From: Escherichia coli O157 typing phage 8
Direction: 5' to 3' (one strand)
Length of the DNA stretch: 64,000 nt
Sequence record: KP869106
Positions 1 through 64,000 of the stretch are shown here, piece after piece. The notes below the pieces were generated by a model. The model was given only the letters and a program-made list of their open reading frames with translations, was not told the DNA's origin and made no database searches. The translations under genes were made by a program, and so were the position numbers. Position 1 is the first letter of the stretch. Each line of letters opens with the position of its first letter.

Positions 1-106
1 CCTACAGCATTGTCGAAAAAACCAACATCGCTGTTAAAGCCAACTGGATTTAATGCTGCTTCGTCAAGCTGCTGATTCTGGTTTACTGGATTAAGGCCAA
101 AGTAAC

Positions 107-502
107 TCATTGCGGAATATCTCCGGAGAATCTCTGACGCTTCTGTGTCAGATCAAGAACAACGGGAGAACCATCATCTTTTAGCAGATAACCAGTACCA
201 AGTTTCACCAGGTACTGACTATCGCCGTAACTTTGCAAACCATACTGACCAGGCGGTGTTTTTATCCCTGTGCCAACAACTTGTTCATTCCAAGCCTGAT
301 TAACCTGCTTATCGAATTGCTCTGCAGACATTCCCCACGGCAAAAGAACATTCCCCATTCCGTTATAGTCATGCACGCCACCTGTAGCTACGTTAACAGC
401 CTGTTTCCAGATATCATTGTCAATTTCGCCTGATACCACGCCTTTTTTCGCCATCACACCAGCGTAATAGTCCTTTGCGATCTCGTATGCCGTCTTCTGC
501 TT
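107..502 (-). CDS. hypothetical protein, C-terminal part; upstream portion lost in N-gap
   Basis: Minus-strand ORF 107..565 runs into the N-run at 503-512; no recognisable motif. Confidence 0.35.
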   Translation of the reverse strand, partial: KQKTAYEIAKDYYAGVMAKKGVVSGEIDNDIWKQAVNVATGGVHDYNGMGNVLLPWGMSAEQFDKQVNQAWNEQVVGTGIKTPPGQYGLQSYGDSQYLVKLGTGYLLKDDGSPVVLDLTQKRQRFSGDIPQ

Positions 503-512
503 NNNNNNNNNN

Positions 513-1059
513 AGAGGAAGTTTTATCTGAGCTATTGCGTCGTTGCAAACGCTACCAGTATGCACAAGTGAACGTCTGTCACGTTCGTAAGAGTGCAGGT
601 GGTCAGAAGGCTAACTCTGAAGGTGGGGATATCTCTGAAGAGGATATTAAAGGCTCTGGTGCGTATTTCCAGATTTCTATGAACAACATTCTGTTAATGC
701 GTAACAAGGTTGACCCAGACCCTGTTAAGAAAAACTTGACAAAAATCAAACTAACTAAATGTCGTCGTCATGGTAAGTCAACGGGTATTGCTGGTCATAC
801 TTGGTACAATCCAGATACAGGACGCCTCATCAAAGCATCTGGTTGCGGAGTTGACATTGATGGTGCAGCAGAAAATATTCGCCAACAGTTTGGTATTGGT
901 GAAGCTGAAGACCATTACGATGACTCTTTGCCACATTATGAGGATGAAGTGTTTGACCGTGAGACTGGTGAAGTCTATACTGAAGAGCAGCGTCAAAGCT
1001 CAACGATTCCACCTGTATTAAGTGAGGATGCAGATGACTGCCCATTCGAAACTGAGTGA
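513..1059 (+). CDS. hypothetical protein, start interrupted by assembly gap
   Basis: ORF 475..1059 spans the N-run; acidic C-terminus; no motif recognised. Confidence 0.35.
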
Positions 1060-1311
1060 TAGTTATAAAAGAGAGGGGTTCACACCCTTCTTTGAAGAAA
1101 AAAGTTTAAATAAATTTCAGGAAGAGTGTTTGACAAAGATTGATAGGTTCTATAGAATGCTCTACATGAAATGTGATGGAGGTGTTGAGGTAGAAGAAAA
1201 GTTCCATCACAGCATAATCACAGTCACTATTACTATACCTGAACATAATATTGGTTGGCTGTTTGTAATAAAAGAAAATGTGTTTGAATATCAAGTATAT
1301 CGGAGAATATC

Positions 1312-1461
1312 ATGAAACACTCTAAAGCATTTGAAAAAGTTTTTGGGGATTCCTTAAAAGCCACTGCTGGAAAACCAGCAAAATACTATGAAGAAAAACG
1401 TGTAAGAACTGGAAAAACTGCACGTAAAGCAGCTTCTAAAGATAAGCACAACTTCCAGTAA
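1312..1461 (+). CDS. small basic hypothetical protein (49 aa)
   Basis: ATG preceded by GGAGA RBS; below the ORF-track size cutoff; lies between promoter-like sites. Confidence 0.3.
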   Translation: MKHSKAFEKVFGDSLKATAGKPAKYYEEKRVRTGKTARKAASKDKHNFQ

Positions 1462-1468
1462 TTAGTAT

Positions 1469-1497
1469 TTGACAAGAGAGTATCAACAAACTAGAAT
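1469..1497 (+). promoter_or_regulatory. sigma70-like promoter TTGACA-17-TAGAAT
   Basis: Consensus -35 and near-consensus -10 with 17 bp spacer, about 40 nt upstream of the 1534 ORF. Confidence 0.5.
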
Positions 1498-1533
1498 TGG
1501 TACTCTTCATAAATTGAGATAGAGGTTTAAATA

Positions 1534-2391
1534 ATGTCTAAAGTTGTTAAAATGAAAGCTCCGGTAGAGAAGTACAACGGTACTGAACGTCAAACTCTGC
1601 GTTACCTGCTGAAAGATGTCTGGTTTTATTACCTGAACACTTCACCACGTCCGGGAAAAGGTAAGTCTATTGATAAGAAATTCCCAGGCAAAGACTGTAA
1701 CTACAGCGTATCAATTCTGGCAGAAGACGGTAACAAACTGTTTAAAGAGTTTACTAAGTCTAAGAAAAATCCAGAAGGCTGGGATAAAGTCACTACTGAA
1801 GCAGTTGATGCAGATGACTTCGAAGAGAAGTTTGGTTGTAAACCACCTTTTGAAGCAGACACTTACTACATCTTGAAAGTAAGTCGTGCAGCAGCTTATA
1901 AAGATGGTGCTGTATGGACAGCTAAACAGTCATTCCCTGTAATGCTGATTGAAGAAGTAAATGGTAAGCGTGTAGCTGTTAAGCAGCCGATGAAGAAAAT
2001 CAAAGCTCAAGCATCTGATAAACATGAAGATGACAAGAACTATGATGTAATTCATCCAGATATTGCAGTTGGTAACGGTTCTTTTGGTAGTGTGATTCTT
2101 TCTACTCACTTCTACACTTTTGAGAACAATGTTCTGACAAAACCTATTCAGGAACAGTTTATCATTGATACTCTTGTACCTTACACTGGTGGTAACGGTG
2201 CTAACGGTGAACCTGAACTGGATGAAGATGAATTGGCTATGCTTGGTCTTGATGGTGTTGAAGATAACGGTGAAATCACTGAAGAAGACGCAACAGACCA
2301 CAAACCTTCGAACGATTCTGATGATGGCGATGATGAAGACTTGCCGGACCCAGATGACGAAGAAGATGAAGACTTCGATACAGAAGACTAA
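1534..2391 (+). CDS. ssDNA-binding protein-like (T7 gp2.5-type) with acidic C-terminal tail
   Basis: 285 aa; C-terminal ~55 residues almost entirely D/E with Phe near the end, the SSB partner-binding tail pattern. Confidence 0.45.
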   Translation: MSKVVKMKAPVEKYNGTERQTLRYLLKDVWFYYLNTSPRPGKGKSIDKKFPGKDCNYSVSILAEDGNKLFKEFTKSKKNPEGWDKVTTEAVDADDFEEKFGCKPPFEADTYYILKVSRAAAYKDGAVWTAKQSFPVMLIEEVNGKRVAVKQPMKKIKAQASDKHEDDKNYDVIHPDIAVGNGSFGSVILSTHFYTFENNVLTKPIQEQFIIDTLVPYTGGNGANGEPELDEDELAMLGLDGVEDNGEITEEDATDHKPSNDSDDGDDEDLPDPDDEEDEDFDTED

Positions 2392-2409
2392 TCTCTAAAA
2401 GTTACTTTA

Positions 2410-2440
2410 AAGCCCTGTACTTAGTATGGGGCTTTTTCAT
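2410..2440 (+). terminator. putative intrinsic terminator
   Basis: AGCCC...GGGGCT hairpin followed by TTTTT after the 1534 ORF stop. Confidence 0.4.
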
Positions 2441-2453
2441 ATGGAGAGTCATA

Positions 2454-3500
2454 ATGGAGAAGTACACATTAACAAAGCTTCCCGATTCAGTTACACATGT
2501 CTTTATTGACTCTGACAGCATTGCCTATAAAGGTGCTTGTGTAGTTGAGAAAGCAAAGTATAAATACGTTAATAAACTCACAGCAGAAGAATCTGAACCA
2601 TTTGATAATGCGAAAGATGCTGCAAGATGGTTAGCAGACCAGAGAATCCTTGTGGAAGAGCTTGGCCTGACATTTGAGGAAGATGAATGGGAAAGACAAA
2701 CTTGGAAAGAAGCTAAGAGTGAAAAAGAAGCTATCATGGCTACTCAACAGGTGCTTCAGGAATGGCTTAAGATTGTTGGTAAAGAAAGAACTTGGGTAGG
2801 TTATTTAACAGAGAAGGGTGTGCATAAACATAAAGACATTAAAGGTCTTGAGCACCAATATCAAGGTAATCGTAAAGATGCTGTCACACCAACACACTTA
2901 GTCGCTTGTCGTGAATACCTTTTATCCAGACCAGAGTTCAAGCTCTTAAAGGGGGGCTTCGAAGCCGATTCCATCGTAATTGCTAAAGCTGAAAAGATGG
3001 GTAAGAAGGCTGCTCTTATGAGTATTGACAAAGACCTTCGACAAGCTGAAGGGACTTATTGTATTGATATGACTTATGAAAAGTCACCACTAATTTTTAT
3101 TGCTGATAATAATGTTGGTGATATCTGGGATTGCCCTATCAAATCAAAACCAAAAGCTGCAAAAACAGTTGGTGTAGGTTTTAAATTTTTGTGTTATCAG
3201 GCTGTTGCTGGAGATAATGCAGACAACTACTTCGGCCTTAAAGGTGCTGGTAAAGTAGCTGTGATGAATGCTTTAGATGGTAAAGAGACCTATAAAGAGT
3301 GTCTTGATGCTATCTATGAACTCTATGCTAAAAAAGAGTCTTACACCTATGTGTCATGGGATGGACAGACTGTTACCAAAACACCATTAGAGTTAATGGA
3401 ACAGCATTTCTTCCTAGCTTATCAAGAGCGAAATAAATCAGATATTTTTTCATTTGAAAAGTATGGTTGGACTCCAAATGTTGACTCAGCAGATACTTAA
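2454..3500 (+). CDS. 5'-3' exonuclease / flap endonuclease (FEN, RNase H-like)
   Basis: Asp-rich N-terminal site (FIDSDSIAYKG) and H3TH-like GDNADNYFGLKGAGKV motif. Confidence 0.6.
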   Translation: MEKYTLTKLPDSVTHVFIDSDSIAYKGACVVEKAKYKYVNKLTAEESEPFDNAKDAARWLADQRILVEELGLTFEEDEWERQTWKEAKSEKEAIMATQQVLQEWLKIVGKERTWVGYLTEKGVHKHKDIKGLEHQYQGNRKDAVTPTHLVACREYLLSRPEFKLLKGGFEADSIVIAKAEKMGKKAALMSIDKDLRQAEGTYCIDMTYEKSPLIFIADNNVGDIWDCPIKSKPKAAKTVGVGFKFLCYQAVAGDNADNYFGLKGAGKVAVMNALDGKETYKECLDAIYELYAKKESYTYVSWDGQTVTKTPLELMEQHFFLAYQERNKSDIFSFEKYGWTPNVDSADT

Positions 3501-3978
3501 AGAATATCTACACTATGACCCCGAAACAGGGGTCTTTACGTGGATAAAGAAAGCAGCTAACAGAACAGTTATAGGTTCCATTGCGGGTACACCACATAAG
3601 CGGGGCTATATTAGGATAAAAATTAAAAGAAAATCCTATATGGCTCATGATTTAGCAATCCTGTACACAGATGGTTTCCTGCCTAACAGGGTAGACCACC
3701 GCAACGGTATTACTAATGATAATCGGAGATTAAATCTAAGGGTTTGCACACAAGCTGAAAACTCTTGGAACAGAAGAACGCACTCCAACAACACATCTGG
3801 AGTTAAGGGTGTATCTTTCTATAAGGCTAACCAAAAATGGAAGGCCAGAATTATGACACACGGGGTATCTCATTTTCTGGGGTATTTTGACAGTATTGAA
3901 GATGCCAAAGATGCAGTCACAAAGAAAAGAGAAGAACTACATAAAGAGTTTTCAAATCACGGAGAAGCTTATGAATGA
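3454..3978 (+). CDS. HNH homing endonuclease with AP2 DNA-binding domain
   Basis: VDHRNGITNDNRRLNLRVCTQAEN HNH motif plus AP2-like GVKGVSFYKANQKWKARI; true start probably an internal ATG near 3469-3478. Confidence 0.7.
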   Translation: MKSMVGLQMLTQQILKEYLHYDPETGVFTWIKKAANRTVIGSIAGTPHKRGYIRIKIKRKSYMAHDLAILYTDGFLPNRVDHRNGITNDNRRLNLRVCTQAENSWNRRTHSNNTSGVKGVSFYKANQKWKARIMTHGVSHFLGYFDSIEDAKDAVTKKREELHKEFSNHGEAYE

Positions 3979-4472
3979 AGATTAAAGGATTTGGCAATTG
4001 TCCCACCTACGGCCATTGGGTATCTTTGTGTGGGGAAGTTGACCCCACTAAACATTTTGGTTTTGTCTATTTAGTACACTGTAAGAAAACCGGACAATAT
4101 TATATCGGAAAGAAACAGCTTAATAGTGTGACTAAAAGAAAAGTTGCTGGCAAGACTCGGAAGAAGGTAGTCACTAAGGAGAGTGATTGGATGACTTATG
4201 AAACTTCTTCTGAGTATATTAAAAAAGATATTGAGAGCTTTGGAAAAGAATTTTTTGACTTTTACATTATTCAGACCTACTACACAAAAGGTGGCCTAGT
4301 CTATGGTGAAGCAAACCTTCAACATAAATTCGATGTAATGACAAAAAGGATTGACTCTAAGCTCAGACTCTTCTACAATGCCAATATTGCAGCAATTAAG
4401 TTTATTACTAAAGAAACTTATGAAGATGCTGAAAAAAGAATCCATAAGGTAATGAAAGCAAACTGTGCTTGA
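3975..4472 (+). CDS. GIY-YIG family endonuclease
   Basis: GFVYLV-x9-YYIGKK matches the GIY-x10-YIG spacing. Confidence 0.5.
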   Translation: MKIKGFGNCPTYGHWVSLCGEVDPTKHFGFVYLVHCKKTGQYYIGKKQLNSVTKRKVAGKTRKKVVTKESDWMTYETSSEYIKKDIESFGKEFFDFYIIQTYYTKGGLVYGEANLQHKFDVMTKRIDSKLRLFYNANIAAIKFITKETYEDAEKRIHKVMKANCA

Positions 4473-4478
4473 TAACTA

Positions 4479-4742
4479 TTGAGAGAGAATAAAATGTTTA
4501 ATAAAAGCAAAGCTGTGAGTCATGTAGCAAAAGTTGACAGTAAGATTGAAGAACTTGAGCGCATTCTTGCAAATGCTAGAGAGTCGATAATTAAAGAGGT
4601 TGAAGCTGTTGAATCTCAAATGCAGCACCTAATGCTTAAACGCCAAGAGCTACGTGAACATCTGGAATATATTGAAACACGAGAGCTAAAGGTTAACAGA
4701 TATTTTAAGGAGTCCGAATGTTTAACTCAAGAGAATCAGTAA
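4479..4742 (+). CDS. hypothetical coiled-coil protein
   Basis: 87 aa, helical heptad-like sequence. Confidence 0.4.
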   Translation: MRENKMFNKSKAVSHVAKVDSKIEELERILANARESIIKEVEAVESQMQHLMLKRQELREHLEYIETRELKVNRYFKESECLTQENQ

Positions 4743-5473
4743 AAAACTGGAATCTTCGTTGCGGAAAAACTCAAAAACAACCATACAGTAATGAGTATTG
4801 GGAGTCTTTGAAATCTCAATCTCTGTGTATGCTTGAAGAAGCAAAAGAGCTTGTAAAAGCAATTGAAGAGAAAGACCCCATTGAGACACTGGATGCTCAG
4901 GCAGATTTGCAATATGTTCTTGACGGTTTGATTTACCTGTCACAACATGACCATAACGGTGCTATGAAAGCTGTTTGCCACAATAATGACCTGAAGTACA
5001 CAGACGACTATGAAGAAGCTTTAAAGCGTCTTGCAGATATTGAGAAGCGTACTGGTCAAGAGTGTATCATCAGAATGTCAGTAGTTGATGGTAAAGAGTG
5101 GTATGCGATTGTTCGTGCAGCCGATGGGAAGATTATGAAGCAATCAAATCTCCCTAAAGTTCAGCTTGGTGAATACATTGTAGAACTTGAAAGCCAAGAA
5201 CTTTTTGTGGTAGTATCTGACACATGCGTTATCTGCAAAGGTATTGTATGTAGCTTAAAGGATTTGGGTGTAGATGGTTTTGTAGAAGTTAATCCAATTA
5301 CCTCTAAAGCAGATAAAGATTTCTGTAAAGAGAATGGACTATGGATTGCAGATATTGTCTACTATGATGGTGAGCAGTTCCATGTAACCTCATACCCGAA
5401 ACTGAATTATGATGCTAATAACCTGAAGTGCTGGTTAAAAGGGGTTGGTTATAATGGATTCACAGAACATTAA
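4718..5473 (+). CDS. MazG-like nucleotide pyrophosphohydrolase domain protein (tentative)
   Basis: EEAKELVKAIEE...DAQADLQYVLDGL resembles the MazG EExxE...D pattern. Confidence 0.35.
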   Translation: MFNSRESVKNWNLRCGKTQKQPYSNEYWESLKSQSLCMLEEAKELVKAIEEKDPIETLDAQADLQYVLDGLIYLSQHDHNGAMKAVCHNNDLKYTDDYEEALKRLADIEKRTGQECIIRMSVVDGKEWYAIVRAADGKIMKQSNLPKVQLGEYIVELESQELFVVVSDTCVICKGIVCSLKDLGVDGFVEVNPITSKADKDFCKENGLWIADIVYYDGEQFHVTSYPKLNYDANNLKCWLKGVGYNGFTEH

Positions 5474-5777
5474 TAAAGAAGGTGTGGCTCAGAAGAGCCA
5501 CTTCTCAAACTACAATATCTCTATGACGGTGTTTATGAATGACCCGTTACTTGAGAAGTATGGTGAGACTCCAGATACACTTCTGGATAATGAACAAGTT
5601 TTAAAAGCAGTCCTGTACAAATACGGGATTGATATTGAGAAAGAGTATTCTTTTGAAATCTGTCAACACAGGAATACTTTTGGTAAAGTTGTAATGGCTC
5701 CACTCTTCATGGGTGTAGAAAGAACTGACTATGGTTGGTTATATCTAAAAAGAAACTTGGAGAAATACCGTGTCTAA
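5445..5777 (+). CDS. hypothetical protein
   Basis: ORF in co-directional gene string, no motif recognised. Confidence 0.4.
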   Translation: MVIMDSQNINKEGVAQKSHFSNYNISMTVFMNDPLLEKYGETPDTLLDNEQVLKAVLYKYGIDIEKEYSFEICQHRNTFGKVVMAPLFMGVERTDYGWLYLKRNLEKYRV

Positions 5778-6102
5778 AGCAAAAAAGTTATCTTATGATG
5801 ACATTATCTCAGGTGCTAAATTAGGTGTTGATAGTATCGGACAAGATGTTAAGCACGGAGACACAGTTATGTACTGTGATGACCGAAGAGGCAGAAGTGC
5901 AATCTTGTTTGGAAGAGTTGTTTGCAAGACGCGAGGCAATTACGTTGTTGAAGACATGAATGTGGATGTCACAAAACAGCTTGAAATAATTATGAATAGT
6001 AATATATCATGGTTCGTCAATTGTATGCACACTTCGTCAGTCACAAAGGTAAGTGATAAGTTTTACGATATGTGGCAGAATGAGCAAATTTTCAAGATTT
6101 AA
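5770..6102 (+). CDS. hypothetical protein
   Basis: ORF in co-directional gene string. Confidence 0.4.
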   Translation: MSKAKKLSYDDIISGAKLGVDSIGQDVKHGDTVMYCDDRRGRSAILFGRVVCKTRGNYVVEDMNVDVTKQLEIIMNSNISWFVNCMHTSSVTKVSDKFYDMWQNEQIFKI

Positions 6103-6106
6103 ACTA

Positions 6107-6133
6107 GGGAGCCTCTTCGGAGGCTCTTCTCAT
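6107..6133 (+). terminator. putative terminator with TTCG tetraloop
   Basis: GAGCCTC-TTCG-GAGGCTC hairpin followed by T-rich tract. Confidence 0.45.
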
Positions 6134-6148
6134 CTGTAGGATTCAAAA

Positions 6149-8383
6149 ATGATTAAGACAATTAAAAAATCAAACGGTACAGTGGTAAGTTTTGACCCAG
6201 AAAGACTGAATAAGTGGGCATCATGGGCAGATAAGCGTGGAATCATCTGGTCAGAAGTCACTATGGAAGCCATGAAACGTGTCTATGAAGGTTGCACCAC
6301 AAAAGAGATGCACCAAGCCATGATTGATGTTTGTGTTGATAAACAAACTCAAGAGTACTCAGACATGGCTGGACGGCTACTTCTGGGGATTATCTACAAA
6401 GAAGCCTTTGGAGGCTTTACTAAGGTTCCTACGCTGGTTACCTTCGTTAAAAATATGGAGAGAGCAGGACTTTGGGAGAAGATGGACTATTCTCAGGAAG
6501 AGCTTGAATATCTGCAAGGGTACATTGTGCACTCAAAAGATATCTCTTACGGCTATGCAGTGTTGAAACAGTTCAGAGATAAATATGGTATCCGTGATAT
6601 TAAAACGGGAAGACTTTTTGAATCACCACAATTTATGTTTATGGGTATGGCTATGAAAGCCTTTGAGAAGCAACCAAAGCACCGTAGACTGCAAGATGTG
6701 ATTAAACTGTACACTTACCTATCTGACCTGAAGATTAATGCTCCTACGCCTTATCTGAATGGTTTACGTGCTACTAAGTCAGGTTATGCGTCATGCTGTT
6801 TGATTAAGGCAAATGATACTGCTGAGTCACTTGGTATTGCTGCAAAGGTTGCTTATGACATGACTACAAAGCAAGCTGGTATTGGTATGCTGATGGAGAC
6901 TCGCACTATTGGTGATGGTATCCGTCAAAATACTATTGAGCACATGGGTAAGCTACCTTATTACAAGCTTGTACGTTCATCTGTAGAGGCAAACAAACAG
7001 AAGAGTCGTGGTGGTTCAGCTAATAACTTCTACACTGCTCTAGACCCGCAGATTGAAGATTTACTGCGTTTGAAGCACCCTACAACGGTTCCTTCTAAAC
7101 GTATTAATGAGATGGACTACTCATTCGGTACAAACGATTATTTCTGGCAGTGTGTTCAGTATGATACAGATTGGTTGCTATTCTCTTACAAAGATGCACC
7201 AAAACTCTATGACATGTTCTACACAGCATCTGCTGATGAGTTTGCTATGGCAGTTGGTCATGCAGTACATTCAGGTGTTAAACACAGACGAGTCAAGGCT
7301 CGTGAAATTGCTAAGCTGTTTATTCAACAGCGTTATGCTACAGGTCGTGTGTATCCATTCTTCACTAACAATGCAAACACACATACACCATTTAAAGAAC
7401 CATTGAAGATGTCAAATCTTTGTATGGAAATTGTATTGCCAGTGTATGGTTTTGAGAAAGAGACAGACCTTTACAGAGACGATGCTGTGAAAGAGGATGG
7501 TGAGGTAGCTCTTTGCTTCCTAGCTAGTTTGGTTGCAGGGAGAATTTCAGAAGATGAATACGCTGACGTTGCTTATTATGCTCTTGCAATGGTTGACTCC
7601 GTTATTGACCTTATGGATTATCCGTATCCGTCGATGCGTAACCATGTTCAGAAGCGTCGTTCTGTTGGGATTGGCCTTACAAATGTGGCTCATTACCTTG
7701 CGAAGAACTACGTGAACTATTCTTCAAGAGCAGGTAAGACGAAGCTTCATGAGCTTGCTGAAATGCACTCTTACTACTTACACGAAGCTTCTTTGAGACT
7801 TGCTAAAGAACGTGGTGTACCTGAGTATATGAAGTTCACTAAGTATCCTGAAGGGTGGGTTCCTCCAAAGACAGCTAACAAGAAGATTGATGAAAAGCAT
7901 GATGCGAAACTACGATATGATTGGGATGACTTAGCACAACGTATCAAAGAGAATGGTGGAATCCGAAACTCTGTATTAGAAGCTTACATGCCTAATGAGA
8001 GTTCTTCACTAGCAACTAATACGACAAATGGCTTGTACCCAATTCGTGACTTTATTTTAACTAAAAAGTCTGCAACTGGTAACGTACTGTTTATTGTTCC
8101 AGATTATGAAGAGTTGAAGTATGTCTATGAAATTGCTTGGGATATTGACACCTTTGATATGATTGATTGTTATGCAATTGCTCAAAAGTTCACTGGTCAA
8201 GCTATCTCTTCAGACTTCTATGTTGACTATGCAAAGTCTAAGAAGGTATCATTGGCTCAAGCTCTGAAGTACATGATTTATGCCAACTCGGTAGGTATGA
8301 AAACCATGTACTACCTTAACAGTCGCATTGGTGTAGGTAAATCTGCACTGCAAGATGCTTATTGCGAGGGCTGCGGTGTTTAG
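6149..8383 (+). CDS. nrdA: ribonucleotide reductase class Ia large subunit
   Basis: 744 aa; N-terminal ATP-cone; NLCMEI active-site motif; C-terminal Cys pair. Confidence 0.9.
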   Translation: MIKTIKKSNGTVVSFDPERLNKWASWADKRGIIWSEVTMEAMKRVYEGCTTKEMHQAMIDVCVDKQTQEYSDMAGRLLLGIIYKEAFGGFTKVPTLVTFVKNMERAGLWEKMDYSQEELEYLQGYIVHSKDISYGYAVLKQFRDKYGIRDIKTGRLFESPQFMFMGMAMKAFEKQPKHRRLQDVIKLYTYLSDLKINAPTPYLNGLRATKSGYASCCLIKANDTAESLGIAAKVAYDMTTKQAGIGMLMETRTIGDGIRQNTIEHMGKLPYYKLVRSSVEANKQKSRGGSANNFYTALDPQIEDLLRLKHPTTVPSKRINEMDYSFGTNDYFWQCVQYDTDWLLFSYKDAPKLYDMFYTASADEFAMAVGHAVHSGVKHRRVKAREIAKLFIQQRYATGRVYPFFTNNANTHTPFKEPLKMSNLCMEIVLPVYGFEKETDLYRDDAVKEDGEVALCFLASLVAGRISEDEYADVAYYALAMVDSVIDLMDYPYPSMRNHVQKRRSVGIGLTNVAHYLAKNYVNYSSRAGKTKLHELAEMHSYYLHEASLRLAKERGVPEYMKFTKYPEGWVPPKTANKKIDEKHDAKLRYDWDDLAQRIKENGGIRNSVLEAYMPNESSSLATNTTNGLYPIRDFILTKKSATGNVLFIVPDYEELKYVYEIAWDIDTFDMIDCYAIAQKFTGQAISSDFYVDYAKSKKVSLAQALKYMIYANSVGMKTMYYLNSRIGVGKSALQDAYCEGCGV

Positions 8384-8438
8384 TTTTAACAACTATGAGG
8401 GTCGTAAAAGACCCTCTAAAAATAACTTTGGAGAGAGT

Positions 8439-8696
8439 ATGAAGGACTTAATAGCAAATCATGAGTGGCCAATTTATCTGCTCTACAAACCTCGGAAAAC
8501 GTTGTACTATGTAAGTAGCACAGATATGATGATAAAACAAAATGATGACTCATGGGTTGATGGTGTGTCATACATCTCTACAGCAGATGGTAAAATCTAT
8601 GCAAGACCATATGAAATGTTCAATGAAGAAAATTGGGAAGTTCTAGACCGAAAACAAGCCTTAGAAATGATAAAGAAAGGAGAAATCACACTATGA
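8439..8696 (+). CDS. hypothetical protein between nrdA and nrdB
   Basis: Internal ATG with GGAGAGAG RBS within ORF 8355..8696. Confidence 0.4.
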   Translation: MKDLIANHEWPIYLLYKPRKTLYYVSSTDMMIKQNDDSWVDGVSYISTADGKIYARPYEMFNEENWEVLDRKQALEMIKKGEITL

Positions 8697-9766
8697 TTAA
8701 CCAACACCCAATCTTTTTAGGTGGTGAGAGAAAGACATTTGACTCACTTAATAAGCACTACCCAAAAATCTTTGAGCTATATAAACAACAAAAAGCGCAA
8801 GACTGGTCAGAAGATGAGTTTCCTTTTGAACAATCACGTCTTGATTTTGAGAGTGTGCCAGCATCAATGTCAGGTGTAATGCTTGAGATTCTTAAGTGGC
8901 AGTGGGAAGCAGATACCCAAGTTGCTAAGAGCTTGGCATTCGCCTTTGCACCATTCATCTCTGATGACATCTATGCAACTGCAATTATGAAGCAGTCTGA
9001 GATTGAAAACCTACATGCTCTTACTTACTCAGAGATTGTAAGGCAATGTATTAAAAACCCTGAAACAATCTTAGATGAGATTAACCAGAATGTTGCTGTA
9101 CAAGACCGATTAAAAACTGTGAATCGTGTTCTTGAAGAATTACTGGATGAAGGTATAAACTATCGCCTGAGTTATGTCCGTGATTCACTTCTTGACAAAG
9201 ACCCTTTACACTTCCATAAAGTGATTCTGAAAGGGCTGTTTGCAGTGACTGCACTTGAAGGTATATCTTTTATGGCATCCTTTGCATGTACTTTTGCACT
9301 TGATGCTCAAGATAAATTTCAGGGTATTGCTCAAGCTGTCCAGAAAATTATGCTTGACGAAATCCTTCACACTAAAATTGATATTGAAGTTTTAAAAGAA
9401 ACTTTAAGAGATGATGAGTGGCAGAAAGCTTTTCAACAAATTCTTCCAGAGATTAAAGTAATCTTAGATGAAGTAGTTGAAAGTGAAGAGAAATGGTCGT
9501 ATTATATCTTCTCTGAAGGACGTGCTGTAGTTGGGTTAAATACAAAACTTCTTCATGAGTGGGTTTACTATAATGCTGCCCCACTGTATGATATGTTTGG
9601 TATTCCCAGAGATTTTGTAGCTCCTAAAGAACCACCTTTGAAGTATATGATTAAGAAGATGGAAATTGATAAAGAGCAGAATGCTAATCAGGAGCAACAG
9701 AACGGTGCGTACCTGTTGAATACTGTTGTAGATGATTTGAATAGTGGATTTTTAGAGGTTCCTTAA
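8693..9766 (+). CDS. nrdB: ribonucleotide reductase class Ia small subunit
   Basis: ExxH iron-ligand motifs (IENLHA, DEILHT); ATG at 8693 behind AGGAG RBS; follows nrdA. Confidence 0.8.
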   Translation: MINQHPIFLGGERKTFDSLNKHYPKIFELYKQQKAQDWSEDEFPFEQSRLDFESVPASMSGVMLEILKWQWEADTQVAKSLAFAFAPFISDDIYATAIMKQSEIENLHALTYSEIVRQCIKNPETILDEINQNVAVQDRLKTVNRVLEELLDEGINYRLSYVRDSLLDKDPLHFHKVILKGLFAVTALEGISFMASFACTFALDAQDKFQGIAQAVQKIMLDEILHTKIDIEVLKETLRDDEWQKAFQQILPEIKVILDEVVESEEKWSYYIFSEGRAVVGLNTKLLHEWVYYNAAPLYDMFGIPRDFVAPKEPPLKYMIKKMEIDKEQNANQEQQNGAYLLNTVVDDLNSGFLEVP

Positions 9767-10008
9767 TGACTTATGTGATTTACTCCAAAACTGGATGCCC
9801 TCAGTGTGAGACTGCAAAGAATTTTGCAAAAACTCGTGGTATTGACCATGTTGTGAGAATGTTAGGGCAGGATTATGAACTGTCAGACCTGATGGATATT
9901 GCACAGATGCCAGTTCGTCAGATGCCATTCATCATGAAAACTGATGGACAAAACCTAAAGCCTGTTGGGACGCTACAGAATTTTATGGCAGAGGTGAATA
10001 ATGCTTAA
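9766..10008 (+). CDS. nrdC: glutaredoxin (T4 NrdC-like)
   Basis: 80 aa with CPQC active site. Confidence 0.8.
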   Translation: MTYVIYSKTGCPQCETAKNFAKTRGIDHVVRMLGQDYELSDLMDIAQMPVRQMPFIMKTDGQNLKPVGTLQNFMAEVNNA

Positions 10009-10207
10009 ACGCATTTGGGAAGGTTTGGTTGTTGATGCACCAGCTATTGTGATTGGTATGCTGATTGTTAACCTATTTACTGATTTTGAACAAGGTTCAT
10101 TGTTTGGGGCCATGTTACTATGGGTTATCTTTGAAATATTAGAGATACAGTTAGGCATCACTGAAAAACTTAGAAAACTCGTTTCTAAGTTTTCTAAAAA
10201 GATTTAA
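10001..10207 (+). CDS. small hydrophobic membrane protein
   Basis: 68 aa with a long hydrophobic core. Confidence 0.4.
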   Translation: MLKRIWEGLVVDAPAIVIGMLIVNLFTDFEQGSLFGAMLLWVIFEILEIQLGITEKLRKLVSKFSKKI

Positions 10208-10214
10208 AATGAAA

Positions 10215-10236
10215 GGGTCTCTTCGGAGACCTTTTT
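10215..10236 (+). terminator. intrinsic terminator with TTCG tetraloop
   Basis: GGTCTC-TTCG-GAGACC followed by TTTTT. Confidence 0.6.
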
Positions 10237-10255
10237 AGCATGTAAAGGGGCAATA

Positions 10256-12400
10256 ATGAACAAAGTACAGATTATTAAAAAGAACGGCTCACTTGAAGAA
10301 CCCGATATCAAAAAAGTTTTAGCAGCAGTAGCTAAGTCAGCTAACAGGGTTGGATATAAAGAACTTCCACCAGATGTTACCCAAGCTCTTGAGTCAGCAT
10401 TTATGAGGATTTTGGTAAAGTCCACTAAGCAGAATAATTTGCTTATCTCGGTAAATGATATTCACAGTATTGTTGAAGGTGCTTTGGCAGAGGTCAATCA
10501 CGAGATTTATGAGTCTTACTCAACATACAGAAATTACCGTAAAGAGGTTGCTCAAAATTGGGACGAACTCTACCAGAAGACTAAAGATACACTCTTCTTA
10601 GGTGACCGTGAAAATGCTAACTTTGACAGCAGTTTAATTTCTACGAAAGGTTCAATTATCCGTGGTTACCTGACTAAAGAAATCTTTAAACAGTATCATC
10701 TAACACCAGAGGAACTTGAAGCCATTGAGAAAGGCTTTATCTATATCCACGATTTGAGAGACCTGATTTTTGGTGGTATTAACTGTTGCCTGTTTGACAT
10801 TGGTAAAGTACTAAAAGGTGGCTTTGAAATGTCCGGCATTGAGTACTGTGAACCTAAATCTGTACTGTCAGCGTTGCAGGTTATTGGTGACGTAGTACTT
10901 TCAGCAACTGCACAGCAATTTGGTGGTTTTACTTTAGCAGAGATTGATAAGGTACTTGTACCGTATGCTAAGAAGTCTCTACGCTATCATGCTGAGAAAG
11001 CATCATCTTATGGTATTCCTAAAGAGCATTACCACAATTATGTAATGGAGCAGTTACAAATTGAACTGACTCAAGGTTTTCAGTCACTTGAGATGAAACT
11101 AAATACCGTACCTTGTAGCCGTGGTGATTTTGCATTCACAACTTTAACATTTGGTTTACTTGACTCAGATATGTCTAATGAGGATAATCGACTACAATAC
11201 ATGATTGCAAGTACTCTCCTAGATGTTCGTATGAATGGACAAGGCAAGAGTAAAAAACCTGTTGTATTCCCTAAACTGGTCTATATTTATGACCAGAAGA
11301 GACATGATGAGAATATCTGTCAAGGTCACCTGTACAGTAAAGCTATTGAGTGTTGCTCTAAAGCAATGTACCCAGATTTCTTAAGTGTGTCTGGTCATGG
11401 TGCTGTAGCAGAGGCTTTTGAGCGTTCTGGTAAGGTAATTTCACCGATGGGTTGCAGAGCCTTCTTATCTCCATATTTTAATGAGGATGGGGAAGAGTTT
11501 TACGTTGGTCGTGCTAACATTGGTGCTGTATCTTTGAACTTGCCAATGATTTACCAGTACTCTAAAGAGAATGGTTTAGATTTCTGGAAAGAGCTTGATA
11601 AGTACCTAGAGATGATTCGCAACTTCCACAAGAAACGCTACGAAATGATTGCTAATATGCCAGCAAGTTCTAACCCTCTTGCGTTCACACAAGGTGGTCT
11701 GTACAAAGGAACTAAGAAACCTACTGACAAGGTTGGTTGGGATATTGTGAAGTCCTTCACAGCTTCTTTTGGTGTTACTGCGCTTGATGAGTTGTCTGTT
11801 CTTGCTGAAGGTAAACGACTTCATGAAGTTGGAAGCTATAGTTTTACATATGATGTTCTGGCATACATTAACATGAAAACCGAAGAGTTTAAAAATGAAG
11901 ATGGCTTCTTATATGCCGTCTATGGTACTCCAGCAGAATCACTATGTGGGACTCAGCTAAAACAGTTCAGAGATATGTTTGGGGTTATCAAAGGTGTTTC
12001 CGATAAGGAATACTTTACAAACAGTTTCCATATGAATGTTGCAGCAGACATCTCACCATTTGAGAAGCAGGACTTAGAAGAGCCATTCTTCCATATCTGT
12101 AGAGGCGGTAGAATCCAGTATGTAAGAGTAGCTAACCCAGAAAACTTATCAGCACTTAAGAGCTGTATTACAAGAGGGATGTTGAAAGGTTTCTATCAGG
12201 GACTTAACTTTGACTTAGCAATCTGTGAACATTGTGGTAACAGGCCAAAGGCTGATGTTGAAGAATGTGAAGTTTGTCACTCACATGATATCTCTGTGAT
12301 TAACAGGGTGTGTGGGTATCTTGGATGGACTAAGATTAAAGGTGAATCCCGAATGAACGATGCAAAAATCGCTGAGATTCGTGACAGAGTTTCTATGTAA
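10256..12400 (+). CDS. nrdD: anaerobic ribonucleotide reductase class III
   Basis: 714 aa; C-terminal glycyl-radical motif RVCGYLG and Cys zinc cluster. Confidence 0.9.
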   Translation: MNKVQIIKKNGSLEEPDIKKVLAAVAKSANRVGYKELPPDVTQALESAFMRILVKSTKQNNLLISVNDIHSIVEGALAEVNHEIYESYSTYRNYRKEVAQNWDELYQKTKDTLFLGDRENANFDSSLISTKGSIIRGYLTKEIFKQYHLTPEELEAIEKGFIYIHDLRDLIFGGINCCLFDIGKVLKGGFEMSGIEYCEPKSVLSALQVIGDVVLSATAQQFGGFTLAEIDKVLVPYAKKSLRYHAEKASSYGIPKEHYHNYVMEQLQIELTQGFQSLEMKLNTVPCSRGDFAFTTLTFGLLDSDMSNEDNRLQYMIASTLLDVRMNGQGKSKKPVVFPKLVYIYDQKRHDENICQGHLYSKAIECCSKAMYPDFLSVSGHGAVAEAFERSGKVISPMGCRAFLSPYFNEDGEEFYVGRANIGAVSLNLPMIYQYSKENGLDFWKELDKYLEMIRNFHKKRYEMIANMPASSNPLAFTQGGLYKGTKKPTDKVGWDIVKSFTASFGVTALDELSVLAEGKRLHEVGSYSFTYDVLAYINMKTEEFKNEDGFLYAVYGTPAESLCGTQLKQFRDMFGVIKGVSDKEYFTNSFHMNVAADISPFEKQDLEEPFFHICRGGRIQYVRVANPENLSALKSCITRGMLKGFYQGLNFDLAICEHCGNRPKADVEECEVCHSHDISVINRVCGYLGWTKIKGESRMNDAKIAEIRDRVSM

Positions 12401-12554
12401 AACTTGACATGGTGGTGTGAGTCTTGATAGGCTTACATCACCTTTTTTATTGGATGTTAGATATGGCAGAGAGTATTATTGGGTTGTTCATAGGTTCTGT
12501 CTTACTAGGGTTCTTTTTAGAACTCTCTTATTGTGAATTAAGAGGCAAGTTAAA

Positions 12555-12755
12555 ATGTTTAAAATATCAAAAGCGTTGATATACATTCTCCACATTCTAA
12601 TCTTCTTCTTTGGGGTTAGTGTTATGGTATGGGGTTTTTCAGACCCACAATGGAGTTTCGCATATCAGGGTCAGATGGATTTATGGTCATGCTTCAAACC
12701 ATTTTTAGGGTTAGTCATAGCATTCAGTGCATTGCCAACTAAGGTGAAATTATGA
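12555..12755 (+). CDS. small membrane protein
   Basis: 66 aa, two hydrophobic segments. Confidence 0.35.
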   Translation: MFKISKALIYILHILIFFFGVSVMVWGFSDPQWSFAYQGQMDLWSCFKPFLGLVIAFSALPTKVKL

Positions 12756-13147
12756 TTAAGTTGAACAAAAAACAGTTAGAGTGGATTAAAGATTATGCCT
12801 CAGAGTGTGGCTCTTGCGAAAAGAATCACGTAAGATATTCAACATTCCATACGACCTTCACATTGTACATCAGCGACAACGTTCTAAGTGATTCCGTAGA
12901 AGATGGCGTAGCGTTACCTAATGAATTGCTTGACAAATTAGCTGTAGTCTCTGGAACTTGGTCTGAAGAAGACGGTCATGAATTATCTAACGATGTTGTC
13001 TTCTACACTCTTGAAAACATTATGAATCCAGAGTACATTATACTAATGACTTGTGCACAAGATTGTGTGCCATTACAAAACTTCATTAAAGAACACTGCG
13101 AAGAATTTATTACTAAACAGGTTCCTTGTCAGGTGGTGTTTGAATGA
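12752..13147 (+). CDS. hypothetical protein
   Basis: ORF with overlapping stop/start to neighbours. Confidence 0.45.
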   Translation: MIKLNKKQLEWIKDYASECGSCEKNHVRYSTFHTTFTLYISDNVLSDSVEDGVALPNELLDKLAVVSGTWSEEDGHELSNDVVFYTLENIMNPEYIILMTCAQDCVPLQNFIKEHCEEFITKQVPCQVVFE

Positions 13148-13443
13148 GTAAAACAATTCGAAGAAAAGGTTTAAAGAACGTTCATGGACTCTATGAGTGG
13201 AGAAATGAGGTACGTAACAGAGAAAATGCTTCAGATGTCTACTTCCATTCTGATATGATGTCCAGAAAAGGTGGCTCTTACGACTTCACAAGCCAGCCTT
13301 GTAGAGAGATTAAGAAGGCCACTAAACGTCTTACAAGAACACAAATAAGGCAGCTTTCTAAGACATCCTTCTTAGATGAAGATTTTGATATTGATAGCAA
13401 GTCTCCAAAGAAAGCCGCTAAGAACACTTATATGTATTGGTGA
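13144..13443 (+). CDS. hypothetical protein
   Basis: ORF with overlapping stop/start. Confidence 0.45.
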   Translation: MSKTIRRKGLKNVHGLYEWRNEVRNRENASDVYFHSDMMSRKGGSYDFTSQPCREIKKATKRLTRTQIRQLSKTSFLDEDFDIDSKSPKKAAKNTYMYW

Positions 13444-13452
13444 GGTAACTAG

Positions 13453-13938
13453 ATGAATTACATGGAGATTCGACCATTTGACACAGCTAATGGTGAAGGG
13501 GTTCGTGTAAGCCTCTTCGTAGCTGGTTGTAAGCATCACTGTGAAGGTTGCTTTAATAAGGAATCTTGGAAGTTTAATGCTGGTAAAGAGTTCACTTATG
13601 CAAACCTTTATGGCATCATTAAGTTAATGGATGATAATGCCATCAGTGGGCTGTCAATACTTGGTGGAGAACCTCTAGATGATAGAAATATTCAAGAGGT
13701 TACCAACATATGCAAACGTATTAAAACCGTTTACCCAGAAAAATCTATCTGGCTCTGGACAGGTTTTCAGTTACATGAAAAAATTCACCTTGATGTGATG
13801 AAATATGTTGACGTGGTGATTGATGGTAAGTATGATTCATCTAAACCAACAGTTAAACCGTATCGTGGTTCAGATAACCAAAACCTCTGGAGAAAAGAGT
13901 ACGGATGGCAAGGTGATTGTCAGTGGAGAGCAGAGTAA
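13453..13938 (+). CDS. nrdG: anaerobic RNR activating enzyme (radical SAM)
   Basis: 161 aa; CxxxCxxC motif CKHHCEGC; partner of nrdD. Confidence 0.85.
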   Translation: MNYMEIRPFDTANGEGVRVSLFVAGCKHHCEGCFNKESWKFNAGKEFTYANLYGIIKLMDDNAISGLSILGGEPLDDRNIQEVTNICKRIKTVYPEKSIWLWTGFQLHEKIHLDVMKYVDVVIDGKYDSSKPTVKPYRGSDNQNLWRKEYGWQGDCQWRAE

Positions 13939-14062
13939 ATCTCGTTATAAAGTAGGTTATCGGTAAAAGCCACTTTACAATGTTCTACAGAACAAACTTA
14001 ACCGTTGGTATCACTGAAGAAGAACTTAAAACATTTTGTGAAAAGATTGAGAGAGATATGAA

Positions 14063-14320
14063 ATGGGACTCTGGAATAGTTTTAAATCAAAAGTGAAAGC
14101 AGCACTAGCTTCATTAGGTATGCTCACTGGTGTTGATGTGACTCATCTTATGCAGAACTTCAAGATGGATGAGAAACTGGCTAATGAGATTATGAAAAGC
14201 ATCTATGTAGGCCGTGGCAAAGGTGGTAAGAAGCAAGCCCATCGTCCGACTGGTGCAGCAGCAATTAAACGCGCAGCTAAGAAAGCTCGTAACCGTAAAC
14301 GTAATAAGAAGGCTAAATAA
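14063..14320 (+). CDS. hypothetical protein with basic C-terminus
   Basis: 85 aa ending in K/R-rich tail. Confidence 0.4.
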   Translation: MGLWNSFKSKVKAALASLGMLTGVDVTHLMQNFKMDEKLANEIMKSIYVGRGKGGKKQAHRPTGAAAIKRAAKKARNRKRNKKAK

Positions 14321-14322
14321 TC

Positions 14323-14643
14323 ATGAGCAAAGTTTATAACACTCGTAAATTACAGATTTTCTTACTGTGCCAGTTTATGGCTAGAGAACATAACTCCTAC
14401 TATTGTGGTACAGGATTCATTAGTGATAATGATGGCTCATATCTCCCATTCAAAGAGGCTGTAAAACTCTTCAATGAAGAGAAAAGCTCTGAGAAAGGTA
14501 TTGAAAAGGTTAAATTAACCTATAGTAAGAAAGATAAGAAGATTATCTGCCTAGATAACTTTGTGAAAGTTACCAAAGAAACTAAAGAGTTAATGGAAGA
14601 AAGTGAAATTCCATTCACAAGAATCTTGAAAGTAGCTCAGTAA
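14323..14643 (+). CDS. hypothetical protein
   Basis: ORF. Confidence 0.45.
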   Translation: MSKVYNTRKLQIFLLCQFMAREHNSYYCGTGFISDNDGSYLPFKEAVKLFNEEKSSEKGIEKVKLTYSKKDKKIICLDNFVKVTKETKELMEESEIPFTRILKVAQ

Positions 14644-14655
14644 ACAGATACTATA

Positions 14656-14680
14656 AGGGGACTGTAAAGGTTCCCTTTTT
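14656..14680 (+). terminator. putative terminator
   Basis: GGGGAC...GTTCCC hairpin plus TTTTT. Confidence 0.4.
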
Positions 14681-14694
14681 ATTTTGGAGGTAAA

Positions 14695-15210
14695 ATGTAT
14701 CTGTCAAACCTGAAACGTTCGGTTGCAATGTCAGTTCTAAGACTCAGCTTTGATGAGCGTCAAGAGTTTATAGACTCCCACAAATATGACCCTTCAAATT
14801 CTAATCACATGGTTCTTTGGAATCGTGGTAACTTACGTGAAAGAGCACTTGTCCGTTATTACCCACACTACACAATAGATAACCTGTATGAATGGTGTGT
14901 TGTGAAGAACACCATTGCAACACTGAACAATCTTTGCAGGTATACGGGTAAGCAAATATTTACATTAGGTCATCACAAACCTGTTACAAAAGGTGGTGAA
15001 CATCACTGTGCAAACTGGTTTATCCAAACTAAAGCTGATAACCAGAAGCAAGGAGATAGCCTCCTAAGTATCCCTAAGATGACCTATGAAGAGCAAGAGA
15101 AATATATCAAAAATAATATGCCAGATGTGCTTGACAACAACTATACAGATTTGGCAATATCTCTCCTGTTGAAGTTCGAGACAGTTTATAGGGCAACTTA
15201 TAATGACTAA
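14695..15210 (+). CDS. putative HNH-family nuclease
   Basis: LGHHKPVTKGGEHHCANWFIQTKADN resembles an HNH core. Confidence 0.35.
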   Translation: MYLSNLKRSVAMSVLRLSFDERQEFIDSHKYDPSNSNHMVLWNRGNLRERALVRYYPHYTIDNLYEWCVVKNTIATLNNLCRYTGKQIFTLGHHKPVTKGGEHHCANWFIQTKADNQKQGDSLLSIPKMTYEEQEKYIKNNMPDVLDNNYTDLAISLLLKFETVYRATYND

Positions 15211-15481
15211 AGAAAAGTGGGAGATTTTACCATTAGTCAGTGAAGGAGGTAATGGTTGTGAAATGTACATGATACGTGGTCATGTTCCAGAGCCAATTGC
15301 ACTTGAGATGGTAAACAACTTTACAGATGGTTCTTACAAAGACTTAGGCGAACCAACTGTCAAGCAACAATGGGTTAAACCTGTACCAGACAGCACAGGT
15401 AACTGTAGTGTACTTTATCACGTTGTAGACCCTGCAAAATGCAAATCTGCAATGGCAGTAACAAACGTAACTTTTGATTGA
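15203..15481 (+). CDS. hypothetical protein
   Basis: ORF. Confidence 0.4.
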   Translation: MTKEKWEILPLVSEGGNGCEMYMIRGHVPEPIALEMVNNFTDGSYKDLGEPTVKQQWVKPVPDSTGNCSVLYHVVDPAKCKSAMAVTNVTFD

Positions 15482-16374
15482 GAGAGAAAACTATGAAAAC
15501 ATCTATCCGTGTTACAGTTCATTCACCAACTAAAGGGACTCATGAAGAAGAGTTTAACATCGTCCAATTCCCTTCTGGTGAGATTGGTGGACACTTTTCG
15601 CCAGAGTTTGTTGATTTTACTGCTTATGCAGCATCATCCATCAACAATGTGATTATGATTGTAAAAGGTTATGACAAGGACACATTGTTTGCTGTGGCAC
15701 TTGCTAAAGAAGCAATTGATGATTTAATTCCTCATGATTATGCTTTAAAGACTGTCATCTTTTACTACTTACCAAATGCACGATATGACCGTCACATGTT
15801 TAAAGGTGACGCAGCAGCTTTAAAGGTTTTTGCTAAACAGATTAATGCAATGGGATTTGGCGCAGTCTGTGCAGTTGACCCTCACAGCTATGTACCAGAT
15901 AACCTGTTTAACTGCTTCCAGAGTATTCCTCAAAAGGAGATTGCAGTCCACTATGCAAATGACCCACTGGTTGATTACTTAGTAGCCCCAGATGCAGGTG
16001 CTGCTAAGAAGGTTGCAGAGACCGCTAAAGAGGTGGATAAACCATATATCACAATGTCTAAGGTGCGTAACCTTAAGACTGGTGAAATTACTGGTATGCG
16101 AATCCTTGATGATGTTGATTTGACAGATAAAACCGTCATGATTCTGGATGATATCTGTGATGGTGGTCGAACCTTCATAGAAGCAGCTAAGCATCTCCGT
16201 GAAGCAGGTGCAAAACGTGTGGAACTCTATGTAACACATGGTATCTTCTCTAAAGATGTTGAAAACCTTCTTGACAATGGTATTGACCATATCTACACTA
16301 CAAACTCTTTAGGGGAAGCTAAAGACCGTGGCTTAACACATTATGGTCAAGTTACTGTAGCAAACCTTGATTGA
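15478..16374 (+). CDS. ribose-phosphate pyrophosphokinase (PRPP synthetase)-like; candidate ADPR-PP synthetase (Adps) of NARP1
   Basis: Type I phosphoribosyltransferase motif VMILDDICDGGRTF; immediately upstream of NAMPT-like gene. Confidence 0.7.
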   Translation: MREKTMKTSIRVTVHSPTKGTHEEEFNIVQFPSGEIGGHFSPEFVDFTAYAASSINNVIMIVKGYDKDTLFAVALAKEAIDDLIPHDYALKTVIFYYLPNARYDRHMFKGDAAALKVFAKQINAMGFGAVCAVDPHSYVPDNLFNCFQSIPQKEIAVHYANDPLVDYLVAPDAGAAKKVAETAKEVDKPYITMSKVRNLKTGEITGMRILDDVDLTDKTVMILDDICDGGRTFIEAAKHLREAGAKRVELYVTHGIFSKDVENLLDNGIDHIYTTNSLGEAKDRGLTHYGQVTVANLD

Positions 16375-16383
16375 AACTTTATA

Positions 16384-16405
16384 GGGGCTTAAAAGCCCCA
16401 TTTTG
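16384..16405 (+). terminator. putative terminator / attenuator
   Basis: GGGGCTT-AAA-AGCCCC hairpin followed by ATTTT. Confidence 0.4.
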
Positions 16406-16419
16406 AGAGAGATTAAAAG

Positions 16420-18201
16420 ATGACTAAATCACTTTATGCAGTACCAGCAGGTTTAAATGCAGATGCTTACAAATCTGGTCATGTTTACCAGTATCCTAGT
16501 GCAACAGAATACTTGATGTTCAACCTGACACCACGTAGTGATAAATGGTTTAACAGCCCTTTAGCAATTGACGGTGTAGTGGCTTTTGGTATTCAACGTT
16601 TTGTTAAAGATTACTTGATAGACCACTGGAACGCCACTTTCTTTGAACGTGATAAAAAAGAAGCCATTGATGAAATCTTAGAAGTCATGAATGGTGTTCT
16701 GGGTAAAGATGCTATCGGTCGAGAGCATTGGGAAGCACTTCACGACTTAGGTTATCTACCAGTTGAAGTATACGCTGTAGAAGAAGGTACAGTTGTCCCT
16801 ATGCGTGTCCCAATGATTGTCTTCCAGAACACTGTTTCAGGTTTCCATTGGGTAGCGGGATATCTGGAAGATGCTTTCTCTGCTGAGATTTGGAAGGCTT
16901 GTACCATTGCAACTATTGCATTGCATTATAAACGCATCTGTAAGAAGTGGGCTGACCTTACTTGCGACAATGACTTACATTTACCTTATCAGTGCCATGA
17001 CTTTGCTATGCGTGGTATGTCCGGCTTTACTGATGACGCATTTAACGCTGTAGGCCACTTAACCAGCTTTAAAGGGACTGATAGCTTCCCTGCTGTATAT
17101 ACAGCTAAACGCATCTACGGACAGTCTTACCCAGTCTCTGATATTGGTGGTTCTGTACCAGCCACTGAACACTCTGTAATGTGTGCAAACATTGCTTGGG
17201 AAGGTGGTAATGAGTTGGTTGAAGAAGAAAGACGCTTTAAAGGTGAGTTGCAAACCTTCCGTCGCTTCTTAACAGAAACTTATCCAACTGGTATTGCAAG
17301 TATTGTTTCAGATACTTATAACTTCTGGAGAACTGTGTCAGAAATCTTACCAGCACTCCGTAAAGAAATTATGGAACGTGACGGTAAACTGGTGATTCGT
17401 CCTGATTCTGGAGACCCTGTACATATTGTCACAGGTTATAAAGCAATCCACTTAGAATGTGCTAAGAAGGCTTATTACGAGCACCTAAGCAAGCTGGAAG
17501 CCAGTGACACAATGCTGAATGCTGTTCTGAACATGAAGCTTGAAAATATCAGCTATGGTATTGCTGGATGGCTACTGTCAGAAGGCTACGAAATGGTTGT
17601 TGACAGAGAAGACTTTGAAGTTGCTGACACAGTGATGTTGAAAAATGCTTATATGGTTGGTTCTGCAAACGTTGTAACACGTCCTGTAGCTGAGATTGAT
17701 GGAGCTATTAAGACTCTGTATAACATCTTTGGAGGAACTATTAACTCTAAAGGTTTTAAGGTACTGGATGAGCACATTGGACTTATCTATGGCGACTCTA
17801 TCACGTTGGAACGTGCAAACGAAATCCTGAAGCGTCTGTATGAAATGGGGTTTGCAAGCTCTAACGTGGTGTTTGGTGTAGGCTCTTACACTTACCAGTA
17901 CATGACTCGTGACACCTTTGCATTTGCTGTCAAAGCAACTCTTGCAAGCATTGGTGGCAAAGAGATTATGCTTGCAAAAGACCCTAAAACAGATAGTGGT
18001 GTTAAGAAATCTGCCTTTGGTGGTGTAGCACCTATGTGGGATGGTGAGAATTTGAAAGCTGTAGATGGCTATGGATTCCAGAGCTTTGCAGATGCACTTG
18101 AACATCCAGCTTGTGCTTTACGTTTAGTCTTTAGCGACTCTGAGCAGTACGGTTACACAACTCTTGGTGATATTCGAAATAATATTGACAAGCAGCTTTA
18201 A
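16420..18201 (+). CDS. nicotinamide phosphoribosyltransferase (NAMPT)-family protein; candidate Namat of NARP1
   Basis: 593 aa; N-terminal YKSGHVYQYP resembles the NAMPT N-terminus; adjacent to Prs-like gene. Confidence 0.75.
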   Translation: MTKSLYAVPAGLNADAYKSGHVYQYPSATEYLMFNLTPRSDKWFNSPLAIDGVVAFGIQRFVKDYLIDHWNATFFERDKKEAIDEILEVMNGVLGKDAIGREHWEALHDLGYLPVEVYAVEEGTVVPMRVPMIVFQNTVSGFHWVAGYLEDAFSAEIWKACTIATIALHYKRICKKWADLTCDNDLHLPYQCHDFAMRGMSGFTDDAFNAVGHLTSFKGTDSFPAVYTAKRIYGQSYPVSDIGGSVPATEHSVMCANIAWEGGNELVEEERRFKGELQTFRRFLTETYPTGIASIVSDTYNFWRTVSEILPALRKEIMERDGKLVIRPDSGDPVHIVTGYKAIHLECAKKAYYEHLSKLEASDTMLNAVLNMKLENISYGIAGWLLSEGYEMVVDREDFEVADTVMLKNAYMVGSANVVTRPVAEIDGAIKTLYNIFGGTINSKGFKVLDEHIGLIYGDSITLERANEILKRLYEMGFASSNVVFGVGSYTYQYMTRDTFAFAVKATLASIGGKEIMLAKDPKTDSGVKKSAFGGVAPMWDGENLKAVDGYGFQSFADALEHPACALRLVFSDSEQYGYTTLGDIRNNIDKQL

Positions 18202-18214
18202 AAGTATATGATAA

Positions 18215-18238
18215 GAGGCTCCTACGGGAGCCTTTTTA
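18215..18238 (+). terminator. intrinsic terminator
   Basis: AGGCTCC-TACG-GGAGCCT followed by TTTTT. Confidence 0.6.
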
Positions 18239-18254
18239 ATTTCTGGAGAAGATT

Positions 18255-18590
18255 ATGAAAATCAAAGAGATGAACATCAACATTGTCTTAGAAGAACGTT
18301 GGGAGAATATTAAGAAACCTGAAGATGGTAAAAAGTTCCTTAACAAAATTTTAGTAGCAGCTAAAGAAGAACTGAATGGCAAGATTGCAGCAGCAGTCAC
18401 AATAAAAGTTTGTGTAAAAGGTCTTCCAGACAACCACCAATTTGCGCTTGACGAGTTTAAAAAAAGCTTCTACAATCCAAACAAACAGATGCTTGAAAGT
18501 AACTTTGCAGTATCTACAAGTATCGTCCATGACAGAAGCTTTATCCTTTACAAAAATATGAGAGGTGAGTCATGCAAGCATATTGGATAG
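18255..18590 (+). CDS. hypothetical protein
   Basis: ORF. Confidence 0.45.
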   Translation: MKIKEMNINIVLEERWENIKKPEDGKKFLNKILVAAKEELNGKIAAAVTIKVCVKGLPDNHQFALDEFKKSFYNPNKQMLESNFAVSTSIVHDRSFILYKNMRGESCKHIG

Positions 18591-18748
18591 AAATTTTACT
18601 GTCACTTGGTAGCGTAGCAGTATTTGTTTACCTTCTTTGCAAGTACTATGCAGAGTACAAGAAGTGTGATTACTGCAATGGGGAAGGGTATACAAGAGCA
18701 GGTTGTTGCCCTATGTGTGGTGGTTCTGGTAAAATGTTTAATAAGTAA
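18572..18748 (+). CDS. small membrane-anchored zinc-ribbon protein (58 aa)
   Basis: Hydrophobic N-terminus then CDYCNGEG...CCPMCGGSG; below ORF-track cutoff. Confidence 0.3.
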   Translation: MQAYWIEILLSLGSVAVFVYLLCKYYAEYKKCDYCNGEGYTRAGCCPMCGGSGKMFNK

Positions 18749-18776
18749 TTTAACAGTAAACTAAGAGGAAAGTATT

Positions 18777-21143
18777 ATGCGCATGGTAAATGACCACGCA
18801 GAAGTGATTAAGAGTTCAACTTCTTTAGAGACGTCTCAAGCACAGATTACAATGACACCTGAGATGTTCAGCCTTTTGAGTTCTGGTGTATATACCTTTA
18901 AAGAAAGGGCAGTGATTCGTGAACTGTCATGTAACGCAGTAGATGCTCAGAAAGAAGCTGGAAAAGAGAACATTCCGTTCCATGTGCATTTACCTACTCG
19001 TTTTGAGCCTTACTTTGAAGTTCGTGATTTTGGAACTGGATTGACTCATGATAAAGTTATGAGTTTGTACCTAAACTACGGGGCTTCTACGAAGAATGAC
19101 TCTAATGACTACATTGGTGCAATGGGTATCGGCTCAAAATCCCCATTTGCAATTGCTCAGTCATTCACAGTATCTAGCTATGTTGATGGTGTTGTTAATA
19201 AGTACTCTGTTTATCTTGAGAATGGTATCCCTCAAGTAACTAAGCTGACCACTAACCCAACAAAAGAACCTAATGGTTTAGCTGTACGTGTGGCAGTTGC
19301 TGACCACCGTATCTCAAAGTTCTTTGAAGAAGCTGGAAATGTGTACTCATACTTCACTGTAAAACCAGAAAGTAATATTGAGTACGACGATGTATTAGCA
19401 GATATGAACGTCATTGCCCGTGAAGAAGGTGTTTATGATGCCATGATTCATAAGCAAAGCTGGCGTTCTAGTGGTAACAGGACAGAGTTTAATGTGGTGA
19501 TGGGTAATATTGCCTATCCAGTGAACATGGAAGCATTACTTGGTGATGATTTCTTCAAAGTCTTGCCAGAGTTTTTCCGTAGGAGCGTAGACCTTGTAAA
19601 CATCTACATGCCTATTGGTTCAGTTGCTATAGCAGCTTCTCGTGAAGCATTGCAGATGAATGATACGACAAAAAATGTTATCATCGAGGCTACCAAAAAG
19701 ATAACTGAAGCAATTACAAAGGATGTTATCAAGAAAGTTAATAGCCAACCTACACTCATGGATGCTGCACAGGCTTATGCAGAGCTACGTTTGAACTCAC
19801 GAGAGATGTTTAATGCTGTGTGTCCAAAGCTAGAGTGGGGAGGCATTAAGCTTGATTCTCTGGAAGAAGAATTGTTAAACATTCGTCGTGGAATTATCTA
19901 CGCAGAAGACGGCTCAGTCATTTATGAACGTGACGGTAAAGGCAATATTAAGGTTGATAGGAACGGGAACAATATCCCTAAAGTAGATTATCTTTATGAC
20001 CCAGTTGCTTATGTCAAGTTCAACTCTTTAGAGAGTAAGATTCGTGCAACAGCACTTTCCTACACTCAAGAGGCAAGCATGTTCAATATCTTTGGTGCAA
20101 TGCGTAAAAGCCAAATTGAACAGTTTTTGTTCGTGATTAATGACCGTCGCAATAAAAACGGTACTGAGAAGACTGTAGGACGCAATCAAATTTTGCGTGG
20201 TGCATGTCGAGACTACGCCAGTGAGTCAAATCTGTTTCACAGATACAATGGTATTGTCTTTGTATTCTCGACTGAAAAAGAGTTAGATGATTTAATCAAT
20301 CTACACAAACTTGATAAAAGCTTGTTAAAGATTGTGAAGATGTCTGATAAGGAACACCACTATCAGCGTAAAGAAGCTGTAAGGGGTGTTGTAAAACTCT
20401 GGAAAGCTGTTCCAGCAGAAACTAAAGCTTCATACAAAGAGGTGTCAGAAGACTTAGACACAATTGAAGAGCCTCAGCTTTATATTAAGGCAGTAGGTGA
20501 CACAGTTGATGGTAGATGTTTTTGCTCATCTCCAGAGGATGTAGCTAAGTCAGTTGCTAATGTTACAGGCAAGACAGTCTATGTTTTCCGAAAAGCAAAT
20601 TGGAAAAAGATACCAGAAGACTGGATTGAAGTAGATGAGAAGCTCTTGAACGACAGCTTAACTGATGTTCATTGGATTAACCATAACAGGTATATGACAC
20701 GCATCTACATGGATGGTGTCCTCGACCTTACAAGCAGTTGGATTATTGCCAGAAACTTTACGTTCAATAACAGGAAGATTTCTCGCGGGTATTGTTATTC
20801 AAGGGATACTATTAAGACAATCTTCTTAGAAGGGAATGAAGATGCTGTTGAGGCAATGTTCGGTAAGATTCAGTATGTGGCTGCACCGTTTGCATACACT
20901 TACACTATCAGTGTTCTTCAGGATTTGAAGTCATGCCTTGATAATGACACAAAACTGTACAAAAAGATTAAAAAAGCAGGTGACCGCATGGTTATCAAGC
21001 TGACAAACTATCTTTCAAAAAGAAAACAAGAAAACTTCTTGCTTTCACACTTAGATTGGAATAAAGTATCACCTATCGAAGTGAGTAAGTTTTTAGGCTT
21101 TAATGTGAAATGTGTTCCAGAAGGTACAACAATTTACGATTAA
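18777..21143 (+). CDS. rIIA: rIIA-like protein (GHKL ATPase fold)
   Basis: N-terminal Bergerat-fold motifs RELSCNAVDA, RDFGTGL, SNDYIGAMGIGSKSPF, close to the T4 rIIA N-terminus from memory. Confidence 0.8.
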   Translation: MRMVNDHAEVIKSSTSLETSQAQITMTPEMFSLLSSGVYTFKERAVIRELSCNAVDAQKEAGKENIPFHVHLPTRFEPYFEVRDFGTGLTHDKVMSLYLNYGASTKNDSNDYIGAMGIGSKSPFAIAQSFTVSSYVDGVVNKYSVYLENGIPQVTKLTTNPTKEPNGLAVRVAVADHRISKFFEEAGNVYSYFTVKPESNIEYDDVLADMNVIAREEGVYDAMIHKQSWRSSGNRTEFNVVMGNIAYPVNMEALLGDDFFKVLPEFFRRSVDLVNIYMPIGSVAIAASREALQMNDTTKNVIIEATKKITEAITKDVIKKVNSQPTLMDAAQAYAELRLNSREMFNAVCPKLEWGGIKLDSLEEELLNIRRGIIYAEDGSVIYERDGKGNIKVDRNGNNIPKVDYLYDPVAYVKFNSLESKIRATALSYTQEASMFNIFGAMRKSQIEQFLFVINDRRNKNGTEKTVGRNQILRGACRDYASESNLFHRYNGIVFVFSTEKELDDLINLHKLDKSLLKIVKMSDKEHHYQRKEAVRGVVKLWKAVPAETKASYKEVSEDLDTIEEPQLYIKAVGDTVDGRCFCSSPEDVAKSVANVTGKTVYVFRKANWKKIPEDWIEVDEKLLNDSLTDVHWINHNRYMTRIYMDGVLDLTSSWIIARNFTFNNRKISRGYCYSRDTIKTIFLEGNEDAVEAMFGKIQYVAAPFAYTYTISVLQDLKSCLDNDTKLYKKIKKAGDRMVIKLTNYLSKRKQENFLLSHLDWNKVSPIEVSKFLGFNVKCVPEGTTIYD

Positions 21144-21222
21144 AGTGTTTGACAAGGGGCTTTGAAGCCCCTTAGAATAGCCTCACAAATTGATTGATTA
21201 ACTAACAAGAGAGAGTAATAAG

Positions 21223-22332
21223 ATGACTACTAAAACTAAAGCACAGATTGACGCAGAAATTTACAAACTGGTTAAAGAAGGTAAGCTGACTAAAACAGCT
21301 ATTGCACAGAAGTTCAATACTTCAACCCGTTCAGTTGGTCGTGCTGTAGAGCGTCATGAAGCAACCTTAAAAGGCAAGAAGAAGGCAACTTCTACACCAG
21401 CTACGAAGACTTTGAAACAAGTTGCTAAGACTTTTAAAAAGAAAGCTGGCAAACCAGTTGAAAAGGTCGTTAAAGACACTGTACAGAAAGCTCCAGTAAA
21501 TAAACTGCACGAAGCTATGCAGAAAGATGACAAGATTGAGTACATGATTACTGGTGATTCTGTAATTATGACTTATGGTTCAGAATCTGAAATTGTTGAG
21601 TCTACTCATCCGAACTATCAAGAGATTGTAGTTCATGTTGTGAAAGGTGAGTTCAAGAAAGCATTTGAACTGATGAACATTCGTAAGTCTATCGAAAACT
21701 TCACTCAGGGTGCTATCACAATCAAAGGCGACAAGCTATTCTACGGTGCTGTTGAGATGCGTTCTACTCTGGTTGACCGTATTCTTCACATGATGAAAAC
21801 TGGCGATAAAGGTTTTGAACGACTTGTAATGTTCTTCGAAAAACTGATGGAAAACCCATCTAAAGATTCTGTAGAACAACTTTGGGGATTTGTATCTCAC
21901 CTTGATGTTGAAATTGATGAAGAAGGCTACATCATTGGTTGGAAGAAAGTCTCTACTCGTGAAGGCAAGCTGGTTGACTCTCACACCTACAAAGTGCCTA
22001 ATGATTTGGGTAACATTGTAGAAATGCCACGTTGGATGGTTGATAATAACCGTAACGTAACTTGCTCTCAAGGTCTTCATGTTGGTGCTTGGGATTATGT
22101 TCGTTGCTTCTCAGGTGATACAATCCTGAAGGTTCGCGTACATCCACGAGATGTTGTATCTGTTCCAACTGATTACAATGATATGAAGATGCGTTCCTCT
22201 CGTTATGAAGTTGCAGCAATCGTTGATAATCAACGTAAAGTGCTGGAAGCATGGGACGGTAAGACTGAAGCTTTGCATGTCATCGTTGGCACTGCTGGTG
22301 AACTCATCTCTCAACGTAAACGTGAAATCTAA
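21223..22332 (+). CDS. rIIB: rIIB-like protein (by position)
   Basis: 369 aa directly downstream of rIIA, the conserved rIIA-rIIB arrangement. Confidence 0.45.
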   Translation: MTTKTKAQIDAEIYKLVKEGKLTKTAIAQKFNTSTRSVGRAVERHEATLKGKKKATSTPATKTLKQVAKTFKKKAGKPVEKVVKDTVQKAPVNKLHEAMQKDDKIEYMITGDSVIMTYGSESEIVESTHPNYQEIVVHVVKGEFKKAFELMNIRKSIENFTQGAITIKGDKLFYGAVEMRSTLVDRILHMMKTGDKGFERLVMFFEKLMENPSKDSVEQLWGFVSHLDVEIDEEGYIIGWKKVSTREGKLVDSHTYKVPNDLGNIVEMPRWMVDNNRNVTCSQGLHVGAWDYVRCFSGDTILKVRVHPRDVVSVPTDYNDMKMRSSRYEVAAIVDNQRKVLEAWDGKTEALHVIVGTAGELISQRKREI

Positions 22333-22349
22333 TAAGTAATTTCTTAAAA

Positions 22350-22371
22350 GGCTGCTTCGGCGGCCTTTTTT
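22350..22371 (+). terminator. intrinsic terminator with TTCG tetraloop
   Basis: GGCTGC-TTCG-GCGGCC followed by TTTTTT. Confidence 0.55.
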
Positions 22372-22432
22372 ATTTGTATTTTGTGCAGAGTGCTGTATAA
22401 TTGATGTCACGATAAACTAAACAGGAGAACCA

Positions 22433-22981
22433 ATGAAGAAATTGATTCTAGGTTTGTGCTTAATGTTTACAGCACACTTATCTTATGCAGTTGACTGCCC
22501 AGAACTATCAATTAGCCAAAAAGTGAACATGTTAAAAGCTTACCAGTATGGTGAGAATAACATGGGTAAAGGTTGGGGTATCACTCTAGCAGCTATAGCC
22601 TTACAAGAGTCAGAGTTAGGTCTGAAGGTAGAAAATAAAAAGACCCATGACTATGGTATCTTCCAGAATCACTTGAAGACTGTTGTAAAGCGTAACAAAA
22701 TTAGTCCTAATGTTGCTAAAAAGAAACTCTTAAAAGATTTTGACTATGCCGCAAAAGAAACACATAAAGAGCTTGAGTTTTGGACGAAGGTGCATGGTCA
22801 CCCAAAGTCAAAGAAGACTTTACAAAAAGTTTTAGCATCATATAATGCTGGGTATTCGTACAGAATCCCTAAAGCTAAGAAATATTCTCAAGATGTCTAT
22901 AACAACATGAAAGTTATTGCTCAATGTGAATTTGCAACAAACATTTCTAAGGTAAACCATGAAAAAATTAAAAAAGTCTGA
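22433..22981 (+). CDS. secreted lytic transglycosylase (SLT domain)
   Basis: Signal peptide MKKLILGLCLMFTAHLSYA; QESE catalytic region, GIFQ and YNAG motifs. Confidence 0.55.
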   Translation: MKKLILGLCLMFTAHLSYAVDCPELSISQKVNMLKAYQYGENNMGKGWGITLAAIALQESELGLKVENKKTHDYGIFQNHLKTVVKRNKISPNVAKKKLLKDFDYAAKETHKELEFWTKVHGHPKSKKTLQKVLASYNAGYSYRIPKAKKYSQDVYNNMKVIAQCEFATNISKVNHEKIKKV

Positions 22982-23654
22982 TGAAGTCCTGTGCCACGCT
23001 TATGACTTACATCCTCATGAGTTAGGTCTTGATTCCTGTGTATGGACTCCAGAACAGTGTAGGGATTTTGAAGACACTGCAAGAGAAGTTGTATGTTCAC
23101 TGGAAGAGTTCCACACATCAGAACCAATTGTGAACGTTGTGGACAAAGAGACTGGACAAACTATAGGTGTAAGGCGCGATAGTTTAGTCATAGTCAATAA
23201 AGACCTTGTAGAAAAAGGTAACCTCATCTTAGCAGATATTGATGGTGTTCTTACAAATTTTAATCACGAAGATTGCTCAACGGAATTGACTGATGGGTCA
23301 TTCTCACAGTACACTAATCTTCTTGATTCTGTAAGAGCAAAGCCAACATATGTTTTCAACATTATTGATGCAATTGCAAATCATGCAGCAGTTGGACTCT
23401 TGACAGCAAGAGGTGAATCTCAGAGAATACCTACTGAGATGTTTTTAAGGCACAATATAGAGCATGATTACTTGCTTTTTATGCGTGGTTTTGGAACTAA
23501 CTCTATAAGTGCAGAAAGTTTGAAAGTGAGGATGATTCAGTCTTGCATTCTTCCTTACTTTAATATAGTATGCTTTATAGAAGATACAGAGAATAATGTT
23601 CAGAAGGTAAACAGAATCCTTCCACACATTAAAACTATGTTAGTTAAACATTGA
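22959..23654 (+). CDS. HAD-family phosphatase / nucleotidase-like (tentative)
   Basis: LILADIDGVL (HAD motif I DxDG) and IEDTENN (motif IV-like). Confidence 0.4.
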   Translation: MKKLKKSDEVLCHAYDLHPHELGLDSCVWTPEQCRDFEDTAREVVCSLEEFHTSEPIVNVVDKETGQTIGVRRDSLVIVNKDLVEKGNLILADIDGVLTNFNHEDCSTELTDGSFSQYTNLLDSVRAKPTYVFNIIDAIANHAAVGLLTARGESQRIPTEMFLRHNIEHDYLLFMRGFGTNSISAESLKVRMIQSCILPYFNIVCFIEDTENNVQKVNRILPHIKTMLVKH

Positions 23655-24130
23655 GAGAAGAACTTATGAACAATATCATTACGGTAGCACTGGACGATAC
23701 GGCAAACAAATCTGAAGTAGTTCGTAAAATGATTCAAGGTAACTTTGAAGGTAAAATTTTCCGTGCTGTTAATGTAAAAGCTGATGGTAGCATTCGCGAA
23801 TATCGTGCATTGTTGAACGTTAAGAAGCACGTAAAAGGTGTTGGTTCAACGACTGCACACAAAGAAAACCTGATGACTATCTATGATATGGGTAAGGCTT
23901 CAGAGTTAGGTGCTGAGGGTATCGTTAAAGAAGGTGCTCCGTATCGCTCTTTCAATCTGGAAACTACTCTTATGCTTTCCTTTACAAGTGGTTCCAAAAC
24001 AATCACTTATCTCTTTACTGATGCTGCAACGGTATCTGCTATTAAGGATAGCACTGTCAAAGCTGGCGTAGTTGCTGCTGCAAAAGCTTCTTCGATGGCT
24101 GCGAATATCCTTGCTAAAGTCCTCGGTTAA
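23651..24130 (+). CDS. hypothetical protein
   Basis: ORF. Confidence 0.45.
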   Translation: MREELMNNIITVALDDTANKSEVVRKMIQGNFEGKIFRAVNVKADGSIREYRALLNVKKHVKGVGSTTAHKENLMTIYDMGKASELGAEGIVKEGAPYRSFNLETTLMLSFTSGSKTITYLFTDAATVSAIKDSTVKAGVVAAAKASSMAANILAKVLG

Positions 24131-24142
24131 GGTTAAGATACA

Positions 24143-24163
24143 GGCTCCTTCGGGAGCCTTTTT
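24143..24163 (+). terminator. intrinsic terminator with TTCG tetraloop
   Basis: GGCTCC-TTCG-GGAGCC followed by TTTTT. Confidence 0.6.
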
Positions 24164-24182
24164 CATTTCAGGAGATTGTTAA

Positions 24183-24530
24183 ATGACATTTAAAGAGTTC
24201 TGTCAAGCTACTTTCATAGTTGTTTTCTTAGTTGGGGCAGGTGTCTGGGGAGGATACTCTTACAGAGACTACCAAGTTGCTGAAACTGAGCTAAACAATG
24301 AGAAGCTGATAAGTGTTGCTAAAGATGCTTATCAGGAAGGATTAGCTACACTGAGCACCAATTACAAAAATGATTTGAAAGATGTGCTTGCTAAGAATAA
24401 GCACACAAAAGAGGTACTAACGTATGAAAAAACTAAGCCAGAGTTTTATAATGTTTGTGTTACTGATAATTATGTCAGGGTGTTCAACGAACAAAGTGAA
24501 CAGTACATTCAAAAACTCCCAAGTAAGTGA
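24183..24530 (+). CDS. i-spanin-like protein (Rz-like)
   Basis: N-terminal TM helix then predicted coiled coil; overlapped by downstream lipoprotein ORF. Confidence 0.4.
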   Translation: MTFKEFCQATFIVVFLVGAGVWGGYSYRDYQVAETELNNEKLISVAKDAYQEGLATLSTNYKNDLKDVLAKNKHTKEVLTYEKTKPEFYNVCVTDNYVRVFNEQSEQYIQKLPSK

Positions 24531-24693
24531 GGGTGACAAGTACACTCAAGAAGAATCACGGTATATCATCAAAGGTAACACAGGCAGTGATGTAGCAGCA
24601 GCACTTGAGTTCTACCGTGACGGCTTTTACCAGTGTACAATTAAAGCTAATAACCTTATTGACATGATTTTATTAGGGAATAAGCAGCAATGA
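24424..24693 (+). CDS. o-spanin-like lipoprotein (Rz1-like)
   Basis: Signal peptide with lipobox IIMSGC; starts inside 3' end of preceding ORF in another frame. Confidence 0.4.
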   Translation: MKKLSQSFIMFVLLIIMSGCSTNKVNSTFKNSQVSEGDKYTQEESRYIIKGNTGSDVAAALEFYRDGFYQCTIKANNLIDMILLGNKQQ

Positions 24694-24959
24694 CAGAGAA
24701 TCAAGACACTTTCTATGTAGAAGGTTACTTACTGTTGCCACGACCAAAAGAAACTTATATGCGAATTGATTTCTTACCAACCATTATGGATAATGTGATG
24801 TGTCATATCTTTATGCAAGGTGTCACAGCACAGCTTAAGCATGTTGGTAAAGATTGCAAAATAAAGGTTGACACTCATCCAGAAATCAAAGAGAATCACT
24901 ACACATGGTTCTTACCAGATTCTAAAGAAATCTTAGCAGTTCTTAAAACGAGGAAGTAA
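24690..24959 (+). CDS. hypothetical protein
   Basis: ORF. Confidence 0.45.
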   Translation: MTENQDTFYVEGYLLLPRPKETYMRIDFLPTIMDNVMCHIFMQGVTAQLKHVGKDCKIKVDTHPEIKENHYTWFLPDSKEILAVLKTRK

Positions 24960-24961
24960 CT

Positions 24962-25285
24962 ATGCAGATTAATGGAAGAGACTTTGTAGCCGTTTACTAC
25001 GAGAAAGATAAAGAAGTTGGCGTAGCGCAAGTATCTTATGGCAATGGTGGGTGGCTATATGGAACAATCGCAGTAGTTGGAACGAGAAGTGATACAAAAA
25101 CTTTTAAAGATTGTGTTGACCTTCTTGAAGAATCCATTCAGAATCATTGGTGTCTGATATGGATGACTGACAACGAAGTGATAGAACGCTTCAAAAAGGT
25201 TGATATCAACATTGATAGTATTGAGCATGTTGATTTATATGAGCTAACTGAGAAGGTAAATTATGAAAGCTCTAGAGGTAATTGA
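24962..25285 (+). CDS. hypothetical protein
   Basis: ORF. Confidence 0.45.
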   Translation: MQINGRDFVAVYYEKDKEVGVAQVSYGNGGWLYGTIAVVGTRSDTKTFKDCVDLLEESIQNHWCLIWMTDNEVIERFKKVDINIDSIEHVDLYELTEKVNYESSRGN

Positions 25286-25490
25286 TAAAGATACTGGAGA
25301 AGTCGTATCTGCATGTGTTTTCATGAGCGATGACACAGTAATACCGTTTTACAATCTTGATGGTTTTAGTTTTACAGGGATAACTCCAGAAGAATACTTT
25401 GAAGACCTTACCTTTGCCAGAATTTCTATAGATACATTCTATAAATGCTTCTATGATGAAGGTAAAGAATTACGAGAAACTGAACTATAA
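25263..25490 (+). CDS. hypothetical protein
   Basis: ORF. Confidence 0.4.
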   Translation: MKALEVIDKDTGEVVSACVFMSDDTVIPFYNLDGFSFTGITPEEYFEDLTFARISIDTFYKCFYDEGKELRETEL

Positions 25491-25502
25491 GGTGTATGTT
25501 AT

Positions 25503-25703
25503 ATGGCTGACTTCTGCAAAGACTGTTCTATAGAAATGTTTGGACGTGATACAGGTGACTTAAAAGGTCTTATCACTGAAGATGACTTTAAAGCTGGCTA
25601 TGCAATGCCAGTAATCTGTGAAGGTTGTGGATGTATCTGGGTAGACCATGAGGGGCAACGTGTAAAACCTTCAGAAGATAAAGAATCTTGGGAGAGATGT
25701 TAA
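25503..25703 (+). CDS. small Cys-rich hypothetical protein
   Basis: 66 aa with CxxC...CEGCGC. Confidence 0.4.
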   Translation: MADFCKDCSIEMFGRDTGDLKGLITEDDFKAGYAMPVICEGCGCIWVDHEGQRVKPSEDKESWERC

Positions 25704-26489
25704 ATGGGTATTGTAAAAATAATCAATGGTGATATCTTTGCCGCATTTGATAAAGGTAAGTTTGACATCATCGGTCACGGTTGCAACTGTATGAATTTAA
25801 TGGGTGCAGGTATCGCTGACAAGATTTCTAAACTTTACCCAAAAGCATATGAGACCGATACAGAAGTTTATCTATATGCAGGTGGTATAGGACACAAACC
25901 CTGTGAAAATTTACTGGGTAATTTCTCTGTAGCACGTTTAAAACAAGGTCGTATAGCTAACCTTTACACTCAGCTTAAGACTGGTAAAGATGCCCGATAC
26001 AGTGCTTTAGAGTCATCTTTGAAACAGCTTAACAGATACTGTGAAGTTAATCAGTTGAGGAAAGTTGGTTTACCTATGATTGGTGCAGGTATCGGTGGGT
26101 TGGACCCTCAAGCCGTCACAGTTATCATCAATCAGGTGATGAAGAGTGTAGATGTTTATCTATATGTCTATGAAGGAGAGATGTACCACAAGTTACGCTC
26201 AGGTTGGAATAACTACTGTGAACCAGAATACTTTGCAGGTGTAGTAACGTTCAAAGATGATACAGTTACCCTCTTCAGACGAAGAAAAGGTAAGATACAT
26301 CAAAGTAACCCTCCGGTTGAGAAGATGTCTCTAAGTAACGCTCTAGTTACCCACCTGTCGAAGAGCAATCACAGGATAGCCGTAACATTTGGCAGTGATG
26401 CAGATACATATATTTATGCAAGAACTGATGAGGATATCGAGACGGTCTTCTCTTCACCGGAAGTTACCTTCTTAGACGCAAAGAACTAA
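25704..26489 (+). CDS. macro-domain protein (ADP-ribose binding / ADP-ribosyl hydrolase-like)
   Basis: GDIF...DIIGHGCNCMNLMGAGIA and GLPMIGAGIGGL match macro-domain glycine-rich ADPR-binding loops; extra ~90 aa C-terminal extension. Confidence 0.6.
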   Translation: MGIVKIINGDIFAAFDKGKFDIIGHGCNCMNLMGAGIADKISKLYPKAYETDTEVYLYAGGIGHKPCENLLGNFSVARLKQGRIANLYTQLKTGKDARYSALESSLKQLNRYCEVNQLRKVGLPMIGAGIGGLDPQAVTVIINQVMKSVDVYLYVYEGEMYHKLRSGWNNYCEPEYFAGVVTFKDDTVTLFRRRKGKIHQSNPPVEKMSLSNALVTHLSKSNHRIAVTFGSDADTYIYARTDEDIETVFSSPEVTFLDAKN

Positions 26490-26559
26490 GAAACTCTGTA
26501 TAATATTCACAATAGACTAAGCCTTCCTTATCTGGTAAATTTTTCAGGTAAGGAGGGCT

Positions 26560-26760
26560 TTTTCATTTCAGGATTGTGCAGGTAGAGTTCTGTAGAGAAA
26601 TCTGTAGAGAGAATTTTGAACTCCAAAGAGAAAATTCATTTTCAAACTGTGCAGGTAATCTCCAAAGAGCTTTTTCATTTTCAAAAAGTGCACCCCGCTC
26701 AGGTCGGGCAAGAAAAATCATTTTAGAATTGTGCAGGTAGGTTTTTATGGAGAGCCATAC
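26560..26760. repeat. four spaced copies of a CATTTTCA...TGTGCAGGTA motif, followed by a polypyrimidine C-rich tract
   Basis: Direct repeats near 26574, 26650, 26690, 26732; CCCCTCTCCCCCTATTACCCCCTCTCTCCCC at about 26762-26792; gene-free. Confidence 0.45.
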
Positions 26761-26915
26761 CAACCCCTCTCCCCCTATTACCCCCTCTCTCCCCAAAAGT
26801 CAAGAGAAAAATTTGTAGCGGATTGAAAAATAATTCTTGATTTGTGTTCTGTTTTGTGGTAGTCGTGTGCGCACGTTTCATTACAGTTTTTCCAAAAATA
26901 TTTTTAAAATTTTTC

Positions 26916-26944
26916 TTGACTCTTTGAACGGGGTTATCTAGTAT
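26916..26944 (+). promoter_or_regulatory. sigma70-like promoter TTGACT-17-TAGTAT heading the early-gene array
   Basis: Consensus-like hexamers with 17 bp spacer upstream of type-A leader. Confidence 0.45.
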
Positions 26945-26950
26945 TTGCAT

Positions 26951-27007
26951 CAACGGGGAGGGAATGACCTTCCCCACTAAATAAAGTCCTAAACTGGAGA
27001 TTCAAAA
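26951..27007 (+). promoter_or_regulatory. type-A conserved leader: hairpin GGGGAGGG-AATGA-CCTTCCCC, then RBS GGAG
   Basis: Near-identical 55-60 nt cassette repeated 7 times before small ORFs. Confidence 0.5.
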
Positions 27008-27388
27008 ATGGCATACCGTGCACCTAAATTCATCAACAAAGACAACTTTCGCAACGCACTGGAGAAGTCACTTGATGAGAATTTTAAAGGTAACGTTATT
27101 GTTGTTCACTCGTTCAATTTCAAGTATGATATTAACGGGAATAAAATCAACCATTACACGGCGACAATGCTAGATGGTACTCTTTCAAGTGAAAAAGCCA
27201 TTTTACATGCACTTGCTGGACGTGGTAAAAACCTGATAAGATGCGATAAGAGACGTTATCAGGGTGGCGCATATGGTTACGATGATGCTGTTTATCATCT
27301 TGAAAATATGGGCTATCAAGTAGAAAAAGCTGGAGTGTCTCAAATAATCGGTAGTGATGGTTATGTAACAATCTTCAAAATTAACTGA
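27008..27388 (+). CDS. early-array small protein (unknown function)
   Basis: ORF directly behind type-A cassette. Confidence 0.5.
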   Translation: MAYRAPKFINKDNFRNALEKSLDENFKGNVIVVHSFNFKYDINGNKINHYTATMLDGTLSSEKAILHALAGRGKNLIRCDKRRYQGGAYGYDDAVYHLENMGYQVEKAGVSQIIGSDGYVTIFKIN

Positions 27389-27406
27389 TAAAGTACTTTA
27401 CAAGGG

Positions 27407-27476
27407 GCTTATAGTTCGATAAAGTAAGCCCCAGATAAAGAGCTTTACCACTAAATCCTAAATTGGAGATTCAAAA
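27407..27476 (+). promoter_or_regulatory. type-B cassette: TTTACA, palindrome GGGGCTTA-N13-TAAGCCCC with -10-like hexamer inside, then RBS
   Basis: Cassette repeated 5 times (27407, 27776, 28846, 29642, 30913). Confidence 0.45.
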
Positions 27477-27767
27477 ATGGCTACTATCAAAAACGTTGTA
27501 ATTCCTGTAAAAACTCGTGATGACGCTCGCATCATGGCGAAAAAGTTAGGCGGGAAAGTGGTTGACAACGGAAAACAATCTGCTGTAAGATGGGGTGTGA
27601 AGGCTGATAAACAGTTGAAGTTAAAAAATTCACCAATAAATCTTTTTACATGTGTAAACACTATCGGAAAGACAAATGTATACACGAAAAAGGCATATAT
27701 TAGACGCGTAGCCTTAACATCTCCAATTCGTACAATGAGAGGTTATGCAAAGCTGAAAATTAGCTGA
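27477..27767 (+). CDS. early-array small protein (unknown function)
   Basis: ORF behind type-B cassette. Confidence 0.5.
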   Translation: MATIKNVVIPVKTRDDARIMAKKLGGKVVDNGKQSAVRWGVKADKQLKLKNSPINLFTCVNTIGKTNVYTKKAYIRRVALTSPIRTMRGYAKLKIS

Positions 27768-27775
27768 TAAAGTAC

Positions 27776-27855
27776 TTTACAAGGGGCTTAAAAGTTGGTA
27801 TCTTAAGCCCCAGATAAAGAGCTTTACCACTCAATCCTAAACTGGAGATTCAAAA
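27776..27855 (+). promoter_or_regulatory. type-B cassette
   Basis: TTTACA + GGGGCTTA...TAAGCCCC palindrome + conserved RBS region. Confidence 0.45.
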
Positions 27856-37535: not shown

Positions 37536-38117
37536 TCAAGAGTATTTTTTAGGCAGTAATGCACTGCGCTTGTTGCTCTCTTCACTCAGCAGTGCAATAA
37601 ATTCATCACCTTTACCCTTCCACGGACTAAATGTAGGGATATGTTCTCTGATAGCATCAATCACTGTTTTCAGGGCGTTATTTTTTAACCACCAATCAGA
37701 CACTGCTGAGGCTACAATATAATAAGCACCATCATCTGTGAAGATTGGCTCAGAGATACATGGTGAAATCATAGTGGTGATGATAGAGCCGTTATTCATG
37801 TAATATGTTCTTTTTTCAACCTTATCAAGAAGTTTATGAAGGTCTGCAAAGAGACTCACAACCTCTTTATGGTCAATATCTTTTTCAAGATTTGCTCTAT
37901 ATTTCAGCAGTGCAGCATCAACCTCTTTATCATTGAATTTGAAGTATTGGACTTCTTCATTCACACATACACTGATATTGTTGGTGTTTATCGTCAATTT
38001 GCACAGTTTGACTGGAGAATTGATGTTGGTCTGAAAAAGTGCTACACAGCCTTCTACATTTCCGAAATGTTTTACTAATGTAACTTCTGGTTGGATATGC
38101 TCATGTTCTTCTGACAT
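37536..38117 (-). CDS. hypothetical protein
   Basis: ORF. Confidence 0.45.
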   Translation of the reverse strand: MSEEHEHIQPEVTLVKHFGNVEGCVALFQTNINSPVKLCKLTINTNNISVCVNEEVQYFKFNDKEVDAALLKYRANLEKDIDHKEVVSLFADLHKLLDKVEKRTYYMNNGSIITTMISPCISEPIFTDDGAYYIVASAVSDWWLKNNALKTVIDAIREHIPTFSPWKGKGDEFIALLSEESNKRSALLPKKYS

Positions 38118-38461
38118 TACAGTTTCCTCATTAAATACTTTTTAAGTTGTGTGTTAGGTTTCTCAAAAACTTCTATAGAAGATATCTTAACAGATTCACC
38201 ACGCATACCAGTATGTTTGAATATGTAGTACTCTAACATCCCTATGTACTTTGCTGGTAAGTCATGCTTGACATATACCGTCACAGAATCTTCAAATTCA
38301 ACGACCTTTGTACCATCTTTGTAGTTGAACTCTTTAGGATGGTTGTAGTTGTCAATGTCATACATTAAAAAGAGTCTTTTACGTTGTAAGTCAAGCTTAT
38401 TTGTTAAAGACTCTTTAATATCTGAGAAGTTTTTGTACACTGTGACATGGAGCTTACTCAT
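38117..38461 (-). CDS. hypothetical protein
   Basis: ORF. Confidence 0.45.
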   Translation of the reverse strand: MSKLHVTVYKNFSDIKESLTNKLDLQRKRLFLMYDIDNYNHPKEFNYKDGTKVVEFEDSVTVYVKHDLPAKYIGMLEYYIFKHTGMRGESVKISSIEVFEKPNTQLKKYLMRKL

Positions 38462-38747
38462 CGTTAAACTCTCTGACGAAGAAATAGTTGACTTTGTTAT
38501 TACCTACCATAAGGTCAAAGCAGGTATTTTCAAAAGGTTTGTTGTAGGCATCGTATGAAATATATGGGTCAGCTACTTGCTTAGTGCTTAACTTCTTACT
38601 TGATGGATTTAAGAGGCCACCATACAGCTTCTTGATAGCCTCTTCTACAACAGACCAGATAATTTCGTCAGTAATTTCTTCGTACAGGTCAAGTTCACGC
38701 TCTAGTGAGAAGTCACAAATAGGGAAAACAACCTGTACTTTACTCAT
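38454..38747 (-). CDS. hypothetical protein
   Basis: ORF. Confidence 0.45.
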   Translation of the reverse strand: MSKVQVVFPICDFSLERELDLYEEITDEIIWSVVEEAIKKLYGGLLNPSSKKLSTKQVADPYISYDAYNKPFENTCFDLMVGNNKVNYFFVREFNDE

Positions 38748-39136
38748 TAACGAATAACCTGTGAGACTTGAATTGCTTCAGTTACTGACAAGTCACCTAC
38801 TTTCTCTTCTTTGATAAAAGTGAAGGTGAGTTCAACAGGTTCTTGCTCTTCTTGCTCAACTGGAATGCCATTAAGCTCATCGCGGATTGATTGGGTTGTC
38901 CAATCCTCCCCACCATCTGGATAATGGATGGCGTAAAGAGGGAACTCCATATCATACCAGCCAAATACAGGGCAACCATCTGCATCATCTCGCATTCTGC
39001 GAAGGGTGCTACCTGAGCCTGTAAAGCGAAGACTAATATTTCCATTACACTCAAAAATCACTGCGTCAGCAAGTCCAGCATCTTCTCGACCATCATGGCC
39101 AAAGGTGTCAACTTTTACTTGAATCTCTTTATTCAT
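38747..39136 (-). CDS. hypothetical protein
   Basis: ORF. Confidence 0.45.
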   Translation of the reverse strand: MNKEIQVKVDTFGHDGREDAGLADAVIFECNGNISLRFTGSGSTLRRMRDDADGCPVFGWYDMEFPLYAIHYPDGGEDWTTQSIRDELNGIPVEQEEQEPVELTFTFIKEEKVGDLSVTEAIQVSQVIR

Positions 39137-39527
39137 AAAAACCTCTCTCTGCTTGTTCTATTTTTGCTCTTAAAGTTTCGCAATGCTGTAGATGGTAGTT
39201 AGCTTCTTGTTCATGTGTTGCTAACTGCCTTTCCAGAACAGATTTATAGTAACCTGCAAGTTGCTCTTTTGTCAATGGGTGCTCTGAAATAATATCAAGT
39301 CCACTTTCACCGAGAGGGTTGAATTGTCCATGTTCGTTGACATTGTAAGTCTCAAACTTGAACAGGCCATTGTTCACAGACTCAATAGGTGACAGTTCAA
39401 CAAGCTCTACAGTAAACCGTGTATATACCTTGTCACCTCTTGAAACCACATTGTTCCCGACAATGCGTACAAGCGAGCCATTACGAGTGTACTTAAAAGT
39501 CCCAAAGTCACTAGCCCAAAGTTTCAT
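39129..39527 (-). CDS. hypothetical protein
   Basis: ORF. Confidence 0.45.
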   Translation of the reverse strand: MKLWASDFGTFKYTRNGSLVRIVGNNVVSRGDKVYTRFTVELVELSPIESVNNGLFKFETYNVNEHGQFNPLGESGLDIISEHPLTKEQLAGYYKSVLERQLATHEQEANYHLQHCETLRAKIEQAERGFYE

Positions 39528-39540
39528 AGTTTTCTCCTTA

Positions 39541-39568
39541 GAAAATAAAAAAGGCTCCCGAAGGAGCC
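39541..39568 (-). terminator. intrinsic terminator for leftward transcription
   Basis: On the minus strand GGCTCC-TTCG-GGAGCC followed by TTTTTTATTTTC. Confidence 0.55.
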
Positions 39569-39578
39569 TATGAAGATA

Positions 39579-40043
39579 TTACTTTGGGTATACACTGTCA
39601 AGATAAATGTCAGCTTCCATTCTACGTCTGTTTTTCAGTCCGTTTGAAGTGACCTTCTTACCTTTGACTGTAACCTTGTTCCACCACTGCATAGCTTCTG
39701 CACAACCCACCTTATTACCAGCATTGTGGCGCTTGATAAATGTGGAATCCTGCATAGCTGTGATACCAATGTTGTATGTTTCACTTACAAGTGCGTCAAA
39801 CTCATTCTGAGAAGTTGGAACATTGACGGCTTTGTTCACTGCTGCAACAAACTTTTCAACATCTGCGAGAAGATACTGTTCAGCTTGTTCAGCGGTAATC
39901 TTCATACCCATCTTAACAGGTTTTCCGTCAATACGGATTGTCCCATACCCGATTGTTGGGATTCCGGCAGAATCTTCGTAAGCCTCTAACTCCAGACCTT
40001 CGAAGAACTTAATAGCATCTAAACCTTTTCTTGAGAGTTGCAT
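39579..40043 (-). CDS. T4-type lysozyme (glycoside hydrolase family 24)
   Basis: N-terminal FEGLELEAYEDSAGIPTIGYGT matches the GH24 catalytic Glu/Asp/Thr region. Confidence 0.75.
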   Translation of the reverse strand: MQLSRKGLDAIKFFEGLELEAYEDSAGIPTIGYGTIRIDGKPVKMGMKITAEQAEQYLLADVEKFVAAVNKAVNVPTSQNEFDALVSETYNIGITAMQDSTFIKRHNAGNKVGCAEAMQWWNKVTVKGKKVTSNGLKNRRRMEADIYLDSVYPK

Positions 40044-41176
40044 TACGCCTCCCCTGCTGGGTTAACTGTAACTGTTGCTGCATTAGATGTTACAGAGCCA
40101 CCTGCACCAGTAACTACACAGGTGTAGCTTCCTGCATCAGCAGCGGTCGCACCTTCTTTGGTGTAAGTTGCAGTAGTTGCATCGAGGATGTCTTCCTCAC
40201 CTTTCTTCCACTGGTAACCTGTCGCACCTGTTGCCACAACATTCAGCGTTAAGGTCTCACCTTCATTGATTTCTTGATTGGTTGGCTGTTGAGTAATTAC
40301 TGGAAGTGCGTTCACAGTTACTACAGCAGCATTAGATGTCACTGCACCACCCGCACCTGTTACAACGCAAGTATATGAGCCTGCATCTGCTGGCAGAGCA
40401 CCAGACTTGCTATAGGTAGCATTTGTAGCTGAAGGAATGTCAGAGCCATCTTTCTTCCACTGGTAACCTGTCGCACCTGTTGCAGTCACTTCCAAGTTAA
40501 TGCTTCCACCCTCATTGACAGTCTGACCAGAAGGCTGCTGTGTAATCACAGGCAGTGCATTAACAGCAACTGTTGCCGCATCTGAGGTAACACTTGTTCC
40601 AGCCTCTCCAGATACAACACAAGTGTATGAGCCAGCATCAGAAGGTACTACAGACTGTTTTGTATAAGTTGCAGAGGTGGCACTAGGAATATCCTCTCCA
40701 TCCTTTTTCCATTGATATCCAGTGGCATTCGTTGCAATAACACTTAGGGTAAGCGTACCACCTTCATTTACTGTTTGATTGGTTGGTTGCTGAGTGATTG
40801 CTGGTGGCTTGATAGCATCCTTCAACTTAGCATTCAACATTGAGAATGGTTTAACTCTTGCCAGCCATTCACAATAAATTGTGTCAACGTCTTTACCATT
40901 GATAATTGCATATTGTAAGTCCATGAAGAAGTCAGAAGTTCTCATTTGAGCACCAATGCTGTAAAGCAACTCATCACTAAATGGAACTTTGTAGTCTGGT
41001 TTGTAGTCAAACTCATCGACTTCTGCAATATCAGCTTCAGGCCAATACGAACTGTAGGTAAGCGGTAAAATAGCCTCTTGATATGTTCTAAAATCATATC
41101 TCTTACCAGCCTTTACGTTTGCAATGAAGCCCTTCACAAACTCTTTGAAGTCTGGGTAAGTCTTTGCTTTAATCAT
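40043..41176 (-). CDS. protein with three tandem Ig-like domains
   Basis: Three ~90 aa repeats each with ITQQP...GATGYQWKKDG...ADAGSYTCVV. Confidence 0.6.
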   Translation of the reverse strand: MIKAKTYPDFKEFVKGFIANVKAGKRYDFRTYQEAILPLTYSSYWPEADIAEVDEFDYKPDYKVPFSDELLYSIGAQMRTSDFFMDLQYAIINGKDVDTIYCEWLARVKPFSMLNAKLKDAIKPPAITQQPTNQTVNEGGTLTLSVIATNATGYQWKKDGEDIPSATSATYTKQSVVPSDAGSYTCVVSGEAGTSVTSDAATVAVNALPVITQQPSGQTVNEGGSINLEVTATGATGYQWKKDGSDIPSATNATYSKSGALPADAGSYTCVVTGAGGAVTSNAAVVTVNALPVITQQPTNQEINEGETLTLNVVATGATGYQWKKGEEDILDATTATYTKEGATAADAGSYTCVVTGAGGSVTSNAATVTVNPAGEA

Positions 41177-41544
41177 TTCTTTTCAGCCTCTAAATGTGCG
41201 TTTAGTCTAAAATAACCTTTGTGATTCGGAGATACATCACCAACGACAATACCTTTAACCTTATAGCCTTTACCAATTACATACTGGATATCCATAAGGA
41301 ATCTTCCAAGACCAACAATATGGAACATTGGGTATAATAGATTCTCAGAGTCTGGAATATTGATTTCAGGTTTGTAGGTACGCTGTTCGCTTGTTGGTGT
41401 AATATCTTCTTCAGGCCATTTACTGAGTCTCCATGTCAAAGGTGTTGGGATAACATCATTAAGGTTGTACCTTTCACCATTTTGCACGGAATTGATATAG
41501 GATTGTAGGAAGCAATAAAAGTCTTTTGCACTCTTAGCTTTCAT
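41173..41544 (-). CDS. paralog of the N-terminal domain of the Ig-like protein
   Basis: Shares KAK..DF..F...YIN..V..G.RY and FMD(L/I)QY(A/V)I with the 40043..41176 N-terminus. Confidence 0.5.
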   Translation of the reverse strand: MKAKSAKDFYCFLQSYINSVQNGERYNLNDVIPTPLTWRLSKWPEEDITPTSEQRTYKPEINIPDSENLLYPMFHIVGLGRFLMDIQYVIGKGYKVKGIVVGDVSPNHKGYFRLNAHLEAEKK

Positions 41545-41591
41545 TAAATATCCTTATAAATAGTTAAAGGGGCATAAGCCCCTATTCACAC

Positions 41592-42182
41592 TTAAGCTTT
41601 GGTCTTAAGTAGGTTCTTAAGTTTTTTAAGATTCATACTCTCATCAAACTTAAAACCAAATCCATTGACATAATCAATGAACTCGGATTTCTTACTGAGT
41701 GACAATGCGTAACTCATATCAAAGTTCTTACTTGTTTCTGCGTCTGGACTAGAGTTCACATCAAATGAAATTTCCGTAGGCTCTTGCTTACTTTTTCTCA
41801 TATTATCAACCAACAAACATGTATAGTTTGCTGGATAGAAATTTACACTACCATCAACGTAGCTGTACTTATTATTATGGATAAGGTTGGAAAATACCTT
41901 AAGGAATGTTTCTGAGTCGTGGCAAACAAGTTTGAATTGGCTGCTCTCTCCAAGCGCAACTAATGAATACGGACTTTCACTATCAAAGTCATAATTTGGA
42001 TTCGATGCCGTTACTGTTACACGCATCAAGTTATTAGCAATAGTCTTCTGTTTAAAAGAATTTTGAACATAGTGAAGACCTCTATCACACTGATTGACTA
42101 GCTCTTTAAGTAGGTCATTTGCATATGGTGAATTAATTGATACAGAGCCATCACTATTGTAATTAAAACTTACTGTTAACAT
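41592..42182 (-). CDS. hypothetical protein
   Basis: ORF. Confidence 0.45.
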   Translation of the reverse strand: MLTVSFNYNSDGSVSINSPYANDLLKELVNQCDRGLHYVQNSFKQKTIANNLMRVTVTASNPNYDFDSESPYSLVALGESSQFKLVCHDSETFLKVFSNLIHNNKYSYVDGSVNFYPANYTCLLVDNMRKSKQEPTEISFDVNSSPDAETSKNFDMSYALSLSKKSEFIDYVNGFGFKFDESMNLKKLKNLLKTKA

Positions 42183-42409
42183 TTTTCAGTTCTCCTGCGA
42201 TTTATAATTTTGCTGCAATAGAGAAACGAAGTAAACTCACTGGAAGAAACCATTAAGTGTTGTTCACTAGATTGAGCCATTGCCCTGAAATACATTCCAG
42301 TCAAAGCATCATAGTGACTATTCTTTCCAATTGAGGTTATATAGCCATGACTCTTTGCAGTTTGATATAAATCTATAATATCTGCGATTTCTAATTGGGA
42401 ACTACACAT
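42176..42409 (-). CDS. hypothetical protein
   Basis: ORF. Confidence 0.35.
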   Translation of the reverse strand: MCSSQLEIADIIDLYQTAKSHGYITSIGKNSHYDALTGMYFRAMAQSSEQHLMVSSSEFTSFLYCSKIINRRRTEKC

Positions 42410-42573
42410 AGATAATCCTCTTGTCTTCTGTAATTTTGAAAGAACAGGTACAGACCAATTTCAGAGGATGAATAGTAGATTAACTCTACCCTTTTTGATT
42501 CCTTACAGTGATTGGTATTCTTACCTTTCTTCGGTTTATTTGATTTTCTCATTAAGTCTCCTTTGTAGAACAA
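42391..42573 (-). CDS. hypothetical protein
   Basis: Small ORF at head of leftward block. Confidence 0.3.
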   Translation of the reverse strand: MFYKGDLMRKSNKPKKGKNTNHCKESKRVELIYYSSSEIGLYLFFQNYRRQEDYLCVVPN

Positions 42574-42801
42574 GGCAGACCTACAGCTTTAACTAAGATG
42601 GTACAGTAATCCATACAACAAGTCAAGAACTATTGCAAGTTAAAAAAGTTGTTGACAAAGTACTTGACAAGGTGTAGGCTTATAAATACTTAGAAGATAA
42701 CTTAAAAGGTTCCTCTAAAAAGGCTATTTAAACAGATATCTTTCTGGATATCTATCTTTTATCTTAAAAGCCTTTTAAGAGGTCTTATAAGAGGCATACC
42801 A

Positions 42802-43173
42802 ATGAAAAACAGAACAAACAAAGGCCAGTTTAAAAAAGGCCAATCTGGAAACCCATCTGGAAGACCAAAAGGCTCTCGCAACAAAAGCTCACTTGTAAAA
42901 GCTCAACTGACCATTGATAATTCTGCTGAGTTTGCTGCAAAGTTGTTTGAAGCGATTGTTACAAGGGATGCTGCTAAGCTTGCAGAGTTCGGGTTAAACA
43001 CAGACGATGTAACCATCAAGAGCATGATTGAAGTCGGTAAAACTATCATGACCCACTCAGCAGGTGAGATGAAAGCAATTGCAGCAGACACTAAGAAGAC
43101 TCCTGATAACGGCGGTCAGTCTCAGACAGATAACAAACCAACGTTCTCTGCTGTTGCAACCCTTAAAAAATAA
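42802..43173 (+). CDS. hypothetical protein with N-terminal GNPSGRPKG motif
   Basis: Motif recurrent in small phage proteins of unknown function. Confidence 0.45.
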   Translation: MKNRTNKGQFKKGQSGNPSGRPKGSRNKSSLVKAQLTIDNSAEFAAKLFEAIVTRDAAKLAEFGLNTDDVTIKSMIEVGKTIMTHSAGEMKAIAADTKKTPDNGGQSQTDNKPTFSAVATLKK

Positions 43174-43254
43174 TTTTAAAAGATGTTGACAGACTCTATA
43201 AAGTTGCTCTAAAGTCTGTCACATCAAACAACAAATGAGAGAAGAGAGTAAAAT

Positions 43255-44670
43255 ATGAGCGAATTATTTAAACATGCGCACCTTCATGCAGGTCGAACTG
43301 AAAATGGTGCTGTAAACCATACTTCATCAATGTCTGCTCTTGTAGACTTTTACAAAGCTGCTGGTTCAAGCCGTAGCAATGTAGAAATCTTACCAGACCT
43401 GTTCTACAAAGCTTTGCGTGAGGATGTTGATGTTGCAGTTCGTATTTTACTGCATATGCGAGATGTACGAGAAGGTATGGGTGAGCGTAAAGCCTTCAGA
43501 ACTGTTTTACTTCAAGCGATTGAAGACAAAGTTTTAGAGTCTACGCAGGTTCTTCGCATTATGGATAAGATTGCAGAACTTGGTCGTTTTGATGACTTCA
43601 AAATCTTCGTAGGTACTCGTTTCGAGACAGATGCCTTCAAACACTTAGAAGCAGCATTACTAGACCCTGCAACAGCAGGTTTGGCGGCTAAGTGGTTACC
43701 ACGAGTCAAACCACGTCATAAGCAGTTTGTAAAACGTTTCTGCAAGTTTGCCAACTTGAGTGAGAAAGAGTACCGCACACTGTTGTCTGCACTATCTGAT
43801 ACAGTTGAGCAAAAAATCTCTGCTAATGAGTTTGGTAAGATTGACTACAGTAAGATTCCTTCACTTGCTGCTGCACGTTACCAAAAACTGTTTAACCGTA
43901 AAGATGGAGAGCGTTACAAAGCTTACATCGAGTCCTTATCAAAAGGTGAGACTAAGATTAACGCTGGTGCTGTTTACCCATACGATGTGATTAAATCTGT
44001 CAAGTATGGTAATGCAGATGTTGCTAATGAGCAGTGGAAAGCACTACCAAACTGGATGGCAGAAGGTGAAAACATCTTGTGTATGTCTGATGTATCAAGT
44101 TCAATGTCTTGGGTGAATTTTGGCTCCATTACTGCTCTGGATATTGGTGTATCACTTGCCTTGTATGTAGCAGAACGCAATACAGGTTGCTTTAAGAATG
44201 AGTTGATGGTTTATTCGACAAACCCTCACTTCATCGAACTGAGTGGTGATTTACGAAACCGTCATCGTCAGGTGATGCGACACGTTGAATATGGCTCAAC
44301 TAACTTACAAGCAGCTTTTGACCGCATTCTTGAAACAGGTAAAAGAAACAACTTGACTCAGAAAGATATGCCAAGTAAGCTTATCATCTTCTCCGATATG
44401 GAGTTTAATCAGGTTGATGGAGCTAACGGTCGTACAAACTTTGAAGCAATTCAGAGTAAGTACAAAAAAGCTGGATATGAGATGCCACAACTGGTATTCT
44501 GGTACTTAGCAAACCGTAATGGTACTTGCGAAGTATCTGTTAAGGATAACGGTGTAGCAATGGTATCAGGGTTCTCTCCAGCCACTTTAAAAGCTCTGCT
44601 TGGTGGTGAGAAGTTTGACCCAATCAGTGTAATGCTCAAAGCAGTAATGATTGACCGTTATATCTGGTAA
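43255..44670 (+). CDS. vWA-domain protein, Ro60/TROVE-like (tentative)
   Basis: MIDAS-like CMSDVSSSMS, then IIFSDMEFNQ and VAMVSGFSPATLKAL, resembling the Ro60 C-terminal vWA region as recalled; directly upstream of the tRNA cluster. Confidence 0.45.
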   Translation: MSELFKHAHLHAGRTENGAVNHTSSMSALVDFYKAAGSSRSNVEILPDLFYKALREDVDVAVRILLHMRDVREGMGERKAFRTVLLQAIEDKVLESTQVLRIMDKIAELGRFDDFKIFVGTRFETDAFKHLEAALLDPATAGLAAKWLPRVKPRHKQFVKRFCKFANLSEKEYRTLLSALSDTVEQKISANEFGKIDYSKIPSLAAARYQKLFNRKDGERYKAYIESLSKGETKINAGAVYPYDVIKSVKYGNADVANEQWKALPNWMAEGENILCMSDVSSSMSWVNFGSITALDIGVSLALYVAERNTGCFKNELMVYSTNPHFIELSGDLRNRHRQVMRHVEYGSTNLQAAFDRILETGKRNNLTQKDMPSKLIIFSDMEFNQVDGANGRTNFEAIQSKYKKAGYEMPQLVFWYLANRNGTCEVSVKDNGVAMVSGFSPATLKALLGGEKFDPISVMLKAVMIDRYIW

Positions 44671-44688
44671 AAAGTTTTAAAAAGGGTA

Positions 44689-44717
44689 TTGACAATGTGT
44701 TTAATACCCTTTAATAT
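44689..44717 (+). promoter_or_regulatory. sigma70-like promoter TTGACA-17-TAATAT upstream of tRNA cluster
   Basis: Consensus -35 with 17 bp spacer. Confidence 0.5.
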
Positions 44718-44835
44718 GTTCTACATAGAAACGAAATGAGAGCTTTTCTAAGATGCTGAAAAATATTTTAAAAAAGTTCTTGACAACCACTAAAAAATAA
44801 TGTTAAAGTGGTTACATAGAGTTTGAAAAGTTTAT

Positions 44836-44912
44836 CTCTGTTTAGCTCAGCTTGGTAGAGCGTTCCGTTTGGGGCGGTAAGGCCGGAGGTTCAAGTCCTC
44901 CAACAGAGACCA
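44836..44912 (+). tRNA. tRNA-Pro (anticodon UGG)
   Basis: Cloverleaf by eye: acceptor CTCTGTT/AACAGAG, anticodon loop TTTGGGG, T-loop TTCAAGT, CCA encoded. Confidence 0.7.
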
Positions 44913-44919
44913 AATTAAT

Positions 44920-44997
44920 GTTCCAGTAGACAAAATGGTAAAGTCACCACTCTTTCAAAGTGGATATCTGAGGGTTCAAATCCCTTCTGGAACGCCA
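44920..44997 (+). tRNA. tRNA-Glu (anticodon UUC)
   Basis: Acceptor GTTCCAG/CTGGAAC, anticodon stem CCACT/AGTGG, loop CTTTCAA, CCA encoded. Confidence 0.65.
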
Positions 44998-45004
44998 GTT
45001 TTGA

Positions 45005-45076
45005 CAGAAGACCAATTACAGCAAACTTAATCTACTCATCTGAAAGTTAATCGGACAAAGAAGATATTTGGTCTGG
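45005..45076 (+). repeat. inter-tRNA repeat element: CAGAAGACC-N-TTACAGCAA ... GGTCTGG
   Basis: One of 5 related copies; may contain a TTGACA promoter or be a small RNA / processing hairpin. Confidence 0.4.
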
Positions 45077-45087
45077 TCATTAAGAAT

Positions 45088-45164
45088 TGCGGGTATAGAG
45101 AAAGGGCGTCTCACATGTCTCATTAGCATGGTATCGGCAGGTTCGACTCCTGCACCCGCCTCCA
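45088..45164 (+). tRNA. tRNA-Met-like (anticodon CAU), atypical
   Basis: Anticodon stem CATGT/GCATG, loop CTCATTA, T-arm GCAGG-TTCGACT-CCTGC, CCA encoded; 1-72 mismatch and odd D-arm. Confidence 0.45.
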
Positions 45165-45170
45165 AATTTA

Positions 45171-45245
45171 CAGAAGACCGTTTACAGCAATATTTATTAA
45201 ATTTTTAGCGGAAAAAATTGAAAGATACGGTCTGGTAATACTAAA
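45171..45245 (+). repeat. inter-tRNA repeat element (copy 2)
   Basis: TTACAGAAGACCGTTTACAGCAA nearly identical to the copy at 45650. Confidence 0.4.
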
Positions 45246-45248
45246 CAT

Positions 45249-45325
45249 GGTTAGGAAGCACATAAGGTATGTGCGGTCGCCTGTTAAGCGAATGGCACAG
45301 GGTTCGAATCCCTGACTAACCGCCA
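45249..45325 (+). tRNA. tRNA-Asn (anticodon GUU)
   Basis: T-arm CAGGG-TTCGAAT-CCCTG, anticodon loop CTGTTAA, CCA encoded. Confidence 0.6.
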
Positions 45326-45334
45326 AATTTAAAT

Positions 45335-45422
45335 GTGTCGTTATCCCGTAGATGGTAGCGGTGGGGACTGTAAATCCCTTGTCATTGAGACTCGGTAGGT
45401 TCGACTCCTACACGGCACACCA
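45335..45422 (+). tRNA. tRNA-Tyr (anticodon GUA), long variable arm
   Basis: Acceptor GTGTCGT/ACGGCAC, anticodon loop CTGTAAA, T-arm GTAGG-TTCGACT-CCTAC, 88 nt. Confidence 0.6.
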
Positions 45423-45427
45423 ATAAA

Positions 45428-45505
45428 GGTTATGTAGTTTAATCTGGTTAAAATACTCCCCTGTCACGGGAGATGATGAGGGTTCGAATCCCTTCGTAAC
45501 CGCCA
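45428..45505 (+). tRNA. tRNA-Asp (anticodon GUC)
   Basis: Anticodon stem CTCCC/GGGAG, loop CTGTCAC, T-loop TTCGAAT, CCA encoded. Confidence 0.65.
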
Positions 45506-45566
45506 ATTTTGATAGGGCTATTTAGCCCCTCCCTTAAAGGGTTCTTACGAGTATTCTTTAAAGGAG

Positions 45567-45640
45567 CAGAAGACCAAATTCAGCAAGTTACTTAAAATTT
45601 CAAGCCAATTTAATTTTGAAAAATTTAAAACTTGGTCTGG
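45567..45640 (+). repeat. inter-tRNA repeat element (copy 3)
   Basis: GCAGAAGACCAAATTCAGCAA ... GGTCTGG. Confidence 0.4.
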
Positions 45641-45653
45641 CTCAACAAATTTA

Positions 45654-45785
45654 CAGAAGACCGTTTACAGCAAAACTTAAACAATCTATTTCTCCGGTAA
45701 AGAAAAGGCGAAGGTTCGATTCCTTCACTCGGCAGATGTCGAGTTGGTGTAATGGTAGCACTTAAGATGATAAACAACGGTCTGG
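45654..45785 (+). repeat. inter-tRNA repeat element (copy 4) enclosing an isolated T-arm-like hairpin
   Basis: CAGAAGACCGTTTACAGCAA ... GAAGG-TTCGATT-CCTTC then ACTCGGC-AGAT-GTCGAGT hairpin ... GGTCTGG; no complete cloverleaf. Confidence 0.35.
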
Positions 45786-45934
45786 TAATTACCTTTGTAG
45801 ATAAGTTATTAAGCTTACTTGTGAGTATGCGACCACAAAGGGTGAATGGGTAAATTCTAGATTTAAACCCAAAAAGGCACATCGCTACAGACCTTAAGCA
45901 AGTCTGGGTAGCTTATCTACAAAGATAATTTAAT

Positions 45935-46010
45935 GGAAGTGTAGCAGAATGGTGATGCGGCAGACTTTTAATCTGACAGGCGATGGGTTCGAATCCCTCC
46001 ACTTCTACCA
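45935..46010 (+). tRNA. tRNA-Lys-like (anticodon UUU), non-canonical T-stem
   Basis: Acceptor GGAAGTG/CACTTCT, anticodon loop CTTTTAA, T-loop TTCGAAT with only about 3 bp T-stem, CCA encoded. Confidence 0.45.
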
Positions 46011-46014
46011 ATAT

Positions 46015-46091
46015 GGTTCAGTCGCAGATAAGGTAATGCAAGGGTCTCATAAGCCCTATGAATGTGGGTTCGATTCCCATCTGAACCTCCA
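46015..46091 (+). tRNA. tRNA with anticodon CAU (Met or Ile2)
   Basis: Acceptor GGTTCAG/CTGAACC, anticodon stem AGGGT/GCCCT, loop CTCATAA, T-loop TTCGATT, CCA encoded. Confidence 0.6.
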
Positions 46092-46092
46092 A

Positions 46093-46168
46093 GCTGGTAT
46101 AGTTAAGAAGGTTATAACACTCCCCTGATAAGGGAACATCGGTGGTTCGATTCCACCTACCAGTACCA
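46093..46168 (+). tRNA. tRNA-Ile (anticodon GAU)
   Basis: Anticodon loop CTGATAA, T-arm GGTGG-TTCGATT-CCACC, CCA encoded. Confidence 0.65.
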
Positions 46169-46183
46169 ATTTCAATAAAGTTG

Positions 46184-46212
46184 TTGACATTGAGATGTGA
46201 CTACTTTATAGT
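46184..46212 (+). promoter_or_regulatory. sigma70-like promoter TTGACA-17-TATAGT inside tRNA cluster
   Basis: Consensus -35 and near-consensus -10 with 17 bp spacer. Confidence 0.55.
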
Positions 46213-46426
46213 AACCTTAGTTTTCGTTGCGTAGCGTCTATTTTGCAAATTTAAAATAAATGCAAACGACAATGTTTTTCTGGCAGTAGCTTGATAGGCT
46301 AAACACCAGTGAGGTCTTCCAATCCCTCATCAAAGAATTTGGCGTACTAGCCCACGGTATGATTAATAAGGTGGGCATCTTTAAGGGCTTTCTAAGAGAG
46401 TCTTTAAAGATAATTACGGGGCGTAT

Positions 46427-46508
46427 CTCAGCGGTCTTCTAAACCGCCGTTAACCGAGTAAGTGGAGTATGCGGGTTCGAGTCCTGCCGCCTCGACCAAT
46501 TTAGTTAG
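46427..46508 (+). ncRNA. tRNA-like RNA with aberrant architecture (pseudo-tRNA or Y-RNA-like candidate)
   Basis: Acceptor CGGGGCG/CGCCTCG, T-arm GCGGG-TTCGAGT-CCTGC, CCA encoded, hairpin GCGGT-CTTCTAA-ACCGC, but no D-arm and a 23 nt extra region. Confidence 0.4.
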
Positions 46509-46647
46509 CAGATTACTTAGACGACCTAAACGGGTCTTCCTGTAGGGAGGTGGTCTGTATCTCATGTTTTCCAGAACATGTAAATAATCTGAGAAGGGGC
46601 TTTACAGTGTTGAGATAATACGGTAAGCTTTGAATTATAGTTTTAAT

Positions 46648-46718
46648 AGGGGTGAGCTATGGCAGCAATAGAGTCTCCAAAATTCTTGATTAGAGTTCGA
46701 ATCTCTACACCCCTGCCA
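46648..46718 (+). ncRNA. tRNA-like RNA with degenerate anticodon arm
   Basis: Acceptor AGGGGTG/CACCCCT, D-arm CTAT...ATAG, T-arm TAGAG-TTCGAAT-CTCTA, but only about 19 nt with no good helix where the anticodon arm should be. Confidence 0.4.
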
Positions 46719-46732
46719 GAACAGGTGCTTGT

Positions 46733-47137
46733 ATGAAACTTTGTAGAAAATGTTCTCAAGAAAAGCCTTTAAGCTGCTTTCATAAAAGAGGTAATGGCTA
46801 TCAGTCTGCTTGTAAAGATTGTAAAGCTAAGTACTCAGCAAAGAGATACAAAGAAGACCCTACTTATAAAGCAAAAAGAAAAGTTAGGGCAAAATATGAC
46901 AAAAAGAGGAACAGAGAGTTCCTTAGTAGATATAAAAAGTTTTGCAAATGCAGAATATGTGGCGAATCTGAGCCAGTAGCTTTGGATTTTCATCACTTAG
47001 ACCCTAAAGAGAAAGATTTTGCTCCAAGCAATCTTAAAACTTACTCTAGAGGCACTATTAAGCGTGAAGTCCGTAAGTGTGTTGTGCTTTGTTCAAACTG
47101 TCATAGGAAAGTTCATGCAGGACTGTTAAGTATTTAA
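46733..47137 (+). CDS. HNH homing endonuclease embedded in tRNA cluster
   Basis: Cys-rich N-terminal zinc-finger-like region; HNH core FHHLDPKEKDF...CVVLCSNCHRKVH. Confidence 0.75.
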   Translation: MKLCRKCSQEKPLSCFHKRGNGYQSACKDCKAKYSAKRYKEDPTYKAKRKVRAKYDKKRNREFLSRYKKFCKCRICGESEPVALDFHHLDPKEKDFAPSNLKTYSRGTIKREVRKCVVLCSNCHRKVHAGLLSI

Positions 47138-47150
47138 CAGTCTTATTAGG

Positions 47151-47238
47151 GGTAGGTAGCGGCTAATGGCAGCCAAACAGTCTTGAAAACTGTTGCCACT
47201 GTAGAGATACGGTGAGGGTTCGACTCCTTTACTTACCG
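47151..47238 (+). tRNA. tRNA-Ser (anticodon UGA), long variable arm, CCA not encoded
   Basis: Acceptor GGTAGGT/ACTTACC, anticodon stem ACAGT/ACTGT, loop CTTGAAA, T-loop TTCGACT. Confidence 0.55.
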
Positions 47239-47394
47239 CCTAATAAGATTTACTCCGTCCATGCTTGTTCGCATTGTCGGTTTATCCCTCGTGTATTGTC
47301 GTACACTGTCAAAGCACCTAGTAGGTGTCACGGAGAAGAGATAATATCAAGCTCTCCAAAGGTTCTAGTCACCGGATTAAACAAGACTATGCAA

Positions 47395-47415
47395 AGACCT
47401 ATTTAGGTCTTTTTA
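47395..47415 (+). terminator. intrinsic terminator
   Basis: AGACCT-ATTT-AGGTCT followed by TTTTT. Confidence 0.5.
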
Positions 47416-47494
47416 GAGGGCTTCTAAGGTTATTAGTCGCTTGTTGTGGAACCTTGTTGCTCAGGTTCTTAGAAGTTCTCTAAAAAGATTTAAT

Positions 47495-47571
47495 GCACCT
47501 ATAGCCCAACTGGTAGAGGCAGCAGACTTAGAATCTGCTCAGTGTGAGTTCGAATCTCTCTAGGTGTACCA
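47495..47571 (+). tRNA. tRNA with anticodon UAG (Leu by anticodon) but class-I length
   Basis: Acceptor GCACCTA/TAGGTGT, anticodon stem GCAGA/TCTGC, loop CTTAGAA, A73, CCA encoded. Confidence 0.5.
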
Positions 47572-47578
47572 AATTAAT

Positions 47579-47654
47579 GCAGGTGTAGCAAAATGGTTAT
47601 GCGGCTGACTCTTAATCAGTAAGACGATGGGTTCAATTCCCTCCACCTGTACCA
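47579..47654 (+). tRNA. tRNA-Lys-like (anticodon CUU), non-canonical T-stem
   Basis: Acceptor GCAGGTG/CACCTGT, anticodon stem GCTGA/TCAGT, loop CTCTTAA, T-loop TTCAATT, CCA encoded. Confidence 0.5.
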
Positions 47655-47660
47655 AACAAT

Positions 47661-47736
47661 GGGGTCATAGTTTATATGGTTAAAATTCGAGTTTTGCAAA
47701 CTTGGGAACTGAGTTCAATTCTCAGTGACTCCACCA
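47661..47736 (+). tRNA. tRNA-Ala (anticodon UGC)
   Basis: Acceptor GGGGTCA/TGACTCC, anticodon loop TTTGCAA, T-arm CTGAG-TTCAATT-CTCAG, CCA encoded. Confidence 0.65.
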
Positions 47737-47742
47737 ATTAGT

Positions 47743-47817
47743 GCATCCATAGTTTAAACGGGAAAATTACAGTCTTCCAAACTGAGGTTGAGGGTTCGAT
47801 TCCCTCTGGATGCTCCA
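47743..47817 (+). tRNA. tRNA-Gly (anticodon UCC)
   Basis: Acceptor GCATCCA/TGGATGC, anticodon loop CTTCCAA, T-arm GAGGG-TTCGATT-CCCTC, CCA encoded. Confidence 0.65.
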
Positions 47818-47824
47818 AATTAAT

Positions 47825-47900
47825 GCTCCTATCGTATAATTGGTTATTACGGTTGCCTTGTAAGCAACTTATCAGGGTTCGAGTCCTTGTGGGAGCACCA
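47825..47900 (+). tRNA. tRNA-Thr (anticodon UGU)
   Basis: Anticodon stem GTTGC/GCAAC, loop CTTGTAA, T-loop TTCGAGT, CCA encoded. Confidence 0.65.
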
Positions 47901-47904
47901 ATTC

Positions 47905-47990
47905 GGAGGTCAAGTGAAAGACCGCTTTGAGTCAACTGAAGACCGTAACAAATTCCACGAAGTTGAGTTAGCGGCACAACTTCAGACCTC
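47905..47990 (+). repeat. inter-tRNA repeat element (copy 5), long imperfect hairpin
   Basis: GGAGGTC...CTGAAGACCGTAACAAATTCC...CTTCAGACCTC. Confidence 0.4.
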
Positions 47991-47996
47991 TTTCAT

Positions 47997-48071
47997 ACTC
48001 GCTTAGTTTATATGGTAAAACATCACCCTTACAAGATGAAGAAAAAGGTTCAAGTCCTTTAGTGAGTACCA
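47997..48071 (+). tRNA. tRNA-Val (anticodon UAC)
   Basis: Acceptor ACTCGCT/AGTGAGT, D-stem GTTT/AAAC, anticodon loop CTTACAA, T-arm AAAGG-TTCAAGT-CCTTT, CCA encoded. Confidence 0.6.
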
Positions 48072-48072
48072 T

Positions 48073-48150
48073 GTTCCAGTATCCCAATTGGCAGAGGATG
48101 CAAGCTCAAACCTTGTATTAGTGACGGTTCGAATCCGTCTTGGAACACCA
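48073..48150 (+). tRNA. tRNA with anticodon CAA (Leu by anticodon) but class-I length
   Basis: Acceptor GTTCCAG/TTGGAAC, anticodon stem GCAAG/CTTGT, loop CTCAAAC, A73, CCA encoded. Confidence 0.5.
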
Positions 48151-48155
48151 ATTTT

Positions 48156-48231
48156 GCAGGATTAGTTCAAATGGAAAGAGCAACAGTCTACGAAGCTGTT
48201 AATAGGGGTTCGAATCCCTTATCCTGCGCCA
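48156..48231 (+). tRNA. tRNA-Arg (anticodon ACG)
   Basis: Acceptor GCAGGAT/ATCCTGC, anticodon stem ACAGT/GCTGT, loop CTACGAA, T-arm AGGGG-TTCGAAT-CCCTT, CCA encoded. Confidence 0.65.
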
Positions 48232-48248
48232 GATAAAAAGGTGATACT

Positions 48249-48491
48249 ATGCAAACATTAACAGTAGTTGAACATGAAAACTGTGAGAGTATTGAGTTTG
48301 TCAGGGTCATTGGTGTTGAACACCACATTTTCTTAAAAGTGGGATACTTATGTGACCCCACTAGAGTAGAAAGATTTATACGTGATTGTTTTGGTGGTAG
48401 ACATCTGAAGAGTGTTATTTTTGAGACAGTTTTACCAGAAGGTTTAGAAACGAATAATAACATTTACCTCCTTACGAGGATTAGACAATGA
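48249..48491 (+). CDS. hypothetical protein embedded in tRNA cluster
   Basis: 80 aa ORF in-line with downstream ORF. Confidence 0.35.
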   Translation: MQTLTVVEHENCESIEFVRVIGVEHHIFLKVGYLCDPTRVERFIRDCFGGRHLKSVIFETVLPEGLETNNNIYLLTRIRQ

Positions 48492-49045
48492 GATACTTAA
48501 AGTATGCTTCATGGATTTTCTTAGCTTTGTTAGAGCCATTTGCAGCAATCTTAGCAGTTATCTTAGCACCTTTTGTAGTTCCATTCTACAGTGAGAAGAA
48601 AGGACACTTGCCTTTCGGGTTCAGATGGATGGAGACTTATGACAACCCAATTGATGGTGATGCAGGTCATATCAAACGATGGGCTAAGATTAGAAAGATT
48701 GGTAAGCTTGGTGTCTACATGCAGAGAGTTGGATGGCTCTGGAGAAACAAAGCTTATAACTTCTCTTACCATGTATTAGGAAGAGATGTAAAAGATGTTA
48801 CTAAGTGGAAAGGTAATATCAACGTAAGTTCTAACCCTGAAGATAATCAGACTGGTTATCTCCTAATGTGGAACAGTAATGCTTGGGGGTTATTCGCTTT
48901 TGTGCCGTCAATCAAAATCTTTGGTAAACAATTTTACTGGAGAATTTATATTGGGTGGAAACTTAAAAGCGTTGTCCCAGAAGAAAGAGCATTTTCAAGG
49001 GAAAGAGTTATGTTGGCATTCTTTATTCATCCACTAAGAAAGTAA
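48488..49045 (+). CDS. hypothetical membrane protein embedded in tRNA cluster
   Basis: 185 aa, N-terminal hydrophobic helix, Trp/aromatic-rich. Confidence 0.45.
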   Translation: MRYLKYASWIFLALLEPFAAILAVILAPFVVPFYSEKKGHLPFGFRWMETYDNPIDGDAGHIKRWAKIRKIGKLGVYMQRVGWLWRNKAYNFSYHVLGRDVKDVTKWKGNINVSSNPEDNQTGYLLMWNSNAWGLFAFVPSIKIFGKQFYWRIYIGWKLKSVVPEERAFSRERVMLAFFIHPLRK

Positions 49046-49053
49046 AGATTTAA

Positions 49054-49129
49054 AGGGGATTAGTTTACAAGGTTAAAACCTCGGTCTTTGAAATCGAAGA
49101 AGTTGGTTCAATTCCAACATCCCCCGCCA
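49054..49129 (+). tRNA. tRNA-Gln (anticodon UUG)
   Basis: Acceptor AGGGGAT/ATCCCCC with weak 1-72 pair, anticodon loop CTTTGAA, T-arm GTTGG-TTCAATT-CCAAC, CCA encoded. Confidence 0.6.
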
Positions 49130-49131
49130 AT

Positions 49132-49210
49132 GCTCCATTACTCCAATTGGCAGAGAGGCCAGACTTAAAATCTGTGTTATGTATCGGTTCGAATCCGATA
49201 TGGAGTACCA
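49132..49210 (+). tRNA. tRNA with anticodon UAA (Leu by anticodon), short variable region
   Basis: Acceptor GCTCCAT/ATGGAGT, anticodon loop CTTAAAA, T-arm ATCGG-TTCGAAT-CCGAT, A73, CCA encoded. Confidence 0.5.
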
Positions 49211-49215
49211 AATTT

Positions 49216-49291
49216 AGCGGTATAGCATAACTGGCAATGCAGCAGTCTCTGAAGCTGTCCTATTAAGGTTCAAATCCTTATGCCGCTGCCA
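49216..49291 (+). tRNA. tRNA-Gln (anticodon CUG)
   Basis: Acceptor AGCGGTA/TGCCGCT, D-stem GCAT/ATGC, anticodon loop CTCTGAA, T-arm TAAGG-TTCAAAT-CCTTA, CCA encoded. Confidence 0.6.
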
Positions 49292-49322
49292 CTTCTAAGG
49301 ATTCTTACGAGAGTCCTTAAAT

Positions 49323-49398
49323 GTGGCCTTATCATAAATGGTAATGACCCATGCTGTGAACATGGTCTATACGGGTTCAAATCCCGTAGGTCACCCCA
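49323..49398 (+). tRNA. tRNA-His (anticodon GUG)
   Basis: D-stem TCAT/ATGA, anticodon stem CCATG/CATGG, loop CTGTGAA, C73, CCA encoded. Confidence 0.65.
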
Positions 49399-49403
49399 AT
49401 TTA

Positions 49404-49479
49404 TAGTCCAAGTAGCTTATATGGTTAAAGCGCGTGTCTGAAAAACATGAGAAGAGGGTTCAAATCCCACTGGACTACC
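49404..49479 (+). tRNA. tRNA-Phe (anticodon GAA)
   Basis: Anticodon stem CGTGT/ACATG, loop CTGAAAA, T-loop TTCAAAT; acceptor register ambiguous. Confidence 0.5.
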
Positions 49480-50231
49480 AATTTCAAAGGTGCTTAATGA
49501 AAGAGATGACAGAACAAGGTAAGGAGATTTTCAATCTCTTAAAAACCGGTAAAGGGTTTTCTAACCCCCTTATTACTGGTGCAGCAGTTCTCGGTGGAAC
49601 CGTAGCTGCCTCTACATCACTTGTAAGCTCTATTAGCTCTGTATCAGACCCTACAGTAAAGGATAAGCTTGTTGCTGCTGGACTTACAACAGTTCTGCTT
49701 AACAGCTTTACCACGAGTCTGACAAGCACTACATCAACTACCAAAACACTAACAGATTACGGTCAAAAGTCCATTGATGAGTTTTCATCACGTATGCAGG
49801 TAGCAAAAGGTTACTCAAATGTTATGGGTGCAGCAGGTGAACAAGTTGGCTGTACACCATTTAGTGGTATTATGGGTGTTGCTACAGAGTATGGTCAAAA
49901 AGCTATTGATACGATTAACAGTGCACTAGATAGTGTTAATGGTGTGTTAAGTGACTTACAAGATGCTATTGACAAAGGTCTTGATACTATTTCTGATTTA
50001 GCTGAGCAAGCTGTTAGTAAGATTAATGAAGGTATTTCAAAAATTACAGCTTATGCAGATGAAGTTGTGCAGATGATTGAAGAAGAAGCTGCTCTTATTG
50101 CAGAGTACCTTAAAACGAATATCAATGGGTTCTTAGCAGGTATCTTACCAGACTGGTTTGATGATGCTTGTAAAACTGGTGTAATTGACACTATTGCAAC
50201 ACCAGAAATGAAGAACGCATTACAGAAATAA
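49434..50231 (+). CDS. hypothetical protein (Ser/Thr/Ala-rich)
   Basis: ORF-track 5' end overlaps tRNA-Phe; true start probably the ATG near 49497 (MKEMTEQ...). Confidence 0.45.
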   Translation: MSEKHEKRVQIPLDYQFQRCLMKEMTEQGKEIFNLLKTGKGFSNPLITGAAVLGGTVAASTSLVSSISSVSDPTVKDKLVAAGLTTVLLNSFTTSLTSTTSTTKTLTDYGQKSIDEFSSRMQVAKGYSNVMGAAGEQVGCTPFSGIMGVATEYGQKAIDTINSALDSVNGVLSDLQDAIDKGLDTISDLAEQAVSKINEGISKITAYADEVVQMIEEEAALIAEYLKTNINGFLAGILPDWFDDACKTGVIDTIATPEMKNALQK

Positions 50232-50234
50232 ATG

Positions 50235-50326
50235 GAAGATTAACCCTAAAAGGTAAGGGAGCAGTTTGCTAAACTGCCAGTAGCTGAGAAATCGGTGTAC
50301 CAGTTCAAGTCTGGTATCTTCCTCCA
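50235..50326 (+). tRNA. tRNA-Ser (anticodon GCU), long variable arm
   Basis: Acceptor GGAAGAT/ATCTTCC, anticodon stem GCAGT/ACTGC, loop TTGCTAA, ~21 nt variable arm, T-arm ACCAG-TTCAAGT-CTGGT, CCA encoded. Confidence 0.6.
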
Positions 50327-50330
50327 ATTT

Positions 50331-50406
50331 GAATCCGTGACAGAAACGGCTATGTGCCTGTCTGCAAAACAGGTTTATAAGGGTTCGAGTCCCTTCGGAT
50401 TCTCCA
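50331..50406 (+). tRNA. tRNA-Cys (anticodon GCA)
   Basis: Acceptor GAATCCG/CGGATTC, anticodon stem CCTGT/ACAGG, loop CTGCAAA, T-arm AAGGG-TTCGAGT-CCCTT, CCA encoded. Confidence 0.6.
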
Positions 50407-50443
50407 AGTTATTTTACTCTCTCTCAATTAAAATAATAATAAT

Positions 50444-50504
50444 GCCCTGCTATAAGTATTCTTCCTTTCGCTACCGAAGAGTATTTTTAGACAGGGCTTT
50501 TTTA
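50444..50504 (+). terminator. long-stem intrinsic terminator closing the tRNA cluster
   Basis: GCCCTGCTA...TAGACAGGGC extended hairpin followed by TTTTTT. Confidence 0.55.
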
Positions 50505-50628
50505 CAGAGTTATACTTTATAGGAAGACTTATACAGTATGTCTCTGACGTACATTGTGGTTTCTCCTTGACGGTCTCTGTGCCGTCTTTTTTAAGGGGAA
50601 ACATGGTTAACTATTTGGAGAAAACATA

Positions 50629-50829
50629 ATGAGCGAGACCGTTTATAAAGAACTTTATGAAGCTAATAAAAAGCTAGAATTTATGCAGAATACTATCATG
50701 GCAATTGCAGACAGATTGTCTGTAGCAACAGGTATTGATATTAAAGAAGCATCTATGGATGCACTTCTTGATGCTGTTGATGCAAAGTTCGAAGTTAAGA
50801 AAGAAGAGACTGCTACAGACTCTGAATAA
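50629..50829 (+). CDS. hypothetical small protein upstream of terminase
   Basis: 66 aa ORF in-line with terminase gene. Confidence 0.4.
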   Translation: MSETVYKELYEANKKLEFMQNTIMAIADRLSVATGIDIKEASMDALLDAVDAKFEVKKEETATDSE

Positions 50830-50850
50830 TTCTATTTGCGGAGGTGCTTA

Positions 50851-52452
50851 ATGGACTTAAATGCTGTTAAGCAGAAGCGAGTGGAAGATGTTAGGAAAGT
50901 CCTAGCTGGAGAGTTGGGGCTTTCTGATGAAGTAAAAGAAATTATCAAATCATTCGGTAAAGACCCCTCTAAATTCCTTCCAACTCAAATTCTGACTTTA
51001 TTAAGATACACACCAGACCAAGTTAGACTTATCTTCAAATTGATGACTGATAAGAATTATGTAGCCCCTCAGCCGGGTTCTCAAGAGGTCTTTTTAAATA
51101 CTAATGCTGACTTGGTTCTCTATGGTGGTGCTGCTGGTGCTGGTAAAACTGCTGCATTGTTAATGGATTCTTTAAGGTTTATTGAAGACCCTAACTATAA
51201 TGCTGTATATTTCCGTCGAAATACAACACAGCTACAAGGTGGTTTATGGCCTGCTGCAAAGAAACTATTTGGTAAGTTTGGTGGGGTTCCTCACGAGCAG
51301 AAAATGACCATCACATTCCCTTCTGGGGCAACTATCAAGTTTACCTACCTAGAACTTGAAAAGCACGCTGAAGGTCATCAGGGTATTGAATACTCAGCTA
51401 TTTACTTTGACGAAGGTACACACTTCTCTGCTTCACAGATTTCATACCTACAAACCCGTCTACGTTCTGGTGCTGAAGGTGATTCATACATGAAGATTTC
51501 CATGAACCCAGACAGAGACCACTTTATTTACGATTGGGTAGAGCCATTCTTAGATGAAGAAGGCTATCCAGACCCTGAAAAATGTGGTCGTATTCGTTGG
51601 TATGTAATGAACGATGGTGTGATGGTTTCTGATTGGGAGAGAGACAAGATTCTTGAAATGTTCCCTCTTGAGATTCCTCAAACATACACCTTTATCTCTG
51701 GTACGATTGATGATAACCCAATCCTTGACTTCTTAGAGCCTAAGTACCGTGGTAAGTTGGAAAACAACACCCCTGTAAACGTTGCAAGACTTCGTTTCGG
51801 TAACTGGAAGGCTCGTGCAGAAGGTTCAAACTATTGGCAAAGGCAATGGTGTGAGATTGTTGATTCACTCCCAGAAGATGTATTTGATGTTAGAGCATGG
51901 GACTTAGCAGCAACTTTACCATCTGAGATTAACCCTAATCCAGACTGGACAGCAGGTGTTAAGATGGGTAAATCTAAAAAAGACGGTTGCTATTATATCA
52001 TTGATGTAGTAAGATTTAGAGATAGACCCTCTGGAGTCGAAACACAAATTAATTTGACTGCTGAAAGTGACGGTAAGCGAACTGGTATTTTTATCCCTCA
52101 AGACCCAGGCGCTGCTGGTAAATCCTACGCAACATCCCTCATCAGGAAACTTGCCGAGAAAGGTTATCGAGCAAGAGCCAAACCAACAAATAAAGATAAA
52201 GTTACCCGCTTTGCGGGATTTTCTGCTGCTTCTGAAGCTGGACTTGTAAAAGTCTTGAGAGGTAGTTGGAATGAAGCTTACTTTCAAGAACTTGAAGGCT
52301 TTTGTGGTGACGGCAAAACTAAAGATGACCAAGTGGATGCTACCAGTGATGCTTTCAACAGTCTTAACGAAGTTAAATTATTCAAGCCACCATCAATGGG
52401 TGCTCACACAGATTTAGTGAGAGGAAACCCGTATGAGGGGCTTAGACGTTGA
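50851..52452 (+). CDS. terminase large subunit
   Basis: Walker A GGAAGAGKT; start set at ATG 50851 behind GGAGG RBS (ORF opens at 50836); followed by portal gene. Confidence 0.85.
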   Translation: MDLNAVKQKRVEDVRKVLAGELGLSDEVKEIIKSFGKDPSKFLPTQILTLLRYTPDQVRLIFKLMTDKNYVAPQPGSQEVFLNTNADLVLYGGAAGAGKTAALLMDSLRFIEDPNYNAVYFRRNTTQLQGGLWPAAKKLFGKFGGVPHEQKMTITFPSGATIKFTYLELEKHAEGHQGIEYSAIYFDEGTHFSASQISYLQTRLRSGAEGDSYMKISMNPDRDHFIYDWVEPFLDEEGYPDPEKCGRIRWYVMNDGVMVSDWERDKILEMFPLEIPQTYTFISGTIDDNPILDFLEPKYRGKLENNTPVNVARLRFGNWKARAEGSNYWQRQWCEIVDSLPEDVFDVRAWDLAATLPSEINPNPDWTAGVKMGKSKKDGCYYIIDVVRFRDRPSGVETQINLTAESDGKRTGIFIPQDPGAAGKSYATSLIRKLAEKGYRARAKPTNKDKVTRFAGFSAASEAGLVKVLRGSWNEAYFQELEGFCGDGKTKDDQVDATSDAFNSLNEVKLFKPPSMGAHTDLVRGNPYEGLRR

Positions 52453-52468
52453 TAGCTAGGTGAGAAGA

Positions 52469-53935
52469 ATGGCAGATATTACAGAAACACAAGAAAGCTT
52501 ACCACCATTTAGAATGGGTGAAGTAGGTTCTTTGGGTCTGAAGGTTAAGAATGGAAGAATCTATGAAGAACCTCGTCAGGCACTAAGGTTCCCTGAAAGT
52601 ATTAAAACTTTCCAATTAATGATGCGTGACCCTGCTGTAGCAGCATCTGTAAATATTATTAAGATGTTTGTCAGAAAAGTCAACTGGAGATTCGTACCTC
52701 CAAAGGGAAAAGAGCAAGACCCTAAAATGCTTGAAAGAGCAGACTTCTTTAATTCTTTAATGGATGACATGGAGCATGATTGGGCAGATTTTATTAATTC
52801 TGTAATGTCATTCTGCACTTATGGGTTCTGTGTTAACGAGAAAGTTTATAAGAAGCGTCAGGGTAAAAAAGGAAAGTACCAGTCTAAATTTGATGATGGT
52901 CTAATTGGATGGGCTAAATTACCAATCAGAAACCAATCAACACTTGATAAGTGGTATTTTGACGAAGACTTTAGAAAAGTTACAGGTGTTAGGCAGAATC
53001 TGAGAAATGTTTCACATATTGCTGGAGCAATTAATCTCGGAGAAAGACCACTAACAAGAAAACTTCCACGAGCTAAATTCATGCTGTTCAAGTATGACGA
53101 TGAATATGGAAATCCAGAAGGTCGTTCACCATTACTTAATGCTTATGTACCGTGGAAGTATAAAGTACAGATTGAAGAGTATGAAGCTGTTGGTGTTTCA
53201 AGAGACTTGGTAGGTATGCCAAAGATTGGTTTACCACCAGATTATCTGGATGAAAATGCAGAACCTGAAAAGAAAGCTTTCGTACAATACTGCAAAACTG
53301 TTGTCAACGATATGATTGCTAATGACAGAGCAGGTTTAATCTGGCCTAGATATATCGACCCAGATACTAAAGAGGATATTTTCGAGTTCTCATTAGTTTC
53401 TAGACAGGGTGCTAAAGCATACGATACAGGTTCTATTATTGACAGATATTCCAAGCAGATTATGATGGCATTTATGTCAGATGTTCTTGCTATGGGTCAG
53501 TCAAAATACGGTTCATTCTCTCTTGCAGATTCTAAGACAAGCTTATTAGCGATGTCAGTAGATATTCTGCTGAAGCAAATTAAGAACGTAATTAACCGTG
53601 ACTTAGTTGCACAGACTTATGCTCTTAATATGTGGGATGATGAAGAACATGTACAAATCACATATGATGATATCGAAACTCCAGACCTTGAAGCAATTGG
53701 TTCTTATATCCAGAAGACTGTTGCAGTAGGTGCTTTGGAAGTTGACAAAGAGCTATCTAACAAACTTAGAGAGCATATTGGTCTTCCTCCTGCTGATGAG
53801 TCTCAGCCAGTATCTGAAAAGCTTTCTCCAAATAGCCAAAGCCGTTCAGGAGATGGTTATAAGACCGCTGGAGAAGGTACTGCAAAGACACCTTCAGCGA
53901 AAGACCCAAGCACAGCAAATAAGGCAAATAAATAA
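52469..53935 (+). CDS. portal protein
   Basis: About 490 aa ORF immediately downstream of terminase; acidic/basic C-terminal tail. Confidence 0.65.
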   Translation: MADITETQESLPPFRMGEVGSLGLKVKNGRIYEEPRQALRFPESIKTFQLMMRDPAVAASVNIIKMFVRKVNWRFVPPKGKEQDPKMLERADFFNSLMDDMEHDWADFINSVMSFCTYGFCVNEKVYKKRQGKKGKYQSKFDDGLIGWAKLPIRNQSTLDKWYFDEDFRKVTGVRQNLRNVSHIAGAINLGERPLTRKLPRAKFMLFKYDDEYGNPEGRSPLLNAYVPWKYKVQIEEYEAVGVSRDLVGMPKIGLPPDYLDENAEPEKKAFVQYCKTVVNDMIANDRAGLIWPRYIDPDTKEDIFEFSLVSRQGAKAYDTGSIIDRYSKQIMMAFMSDVLAMGQSKYGSFSLADSKTSLLAMSVDILLKQIKNVINRDLVAQTYALNMWDDEEHVQITYDDIETPDLEAIGSYIQKTVAVGALEVDKELSNKLREHIGLPPADESQPVSEKLSPNSQSRSGDGYKTAGEGTAKTPSAKDPSTANKANK

Positions 53936-54435
53936 TGGCTGAAGTTATCTCTATTTCAAATGCTACACGAGTGCATTCGTATAGAGGTGTTCTTATTATC
54001 ACTGACAAATTATCTGTAGAGGCTGGTTCAAGGGTCAGCCTTTCAGGTTATGTAAGTGATGGTGAAACCTCTGACGTTTTCACTATTTGCAGGTTACTTG
54101 ATGCTCCAATGAGTGGAAAACCGTTTATTTCAGGAAATTGTAGTGAAATTGTTAAAATTCCATTTGACAGTTCATGCCTTTTGGGTGTAAAGTTATATAA
54201 CTGCGAGAATAAACGTATCAATGTTAATAGCATTGAAGCCGCTTTCATTACCCTCGACACTGCATTTCAATCTCCAATGACAGTTAATAAAGAAACAAAC
54301 AGACTTGAATACATTTTTTCACAAAATGATTACAAAGTACTTGTCAAAGGCAAAGTATATGATATGATTGTAAATGTGGTAGATGAATCTGGTAACCATT
54401 CAACAGTCCTTAAACAAAAAGTAAGGTTTAATTAA
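53935..54435 (+). CDS. hypothetical structural-module protein
   Basis: ORF with overlapping start/stop. Confidence 0.45.
   Translation: MAEVISISNATRVHSYRGVLIITDKLSVEAGSRVSLSGYVSDGETSDVFTICRLLDAPMSGKPFISGNCSEIVKIPFDSSCLLGVKLYNCENKRINVNSIEAAFITLDTAFQSPMTVNKETNRLEYIFSQNDYKVLVKGKVYDMIVNVVDESGNHSTVLKQKVRFN

Positions 54436-64000: not shown

Follow-up and report, generated by a model that had tools for sequence, protein, structure and literature searches.

The adps-namat gene pair of Escherichia phage wV8, a very probable NARP1 operon

The two genes at positions 15493-18201 of the 64,000-nt stretch of DNA analyzed here (the window) very probably are the NARP1 operon in Escherichia phage wV8. When its GenBank record is read across the ends, the genome of this Felixounavirus agrees with the window at 100% identity. 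Genes 79-80 of the sister phage Bas63 served to define NARP1 (Osterman et al., bioRxiv 10.1101/2024.02.11.579819), and the pair is already known, since the wV8 proteins are tabulated in the paper defining the pathway. The exact Adps and Namat sequences are present in its supplementary Tables S1 and S2; the wV8 Adps row of Table S1 has the entry "Yes" in the column "Namat within 10 genes", and the Namat (EU877232_00149) is labelled "Adps-associated" in Table S2. An earlier note on this DNA had recognized a match to NARP1, which is borne out by these tables and by orthology to Bas63 genes 79 and 80 (78% identity for Adps and 98% for Namat). Orthology, gene order, signature residues, fold and the absence of an NMNAT gene from the Pfam matches listed were established in the present analysis; by analogy with characterized relatives, we infer the Adps and Namat activities of the wV8 proteins themselves. 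The current understanding of the NARP1 pathway is unaltered by the wV8 locus.

Gene boundaries and hairpins

As described in the earlier note, a Prs-like gene is located directly upstream of a NAMPT-like gene encoding 593 aa on the same strand, and the gap between the two is 45 nt (Table 1). The pair is part of a nucleotide-metabolism block that also contains nrdA/B, nrdD/G and a MazG-like gene. For 97% of the Adps clade, a Namat homologue is encoded no more than 10 genes away (Osterman et al., bioRxiv 10.1101/2024.02.11.579819). The length of 298 aa given previously for the Prs-like protein holds for the open reading frame from TTG 15478, but not for the protein. This codon overlaps the stop codon of the upstream ORF (15479-15481), a Shine-Dalgarno-like run (GAGAGAG) is found upstream of ATG 15493, and a protein of 293 aa agrees in length with the Bas63 annotation and in sequence with the entry of Osterman et al.; ATG 15493 is almost certainly the true start of adps.

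A terminator-like hairpin had also been reported between the genes. The hairpin is indeed present and folds with -12.6 kcal/mol in a 56-nt stretch (z = -2.6), but its role as a terminator could not be upheld: only four T follow the stem and the terminator scan made no call. A terminator splitting the pair into two transcription units was rejected on these grounds and also on that of phage Mushroom, in which the spacer between adps and namat contains an HNH homing-endonuclease gene, the hairpin is absent and the pair is intact. Because the stem is invariant in Bas63, where a single change is found in the loop, there is no covariation evidence for the hairpin. At most, it attenuates transcription weakly or affects RNA stability, and it is dispensable. 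The hairpin detected downstream of namat is a strong terminator-like site and likely marks the end of the transcription unit.

Altogether, 258 phage records match; with few exceptions, the genes of the listed relatives are annotated as ribose-phosphate pyrophosphokinase and nicotinamide/nicotinate phosphoribosyltransferase, as are those of wV8. The NARP1 work of Osterman et al. reportedly appeared in Nature in 2024. The practical use of the assignment is re-annotation, as the literature leads to the names Adps and Namat and to an anti-defence pathway, whereas the NCBIfam models would go on giving Prs- and NAMPT-type names to the two genes.

Table 1. Features of the wV8 locus and of the distal Macro gene (positions in the window)
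Feature	Coordinates	Strand	Remarks
adps, ADP-ribose pyrophosphokinase (PRPS-like), 293 aa	15493..16374	+	Orthologue of Bas63 gp79; wV8 gene 135
Intergenic hairpin	16384..16399	+	GC-rich; GGGGCT-TAAA-AGCCCC with a stem of 6 bp and a TAAA loop, then ATTTTG
namat, nicotinamide ADP-ribose transferase (NAMPT-like), 593 aa	16420..18201	+	Orthologue of Bas63 gp80; wV8 gene 136
77-aa Namat insertion, aa 351-427	17470..17700	+	Predicted folded alpha/beta subdomain; absent from SPbetaL1 Namat and NAMPT
Terminator-like hairpin and T-run 3' of namat	18213..18236	+	Terminator scan: 10-bp stem, 5 GC pairs, tail TAATTTCTGG
Macro-domain "phosphatase", 261 aa	25704..26489	+	7.5 kb, about a dozen genes, downstream of the operon

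Signature residues and folds of Adps and Namat

Adps is a PRPS-like two-domain protein with matches to Pfam Pribosyltran and Pribosyl_synth and to PHROG 619 (7.6e-97). The type I phosphoribosyltransferase motif VMILDDICDGGRTF noticed previously was found at aa 215-228. The donor (PP) loop reads D219-D220-I221-C222-D223-G-G-R-T227, compared to DDMIDTGGT in Escherichia coli Prs, and its first five residues equal D212-D216 of the Adps from Vibrio phage ICP1. A remodelled PP loop is conserved among Adps homologues (DDICDGAAS in ICP1, with C215-S220; PMC13586617). Table S1 of Osterman et al. supplied the Adps sequences of ICP1 and SPbetaL1 for an alignment, in which F26, R97, H131, D167, K190 and F228 are kept (ICP1 F18, R87, H121, D161, K185 and F221), and the catalytic beta-hairpin lysine K190 aligns with K162 of SPbetaL1 as well. 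Of the three residues contacting the adenine of ADP-ribose (ADPR) in ICP1 (F18, R87 and F92), F92 is replaced by M102. This exchange is a point against the assignment; SPbetaL1 Adps, which is active, does not conserve F92 either. The C-terminal alpha11-alpha12 module of PRPS is absent: in the alignment, E. coli Prs extends approximately 20 residues beyond the last residue of Adps. In a PDB search, which had no Adps structure among its entries, the best matches were archaeal and human PRPS with E values of 3e-18 or weaker. Adps passes the broad NCBIfam model TIGR01251 (123.6 bits, cut-off 113), but all equivalog models and three of the four subfamily-type models for housekeeping Prs were missed widely (e.g., 105.5 versus 296 and 92 versus 297).

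Namat matches Pfam NAPRTase and NAMPT_N as well as PHROG 448 (7.6e-203) and passes NCBIfam NF006629. Its catalytic core is intact (D15, Y17, F195, R198, D221, H251, R327, D329 and G458-D459), with Y17, F195, R198, D221, H251, R327 and D329 all invariant in A4. The motif G488-S-Y490-T-Y-Q-Y494-M-T-R-D498 (GSYTYQYMTRD) is the signature of the ADPR-pyrophosphate (ADPR-PP) selectivity clamp (PMC12774641) and not of the NAMPT type. The selectivity-clamp loop is S40-D41-K42-W43, identical in Bas63 Namat. Such loops have Arg, Lys or Tyr at position 3 together with a stacking residue, and in Bas63 position 4 stacks on the adenine. SPbetaL1 Namat prefers ADPR-PP over PRPP (PMC12774641). The closest solved structures are those of SPbetaL1 Namat (9w5w/9w5x, E 1e-127), and the predicted structure of the wV8 protein (pLDDT 93.6) fits best to the same crystals (TM 0.95), not to NadV or NAMPT. 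Thus, with its clamp signature and the label "Adps-associated", the protein does not group with NMN-forming NAMPT, the outcome that would have spoken against the earlier proposal. Housekeeping Prs or NAMPT were rejected as identities on the basis of the NCBIfam cut-offs and the signature residues of both proteins.

The unusual length of the NAMPT-like protein had been pointed out before and was confirmed; compared to the SPbetaL1 Namat crystal sequence, the extra length is mainly one insertion of 77 aa. This insertion is specific for Ounavirinae, and a fold search with aa 351-427 returned no match. Smaller insertions relative to SPbetaL1 are located within aa 258-276 (15 gap positions) and at aa 45-48.

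Proposed mechanism and competing readings

NAD+-depleting defence systems such as SIR2-HerA, type I Thoeris, DSR1/2 and SEFIR split NAD+ into ADPR and nicotinamide. Adps would then transfer the beta-gamma pyrophosphate of ATP to ADPR, at the 1'' hydroxyl of its distal ribose, yielding ADPR-PP, from which Namat would form NAD+ and pyrophosphate with nicotinamide in one step of NAMPT-type chemistry. Such a route would require neither an NMN intermediate nor a host salvage enzyme. For wV8, the mechanism is proposed on the strength of data obtained by others on orthologues: the chemistry from SPbetaL1 and ICP1, the anti-defence phenotype from deletions of Bas63 genes 79-80. The reaction of ADPR and ATP to ADPR-PP and AMP was demonstrated for the SPbetaL1 and ICP1 enzymes, that is on homologues approximately 30% identical, because Bas63 Adps could not be purified. 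Deletion of Bas63 genes 79-80 results in sensitivity to SIR2-HerA, also when the host has neither pncC nor nadR, and ADPR-PP (m/z 720.010) was detected only when the Bas63 operon was present (bioRxiv 10.1101/2024.02.11.579819). In an independent screen, PhageMaP, deletion of Bas63 g79 or g80 led to a plating loss of 10^4-10^6 on Sir2-HerA cells.

It is highly unlikely that the operon is instead chiefly a housekeeping booster of NAD+ in phage metabolism that counters defence only incidentally. The surrounding nucleotide-metabolism genes, the ribonucleotide reductase and DNA ligase genes nearby or elsewhere in the phage genome, and a residual NMN synthesis by Namat would suit such a booster; however, ADPR-PP was seen solely with an active defence system, the Bas63 deletion mutant plates poorly on defence-carrying cells, and the substrate ADPR comes from NADase effectors.

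Still less probable is ordinary salvage, in which PRPP comes from a true PRPP synthetase and NMN from a true NAMPT, and NAD+ is completed by NadR or PncC of the host. The family names in Pfam, PHROG and NCBIfam, namely Prs and NAMPT/NAPRT, agree with it, as does the passing of TIGR01251 and NF006629, and SPbetaL1 Namat keeps approximately half of the PRPP-to-NMN activity of human NAMPT in vitro (PMC12774641). In view of this residual activity of Namat enzymes, ordinary salvage may make some contribution. Nevertheless, the Bas63 orthologues function without host pncC and nadR, and SPbetaL1 Adps gave no measurable product with ATP and the canonical substrate (ribose-5-phosphate according to the figure legend) but used ADPR. 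In addition, the clamp motif is specific for Namat, the regulatory and filament elements of PRPS are missing from Adps, and the specific Prs models remain far under their cut-offs.

A NARP2-type pathway, in which the NAMPT-like protein feeds a phage NMNAT, or a NARP3-type pathway with PnuC and NadR can practically be dismissed: approximately 20% of the phage Namat/Nampt homologues belong to the Nmnat-associated clade, but wV8 Namat is of the Adps-associated kind and has an adps gene adjacent to it, and both pathways were excluded because no NMNAT, PnuC or NadR gene was among the Pfam matches listed. Here, the earlier observation that no NMNAT gene is nearby could be extended by Pfam scans: NMNAT (CTP_transf_like), Nudix, PnuC and NadR were not among the matches listed for the 75 ORFs of the window with 85 aa or more, the list for one group of ORFs comprising 25 of 29 families, and the unannotated ORFs in the 24.5 kb of the wV8 genome that the window does not cover gave no Pfam match to these families. 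An NMNAT gene elsewhere in the phage, which the earlier note had named as a finding against its proposal, was accordingly not among the matches either.

Distal Macro gene and comparison with characterized systems

The NARP1 reading raises the question of accessory genes. NARP1-AP (Adps-Adpp-Namat) of Vibrio phage Gary (bioRxiv 10.64898/2026.01.28.702374) has the Adps and Namat cores in common with wV8; in this type of locus the Macro protein, with a length of 148 aa, is encoded in the operon, whereas that of wV8 has 261 aa and is encoded outside. Operon-embedded accessory genes (Macro Adpp or the RyR-domain RyDEP) were considered and rejected: for the flanking ORFs 14695, 15203 and 18255, all PHROG matches are to families of unknown function, no RyR domain match was obtained, and no Macro Adpp gene is located within two genes of wV8 NARP1, the sole Macro gene being the distal one. 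The distal protein matches Pfam Macro over aa 25-141 (31.6 bits, cut-off 22) and phrog_335 (8e-113); in the PDB, it matches OARD1 and Poa1p weakly. Vibrio phage K354 (locus L005), an example of NARP1-AP, has an operon-embedded phosphatase that also belongs to phrog_335 and is 26% identical to the wV8 protein. As a working hypothesis only, the Macro gene is a candidate for an unlinked Adpp-like ADPR-1''-phosphate phosphatase, which would convert ADPR-1''-phosphate, the product of aRES/RES defence, into ADPR for Adps.

A dispersed three-gene NARP1 in felixounaviruses (wV8 and Bas63), with an unlinked Macro Adpp and with the 77-aa Namat insertion and the mosaic Adps N-terminus as adaptations, is a speculative and rather unlikely extension. 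The latter two could serve, for example, in partner docking or in escape from host inhibitors. If the dispersed version were true, NARP1-AP capability would be commoner than the published 15%, a survey value limited to Macro genes no more than two genes away from the operon (bioRxiv 10.64898/2026.01.28.702374). For the use of wV8 in phage therapy or E. coli O157 typing, the presence of NARP1 predicts resistance to SIR2-HerA, Thoeris I, DSR and SEFIR. Sensitivity is predicted for aRES, provided that the distal Macro protein does not compensate.

Among the characterized systems, Bas63 (JohannRWettstein) belongs to the same genus and has the same adps-namat order, the same protein lengths (293 and 593 aa) and a comparable spacer. 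The 77-aa insertion and the K42-W43 loop are included in the likeness of the two Namat proteins, and the extra 345-bp gene bas63_0081 following namat in Bas63 is missing in the wV8 window. The Adps proteins are 67% identical in aa 1-180 and 96% identical in aa 181-293, the C-terminal catalytic half. The N-terminal approximately 170 codons of adps represent a divergent allele (59-66% DNA identity at 15500-15800, 90-99% in the flanks); judged by sequence, the N-terminal domain is mosaic relative to Bas63. That this domain is just 67% identical to the tested Bas63 allele is a point against the assignment.

The SPbetaL1 pair is more distant (47% identity for Namat, 31% for Adps) and shares the catalytic residues, the clamp helix GSXoXoXoTRD and the Adps catalytic lysine with wV8. 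Its Namat has Arg40 in the clamp loop instead of Lys42-Trp43 and lacks the 77-aa and roughly 15-aa insertions, and its Adps donor loop is DDLSSFGG, compared to DDICDGG in wV8. ICP1 Adps is 33% identical to wV8 Adps; both have the DDICD loop, followed by GAAS in ICP1 and GGRT in wV8, and both lack the PRPS alpha11-alpha12 tail (PMC13586617), whereas ICP1 F92 and F223 correspond to Met and Glu in wV8. E. coli Prs (b1207) has the same fold and phosphoribosyl-transfer chemistry at 22% identity to wV8 Adps; it differs in its C-terminal regulatory module, absent from the phage protein, and in its PP loop (DDMIDTGG). Human NAMPT and Haemophilus ducreyi NadV (PDB 9ke8) have the fold of wV8 Namat, in which the Namat clamp motif replaces the equivalent NAMPT helix.

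The gene pair and its genome

The window encodes a Prs-like protein, Adps, directly followed by a NAMPT-like protein, Namat; this adjacent pair is real and far beyond chance. Adps matches the Pfam families Pribosyltran and Pribosyl_synth as well as PHROG 619 ('ribose-phosphate pyrophosphokinase', 7.6e-97) and carries the motif VMILDDICDGGRTF at aa 215-228, and Namat matches NAPRTase, NAMPT_N and PHROG 448 (7.6e-203). The earlier note had described a gene with a phosphoribosyltransferase motif next to a NAMPT-family gene of 593 aa, and this description holds. Its length of 298 aa for the Prs-like protein stands only as an open reading frame: the TTG start overlaps the stop codon of the preceding ORF, but the ATG 15 bases 3' of it is preceded by a GAGAGAG run, as is the namat ATG, and yields the length that is annotated in Escherichia phage JohannRWettstein (Bas63, MZ501086) and present in the published wV8 sequence.

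Positions of the gene pair and associated features in the window
Feature	Position	Strand	Basis
Terminator-like site	14655-14677		terminator scan
Prs-like ORF (adps)	15478-16374 from TTG, 298 aa; from ATG 15493, 293 aa	+	ORF scan
Intergenic hairpin	16384-16399		stable fold, z -2.6
NAMPT-like ORF (namat)	16420-18201, 593 aa	+	ORF scan
Terminator-like site	18213-18236		terminator scan
Macro-domain protein, 261 aa	25704-26489	+	Pfam Macro 31.6 bits; phrog_335 'phosphatase' 8e-113

Escherichia phage wV8 (EU877232 / NC_012749, Felixounavirus) matches the window at 100% identity over 15300-18400 and over 40000-64000. The window spans the ends of the linear wV8 record, 18851 being record position 1, just within the rIIA ORF; since it crosses these ends at 18850/18851, the genome was either read as a circle or taken from an assembly opened at another point. 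The pair is present in 258 phage records, which with few exceptions come from Ounavirinae of Escherichia, Salmonella, Shigella and Citrobacter. Among the matches listed, nearly all annotated records name the pair Prs and NAMPT or NAPRT, and mending this stale annotation is the chief use of the finding. Namat-like proteins of ~495 aa with the clamp motif GSYTYQYNTRD are also encoded in Klebsiella, Cronobacter, Kosakonia and Phytobacter, on chromosomal contigs several megabases long (P0073, P0083 and others from the Namat homologue search; the P0073 cluster has 1229 member sequences). With these, Enterobacteriaceae may have NARP1-type genes of their own.

Assignment to NARP1

NARP1, the pathway in which Adps and Namat rebuild NAD+, was defined on genes 79-80 of Bas63, also a Felixounavirus. 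Bas63 without these genes is sensitive to SIR2-HerA and NAD+ is lowered, the effect of the pair is retained in a host without pncC and nadR, ADPR-PP (m/z 720.010) was seen only with operon and defence together, and the chemistry was demonstrated on SPbetaL1 homologues (Osterman et al., bioRxiv 10.1101/2024.02.11.579819). In an independent gene-essentiality screen, deletion of Bas63 g79 or g80 resulted in a 10^4-10^6 plating loss on Sir2-HerA cells. The products of bas63_0079 and bas63_0080 have 293 and 593 aa and are 78% (Adps) and 98% (Namat) identical to the window proteins, with the same gene order and a comparable spacer. Furthermore, the supplementary Prs/Adps table of Osterman et al. lists EU877232_00148, whose sequence is exactly the 293 aa of the window, and their Namat table labels EU877232_00149 'Adps-associated'. 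The entry 'Namat within 10 genes: Yes' stands in the row ending with the window Adps sequence, before the next entry, and was taken as the wV8 row. Orthology to Bas63 and the listing of wV8 therefore establish that the proposed NARP1 reading is correct: the initial observation was accurate, its interpretation is supported, and the pair was already known and catalogued down to this very phage.

The residues of both proteins were compared with those of the characterised enzymes. In ICP1 Adps, F18, R87 and F92 touch the adenine of ADPR, H121, D161, D212 and D213 are found along the acceptor groove, the hairpin carries the essential lysine K185, and the ATP donor is bound by a PP loop that has been remodelled (C215-S220); absence of the PRPS alpha11-alpha12 tail is a family signature according to the authors (PMC13586617). 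An alignment of window Adps with those of ICP1, SPbetaL1, Vibrio phage K354 and Bas63 and with E. coli Prs showed that it keeps F26, R97, H131, D167, K190, D219-D220-I221-C222-D223, T227 and F228 and stops about 20 residues short of the E. coli Prs end. The position of ICP1 F92 is Met in the window protein, and the active SPbetaL1 enzyme does not conserve this Phe either. Only the broad model TIGR01251 is passed (123.6 bits, cut-off 113), and all specific Prs models are missed by a wide margin (e.g. 92 vs 297).

For Namat, the structural study of the SPbetaL1 enzyme defines an ADPR-PP 'selectivity clamp', whose loop has Arg, Lys or Tyr in third place; a Lys or Tyr there goes with stacking of the fourth residue on the adenine, which is the case in Bas63 (PMC12774641). 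Alignment to PDB 9w5x located the loop S40-D41-K42-W43, the clamp helix G488-S-Y-T-Y-Q-Y-M-T-R-D498 and the core residues D15, Y17, F195, R198, D221, A248, catalytic H251, R327, D329 and G458-D459. The top solved matches of the AlphaFold2 model (36 homologues, pLDDT 93.6) are Namat crystals (TM 0.95, target-normalised), ranking above H. ducreyi NadV and human NAMPT; with the clamp residues present, the protein does not group with NMN-forming NAMPT.

A three-batch Pfam scan of 75 window ORFs of >=85 aa (the third batch showing 25 of 29 families) detected RNR genes, NrdG, endonucleases, structural proteins, a MazG-like domain and a single Macro domain, and no match to NMNAT (CTP_transf_like), Nudix, PnuC, NadR or RyR. 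The 24.5 kb of wV8 beyond the window contain no such annotation, and their unannotated ORFs have no such Pfam match. The claim that no NMNAT-like gene lies nearby is thus confirmed, and NARP2 (NAMPT and NMNAT) and NARP3 (PnuC and NadR) are therefore ruled out.

Variable segments of the operon

The leads that remain are the Namat insertion, a mosaic Adps domain and a distal Macro gene. The earlier note had put Namat at about 100 aa more than canonical NAMPT; compared to SPbetaL1 Namat it has a 77-aa insertion at aa 351-427, directly after the conserved RPDSGDPxxIxCG strand, 15 further residues past the catalytic His, within aa 258-276, and another 4 in the clamp loop. The 77-aa segment gave tblastn matches only in 253 Ounavirinae-type records and is predicted to form a compact beta-alpha3-beta2-alpha-beta-alpha subdomain (pLDDT 94-97 in context, 89.4 alone). 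This site is a variable hot spot, since insertions found here in a wider alignment are unrelated to one another and range from 0 to about 95 aa. The 77-aa insertion is compatible with activity, being present also in Bas63 Namat, which works in vivo.

The Adps N-terminal domain (15500-16000, codons 1 to about 170) is mosaic, with a sharp boundary relative to Bas63. DNA identity is 99% at 15400-15499, falls to 59-66% at 15500-15799, rises to 77-78% until 16000 and stands at about 90% from there on; the proteins share 67% of residues over aa 1-180 and 96% over aa 181-293. Adps N-terminal alleles are divergent within Felixounavirus, whereas Namat is 98% identical.

The two terminator-like sites enclose four co-oriented genes, those at 14695 and 15203, adps and namat. 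A terminator-like hairpin had been proposed between adps and namat; a stable hairpin is indeed present, with a stem identical in Bas63, but it is poor in T-tract and was passed over by the terminator scan. In Salmonella phage Mushroom (L007:1384-1875) a 163-aa HNH/AP2 homing endonuclease lies exactly between the two genes, both of which are intact, and the hairpin is missing; the hairpin is thus dispensable and the spacer 16375-16419 a homing site. Several other Felixounaviruses also have an HNH gene in this region. Downstream of namat, Bas63 (L004) contains an extra 345-bp hypothetical gene, bas63_0081 (L004:17509-17853), which wV8 lacks (about 18202-18254), and the same roughly 350-bp indel occurs in some relatives.

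Distal Macro gene and neighbouring anti-defence genes

In NARP1-AP (Adps-Adpp-Namat), Adpp turns ADPR-1''-phosphate, the aRES product, into ADPR; the survey tallied only Macro genes <=2 genes from NARP1 (bioRxiv 10.64898/2026.01.28.702374), so that a more distant one would have escaped it. K354 agrees with this published architecture, encoding a 148-aa phosphatase between adps and namat that also belongs to phrog_335. That the window Macro protein might supply NARP1 as an unlinked ADPR-1''-phosphate phosphatase is no more than a hypothesis, because its pairwise identity to the K354 protein is 26% and the family is widespread in phages, T4-like and others (2841 records). By position and length it is the counterpart of Bas63_0095 ('putative phosphatase'), and it has about 100 additional C-terminal residues.

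Neighbours of the pair have orthologues in Bas63. Window 14695-15210 is the orthologue of gene 77, a reported counter of retron Ec67 that the paper describes as GIY-YIG and that is weakly HNH-like in our scan, and 18777-22332 holds the orthologues of rIIA/rIIB (genes 84/85), reported as QatABCD counters. Thus, the NARP1 operon of this phage sits among other anti-defence genes.

Follow-up and report, generated by a model that had tools for sequence, protein, structure and literature searches.

The gp12 protein of Escherichia phage wV8 (Felixounavirus; YP_002922793.1) combines a macro domain with a C-terminal domain, and there is about an even chance that it is a phage counter-defense enzyme, i.e., an antitoxin-like ADP-ribosyl hydrolase, encoded as an orphan macrodomain protein of the T4 Tk.4 (AdfM) clade, that strips phage DNA of the ADP-ribose added by DarT2. 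Conversion of ADPR-1''P to ADPR for NARP1 may be a further activity. What was observed for gp12 itself is its fold, the conservation of its motifs, its clade, its domain architecture, and the selection acting on it, and what Tk.4, SCO6735, Adpp, and NARP1 do is known from the literature; from these we infer a probable substrate of gp12, a coupling to NARP1, and a role for the C-terminal domain. Felix O1-like phages, the group of wV8, are widely used in typing, in biocontrol, and in therapy directed at Salmonella and E. coli O157. Knowledge of the defenses that they neutralize would help host-range prediction, and gp12 would extend the recently defined AdfM factors to a phage group that is large and amenable to genetics.

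Gene context and macro domain

The window, i.e., the whole 64,000-nucleotide stretch of Escherichia coli O157 typing phage 8 that was analyzed (KP869106), is 100% identical to phage wV8 (EU877232/NC_012749). The gp12 ORF lies at 25704..26489 on the plus strand, exactly where a sequence-only reading had placed it, and is complete, with an ATG start, 261 aa, and a TAA stop. At least 242 Ounavirinae records contain the gene. Existing labels for its product are "macro domain protein" or "phosphatase," with the latter used in PHROG 335 and RefSeq. The transcription unit begins at a terminator-like hairpin (24142..24159, plus strand) and includes the spanin genes, four small ORFs, gp11, and gp12. 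A second hairpin (26519..26560, plus strand; a 17-bp stem, then a T run), for which the wV8 record gives a Rho-independent terminator, resembles an intrinsic terminator and appears to close the unit right after gp12. The gene immediately upstream of gp12 encodes a Cys-rich protein of 66 aa that matches no Pfam family. No toxin gene was found beside gp12 in the ORF list or the wV8 annotation, and no ORF in the transcription unit is annotated as an ART, with the terminator located directly 3′ of gp12. Thus, gp12 is an orphan.

Sequence profiles and the predicted structure both confirm that residues 1–170 (25704..26213, plus strand) adopt a three-layer alpha/beta/alpha macro fold, as had been proposed from the sequence. 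These boundaries are based on the Pfam Macro match, the AlphaFold2 secondary structure, and Foldseek, and include a terminal helix (residues 158–167). The match to Pfam PF01661 covers residues 25–141 and scores 31.6 bits (gathering score 22; E = 1.7e-7). When compared with the PDB, the gp12 family profile matches the human TARG1 with E = 3.5e-17. The AlphaFold2 model of gp12 has a pLDDT of 90 and a pTM of 0.88, and its Foldseek match to TARG1 has a probability of 1.00, E = 4e-10, and a target-normalized TM of 0.81–0.86. Across TARG1, Poa1p, DarG, and viral macro domains, the target-normalized TM is 0.72–0.86, also with a probability of 1.00, and the alignments to TARG1, Poa1p, and DarG span 155–178 columns. 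The nearest solved structures are those of TARG1, DarG, and Poa1p.

The three macro motifs named in the sequence-only reading are all present, namely GDIF (residues 9–12), DIIGHGCNCMNLMGAGIA (residues 21–38), and GLPMIGAGIGGL (residues 122–133). Within the second of these, the motif HGCNCMNLMGAGIA (residues 25–38; 25776..25817, plus strand) was delimited by alignments to DarG and Poa1p and includes phosphate-binding loop 1. The motif residues H25, G26, N28, C29, M33, G36, and A38 do not vary among 25 homologues. His25 is the equivalent of the catalytic histidine of Adpp and aligns with H24 of the Adpp from Vibrio phage Gary and H23 of Poa1p. Loop 2 (PMIGAGIGG, residues 124–132; 26073..26099, plus strand) was located by alignment to TARG1 and is predicted to bind the diphosphate and distal ribose; P124, G127, and G129 are invariant in the same 25 homologues. 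Both MGAGIA (residues 33–38) and IGAGIGG (residues 126–132) are conserved or invariant throughout this set, such that the ADP-ribose-binding loops are intact in the alignment. The dN/dS of the macro domain is 0.02–0.12, which indicates strong purifying selection.

Active site and relationship to T4 Tk.4

The only matches of gp12 in the PADLOC and NCBIfam libraries are DarG models. The score against NCBIfam NF048014 (antitoxin_DarG) is 47.3 bits, which is far below the equivalog cut-off of 250, and the matched parts of the models (positions 4–152 of 338 in NCBIfam and 18–145 of 329 in PADLOC) correspond to the macro half only. The C-terminal domain alone has no match in NCBIfam or PADLOC and no likeness to the C-terminal domain of DarG. 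DarG follows a two-domain logic, in which a macro hydrolase is joined to a C-terminal domain that binds DarT. The solved DarG proteins (TaqDarG, 5M31/5M3E; MtbDarG, 5M3I) share with gp12 the macro fold, the ADPr-binding loops, and an asparagine in the first motif (N22 in TaqDarG, aligned with N28 in gp12). However, DarG adjoins darT, whereas no darT operon partner is adjacent to gp12, and the catalytic K80 of DarG is replaced by Q90.

This replacement lies in the NLYTQ motif (residues 86–90; 25959..25973, plus strand; alignments to TARG1 and DarG), in which N86, L87, T89, and Q90 are invariant in the 25 homologues. Q90 falls in the column of the catalytic lysine (K80 in DarG and K84 in TARG1), and this lysine is absent from gp12. 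Moreover, G131 stands where TARG1 has D125, the partner of K84 in the catalytic pair. With an invariant glutamine in place of the DarG/TARG1 lysine, the active site of gp12 is not of the DarG type. TARG1 (also known as OARD1; 4J5Q-S) and the yeast Poa1p (6LFQ) are among the best structural and profile matches to gp12, but both are eukaryotic and single-domain proteins, and Poa1p has a serine at the Q90 position. A closer parallel at this position is SCO6735 of Streptomyces coelicolor (PDB 5E3B), which has Gln85 at the position of the catalytic lysine. SCO6735 cleaves dT-ADPr on ssDNA, confers protection against DarT, and loses its activity with the Q85A substitution (PMC9411070). The gp12 family profile matches 5e3b with E = 6e-15. 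The invariant H25, N28, and Q90 of gp12 reproduce the glutamine-type ALC1-like pattern of SCO6735 (H24, N27, and Q85), where the equivalence of Q90 and Q85 combines the published statement on SCO6735 (PMC9411070) with a transitive alignment through DarG and TARG1. SCO6735 differs from gp12 in being a bacterial, DNA-damage-induced housekeeping/defense enzyme that is only distant kin and lacks an equivalent of the C-terminal domain. With its glutamine active site, gp12 offers a natural way to test the water activation that has been proposed as the mechanism of SCO6735.

Among phage proteins, T4 Tk.4 shares 35% identity with gp12 over the whole macro domain (BLASTP, E = 3e-24). Tk.4 groups with gp12 and its relatives in a simple neighbor-joining tree of about 150 columns, in which the sequences around gp12 were chosen by similarity to gp12. 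Their clade has 100% bootstrap support, contains none of the NARP1-linked macro proteins (Adpp), and shares the motifs HGCNC, NLYTQ, and GAGIGG; Tk.4 and gp12 are identical in HGCNC, NLYTQ, and IGAGIG. Of all T4 genes, only that for Tk.4 (AdfM, anti-DarT factor) is depleted on DarTG2 hosts, and T4 becomes sensitive to DarTG2 when tk.4 is cleanly knocked out; this evidence is genetic only and comes from a preprint (bioRxiv 10.1101/2025.11.20.689424). The suggestion in the sequence-only reading that the protein could reverse DarT-type ADP-ribosylation gains support, by analogy, from this shared clade, the sequence identity, and the need of T4 for Tk.4 against DarTG2. Independent support for macrodomain anti-DarT factors, again by analogy, is provided by PhiKZ gp104, a lysine-type phage AdfM that erases the marks left by DarT2 both in vitro and in vivo (PMC13309987). 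Like gp12, Tk.4 is a phage-encoded orphan with no toxin partner. Unlike gp12, which has an extra 87-residue C-terminal domain, Tk.4 is 155 aa long and consists of the macro domain alone. The resemblance to Tk.4 had already been remarked on in the Felix O1 genome record.

Proposed mechanism, NARP1, and alternative functions

In the proposed mechanism, ADP-ribose would be held by loop 1 (residues 31–38) and loop 2 (residues 124–132), and N28 and the invariant Q90 would position a water molecule as well as the distal ribose. Hydrolysis would act on the C1''-N3(thymine) linkage that the host toxin DarT2 installs in single-stranded phage DNA, setting ADP-ribose free and leaving DNA that can be replicated again. 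This chemistry would be closer to that of the glutamine-type SCO6735 than to that of the lysine-type DarG and TARG1. A cycle of DarT2 and gp12 would thus yield ADP-ribose and nicotinamide, which are the substrates of NARP1, and NARP1 could rebuild the spent NAD+ from them. Some points count against the DarT2 reading. The transcription unit is shared with spanin genes, which weakens the case for early expression. In addition, proven ADPR-1''P phosphatases occur in the same superfamily, and macro domains are frequently promiscuous.

The sequence-only reading had noted a pair of NAD+ genes about 7 kb from gp12 and suggested a wider investment in ADP-ribose/NAD+ metabolism. This pair is present, ends 7.5 kb upstream of the gp12 start, and is identified from its sequence as a NARP1 operon (Adps and Namat), i.e., a consumer of ADP-ribose, in line with that suggestion. 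Based on Pfam domains, the operon (15478..18201, plus strand) consists of a PRPS-like, Adps-like ORF (15478–16374) and a Nampt-like, Namat-like ORF (16420–18201). The former has 38% identity to the Adps of Vibrio phage Gary, and the latter has 43% identity to SPbetaL1 Namat compared with 26% to KVP40 Nampt. NARP1 was defined in Felixounavirus Bas63. Between NARP1 and gp12 are rIIA, rIIB, and other genes, and gp12 belongs to a separate terminator-bounded unit. Since NARP1 is found in the same genome, wV8 is a good system for asking whether one enzyme can serve both DNA de-ADP-ribosylation and NAD+ reconstitution.

Alternatively, gp12 could be an Adpp-type ADPR-1''-phosphate phosphatase that acts in trans with the phage NARP1, which we consider possible but rather unlikely. 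The RES-domain host defense aRES, which is present in E. coli, splits NAD+ into nicotinamide and ADPR-1''P; this product is useless to NARP1, and gp12 would convert it to ADPR for Adps and Namat. Purified Gary Adpp turns ADPR-1P into ADPR, NARP1 needs Adpp against aRES, and the H24A substitution in Gary Adpp abolishes the anti-aRES effect (bioRxiv 10.64898/2026.01.28.702374). The equivalent His25 is kept and invariant in the gp12 family. Gary Adpp (KNV71_gp137) shares 27% identity with gp12 (E = 3e-12) and 35% with Tk.4. Like gp12, it belongs to the Poa1p-like phage macro superfamily, has a glutamine at the position of the DarG lysine, and comes from a phage that encodes Adps and Namat. The place of Poa1p among the best structural matches and the "phosphatase" label in PHROG 335 and RefSeq point in the same direction. 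However, the 100% bootstrap value groups gp12 with Tk.4, apart from all NARP1-associated macro proteins. Most of these carry HQ[AC]NC and N[LV]YGQY, and Gary Adpp, with HQCNC and NVYGQY where gp12 has HGCNC and NLYTQ, is in a separate clade. Furthermore, the same-clade enzyme Tk.4 occurs in T4, which is not known to encode NARP1, whereas wV8 does. Adpp is defined as a macro gene at most two genes from NARP1, and no Escherichia or Salmonella phage is in the published list (bioRxiv 10.64898/2026.01.28.702374). By this positional definition, gp12 is not an Adpp, being 7.5 kb from Adps and Namat, and Adpp itself is a single-domain protein of about 158 aa inside the NARP1 operon. Since one promiscuous active site could serve both substrates, this phosphatase activity and the DarT2 role are compatible.

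Other substrates appear less probable. Many phage macro proteins were proposed to act on soluble ADPR derivatives in a comparative-genomics survey of viral NAD+/ADPr metabolism (PMC9503650), and TARG1-class enzymes deacetylate OAADPr, as reflected by the PDB name "O-acetyl-ADP-ribose deacetylase 1." It is nevertheless improbable that gp12 destroys ADPR-derived signals or small conjugates (Thoeris 2'/3'-cADPR, His-ADPR, or O-acetyl-ADPR) and silences signaling defenses instead of repairing DNA, given that characterized relatives work on dT-ADPr DNA or ADPR-1''P, cleavage of cyclic ADPR has been reported for no member of the Tk.4/gp12 clade, and the gp12 neighborhood contains no pointer to Thoeris. 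Reversal of protein or RNA ADP-ribosylation, which could originate from host ART toxins (e.g., CmdT on mRNA) or from a phage ART in need of restraint, is similarly improbable. Glu/Asp-linked protein ADPr is also hydrolyzed by TARG1 and SCO6735 (PMC9411070), and TARG1 strips ADPr from RNA and from DNA phosphate ends. However, the glutamine-type SCO6735 is inactive on 2'-OH RNA ADPr, and for 5'-phosphate ADPr one paper conflicts with itself, with no activity in its results and activity on RNA phosphate ends in its discussion. The Tk.4/gp12 clade also has no known genetic tie to CmdTAC.

The C-terminal domain and the upstream gene

The last approximately 90 residues had been described from the sequence as having no recognizable fold. 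This holds as far as known folds are concerned, with no match to the C-terminal domain (residues 175–261; 26226..26486, plus strand) in Pfam, NCBIfam, PDB, or BFVD. Even so, AlphaFold2 predicts a confident, compact domain of six beta strands and one helix, with a pLDDT of 86–94 within the full-length model and 82 when modeled alone. The dN/dS of this domain is 0.16–0.60, always below 1, which indicates purifying selection that is four to seven times more relaxed than that on the macro domain; no domain-wide positive selection is seen. According to the models and these values, the last 87 residues form a genuine domain under selection and not an unstructured tail.

This domain was found solely fused to gp12-type macro domains, in Ounavirinae-like phages. 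A phmmer search for stand-alone or other architectures among 1.84 billion representatives returned the family itself and one fragment, together with two short-stretch matches in proteins of about 1,070 aa that were taken as spurious. One fragment was also the only result of a profile search against 5.8 billion proteins, a weak search that apparently missed full-length family members too. The domain was likewise not found by HMM scans of the neighborhoods of T4 tk.4 and of single-domain homologues, or in IMG/VR scans. A relationship to aRad1, an inhibitor of aRES, was rejected (hhalign probability of 0.1% against aRad1a-g), and no aRad1-like ORF was found within the window. A conserved charge, as for DNA binding or DNA mimicry, was also rejected; the net charge ranges from -4 to +5 among homologues, such that its sign varies and there is no consistent signal of either property.

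The C-terminal domain is predicted to pack rigidly on the macro domain as a lineage-specific accessory, and may be a partner- or substrate-recognition module. A bolder and unlikely proposal is that it is a second, independent anti-defense module with a new fold, which would directly bind and block a host effector, most likely DarT2 or an NAD+-cleaving enzyme. Meanwhile, the macro domain would supply NARP1 with ADP-ribose originating in DNA repair or in ADPR-1''P and so close an NAD+ recycling loop, and gp12 would be a convergent, non-homologous, two-pronged copy of DarG. If so, one domain of gp12 would erase the modification and the other would inhibit the toxin, as in DarG. The domain is conserved and always fused to the enzyme, and is a small and defined target for studying how such hydrolases find their substrates or partners.

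The notes in the wV8 record tie gp11 and gp12 to one Felix O1 protein. A gp11-gp12 fusion or readthrough product was considered and rejected, as the two are separate ORFs in Felix O1, REP7, HY02, Mordin, and other phages. Also counting against a fusion, the genes upstream of distant two-domain gp12 homologues are unrelated, and gp11 homologues occur without a macro neighbor in T5-like and rV5-like phages.

Macro domain and active site of gp12

The macro-domain protein gp12 is encoded by an ATG-to-TAA open reading frame of 261 aa (25704..26489, + strand), which exactly matches gene 12 of Escherichia phage wV8 (YP_002922793.1). Its product names in GenBank/RefSeq are "hypothetical protein," "macro domain protein," "phosphatase," and, once, "O-acetyl-ADP-ribose deacetylase"; annotation as a macro-domain protein is therefore pre-existing. 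The Pfam Macro family (PF01661) matches residues 25–141 with 31.6 bits (gathering score 22), and PHROG 335 ("phosphatase") matches with E=8e-113. For the structure search, a profile built from 25 gp12 homologs was used as the query, and it matched TARG1 (E=3.5e-17), the M. tuberculosis DarG macro domain (1.7e-16), SCO6735 (5E3B; 6e-15), yeast Poa1p (7.5e-14), and T. aquaticus DarG (1.9e-13). The AlphaFold2 model from the 25-homolog alignment has a mean pLDDT of 90 and a pTM of 0.88. In Foldseek comparisons against PDB, the top match was TARG1 (E=4e-10, target-normalised TM 0.81–0.86), followed by Poa1p, DarG, and viral macro domains, with all matches confined to the first 155–180 alignment columns. 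The predicted fold is that of a macro domain with ADP-ribose-binding loops present and conserved, as the sequence-only reading had proposed, and the three motifs cited there are all found in gp12.

Sixteen residues are invariant among the 25 homologs (H25, G26, N28, C29, M33, G36, A38, P46, G72, N86, L87, T89, Q90, P124, G127, and G129). Based on alignments to authentic PDB sequences, N28 corresponds to N22 of T. aquaticus DarG, Q90 occupies the position of the catalytic lysine (DarG K80/TARG1 K84), and G131 corresponds to TARG1 D125. The substitutions at these last two positions place gp12 outside the lysine-type TARG1/DarG enzymes. [quoted passage not shown] Q90 of gp12 is thus the probable counterpart of Gln85, based on the published statement (PMC9411070) and transitivity through DarG and TARG1. 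The same position is glutamine in all three of gp12, T4 Tk.4, and Adpp of Vibrio phage Gary.

Relationship to Tk.4 and NAD+ metabolism

The T4 macrodomain protein Tk.4 shares 35% identity with gp12 (BLASTP; E=3e-24, residues 3–157). In a transposon-sequencing preprint, tk.4 was the sole T4 gene depleted on hosts expressing DarTG2, a toxin-antitoxin defense that ADP-ribosylates DNA; a clean knockout confirmed this result, and the gene was named adfM (10.1101/2025.11.20.689424). This evidence is genetic and comes from a preprint. A lysine-type macrodomain AdfM of PhiKZ-like phages was independently shown to strip DarT2 marks from DNA (PMC13309987). The 2003 record of phage Felix O1 likened its ORF29 (L011:1027-1812) to Tk.4, under the T4 label "hypothetical 17.5 kD protein in tk-vs intergenic region." The link to T4 has thus long been known; what is new is the role of Tk.4.

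The sequence-only reading also suggested a broader investment of this phage in ADP-ribose/NAD+ metabolism based on a nearby gene pair, and this suggestion is right. The first gene (15478-16374, +; PRPS-type domain), annotated as Prs (ribose-phosphate pyrophosphokinase), encodes a product with 38% identity to Gary Adps. The second (16420-18201, +; Nampt-type domain), annotated as NadV, has 43% identity to SPbetaL1 Namat, 40% to Gary Namat, but only 26% to the KVP40 enzyme, a true Nampt. Given these homologies and the discovery of NARP1 in Bas63 (JohannRWettstein), which is also a Felixounavirus, the pair is identified by homology as NARP1, predicted to convert ADP-ribose and nicotinamide to NAD+. 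The public product names of both genes are misleading.

The second phage relative with experimental characterization is Adpp of Gary, a Poa1p-like macro protein encoded within the NARP1 operon. It removes the phosphate from ADPR-1''P, which the host defense aRES generates, and thereby enables NARP1 to rebuild NAD+ (10.64898/2026.01.28.702374). The Gary Adpp sequence, taken from the supplementary table of that study (10.64898/2026.01.28.702374), has 27% identity to gp12 (52 bits) and 35% identity to Tk.4 (77 bits), and its inactivating mutation H24A affects the residue equivalent to gp12 H25. In a neighbor-joining tree of MAFFT-aligned macro domains (a simple distance method with 100 bootstraps), gp12 groups with the other two-domain proteins at 98% support. 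This group in turn joins the Tk.4 proteins and a set of metagenomic single-domain relatives in one clade with 100% support. All seven NARP1-associated macro proteins sampled fall outside this Tk.4/gp12 clade. Consistent with the tree, the clade has the motifs HGCNC, NLYTQ, and IGAGIGG; the majority of NARP1-linked macro proteins have HQ[AC]NC and N[LV]YGQY. Moreover, Adpp is by definition encoded no more than two genes away from Adps and Namat, and the Adpp table includes no Escherichia or Salmonella phages (10.64898/2026.01.28.702374). The gp12 gene lies 7.5 kb downstream of NARP1, past rIIA, rIIB, and several more genes, in a separate transcription unit.

Taken together, the tree, motifs, and genomic context place gp12 in the Tk.4 (AdfM) clade of predicted glutamine-type phage macrodomain hydrolases. 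Overall, the earlier observation is confirmed, and its interpretation is supported after refinement. Counter-defense against DarTG2 appears to be the most likely function, with about an even chance of being correct. The main alternative, that gp12 is an ADPR-1''P phosphatase supplying NARP1, is a tentative one and is compatible with a role against DarTG2. The two reactions are chemically close, each breaking a bond at C1'' of the distal ribose. Given that this class of macro domains is promiscuous, a dual role in DarT2-mark removal and ADPR-1''P dephosphorylation is plausible. The wider investment in ADP-ribose/NAD+ metabolism suggests a recycling loop, the coupling of which we infer: DarT2 would spend NAD+ to produce ADP-ribosylated DNA and nicotinamide, gp12 would release ADP-ribose from the DNA, and NARP1 would remake NAD+ from it.

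The C-terminal domain

The macro fold of gp12 closes with a helix (residues 158–167), and residues 175–261 fold into six beta strands plus one helix in the AlphaFold2 model. This C-terminal domain reaches a pLDDT of 86–94 within the full-length model and 82 on its own, and the whole-protein pTM of 0.88 suggests that the two domains pack in a fixed arrangement. A single-sequence phmmer search of 1.84 billion representatives found no match outside its own family. The lineage-specific domain, a fold without a match, is absent from the literature searched. Relationships to the DarG C-terminal region and aRad1 were considered, and neither is related.

The two-domain architecture is found in approximately 19 clusters (246–264 aa, 33–95% identity), and all contigs examined have Ounavirinae-like synteny (rIIA, rIIB ... 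PNK-like gene, small ORF, macro gene). In the phage collection, the C-terminal domain is present in 242 records, nearly all from Felixounavirus, Mooglevirus, or Suspvirus, and is fused to a macro domain in every one. No stand-alone version was found beside single-domain relatives or T4 tk.4. The domains of the Felixounavirus-like and divergent metagenomic groups are homologous (hhalign 96.8%, E=2.5e-10, 86 columns) and share the motif N-[YF]-x-x-P-x-x-F-[DA]-G plus a late Tyr. Sequence change is much more rapid in this domain than in the macro domain. Compared with wV8, SUSP2-type proteins have 51% identity in the C-terminal domain and 81% in the macro domain, whereas the distant group has about 18 and 43%, respectively. 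Within Felixounavirus, dN/dS (Nei-Gojobori) is 0.16–0.40 for the C-terminal domain and 0.02–0.12 for the macro domain, and never exceeds 1, indicating that the former is a selected, functional part under constraint 4–7 times weaker. Among homologs, its net charge spans -4 to +5, which counts against a conserved surface for binding or mimicking DNA. With low confidence, it may be an accessory module that recognizes a partner or substrate.

Gene surroundings and other macro homologs

Across the tested 4.5-kb stretch (24000-28500), the sequence is 100% identical to that of wV8, a Felix O1-like myovirus (genus Felixounavirus, subfamily Ounavirinae). Based on hairpins at 24142-24159 and, downstream of gp12, at 26519-26560 (17-bp stem and T run), gp12 is the final gene of a terminator-bounded unit (24142-26560, +), which opens with overlapping i-spanin and o-spanin genes (24183-24693, +) and also contains four small ORFs and gp11. 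The occurrence of lysis genes alongside a putative counter-defense gene is an unusual combination. The gp11 gene (25503-25703, +) encodes a 66-aa Cys-rich, zinc-ribbon-like protein (CxxC ... CxxCxC). Its stop codon directly adjoins the gp12 start, and the gp12 ribosome-binding site, a Shine-Dalgarno-like GGGAGAG located 7 nt upstream of the ATG, is within its 3' end. Relatives of gp11 sharing about 71% DNA identity also exist in T5-like (Epseptimavirus) and rV5-like phages, where no macro gene is found nearby. Downstream of gp12, the 40–80-bp direct-repeat families DR_1 to DR_9 of the wV8 record (~26950-32600, +) precede many small ORFs and resemble recurring promoter or regulatory cassettes.

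Among the homologs elsewhere, the 339-aa P0026 from a Logan contig combines the Macro domain with Pfam PF20274, and its C-terminal region of about 150 residues is different from and unrelated to that of wV8. On an 87-kb phage-like metagenomic contig, the single-domain P0024 is located 0.8 kb upstream of two paired genes, one for a reverse transcriptase (RVT_1) and the other for an HATPase-like protein of 875 aa (L008:5001-9820). Finally, the single-domain P0025 on a 94-kb contig (L009:1186-5492) comes immediately after a large ORF and another that faintly matches rIIB, a placement that echoes the Ounavirinae macro gene near rIIA and rIIB.

Follow-up and report, generated by a model that had tools for sequence, protein, structure and literature searches.

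Introduction

Replication origins of the iteron type, among them lambda ori with its four O-protein sites and the origins of plasmids P1, F and R6K, are built of three to five direct repeats of about 20 bp, all in one orientation and located at a unique non-coding site, with a bipartite core extending over about one helical turn and with transcription directed toward or through the site. The T7 primary origin, as well as ori(uvsY) and ori(34) of T4, are organized in another way, as a promoter with a downstream opening region, and have neither an initiator protein nor an iteron array. T4-type phages also carry promoter-stem-loop modules, and DR_1 to DR_9, the repeated promoter/hairpin modules annotated between the early genes of Escherichia phage wV8, are similar to them in spirit. 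A different kind of repeat region is the injection stop signal of phage T5 (FST repeat region 3), described by Davison (bioRxiv 10.1101/866236). Placed at 7.9% of the genome, it is a conserved untranslated region that bounds a block of early genes read by the host RNA polymerase and is better conserved than the neighbouring ORFs; it lies within a 10-kb terminal repeat and contains nested inverted repeats, palindromes and paired consensus DnaA boxes.

Here we describe a non-coding array of repeats which shares some properties with each of these systems. It was found in a stretch of 64,000 nucleotides from Escherichia coli O157 typing phage 8 (sequence record KP869106), called the window below, whose coordinates are used throughout. 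Window positions 26300-27100 match wV8 (EU877232/NC_012749; Felixounavirus, Ounavirinae) at 100%, the window coordinate at the array locus being the EU877232 coordinate plus 18850, and the locus is referred to as that of wV8. Of the features of an iteron-type origin, the array has the three or more direct repeats of about 17-22 bp at a unique locus, with four repeats in wV8 and three or four in its relatives. In contrast to the known examples, the repeats of Felix-O1-like phages stand farther apart and at unequal distances (37-75 bp), the 17 proteins scanned include no recognizable cognate initiator encoded nearby, and no AT-rich unwinding element stands out beside the repeats. What wV8 has in common with T7 and T4 is a T7-like primase-helicase and polymerase, together with a gene-less promoter-like site directed into a non-coding region; the differences from those origins are the low strength of this promoter in wV8, an AT-rich element that does not stand out, and the presence of an iteron-like array. 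Similarly to the T5 signal, the array is a conserved untranslated repeat region about 8% from an inferred physical end, bounding a block of early genes, and its version in Erwinia phages contains DnaA-box-like repeats, whereas the repeats of wV8 are direct, lie outside a terminal repeat of only 0.6 kb and do not fit the DnaA box. As to the DR modules, the segment 26795-26944 next to the array consists of three copies of an upstream element plus -35 module, in both orientations, while the four TCATTT...GTGCA repeats are not part of such modules and occur nowhere else in the genome.

The array lies between a terminator and the first early promoter

The gene upstream of the array, gene 12 (25704-26489), encodes a product with a Pfam Macro domain at residues 25-141 and belongs to an rII/nucleotide-metabolism/macro operon. 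Its stop codon is separated by 426 nt from the -35 hexamer at which the first early promoter begins, and the next ATG follows after 518 nt; this gap, predicted to be free of genes, is indeed gene-free by comparative criteria. Two features are annotated in it in EU877232, a terminator and a 54-aa ‘gene 13’ with a GTG start (window 26576-26740). On the other side, the whole stretch from the array to the terminal repeat is occupied by small genes with strong sigma-70 promoters. The features of the locus are as follows.

26519-26565, plus strand: intrinsic terminator of the upstream operon (macro-domain gene), a 17-pair stem with 7 G-C pairs and a T-rich tail
26562-26584, plus strand: repeat R1, TTCATTTCAGGATTGTGCAGGTA, present in all 24 intact aligned relatives
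26635-26657, plus strand: repeat R2, TTCATTTTCAAACTGTGCAGGTA, with CTCCAAAGAG directly 5'; missing in ECML-1, finno and L084
26674-26692, plus strand: repeat R3, TTCATTTTCAAAAAGTGCA, then cccc, with CTCCAAAGAG directly 5' and a degenerate 3' end
26717-26739, plus strand: repeat R4, ATCATTTTAGAATTGTGCAGGTA
26764-26794, no strand assigned: C-rich polypyrimidine tract (allele A), CCCCTCTCCCCCTATTACCCCCTCTCTCCCC, exact
26775-26803, minus strand: leftward promoter-like site, -35 TTGACT at 26803-26798, 17-nt spacer, -10 TAATAG at 26780-26775
26795-26860, no strand assigned: right-hand block beginning AAAAGTCAAGAGAAAAATTTGTAGCGGATTGAAAAATAATTCTTGA, with two back-to-back -35-like hexamers 34 bp apart
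26837-26865, plus strand: decayed rightward promoter copy, TTGATT-17-TAGTCG
26916-26944, plus strand: first strong early sigma-70 promoter, TTGACT-17-TAGTAT, which serves gp14
27008-27388, plus strand: gene 14 (gp14), the downstream edge of the gap

The terminator is the one annotated in EU877232, its hairpin is kept in the aligned relatives, and its T-tract merges directly with repeat R1.

Four direct repeats with a bipartite core occupy the gap

All four repeats have the same orientation and share the core TCATTT-N8-GTGCA, whose two parts are about one helical turn apart, with centres separated by about 13-14 bp (roughly 1.3 turns). Inverted repeats at the array are weak, and the array itself is one of direct repeats. 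The original prediction of four copies spaced by roughly 40-70 nt agrees with what we measured: the four copies are where they were expected, with start-to-start distances of 73, 39 and 43 nt. The wording of the motif needs correction, as CATTTTCA is exact in R2 and R3 only and the fourth TGTGCAGGTA is degenerate, R3 reading AAGTGCAcccc at this position. Even so, TGTGCAGGTA occurs exactly three times against 0.15 expected, a number that none of 100 shuffles reached. The flaw of R3 is a private 2-nt deletion of wV8 just 3' of GTGCA, found in none of the 24 other aligned sequences; 23 of these read GTGCAGA or GTGCATA at this point, while L085 is substituted to GTGCAGT. When the window and the rest of the wV8 genome were searched with the 21-mer (up to 3 mismatches) and with a relaxed 19-mer, the array locus was the sole match, which answers the call for a genome-wide motif search that accompanied the prediction.

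The wV8 repeat was compared by eye with the consensus sites of IHF, CRP, Fis, Lrp and DnaA, and none fits. With respect to the DnaA box TTWTNCACA, the wV8 repeats read ACCTGCACA, which is three mismatches away, and the wV8 array is not a DnaA-box cluster if 9-mers with at most one mismatch are required. The repeats of the Erwinia phages read CTATGCACA or TTATGCACG, a single mismatch from this box, and their ends, TGTGCATAG and CGTGCATAA, are likewise one mismatch from TGTGNAWAA. The repeats were also considered as promoters and rejected, as the plus strand shows no usable hexamers by eye and good minus-strand hexamers occur in one Erwinia phage only.

The repeats are conserved in four genera of Ounavirinae

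By blastn, the array interval was matched in 287 phage records, including Suspvirus and Mooglevirus, with the match in Erwinia Kolesnikvirus covering the repeat part only. Three or four copies of the motif are found at the same position in Felixounavirus, Suspvirus, Mooglevirus and Erwinia Kolesnikvirus, and the layout of macro-gene terminator, repeats and first early promoter is preserved in all representative loci and in 27 Ounavirinae contigs obtained from a motif scan of viral contigs. The prediction had made its case depend in part on the presence of the repeats in related phages, and they were found in every relative examined. Within a genus, the distance from one repeat start to the next hardly varies: 73/39/45 nt in Felixounavirus, 75/41/45 nt in Suspvirus and Mooglevirus, and 37/37/39 nt in Kolesnikvirus. 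The copy number is not strictly fixed, given the natural three-copy variants without R2 (ECML-1, finno and L084).

The consensus unit of 101 repeat copies anchored on GTGCA is W4-5-TCATTT-YMRAWTY-GTGCA-KRK, in which T.ATTT and GTGCA are essentially invariant. Among the 21 enteric sequences, 70% of the core columns (TCATTT plus GTGCA) are invariant versus 26% of those in the inter-repeat spacers, and when the Erwinia phages are added the values are 52% versus 9%. The array is also at least as similar between genera as the adjacent coding gene (identity of 0.75 vs 0.70 for SUSP1 and 0.74 vs 0.69 for Mordin), and in the Erwinia phages the core motif is retained amid flanking non-coding DNA of random identity (0.32-0.35). 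On the strength of these alignments we judge the repeats to be under purifying selection across the four genera. Few other non-coding elements of the subfamily are as well conserved as the array.

Neither the 72,556 plasmids nor the 5,426 E. coli genomes searched yielded a homologue of the array, and a search for distant relatives by way of the macro-domain protein returned only Ounavirinae and two unrelated contigs.

The C-rich tract is an allele

The polypyrimidine tract between R4 and the right-hand block is the most conspicuous part of the locus in terms of composition: its 25 C in 40 nt is the maximum of the window (the next best value being 17), and it is contained in a G-free run of 44 nt. 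Its minus strand reads GGGG-N5-GGGGG-N5-GGGGG-N3-GGGG, a predicted G-quadruplex motif and the sole one on either strand of the 64 kb when four runs of at least three G with loops of up to 7 nt are demanded. The tract is also an imperfect mirror repeat.

In 9 of the 21 enteric aligned sequences the tract is replaced by an unrelated segment of about 65 nt, GGTGGGTGCAGGTGGGGATGTCGCCATTTCTCACAAGGCTACCACATCTGGAAAT, which we call allele B and which is present in 140 phage records. Allele A was seen in Felixounavirus (wV8, Felix O1), Suspvirus (SUSP1) and Mooglevirus (Mordin), and in a shortened form in the Erwinia phages; its sequence drifts while its pyrimidine-only composition stays, and it is probably the ancestral form, as far as its distribution indicates. 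The G-quadruplex motif is not conserved among the relatives, since only three G-runs are left in the Erwinia phages and the 140 records carry allele B. Because so many related genomes have an unrelated segment instead, the tract is clearly dispensable, an optional accessory of one allele, and a G-quadruplex, triplex or rut-like role cannot be general to the element. The tract is thus present exactly as quoted in the prediction (26764-26794), but it is not an obligatory part of the element.

Promoter-like modules flank the repeats on the right

The block at 26795-26860 is well conserved, with 70% of its columns invariant in the 21 enteric sequences and with 74-81% identity to FelixO1, SUSP1 and Mordin. 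Each of its two back-to-back hexamers, AGTCAA at 26798-26803 (TTGACT on the minus strand) and TTGATT at 26837-26842, is preceded by the A/T-rich element that is also found upstream of the true early promoter at 26916-26944; this promoter itself is located just upstream of DR_6 of EU877232 (the gp14 5' leader, window 26951-27003).

The leftward hexamer belongs to a promoter-like site preceded by the upstream element of the early promoters, AAATTTTTCT. Scored with a simple home-made position-weight matrix, by which real early promoters reach 11.6-13.3, this site obtains 6.1 in wV8 and 6.1-6.3 across wV8 and the other allele-A genomes (TTGACT-17-TAATAG/TAAGAG), as compared with 12.2 in allele B (TTGACT-17-TGgTAGCCT) and 12.2 for the equivalent site of the Erwinia phages (TTGACG-18-TATACT), both within the range of the real promoters. 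If sigma-70 promoters are defined by 16-18 nt spacing and a -10 with A at position 2 and T at position 6, wV8 falls outside by a G at the last -10 position, while the sites of allele B and of the Erwinia phages fall inside; a separate promoter prediction did not list the leftward site in wV8 either. A gene-less promoter pointing into the repeats thus looks ancestral from the comparison of these sequences, and in wV8 itself it is doubtful.

The rightward hexamer belongs to a decayed promoter copy (26837-26865), and at its position the Erwinia phages have a real early promoter, 35 bp from the leftward partner. The back-to-back geometry of the leftward site and the rightward -35 is thereby kept at 34-35 bp.

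AT content is 71% in 26795-26915 and 88% in 26885-26916, an AT-richness owed to the upstream element that is usual for the early promoters. No exceptional DNA-unwinding element was found beside the array: about 6000 positions of the window rank above the best 100 bp in 26480-27000, and DNA stability reaches its minimum for the window at 33.5-34.3 kb, adjoining the terminal repeat.

The array is neither a structured RNA nor a genome terminus

A structured non-coding RNA had been put forward as the alternative to binding sites, and we found no signs of it. No Rfam family matched near threshold, the best hits being far below the gathering scores; the folding energy of the region was not better than that of shuffled sequences (z = 0.06 for the plus strand and 0.53 for the minus strand); and the RNAalifold consensus of 20 homologues is nearly empty, with -8.6 kcal/mol over 305 columns, a covariation term of -0.6 and compensatory changes in 2 of 32 pairs. 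A minus-strand terminator at CCCGctcaggtCGGG after R3 was rejected as well: there are two alleles of the spacer at this place among the aligned sequences, and because of this the small CCCG...CGGG hairpin is not conserved, being lost in the alternative allele.

Terminal repeats of 608 bp and 581 bp have been reported for the felixounaviruses UAB_Phi87 (PMC4837284) and Pr103Blw (PMC8303462), respectively. The latter, annotated at both ends of its record, maps to window 33201-33803 (88% identity), and several other phage records begin exactly at this repeat. For UAB_Phi87, a single SpeI fragment is compatible with the Bal31-sensitive fragments, and it is located away from the array locus; this fragment allows two placements of the ends, of which the more plausible one coincides with 33.2-33.8 kb, and the start of the record is an arbitrary assembly start with a 542-bp overlap, not a physical end. 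The array begins 7.24 kb, or about 8% of the genome, before the inferred right physical end, and it lies 6.46 kb upstream of the terminal repeat. With the terminal repeat of about 600 bp mapping some 6.5 kb away, the array is not a genome terminus or pac site.

The array probably binds a protein and may be a replication origin

Because the repeats are unique in the genome, oriented and bipartite, with constrained cores, kept spacing and no signal of coding or of RNA structure, we consider it likely that the repeats are the sites at which a sequence-specific DNA-binding protein binds. This was also one of the two suggestions of the original prediction, and the single-orientation core, the genome-unique motif, the conservation in four genera and the stronger constraint on core than on spacers are all consistent with it.

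What such a protein would do is a further question, for which we offer one mechanism tentatively, as a fair way short of probable: the array could be an iteron array acting as a replication origin or replication-control region of Felix-O1-like phages. Its four same-orientation bipartite sites would lie just downstream of the leftward promoter module, which is back-to-back with the rightward early promoters. A phage-encoded protein (a host protein being less likely) would oligomerise on the repeats, and divergent transcription from the adjacent promoters would provide negative supercoiling and/or RNA to aid opening or priming. The replisome served would be a T7-type primase-helicase with its polymerase, for which no initiator is recognisable, and the C-rich/G-quadruplex tract would be an optional accessory of one allele outside the core of the mechanism.

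According to its annotation, wV8 encodes a T7-like primase/helicase, a DNA polymerase and a ligase, and its genome contains other origin candidates too, e.g. the place where the DNA polymerase gene and gp105 diverge. By Pfam, no initiator domain was found in 17 proteins scanned; the ten gene products flanking the array yielded the macro domain only, with no initiator-like or DNA-binding domain, and the sole recognisable regulator among the scanned proteins is the XRE-type HTH protein encoded by the distant gp092. On one hand, an origin is favoured because iterons adjoin a divergent promoter pair in a phage with a T7-type primase-helicase and polymerase but without a recognisable initiator. On the other hand, the lack of a prominent unwinding element, the failure to find an initiator gene and the weak leftward promoter of wV8 speak against it, as do the three mismatches of the wV8 repeats from a DnaA box, the natural three-copy variants and the other origin candidates. 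An origin is the reading that we favour for the array, though as less likely than not.

A regulator bound to the four sites might instead, together with the terminator, separate the upstream operon from the block of early promoters, making the locus a transcriptional control region or insulator. Read-through might be blocked, transcription from the leftward promoter might meet a roadblock at the bound sites, or these might form a loop with the divergent promoter pair; in allele A, read-through transcripts would in addition acquire a Rho loading (rut) site from the tract, which is C-rich and G-poor on the plus strand. The array occupies precisely the interval that separates a strong terminator from the beginning of the early-promoter series, the conserved block carries back-to-back -35 modules, a G-free C-rich run of 44 nt is typical of rut sites, and with gp092 the phage encodes at least one XRE-type HTH protein. 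But 170-350 bp separate the sites from the early promoter downstream of them, only this one of many near-identical early promoters has such sites, a dimeric XRE repressor does not usually bind direct repeats, and the rut role cannot be general since the C-rich tract is missing from 140 genomes. We regard this reading as rather unlikely, though one to be kept in mind.

Less probable still is an unstructured leftward RNA starting at about 26768 and containing four copies of ACCUGCACA-N2-UUGAAAAUGA, which would be a sponge that sequesters an RNA-binding protein, or would oppose the macro-gene operon by antisense action or interference. It would account for a strong predicted promoter without an ORF behind it in allele-B and Erwinia phages (12.2 in both), for the invariance of the allele-B -10 and initial transcribed sequence in 8 of 9 loci (L031 having TGtTAGCCT) and for the absence of an intrinsic terminator in the leftward direction, as read from the sequence. 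Nevertheless, wV8 and all other allele-A genomes are devoid of the key final T of the -10 (TAATAG/TAAGAG), there is neither a thermodynamic or covariation signal nor an Rfam family, and two short conserved blocks one helical turn apart suit recognition of DNA more than of RNA.

The repeats could also be a non-functional relic, composed of decayed tandem duplications of terminator-tail and promoter modules that only frequent recombination at a mosaic boundary has kept similar. The locus is a mosaic junction, as identity to Felix O1 falls from 0.97 in the repeats to 0.41 in gp14, the tract and the spacer after R3 have two alleles each, several metagenomic contigs break here, and the right-hand block is visibly made of copies of the early-promoter upstream module. 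Survival of the core motif in the Erwinia phages despite flanks of random-level identity, the far higher conservation of core positions than of spacers and the spacing kept within genera are hard to reconcile with this, and we find a relic quite improbable.

Very improbable, by analogy with T5, is a boundary of DNA entry, with the array as the inner edge of a first-entering terminal segment of about 8% and the incoming DNA held at the repeats, e.g. by a membrane-associated DNA-binding protein, during expression of the early genes. The distance of the array start from the inferred right end (7.24 kb), the small genes with strong sigma-70 promoters in between, the similar position and DnaA boxes of the T5 signal, and the Erwinia-phage repeats with their one mismatch from the DnaA box are all in line with this idea. 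Against it, two-step transfer is not reported in the Felix-O1-like phage literature examined, the wV8 repeats are three mismatches from the DnaA box, they are direct where T5 has nested inverted repeats and palindromes, the 0.6-kb terminal repeat does not include the array, and the 8% position may be a coincidence. If true, it would mean stepwise genome entry in a second, unrelated phage group.

Small protein-coding genes are hardly credible, whether ‘gene 13’ of wV8 or the ORFs that the records of Felix O1, Mordin and UAB_Phi87 place on the minus strand. Both strands offer ORFs of 36-105 aa, and several records annotate them, but their frame, extent and start codon vary between genomes, their starts are mostly TTG or GTG with no Shine-Dalgarno at those inspected by eye, indels of 2 and 4 nt inside them break the reading frame, and in the Erwinia pair the substitutions are distributed 4/6/7 over the positions of the codon, 8 codons having changed non-synonymously and 5 synonymously. 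With frames varying, indels interrupting and no third-position excess, these ORFs are probably spurious.

Significance

The Felix O1 genome paper states that temporal regulation of this phage is not known. The array is not described in the Felix O1, wV8 and UAB_Phi87 literature examined, we found no paper that pairs ‘Ounavirinae’ with ‘iteron’, and a term search of the part of the Bas63 knock-out study available to us gave nothing on the array locus. Judged by its sequence, the array is a new, well-conserved example of a familiar type of element, with a putative function. Two practical corrections follow from its analysis: the eye-catching C-rich/G-quadruplex tract turned out to be an allele and not a requirement, and several of the ‘genes’ annotated in the gap are probably spurious.

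Felix O1 and its relatives are widely used for typing, detection and biocontrol of Salmonella and E. coli. For the biology of these phages, the array offers a precise, mutable target for finding their origin or a master regulator, and in the engineering of Felix-O1-like phages it may be a site to spare, or one to exploit.

Allelic variation beside and within the repeat array
The segment between R4, the last of the four same-orientation repeats (R1-R4), and the conserved block to its right exists as two sharply distinct alleles, as became apparent when the window (26746-26812) was compared with homologous loci of related phages (L011, L012, L065 and others). Allele A is C-rich and carries a G-quadruplex motif on the minus strand. 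Allele B, found in 140 records, holds an additional GTGCAGGT half-repeat, and a strong leftward promoter with an extended -10 element is predicted within it. The spacer 3' of R3 likewise occurs as two alleles, and these assort independently of the allele A/B segment. In ECML-1 and finno, a three-copy array is found together with a different 3' end of the macro-domain gene (25704-26489 in the window). The C-terminal approximately 120 residues of the macro-domain protein (about 142-261) had no match in Pfam.

One metagenomic sample yielded five Felixounavirus contigs (loci L056/L109, the contig end of IMGVR_UViG_3300045988_004180, and L106, L107, L113 and L103) that all stop no more than a few hundred bases from the macro-domain gene; in one of them unrelated GC-rich DNA takes over after R3. 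The likeliest explanation is that the sampled phage population was mixed and that the assembly broke, or became chimeric, at a mosaic boundary.

Repeats in Erwinia phages
A four-repeat array is also present in Erwinia phage phiEa21-4 (L006, 1468-1640), with further Erwinia counterparts at L048 and L060. The repeats of these phages are near-tandem, 37-39 nt apart, and their ends (TGTGCATAG/CGTGCATAA) differ from a DnaA box by one mismatch. One repeat unit doubles as a strong promoter-like sequence on the minus strand (TTGCCA-17-TAAAAT); this promoter reading is not conserved in L048.

Small ORFs in the gap and the early gene block
Small genes have been annotated across the repeat-array gap:
wV8 gene 13, window 26576-26740
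Felix O1 ORF31-34
Mordin_126
UAB_Phi87 Phi87_48-50
Their frame, start and length vary between genomes, and on this comparison all of them are probably spurious.

Throughout the early block (26916-32200), modules consisting of a promoter, a hairpin and a ribosome-binding site are repeated between small genes, for example at:
26949-27007
28498-28577
29362-29433
30585-30668
31484-31557
32083-32153
The wV8 record labels these modules DR_1 to DR_9. Some relatives, which match the sequence in two pieces, have an additional unit of about 485 bp directly after 26915.

The window-to-record offset is +18850 at the repeat-array locus and +18851 at the window's far end, a one-base difference; positions 503-512 are ten consecutive N.

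The terminal repeat and the inferred genome ends
The segment 33201-33803 is the direct terminal repeat of about 600 bp and so gives the inferred physical genome ends. A 581-bp repeat annotated in Pr103Blw aligns to it with 88% identity, and the records of several relatives open at precisely this place. The wV8 record leaves this segment unannotated. It begins with GCCCCC and is densely filled with short repeats of the CTTGTTAA/CTGTTAAGA type; the plus- and minus-strand gene blocks converge there and GC skew flips. DNA stability in the window is lowest at 33.5-34.3 kb, inside and just past the repeat.

Follow-up and report, generated by a model that had tools for sequence, protein, structure and literature searches.

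A conserved stand-alone copy of the capsid-binding domain of the Hex-Dec decoration protein in Escherichia coli O157 typing phage 8

A conserved gene that duplicates only the capsid-binding domain (CapBD) of the hexamer-centre decoration protein Hex-Dec was found directly upstream of the Hex-Dec gene of Escherichia coli O157 typing phage 8 (KP869106). The window, the whole 64,000-nucleotide stretch that was analysed, is 100% identical to the Felix O1-like Escherichia phage wV8, whose gp numbers are followed here. Three minus-strand ORFs were confirmed: gp42 (WV8_gp042; 41173..41544; 123 aa), the stand-alone CapBD paralog; gp41 (WV8_gp041; 40043..41176; 377 aa), identified by PDB and PHROG matches as Hex-Dec, a Hoc-like hexamer-centre capsid decoration protein; and gp40 (39579..40043; 154 aa), an endolysin. 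The identities of gp41 and gp40 are close to certain. gp42 is a true CapBD paralog and a functional yet dispensable late protein, and the literature searched is silent on it: no gp42 homologue is mentioned in the Bas63, Sf14, Felix O1, wV8, and VpaE1 papers or in the comparative Felixounavirus paper. In the explanation that we consider fairly probable as a whole, the genes would form a late cassette in the order gp42, gp41, gp40, bounded by two terminators and with overlapping stop and start codons, in which gp41 would be the Hex-Dec, gp40 the endolysin, and gp42 a head accessory as set out below.

As judged from its alignments, gp41 is the ortholog of the Hex-Dec of Bas63 (Escherichia phage JohannRWettstein; PDB 9NCF chain S) and of gp20 of Shigella phage Sf14 (9C2D chain S). 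The phmmer alignments to both chains start at residue 1 (E=6.9e-288 for 9NCF_S and E=8.1e-169 for 9C2D_S), the N-terminal domain of gp41 (CapBD, residues 1-124; 40805..41176, minus strand) is homologous to the part modelled in each structure, and the protein belongs to phrog_3995 (E=2.9e-209). Cryo-EM of Bas63 and Sf14 placed this N-terminal domain of ~120 aa, as a monomer, in the T=9 capsid at the centres of the 60 hexamers next to pentamers, with the Ig domains directed outward (PMC12609058, PMC11821841). In Sf14, R79 and R107 form salt bridges to Asp221 of the major capsid protein (MCP), Asp residues line the centre of the capsomer, and the displacement of two of three Asp221 residues from R79 and R107 keeps Hex-Dec off the three-fold hexamers (PMC11821841); the CapBD itself has pseudo-C2 lobes (PMC12609058). 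R79, R107, and MCP Asp221 are all present in wV8, and its MCP (56548..57654, plus strand; 9ncf_A, E=2.8e-248), the binding partner of Hex-Dec, differs from that of Bas63 at 4 of 368 positions. In the T=9 head of wV8, one gp41 molecule would dock by its N-terminal ~120 aa into the depression at the middle of each of the 60 pentamer-adjacent hexamers, anchored by salt bridges that R79 and R107 form with Asp221 in three of the hexamer's six capsid subunits, and its three acidic I-set Ig domains would stick out as a flexible fibre. A second capsid decoration, the beta-tulip trimeric protein Dec, is encoded at 56137..56514 on the plus strand (9ncf_J, E=5.5e-79).

The preliminary description, made from the letters alone, had proposed a Hoc-like Ig-repeat decoration protein, oddly placed far from the structural genes beside a T4-type lysozyme, and had named virion proteomics as a check. 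Virion presence has been published for two orthologs, Felix O1 gp36, found in purified virions in 2010 at 44% coverage by mass spectrometry (MS) (PMC3185647), and Sf14 gp20, seen by MS (PMC11821841), and the placement of orthologs at hexamer centres by cryo-EM bears the proposal out. The location is as described: gp41 lies ~15 kb from the MCP gene and on the opposite strand, and the Bas63 paper already remarks that the Hex-Dec gene sits apart from the structural module (PMC12609058). The neighbouring gp40 (minus strand) falls in phrog_7 (endolysin) and matches PF00959 Phage_lysozyme at E=9e-41 (139.6 bits against a gathering score of 22.3; positions 2-125 of a 125-position profile), a full-length match to the GH24 T4-type lysozyme family; no N-terminal membrane anchor was visible, and gp40 is taken as the soluble GH24 endolysin. 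Existing annotations of gp41 as a “tail protein” or “HK97 major tail subunit” are contradicted by the cryo-EM data on orthologs and arose because the Ig domains resemble tail proteins, the matches to phrog_158 and phrog_853 being confined to the Ig region. Structural work of 2025 already gave the location and binding mode of proteins orthologous to gp41, which therefore offers little novelty; the only practical gain is the mending of the “tail protein” label, which hundreds of Felix O1-like genomes now carry by propagation.

The C-terminal part of gp41 consists of three Ig-like domains, within the family range of one to four: repeat 1 (residues 125-208; 40553..40804), repeat 2 (residues 209-291; 40304..40552), and repeat 3 with a short C-terminal tail (residues 292-377; 40046..40303), all on the minus strand. 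The Pfam families Ig_3, I-set, and Ig_2 cover each repeat from end to end and pass their curated cut-offs, with E=1.7e-33 to 1.5e-25; AlphaFold2 modelled each repeat as an all-beta domain with a pLDDT of ~95, and the gp41 model matched the Ig tandems of titin, Robo, and LRIG1 in Foldseek (E about 1e-18 to 1e-20); the Ig folding on which the first reading of the repeats depended was thus upheld. Identity among the repeats is 71-72% at the protein level and only 64-68% at the DNA level, and TRF found no tandem array, which argues against a recent tandem duplication of DNA; by this divergence, the repeats are to be regarded as old. In relatives, the number of repeats varies from one to four and hybrid repeats occur, both signs of occasional unequal recombination.

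The closest characterised counterpart is that of Bas63, with 5 differences from gp41 in 124 CapBD residues and a corresponding neighbourhood (a gp43-like gene, the CapBD-only paralog bas63_0125, Hex-Dec, and the endolysin), but with four Ig repeats instead of three, the extra repeat lying between the equivalents of wV8 Ig2 and Ig3. Sf14 gp20 (PDB 9C2D / 9C3A chain S) comes from another genus, Mooglevirus, and is more diverged, above all in the Ig domains, yet shares with gp41 the three Ig repeats and the conserved R79 and R107, and a stand-alone paralog, gp19, is encoded directly upstream of it also. T4 Hoc resembles gp41 and Hex-Dec as a hexamer-centre monomer in which a small capsid-binding domain carries an outward string of Ig-like domains forming an acidic fibre, and the Ig region of gp41 matches Hoc-like PHROGs. 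Hoc is non-essential in T4. The domain order is reversed, however, the capsid-binding domain being C-terminal in Hoc and N-terminal in gp41; Hex-Dec, unlike Hoc, occupies one hexamer class only; no stand-alone capsid-binding paralog of Hoc has been reported in the literature surveyed; and the two capsid-binding domains have distinct topologies and minimal sequence similarity (PMC12609058). gp41 works like Hoc and is not a member of the T4 Hoc family. By analogy with Hoc, its Ig fibre probably serves in weak adhesion to surfaces or glycans or in the modulation of particle aggregation. T5 pb10 (PDB 5LXK, 8ZVI) likewise begins with a capsid-binding domain, carries an Ig-like domain after it, and sits at hexamer centres (PMC11821841), but there is only one such Ig domain, and the sequence similarity found to gp41 (E about 4e-12) is confined to the Ig region, at gp41 residues 132-210.

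The ORF upstream of gp41 had been described as a paralog of the N-terminal domain alone, and the sequence comparisons agreed with this. By BLASTP, gp42 aligned with gp41 residues 2-100 at 38% identity (E=7e-17); gp41 and gp42 each matched the PHROG family of the other (E=4.7e-15 and 4.9e-17), gp42 having a family of its own, phrog_4463 (E=1.7e-79); and gp42 matched 9ncf_S and 9c2d_S at E of about 1e-11 over residues about 2-117. It is therefore homologous to the capsid-binding domain over its full length and ends after it, at 123 aa, with no Pfam match to an Ig domain. Thirty columns were invariant over the whole domain among 15 members of the stand-alone and fused families. Structure prediction of the shared domain, suggested earlier as a check, helped in one respect only: the sole Foldseek match of the gp42 model in the PDB was 9c2d_S (prob 1.0, TM 0.61, from a low-confidence model). 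AlphaFold2 modelled the CapBD poorly in both paralogs, with a pLDDT of 54 for gp42 and of 36-81 per ten-residue block for gp41 residues 1-120. The Sf14 authors likewise found that the predicted domain does not match the density (PMC11821841). Because the models are of low confidence, the shared fold rests mainly on sequence and on this one Foldseek match.

In the domain tree, the stand-alone and fused CapBD clades were reciprocally monophyletic, by which gp42 is taken to derive from one old duplication of the CapBD alone. The order gp43, gp42, Hex-Dec, lysozyme is kept in Felixounavirus, Suspvirus, and Mooglevirus and in an 87-kb metagenomic relative whose gp42 copy is only 44% identical. Outside this group, the Kolesnikvirus protein represented by Hafnia phage SPARTY_111 and by P0101 and P0102 has a homologous CapBD (profile E=2e-10) with R79 kept, and its gene occupies the same slot directly upstream of the lysozyme gene; its display domain, however, is a bacterial Big_2/YjdB-type Ig domain and not a series of I-set repeats. 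Kolesnikvirus has no stand-alone paralog and therefore serves as an outgroup that dates the CapBD duplication. In a further distant relative, this slot is taken by one CapBD protein that lacks an Ig domain, an example of a CapBD that is a gene product by itself.

An intact gp42 ortholog was present in 233 of 252 phage records, and the median dN/dS of gp42 was 0.12 at a dS of ~1 or more (six phages) against 0.03 for the fused CapBD, values by which gp42 is under purifying selection. In the other 19 records, all of viable phages, gp42 is reduced to a decayed remnant left by one common deletion, which implies a single loss event rather than independent losses and provides a viable natural gp42 knockout clade, with REP6, mio, and SP116 among its members, for comparison. 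Dispensability in these phages and the lack of any family annotation would suit a functionless duplication relic or a mis-called ORF. That reading is very improbable, for the ORF is intact in most records and in the lineage only 44% identical, it evolves under the constraint just given, it has its own Shine-Dalgarno sequence (AAGGA), and its Felix O1 ortholog is transcribed.

What sets gp42 apart from the fused CapBD is the replacement of the residues that anchor Hex-Dec. All 10 stand-alone proteins compared have Gly in the column of R79 and one of Asn, Gln, and His in that of R107, while all 5 fused proteins keep both arginines; the loop around R79 is polar (AQMRTSD) in the fused proteins and apolar (HIVGLGx) in the stand-alone ones, each version being conserved within its own family. 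The isoelectric point differs as well, 8.6 for gp42 against 5.2 for the gp41 CapBD. gp42 has kept the fold-determining residues with both anchoring arginines replaced, a loss that could mean that capsid binding is gone altogether. It might then be a late cytoplasmic protein that has kept the fold and acquired a non-capsid partner, such as a host factor, a lysis-timing component, or a defence or anti-defence target. The lost arginines, the family-specific change of the loop from polar to apolar, the faster evolution relative to the fused CapBD, and the failure to find gp42 in virions are all in keeping with such a partner. However, no Pfam, NCBIfam, or PADLOC match indicates an alternative function, the 30 paralog-invariant columns include the polar residues K2, D8, E45, D47, D85, K109, and N115, and the close, conserved linkage to Hex-Dec, with overlap of the two ORFs, favours a related role; a non-capsid partner is on balance rather doubtful. 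The preferred reading, offered tentatively and by homology with Hex-Dec, is that gp42 may still recognise the centres of MCP hexamers, in a state or at a site that Hex-Dec does not use. Candidate targets would be the hexamers of the unexpanded procapsid, or binding would be transient or of low occupancy, and gp42 would be an Ig-less accessory in head assembly or maturation and not a displayed decoration.

Published data on virions bear on where gp42 could act. The gp42 ortholog is missing from the MS list of Felix O1 virions (PMC3185647), a proteome with a stringent cut-off of at least 25% coverage, and the paralog ORF40c is missing from the VpaE1 virion list, as gathered from the text of that paper and not from a table, under cut-offs that were likewise stringent. 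gp42 should be detectable by MS, since its tryptic peptides of 7-30 aa, among them YNLNDVIPTPLTWR and FLMDIQYVIGK in wV8, cover 103 of 123 residues. The map of Bas63 has no density on the remaining hexamers (PMC12609058), and the Sf14 maps agree (PMC11821841); both phages encode the stand-alone paralog. On this negative evidence, gp42 is probably not a stable, stoichiometric virion component.

These data weigh directly on a partition of the T=9 hexamers between the paralogs, in which Hex-Dec would take the 60 pentamer-adjacent hexamers and gp42 the 20 three-fold hexamers of the mature virion. Such a division would account for several features: Hex-Dec is excluded at the three-fold sites by the displacement of Asp221 from R79 and R107 (PMC11821841), and exactly these two residues are replaced in gp42, which would therefore not depend on the geometry of Asp221; the protein is basic, and Asp residues line the capsomer centre; late, overlapping genes would fit a comparable stoichiometry; and icosahedral averaging would blur a monomer lying on a strict three-fold axis. 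It is nevertheless unlikely, given the bare hexamers in the maps of two phages that encode gp42, the missing orthologs in the Felix O1 and VpaE1 virion proteomes despite good tryptic peptides, and the 19 viable phage records without gp42. A broader form, in which one duplication gave two specialised proteins that together cover all 80 hexamers, with gp42 on the 20 three-fold hexamers or on skewed hexamers of the procapsid, seems similarly improbable; gp42 would then have been overlooked through icosahedral averaging or through its departure at maturation.

gp42 might instead serve Hex-Dec as its dedicated chaperone or loading factor, keeping a sticky CapBD soluble or steering it to the right hexamers. 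In favour of this, the gp42 gene lies directly upstream with overlapping ORFs, transcription of Felix O1 ORFs 36 and 37 is maximal late for both, at 60 min, and the pseudo-C2 lobes of the CapBD make pairing with a paralog plausible. Yet the clade without gp42 keeps an intact Hex-Dec gene (293 aa in REP6; annotated as a “tail protein” in most of the 19 records), and distant relatives, Kolesnikvirus among them, have a CapBD decoration protein but no paralog of it, which makes a chaperone quite improbable. As a naturally occurring, conserved version of a hexamer-centre module that lacks Ig domains and in which the known anchoring residues are specifically replaced, gp42 is a small concrete lead and a cheap approach to the choice of hexamers by decoration proteins on a T=9 capsid and to action before maturation. 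Since Felix O1-like phages serve in diagnostics, biocontrol, and display, the proteins able to occupy their hexamer centres matter to capsid engineering.

The block has defined edges and tight internal junctions, all on the minus strand. Its upstream edge is a GC-rich hairpin between gp43 and gp42 (GGGGCTTATGCCCC, followed by a T-rich run; 41569..41582), a rho-independent terminator in the wV8 RefSeq annotation, and its downstream edge is an intrinsic terminator past the endolysin gene (39552..39569), found by scanning and annotated in wV8 and Tribble. The gp42 stop overlaps the gp41 start in ATGA (41173..41176), which suggests translational coupling of gp41 to gp42, and the gp41 stop overlaps the gp40 start in TAATG (40041..40045); the ATGA junction recurs in Felix O1, EC6, Moogle, and Sf13, and the gp41/gp40 junction is abutting or overlapping in relatives. 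A programmed -1 frameshift fusing gp42 to Hex-Dec was considered and rejected because the slippery run is not conserved: GCT AAA AAG AAA TGA stands right before the overlap in Felix O1 and EC6, with Hex-Dec in the -1 frame, but the run reads GCT GAA AAG in wV8 and GCT AAG AAA in Moogle and Sf13 and is not conserved in SUSP2 either. Neither gp42 nor gp43 matched the NCBIfam, defence, or anti-defence families searched (PADLOC), and membership of such known families was set aside. No other copy of the CapBD or of the Ig domain was found in the window. A dedicated sigma-70 promoter for gp42 was also discarded, the 47-nt gap between the upstream hairpin and gp42 containing none. A motif in this gap, AACTATTTATAAGG, recurs weakly, with 4 matches against 0.84 expected, a number reached in 2 of 100 shuffles.

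Escherichia phage wV8, a member of the genus Felixounavirus, matched the window at 100% identity. The ORF scan and the wV8 annotation placed three ORFs, tightly packed on the minus strand, at the Ig-repeat locus: gp42 (41173-41544; 123 aa; annotated as hypothetical), gp41 (40043-41176; 377 aa; annotated as a "tail protein"), and gp40 (39579-40043; 154 aa; endolysin). The gp42 stop codon overlapped the gp41 start in ATGA, and the gp41 stop overlapped the gp40 start in TAATG. The block was flanked on its 5' side by a GC-rich hairpin with a terminator annotation (41569-41582) and on its 3' side by a strong intrinsic terminator (39552-39569). The preliminary description of this locus, made from the sequence alone, was borne out in every respect. 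The adjoining gene that it had called a T4-type lysozyme, gp40, encodes a GH24 lysozyme (PF00959, E=9e-41), and the Ig-repeat gene was indeed far from the structural module, with the major capsid gene (56548-57654) ~15 kb away on the opposite strand and a cluster of 24 tRNA genes (44836-50403) in between.

The remark that Ig-like phage proteins are usually Hoc-like virion decorations also agreed with published work on orthologs of this one. From residue 1, gp41 matched Hex-Dec of Escherichia phage Bas63 (9NCF chain S, E=6.9e-288) and gp20 of Shigella phage Sf14 (9C2D and 9C3A chain S, E=8.1e-169), both of which have been located on capsid hexamers; the Felix O1 ortholog, gp36, was reported in purified virions in 2010 with 44% coverage (PMC3185647). 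The N-terminal ~118 to 120 aa make up the capsid-binding domain (CapBD), whose lobes are related by pseudo-two-fold symmetry; it occupies hexamer centers as a monomer, and in the T=9 head it does so only in the hexamers next to pentamers (quasi-three-fold) (PMC12609058, PMC11821841). R79 and R107 form salt bridges to Asp221 of three capsid subunits (PMC11821841); in hexamers on the true three-fold axes, two of the three Asp221 residues are displaced, and no density was seen there (PMC12609058, PMC11821841). The disordered Ig domains point away from the capsid, a Hoc-like role was proposed by both groups (PMC12609058, PMC11821841), and the location of the gene >10 kb outside the structural module had already been remarked for Bas63 (PMC12609058). 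Both arginines were kept in wV8 gp41 and D221 in the wV8 capsid protein, which differed from that of Bas63 at four of 368 positions. For both gp41 and gp40, identity and mechanism are secure. The Ig-repeat protein is an ordinary one that the literature already accounts for; the main object of the finding was known because gp41 orthologs have been solved in Bas63 and Sf14. The "tail protein" label, given because the Ig domains resemble those of tail proteins, is an annotation error.

Residues 125-377 of gp41 comprised three repeats of 83 to 86 aa, pairwise 71 to 72% identical in protein and 64 to 68% in DNA. Their description as Ig-like held: each was spanned end to end by Pfam Ig_3, I-set, and Ig_2, and AlphaFold2 gave beta-sandwiches (pLDDT about 95) matching the Ig tandems of titin, Robo, and LRIG1. 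Among relatives, the Ig copy number ranged from 1 to 4 (window 40046-40804 versus L006, L010, and L005), and some repeats looked hybrid; Felix O1 Ig2 was 83% identical to wV8 Ig2 and 87% to wV8 Ig3, and the single Ig of EC6 was 81% identical to Ig1 and 88% to Ig3. The varying copy number and hybrid-looking repeats suggest unequal recombination between Ig repeats.

The upstream ORF, gp42, had been described as a paralog of the gp41 N-terminal domain, and the two were 38% identical (E=7e-17); when 15 proteins drawn from the two families were aligned, the homology covered the whole domain and 30 columns were invariant. An ortholog (at least 60% identity, tblastn) was present in 233 of 252 Felixounavirus, Mooglevirus, and Suspvirus records. 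In these genera the order was gp43-like gene, paralog, Hex-Dec, and lysozyme gene, with overlapping or abutting junctions; a metagenomic relative of 87 kb, with a paralog of only 44% identity, had the same order. Among six phages, the median pairwise dN/dS of gp42 was 0.12 at a dS of about 1, compared with 0.03 for the fused CapBD (joined to Ig domains), 0.07 for the lysozyme, and 0.09 for both Ig1 and gp43. By these comparative measures gp42 is a real gene, and a relic or mis-called ORF was excluded by the data. It is a genuine conserved variant of a known capsid-binding module, apparently undescribed; no mention of the stand-alone paralog was found in the searchable literature. The neighbor-joining tree, in which stand-alone proteins and fused domains were reciprocally monophyletic, indicates that the CapBD duplication is old and a single event. 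The Kolesnikvirus gene lay outside both clades because in that genus the slot is filled by one CapBD-Big_2 gene, with no paralog. When 1.8 billion representative proteins were searched exhaustively with a CapBD profile, only 12 clusters were returned, and this domain is therefore confined to this phage group. In a distant relative (L014, metagenomic contig SRR33913825_5192, 5001-5462), the Hex-Dec slot before the lysozyme gene held a 153-aa CapBD protein with a Lys/Ser-rich, probably disordered tail in place of the Ig domain; therefore, CapBD can exist on its own as a gene product.

The paralog raises a clear, testable question. In all stand-alone proteins examined, the R79 position was Gly and the R107 position was Asn, Gln, or His, whereas all fused proteins examined retained both arginines. 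The R79 loop was conserved inside each family and different between them, and gp42 was basic (pI 8.6) versus the acidic fused CapBD (pI 5.2). Transcription of Felix O1 ORFs 36 and 37 peaked at 60 min, alongside portal and tail genes. The data count against gp42 as a stoichiometric decoration on the 20 three-fold hexamers, since its ortholog was absent from the Felix O1 virion protein list (PMC3185647) and, by inference, from the 22 VpaE1 virion proteins (as ORF40c), and the Bas63 and Sf14 maps showed nothing on the remaining hexamers (PMC12609058, PMC11821841), though both phages encode the paralog; such a decoration keeps some likelihood because averaging blurs a monomer on the symmetry axis. 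Seven tryptic peptides of 7 to 30 aa, covering 103 of the 123 residues, were predicted for gp42. Two readings of gp42 are left. Tentatively, and at less than even chances, we prefer a capsid-related accessory of altered specificity whose action would be transient or of low occupancy, procapsid hexamers being one example of its target; a new, non-capsid role is only slightly less likely.

All 19 records without gp42 shared one decayed remnant, with a ~228-nt internal deletion and the start codon lost, and included viable isolates from E. coli, Salmonella, and Shigella. Hex-Dec was intact in most of them, and an obligatory Hex-Dec chaperone role for gp42 was argued against. The remnant in REP6 (L005, 2306-2497) belonged to one Felixounavirus clade with a single shared deletion. 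In Z31 (L003) the Hex-Dec gene was split as well, into ORFs of 405 and 168 nt. Salmonella phage ST11 (L007) had an intact paralog, with its Hex-Dec gene interrupted to give three ORFs; the cause may be genuine decay or an error in sequencing.

The terminator region past the lysozyme gene (39522-39585) was 81 to 96% identical to 18201-18260, 22334-22375, and 24142-24168, in opposite orientation, and with these three short copies resembles a terminator-type element present several times in the window. The sequence AACTATTTATAAGG (41552-41565), located between the upstream hairpin and the start of gp42, recurred with 2 mismatches at 42678-42691, within the divergent promoter region that precedes gp45; the motif was weakly enriched (4 matches versus 0.84 expected, with 4 reached in 2 of 100 shuffles). 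The position of gp43 (41592-42182; 196 aa; phrog_4034; dN/dS 0.085) was as conserved as those of the decoration and lysozyme genes in all lineages examined; no family was assigned to it, and a distant homolog gave only a faint Phage_Inh_N match. Directly upstream of the tRNA gene cluster were a DUF5681 gene (42802-43173) and a DUF2828/DUF7788 gene (43255-44670; annotated as "RNA-binding protein"), a pair also diverged from the decoration-lysozyme block in the distant metagenomic relatives L014 and L017.

Follow-up and report, generated by a model that had tools for sequence, protein, structure and literature searches.

A Ro60-fold protein and neighbouring small RNAs of Escherichia coli O157 typing phage 8 as a candidate Ro60/Y-RNA-type ribonucleoprotein

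The tRNA region of Escherichia coli O157 typing phage 8, a phage of the Felix-O1 type (record KP869106; the window analysed here is a stretch of 64,000 nucleotides) raises the question of whether a vWA-like protein encoded just upstream of the tRNA genes belongs to the Ro60 class and, if so, which RNAs would be its partners. Known Ro60 proteins, one of them from a phage, bind Y RNAs encoded adjacent to them (PMC4201824, PMC12135203). The initial annotation had singled out the protein and nominated two aberrant tRNA-like elements as Y-RNA-like partners, a proposal that the present analysis partly supports: the idea of such partners appears to be right, the choice of elements wrong. The protein gene and its predicted promoter are as follows:

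43186..43215, + strand: sigma-70-like promoter of the gp047 gene (TTGACA, 18 nt, TAAAGT; 10/12 in a consensus scan, a pattern match only).
43255..44670, + strand: gene for the Ro60-fold protein gp047 (Pfam DUF2828 + DUF7788), modelled as a ring of helical repeats and a MIDAS-bearing vWA domain.

The latter is a genuine ORF of 471 aa, corresponding to gp047 of phage wV8 and to phrog_850, which is annotated as 'RNA-binding protein'; in some records the DUF2828 gene is labelled merely 'vWFA protein'. The MIDAS-like DVSSSMS motif recognised earlier is present at aa 279-285, and D279, S281, S283, T349 and D381 show no variation across 44 homologs, so that gp047 possesses a complete MIDAS motif of the form DxSxS...T...D, whose residues line up with the DVSASM segment of Ro60 in a profile alignment. 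The earlier description as a Ro60/TROVE-vWA-like protein holds for the MIDAS and for the predicted fold, but not for the sequence profile: the TROVE profile PF05731 does not match gp047, Pfam at E<=1 returns DUF2828 and DUF7788 alone, and an NCBIfam search gives no match. Likewise, with the 44-sequence profile the Ro60 sequences of the PDB are hit no better than at E 0.67-1.3, and over the MIDAS segment alone. The AlphaFold model of gp047 (pLDDT 88.7, pTM 0.88) has Ro60 structures as all 12 of its best Foldseek PDB matches, and its fold is a ring of helical repeats closed by the C-terminal vWA domain. As modelled, gp047 combines the Ro60 fold with an intact MIDAS motif and, at the level of the fold, is supported as being distantly related in structure to the RNA-binding ring of Ro60.

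A 26-tRNA cluster begins 166 nt 3' of the gp047 gene, and its spacers hold, at 45004-45789, four repeated units (U1-U4) that had been overlooked. They lie 334-1119 nt downstream of the gp047 gene on the same strand, and each is built of a 7-8 bp terminal stem, followed by UUACAGCAA and then by a variable loop:

44689-44717 and 44780-44809, + strand: two promoter-like sites before the tRNA/small-RNA array (consensus scan).
45004..45080, + strand: U1, short and Class-I-like (a likeness taken up below); stem 45009-45015/45068-45074, UUACAGCAA at 45016-45024.
45170..45239, + strand: U2, short; stem 45175-45181/45227-45233, motif at 45182-45190.
45566..45644, + strand: U3, short; stem 45571-45577/45632-45638, variant motif AUUCAGCAA at 45578-45586.
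45653..45789, + strand: U4, long; terminal stem 45658-45665/45776-45783, motif at 45665-45673.

No terminator-like site was found on the + strand between 44836 and 45800. A covariance model built on short units (R1, whose seed alignment was picked by a stem-requiring script and whose E-values are rough) scores U1 at 37.1 bits (E 1.4e-5) and U2, itself a member of the seed, at 50.4 bits (E 1.3e-8). U3 scores weakly (17.1 bits, E 0.5), and close relatives have at its position the canonical AUACAGCAA instead of AUUCAGCAA.

Judged from the alignments, these units represent an RNA family that exists, covaries and is conserved. In 45 independent R1 matches, all seven inner base pairs form in every sequence and show double substitutions, and the covariation score is 0.81, as compared with 0.25 for shuffled and at most 0.15 for slid alignments. 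The family is linked to the DUF2828 gene near-exclusively and strand-specifically, in both directions of search. In ~1.1 Mb covering 165 loci, 153/154 R1 matches fall on the strand of the DUF2828 gene, made up of all 74 matches in 616 kb and 79/80 in an independent set of 80 loci from bacteria and MAGs, a match at E<0.01 being present in only about half of the loci. The exact 9-mer TTACAGCAA occurs on the gene strand, no more than ~150 nt from the gene, in six of ten distant phage lineages, and a looser scan (stem of at least 6 bp plus CAGCAA) places candidate units beside the gene in 10/10 loci; that of Vibrio phage D481 is doubtful, with no R1 match within 4 kb of the gene. Scanned under strict settings, 80 IMG/VR loci gave 54 units on the strand of the gene and 5 on the opposite one, against 1-11 in shuffles. 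In the reverse search, which returned 121 motif-only matches, the gene was in the locus for 14 of the 25 with a completing stem and for none of the 96 without one. The family of U1-U4 is apparently new, occurring with the gene in phages, prophages and giant viruses, and U1-U4 are likely partner RNAs of gp047.

The long unit adds a further feature. An isolated T-arm hairpin noted earlier near 45700-45750 is real (45710-45727; Rfam partial tRNA match at 45677-45727, 22 bits) and forms part of a permuted tRNA-like domain within U4. The interior of this unit comprises, in order, an anticodon-like hairpin (45689-45705), the T arm, a closed 7-bp acceptor hairpin (about 45727-45744) and a D arm (45747-45761), a predicted layout as in bacterial YrlA. 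The permuted domain (45710-45761 in U4) is also found in at least nine other lineages with the motif upstream, and the module lies on the gene strand in 16 cases as against one on the other strand. A covariance search of the window with the Rfam Y_RNA and YrlA models, which the initial annotation had proposed as a check, gave nothing at gathering; the sole YrlA match (17.3 bits, E 8.5) runs across two ordinary tRNAs, and U4 is not matched. In relatives, the YrlA model (RF02553) aligns full length to long units, at 39.8 bits in LeBron and 39.6 in FBKp34 (E ~2e-5), the lowest of three scoring 37.1 bits (E ~2e-5 to 1e-4 over the set), with all unit scores lower than the gathering score of 69 bits. 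These alignments span exactly the permuted domain, i.e., T arm, closed acceptor stem and D arm. The outer stems of YrlA align to the units with flagged non-pairs, the stem and UUACAGCAA fall outside the match, and the GNCGAAN0-1G Ro60-binding motif of YrlA is absent from the units.

These features make it rather probable, in our judgement, that gp047 is a divergent protein of the Ro60 structural class and that U1-U4 are its cognate small RNAs, transcribed with the tRNAs and processed by tRNA-end maturation; on the strength of sequence and modelled structure, the two would form a candidate RNP of the Ro60/Y-RNA type. It could be argued instead that the units are not partner RNAs in their own right but act in cis on the DUF2828 mRNA, as leaders or autoregulatory elements comparable to the leaders of ribosomal-protein mRNAs, the protein or another factor binding them only to control expression of the DUF2828 gene. 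This reading agrees with the presence of units on the gene strand (153/154 for R1) and with most bacterial and prophage loci, where the best unit is at most 300 nt upstream of the gene and in many bacterial cases stops 10-40 nt short of the start codon. However, it is rendered unlikely by the units situated downstream of the gene in LeBron, FBKp34 and S-CoN_Ph7, by those of the window and other Ounavirinae, which lie 330-1100 nt downstream, interleaved with tRNAs and with promoter-like sites of their own, and by those of giant-virus-like contigs, which are 2-4 kb from the gene and in two cases (L257 and L295) on the opposite strand. Further, the units come as arrays of 2-4 with differing loops, and some contain a complete tRNA mimic, which would be needless for a leader. 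Even such a leader would still imply RNA binding by the protein.

Alternatively, the units might be spacers or processing signals of tRNA precursors, or unrelated small RNAs co-inherited with the gene, with the protein acting without them. U1 and U2 do occupy exactly the whole of the tRNA-Glu/tRNA-Met and tRNA-Met/tRNA-Asn spacers, respectively, and stable RNAs of unknown function are known from phage tRNA clusters, the T5 record annotating RNAI, RNAIII, RNA1-3, RNAIV and others. Like the units, the latter are non-tRNA or tRNA-like stable RNAs among tRNA genes, presumably released by tRNA processing; however, they have no motif in common with the units, and the T5 tRNA-cluster stretch examined, with 25 tRNAs, contains neither a DUF2828 gene nor an R1-type unit. 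Conversely, the units of LeBron and Fnu1 adjoin the gene though no tRNA lies within 4 kb, and the reverse search puts true units essentially always beside the gene. Additionally, the linkage persists across phages of Actinobacteria, Firmicutes, Proteobacteria, Campylobacterota and Fusobacteria, as well as Chloroflexi and Spirochaete MAGs, and we consider this explanation distinctly improbable.

The interpretation of gp047 and U1-U4 as a Ro60-class protein with its RNAs may be compared with the known systems. Both Ro60 (Rsr) with YrlA/YrlB and the Ro60 of the Thermus phage phiLo with Yrl1/Yrl2 have, as gp047 does, a helical-repeat ring plus vWA/MIDAS, and one to several small RNA genes on the same strand a few kb away; U1-U4 fall within the limits used for YrlA, an RNA within ~4 kb of the Ro60 gene and on its strand. 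The termini are paired in Y RNAs and U1-U4 alike, and in each system one paralog has a permuted tRNA-like domain, the copies in relatives being recognised by the YrlA model. A DUF2828 gene near RtcB in one phage is a further likeness; in Listeria phage List-36, RtcB and an HD phosphohydrolase are encoded downstream of it. On the other hand, gp047 belongs to another sequence family (DUF2828/DUF7788), with 471 aa as against 538 aa in animal Ro60; the units present a stem and UUACAGCAA where YrlA presents a bulged helix with GNCGAAN0-1G; and unlike in Ro60-Y RNA systems, unit genes often sit inside phage tRNA clusters (clusters lie on the same strand within 4 kb of the gene in 7/11 lineages). To our knowledge, there is no PNPase link for the DUF2828 protein, unlike for Ro60. 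By description, TEP1 with vault RNA also joins a TROVE-type ring and vWA to a dedicated small non-coding RNA, but TEP1 has many domains, is very large and resides inside the vault particle. The lack of a TROVE sequence match, the fact that protein contacts are the usual job of vWA domains, and records with 'vWFA protein' as sole annotation would all suit a gp047 that serves in protein interaction or assembly as a vWA/MIDAS factor, with a Ro60 likeness that is structural only and with no RNA role; we deem this very unlikely.

For the Ro60-class reading, we infer a mechanism that extends to the binding of U1-U4 by gp047, their processing from the tRNA precursor, an adaptor role of the loop and the biological function. 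The promoters at ~44689 and ~44780 would drive joint transcription of the units and the phage tRNAs, and tRNA-end processing would then set the units free. gp047 would recognise their common element, a short terminal helix flanked by conserved A and G, with single-stranded UUACAGCAA following its 5' strand, in a manner analogous to the binding of Ro60 to the terminal helix conserved among Y RNAs. The variable loop may serve as an adaptor module; that of U4 would mimic tRNA, as the corresponding part of bacterial YrlA does, and could either draw nucleases or enzymes that handle tRNA to the ring or divert these from the phage tRNAs. The RNP would most likely function during infection in the surveillance, repair or protection of structured RNA, above all tRNA.

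A second comparison concerns the Class I RNAs of Dictyostelium, which are abundant and developmentally regulated. The phage units, by their sequences, closely resemble these RNAs, which the literature confines to the Dictyostelia (Kjellin et al. 2021, PMC7919456). Both have a covarying terminal stem of 6-8 bp, conserved in structure and not in sequence, an unpaired (C)CUUACAGCAA right behind the 5' stem strand, termini that start with AAG... and end with ...CUG(U), and a variable loop that is A-rich toward its 3' end, and both are ~60 nt long with several paralogs. The R1 consensus reads aauAAAGGaugCUUACAGCAA...GcauCCUGaU, and the 11-nt Class I motif of the published description (PMC7919456), CCUUACAGCAA beside the 5' stem strand, is found in the units. 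The Rfam model RF01414, built from dictyostelid sequences only, aligns full length to the short units at the R1 coordinates with 14.9-30.7 bits (U2 20.5, U3 14.9), all below its gathering score of 41.5 bits. The two differ in that Class I RNAs have the dictyostelid DUSE promoter ~60 nt upstream, whereas the units are those of phages, bacteria and giant viruses, with sigma-70-like promoters in the window, and in that inserts, tRNA-like or other, occur in some phage units; the only direct binder of Class I RNAs named in Dictyostelium is an RRM protein (Rnp1A/CIBP). We tentatively suggest, at somewhat less than even confidence, that the RNAs with stem and UUACAGCAA and the DUF2828 proteins constitute a single RNP family of ancient origin that parallels Ro60-Y RNA and spans tailed phages, prophages, giant viruses of protists and eukaryotes, with Class I RNAs as the eukaryotic branch, perhaps acquired via giant viruses. 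If so, the missing core partner of Class I RNAs would be a DUF2828-type Ro60 paralog.

This leaves the elements nominated at the outset and an adjoining ORF:

46417..46499, + strand: allelic variant of tRNA-Arg(UCU) with a substituted acceptor stem, no D arm and 18 inserted nt.
46648..46718, + strand: allelic variant of a conserved tRNA-Trp(CCA)-like gene with a substituted 5' half and acceptor stem.
46733..47137, + strand: HNH-endonuclease-like ORF, an insertion directly 3' of the Trp-like element; Pfam HNH matches below cutoff.

The HNH-like ORF is missing from the relatives L012 and Sf14. The first element exists and lacks a D arm as described, with its bounds corrected from 46427-46508 to 46417-46499; its acceptor stem has 7 bp, its anticodon loop reads CUUCUAA, its variable region measures ~22 nt, a T arm is present and ACCA is encoded. 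The tRNA finders disagree on both elements, the first scoring 31.7 bits with Rfam tRNA (cutoff 29) with no ARAGORN call, and the second being called tRNA-Trp(cca) by ARAGORN with no Rfam tRNA match even at E<=10. Although both combine acceptor and T arms and an encoded CCA with abnormal bodies, and have acceptor stems changed on both strands relative to relatives with pairing kept, their candidacy as Y-RNA-like partners is scarcely credible and was rejected: they lack the stem and UUACAGCAA that track the protein family, nothing similar tracks the gene in other lineages, they occupy the syntenic positions of a canonical tRNA-Arg(UCU) and the conserved Trp(CCA)-like gene of related phages, whose anticodon arms and flanks they keep, and the configuration of the window occurs in just 9 of 256 related phages.

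The segment of the window spanning 43255-46720 is matched at 100% identity by E. coli O157 typing phage 11 and at 99.9% by phage wV8 (genus Felixounavirus), and at least 80% of the segment is covered in 243 of 311 related phage records. Its first gene is the following:

43255-44670, + strand: gp047 (wV8 name), a 471-aa ORF

Records name its product an 'RNA-binding protein' (RefSeq), a 'vWFA protein' or a 'DUF2828 family protein'. Residues 279-285 read DVSSSMS. Pfam recovers DUF7788 (E 1.7e-43, aa 274-455) and DUF2828 (E 3.9e-29), and PHROGs recovers phrog_850 'RNA-binding protein' (E 5e-184); a search of NCBIfam returned nothing. A single-sequence phmmer search of PDB gave only noise (a uridine kinase, E ~1.2), and a profile built from A1, an alignment of 44 family sequences, reached Xenopus and human Ro60 marginally (E 0.67-1.3), with the alignment falling exactly on the MIDAS segment. 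The AlphaFold2 model (mean pLDDT 88.7, pTM 0.88) comprises helical repeats followed by an alpha/beta domain. In a Foldseek search of PDB with this model, the top twelve matches are full-length Ro60 entries from Thermus phage phiLo, Deinococcus (Rsr), Xenopus and human (E 4e-8 to 7e-6; TM-score up to 0.65), and isolated vWA domains rank only below them. Further, the MIDAS residues D279, S281, S283, T349 and D381 are invariant throughout A1, as are many arginine and lysine residues in the helical part.

The link to Ro60 is hence marginal by sequence and clear in the modeled structure, and the protein thus combines the Ro60 architecture with membership of a separate sequence family. The Ro60-like protein proposed in the initial annotation is borne out at the level of the fold by the Foldseek ranking and the invariant MIDAS, whereas the profile link to Ro60/TROVE suggested as its check did not emerge: Pfam TROVE is not matched at E<=1, and the A1 profile goes no further than the marginal values. 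The Ro60-like character of the protein is not in itself new, being already present in annotations; the homolog in Mycobacterium cluster-L phages, for instance, is labeled 'Ro-like RNA binding protein'.

Direct reading of 44600-47200 uncovers four units on the + strand, in the spacers of the downstream tRNA cluster, with the form cAGA-AGACCnnn-UUACAGCAA-(35-100 nt)-nnnGGUCU-GGUAAU:

45004-45080, + strand: U1, short unit occupying the tRNA-Glu/tRNA-Met spacer
45170-45239, + strand: U2, short unit occupying the tRNA-Met/tRNA-Asn spacer
45566-45644, + strand: U3, short unit after tRNA-Asp
45653-45789, + strand: U4, long unit after tRNA-Asp

Four copies of the sequence AGAAGACC fall in 45006-45662 and seven in the 64 kb as a whole, as against a shuffle mean of 2.3, with 0 of 100 shuffles reaching seven. 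The inner triplets covary, being CAA:UUG in U1 and U3 and CGU:ACG in U2 and U4. An alternative helix, in which an upstream GGTCTGG pairs with a downstream AGAAGACC to enclose a tRNA, was rejected, since covariation of the flanking triplets is seen with the other pairing only. In the predicted folds of all four units the terminal stem is closed and the motif unpaired. Along the interior of U4, an anticodon-like hairpin (45689-45705) comes first, followed by a T arm (45710-45727), then a closed acceptor-like hairpin of 7 bp, and finally a D arm (45747-45761); the T arm noticed initially near 45700-45750 is therefore real, although it lies inside the U4 stem rather than in isolation. Promoter-like sites with perfect -35 hexamers are present at 43186, 44689 and 44780, and no + strand terminator-like site was found inside the array, from which we infer a joint transcript of units and tRNAs, with the units freed by tRNA-end processing. 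U1-U3 are conserved in syntenic spacers of two other Ounavirinae lineages. Antisense to U3 and U4 lies an 85-aa ORF (45625-45882, - strand; wV8 gp048, 'hypothetical protein') that may be a spurious call; several further small ORFs in the wV8 records overlap tRNA genes likewise.

The linkage of these RNAs to DUF2828 extends well beyond this genus. A first-pass set comprised the DUF2828 neighborhoods of ten distant phage lineages (Mycobacterium, Listeria, Campylobacter, Vibrio, Klebsiella, Cronobacter, Fusobacterium, Bacillus, Enterococcus and Staphylococcus). The exact 9-mer TTACAGCAA occurs on the gene strand, at most ~150 nt from the gene, in six of the ten (expectation ~0.07 per locus). A looser scan for a stem plus CAGCAA places one to four candidate units beside the gene at every one of the ten loci, with stem sequences that differ from case to case; the candidate in Vibrio D481, which has no R1 match, is doubtful. 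A strict scan of 80 IMG/VR loci, for whose retrieval only the protein had been used, placed 54 units on the gene strand and 5 on the other (shuffles 1-11). R1, a covariance model of the short units seeded with 22 of them, recovers U2, U1 and U3 in the window and nothing else credible. R1 gave 74 matches at E<=1 in 85 viral loci (616 kb searched on both strands), every one of them on the gene strand, as are 79 of 80 matches in 80 bacterial genome and MAG loci, none of which contributed to the model; the latter matches lie mostly within 300 nt upstream of the gene start. In 45 of these independent matches, no sequence breaks any of the seven inner pairs, double substitutions are seen at all seven, and the covariation score is 0.81, as compared with 0.25 when shuffled and <=0.15 when slid. 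The helix is flanked by a conserved A and G, giving the consensus A-AAGNNNN-WWACAGCAA...NNNNCUU-GU.

The linkage can also be approached from the RNA side. A reverse scan of IMG/VR with AAAGNNNCTTACAGCAA gave 121 matches, 25 with the completing 7-bp strand; a DUF2828 gene is present in the stored locus for 14 of these 25, on the same strand in thirteen, as against 0 of the 96 stored loci with stem-less matches. The chance expectation of ~12-14 stems is in line with the eleven stem-positive loci lacking the gene. As a negative control, R1 was run on a 49-kb stretch of T5 that has 25 tRNAs but lacks a DUF2828 gene, and it yielded no match (best 14.7 bits, E 1.4). In this phage (L297, NC_005859, 28-42 kb) eight annotated 'stable RNAs with unknown functions', some of them tRNA-like, are interleaved with the tRNAs; none is matched by R1, and the 49-kb stretch examined has no DUF2828 gene.

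The only Rfam family to match the short units repeatedly is RF01414, the Class I RNAs, which was built from dictyostelid sequences. Its alignments are full length, on the gene strand and at the R1 coordinates, with scores of 20.5 bits for U2, 14.9 for U3, 23.1-30.7 for five IMG/VR or Listeria phage units and 23.6-27.4 for three more, all below the gathering score of 41.5. Class I RNAs are ~60 nt long, with a 6-bp stem in which the structure is conserved and the sequence is not and, adjacent to its 5' strand, an unpaired 11-nt motif, CCUUACAGCAA; they start with AAG and end with CUGU, and were concluded to be unique to Dictyostelia (Kjellin et al. 2021, PMC7919456). The phage consensus has every one of these listed features in common with them, and the layout of the phage units is also seen in real Class I sequences, among them DdR-28.

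Giant-virus-like contigs carry a long-form DUF2828 protein (587 aa in contig L257, beside eukaryote-type kinases) with tandem R1 units near it (27.9 and 38.2 bits in L257; 26.2 bits in L295). In another giant-virus locus (L224; IMG/VR GVMAG-M-3300017963-20, 69-1195), three to four units of the R1 type, the best with 42.6 bits, lie directly before and inside a dense array of ~11 tRNA genes; the stored 3.3-kb stretch contains no DUF2828 gene. DUF2828 is on record in mimivirus-like sequences and in plants, and a homolog search with the giant-virus-type query returned metagenomic proteins only. Within a portion of the proteome data from the Kjellin supplement, a signature peptide occurs in nothing other than an unrelated Ras-vWA protein. 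The common features and the sub-gathering RF01414 matches make common descent of the phage units and Class I RNAs plausible, the alternative being convergence of the two on one protein-binding signature.

The long units furnish a second comparison, with bacterial Y RNAs. A composite scan of 1.1 Mb for a T arm, a closed acceptor hairpin, 2 nt and a D arm with GG gave 16 instances on the gene strand and 1 on the other, and CAGCAA stands just upstream of 10 of the 16, U4 among them. The Rfam covariance search for Y_RNA and YrlA, by which Y-RNA-like partners were to be recognized, found nothing credible in the window; U4 is too divergent to be matched by the YrlA model. The same model does align over its entire length to long units in two other phages, with 39.8 bits (E 1.9e-5) in Mycobacterium phage LeBron and 39.6 bits (E 2.3e-5) in Klebsiella phage FBKp34, below its gathering score of 69 in either case. 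The matched part is the tRNA-like domain; the terminal stem and UUACAGCAA of these units lie outside the match, and the outer Ro60-binding stems of YrlA have no alignment to them. Therefore, the tRNA-mimic module is common to these units and bacterial Y RNAs (Chen et al. 2014, PMC4201824), whereas the presumed protein-binding module is different: the units lack the GNCGAAN0-1G motif described in the same study, and likewise the CGAA motif that served to find Yrl1 and Yrl2 in phage phiLo (PMC12135203). In a second class of long units the tRNA-like domain gives way to another conserved insert, CCTTTCTGGAGGGGAAAGCAAAAACTCGCC, and the two classes suggest interchangeable adaptor modules. The units with this insert, by locus, are:

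L018 2276-2370
L020 2737-2836
L023 149-280
L024 1265-1373
L040 2734-2828

Oversized 'tRNAs' of 111-121 nt, with inserts of ~40 nt, are found directly downstream of the DUF2828 gene in two phages. They score 41-57 bits with the tRNA model, are not called by ARAGORN, and could be intron-containing or otherwise elaborated tRNAs:

L007 5895-6015 and 6025-6137: Cronobacter phage S13
L006 6003-6113: Klebsiella phage FBKp34

The initial annotation had instead cast two aberrant tRNA-like elements further downstream as possible partners of the protein:

46417-46499, + strand: tRNA-Arg(UCU) variant (Rfam tRNA 31.7 bits), syntenic with relatives
46648-46718, + strand: Trp(CCA)-like variant, aligning with a conserved Trp(CCA)-like gene of L012 (a 98%-identical relative) and Shigella phage Sf14
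46733-47137: HNH-endonuclease-like ORF inserted directly after 46648-46718, absent from L012 and Sf14

The first element exists, although its bounds had been put ~10 nt off, at 46427-46508. An acceptor stem of 7 bp, an anticodon arm with loop CUUCUAA, a T arm and ACCA are present and the variable region runs to ~22 nt, but the D arm is absent, and ARAGORN makes no call. A canonical tRNA-Arg(UCU) occupies its exact position in L012, Sf14 and pEC-M719-6WT.1; in alignment, the anticodon arm, T loop and 3' flank are in common with these relatives, while the acceptor stem has been swapped yet remains self-complementary, the D arm is missing and 18 nt are inserted. In the second element the 5' half and acceptor stem are replaced relative to L012 and Sf14. 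By these alignments both are apparently variant alleles of ordinary phage tRNA genes beside a homing-endonuclease insertion. A conserved partnership with the protein is not upheld, given the tRNA synteny in relatives and the presence of the window configuration of both variants in only 9 of 256 related phages.

The ~150 nt between the two variants (46500-46647, + strand) are almost invariant among the window, L012 and the more distant Sf14, exceeding the flanking tRNA-like genes in conservation, and contain a hairpin (CATGTTTTCCAGAACATG) and a promoter-like stretch. The non-coding stretch 46213-46416 (+ strand) is unusually structured (MFE -58.7 kcal/mol, z -4.07), with a perfect hairpin of 16 bp immediately ahead of the tRNA-Arg-like element, and is preceded by a strong promoter-like site (46184-46212, 11/12 matches). 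Weak sub-threshold Rfam matches to tmRNA and permuted tmRNA in 46110-46415 were taken as noise.

The best-supported reading is that gp047 and the units constitute a Ro60/Y-RNA-type ribonucleoprotein, whose binding, processing and function we infer alike. The ring protein would bind the conserved terminal helix and the single-stranded UUACAGCAA, and the variable loop, including the tRNA mimic of U4, could serve as an adaptor. The gene and units recurrently sit in same-strand tRNA clusters (7 of 11 lineages), and RtcB and an HD phosphohydrolase lie downstream in a Listeria phage; these features point to a possible role during infection in surveillance, repair or protection of tRNA or structured RNA. 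At many bacterial loci the end of the unit and the start codon are 10-40 nt apart, with the unit in front, which leaves room for a cis-autoregulatory role, in addition to or in place of one in such a ribonucleoprotein.

No description of the RNA family was found in Rfam 15 at curated thresholds, and none of the family, its DUF2828 linkage or its Class I likeness was found in the open-access literature; an earlier description of the family in a subscription journal is possible. If correct, the ribonucleoprotein reading offers a testable function, an RNA ring with dedicated small RNAs, for the very large DUF2828/DUF7788 family, which is present in phage genomes by the hundred, in plants and in giant viruses, and accounts for more than 2,500 clusters in the protein search. 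It would also bring to light a widespread RNA family missed by Rfam at curated thresholds, and tie Ro60-type RNA surveillance to phage tRNA clusters, with a bearing on the conflict over tRNA-cleaving host defenses. Further, the long-standing question of the role of Class I RNAs would become directly testable through a DUF2828 partner and a phage system tractable for biochemistry and structural work.

Two observations lie to the side of this argument. In Listeria phage List-36 (L003, NC_024364), a near-threshold ROOL RNA (RF03087; 2426-2977, 91.5 bits, E 3.7e-17; gathering 99.1) sits between a tRNA and three Class-I-like units upstream of the DUF2828 gene, with RtcB and the HD phosphohydrolase downstream, so that several structured RNAs and RNA-repair genes are packed together at this locus. 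Elsewhere in the window, a tail-protein ORF (40043-41176, - strand; tail protein in the wV8 annotation) carries three tandem Ig-like repeats (ITQQP..QTVNEG...GYQWKK...AGSYTCVV).
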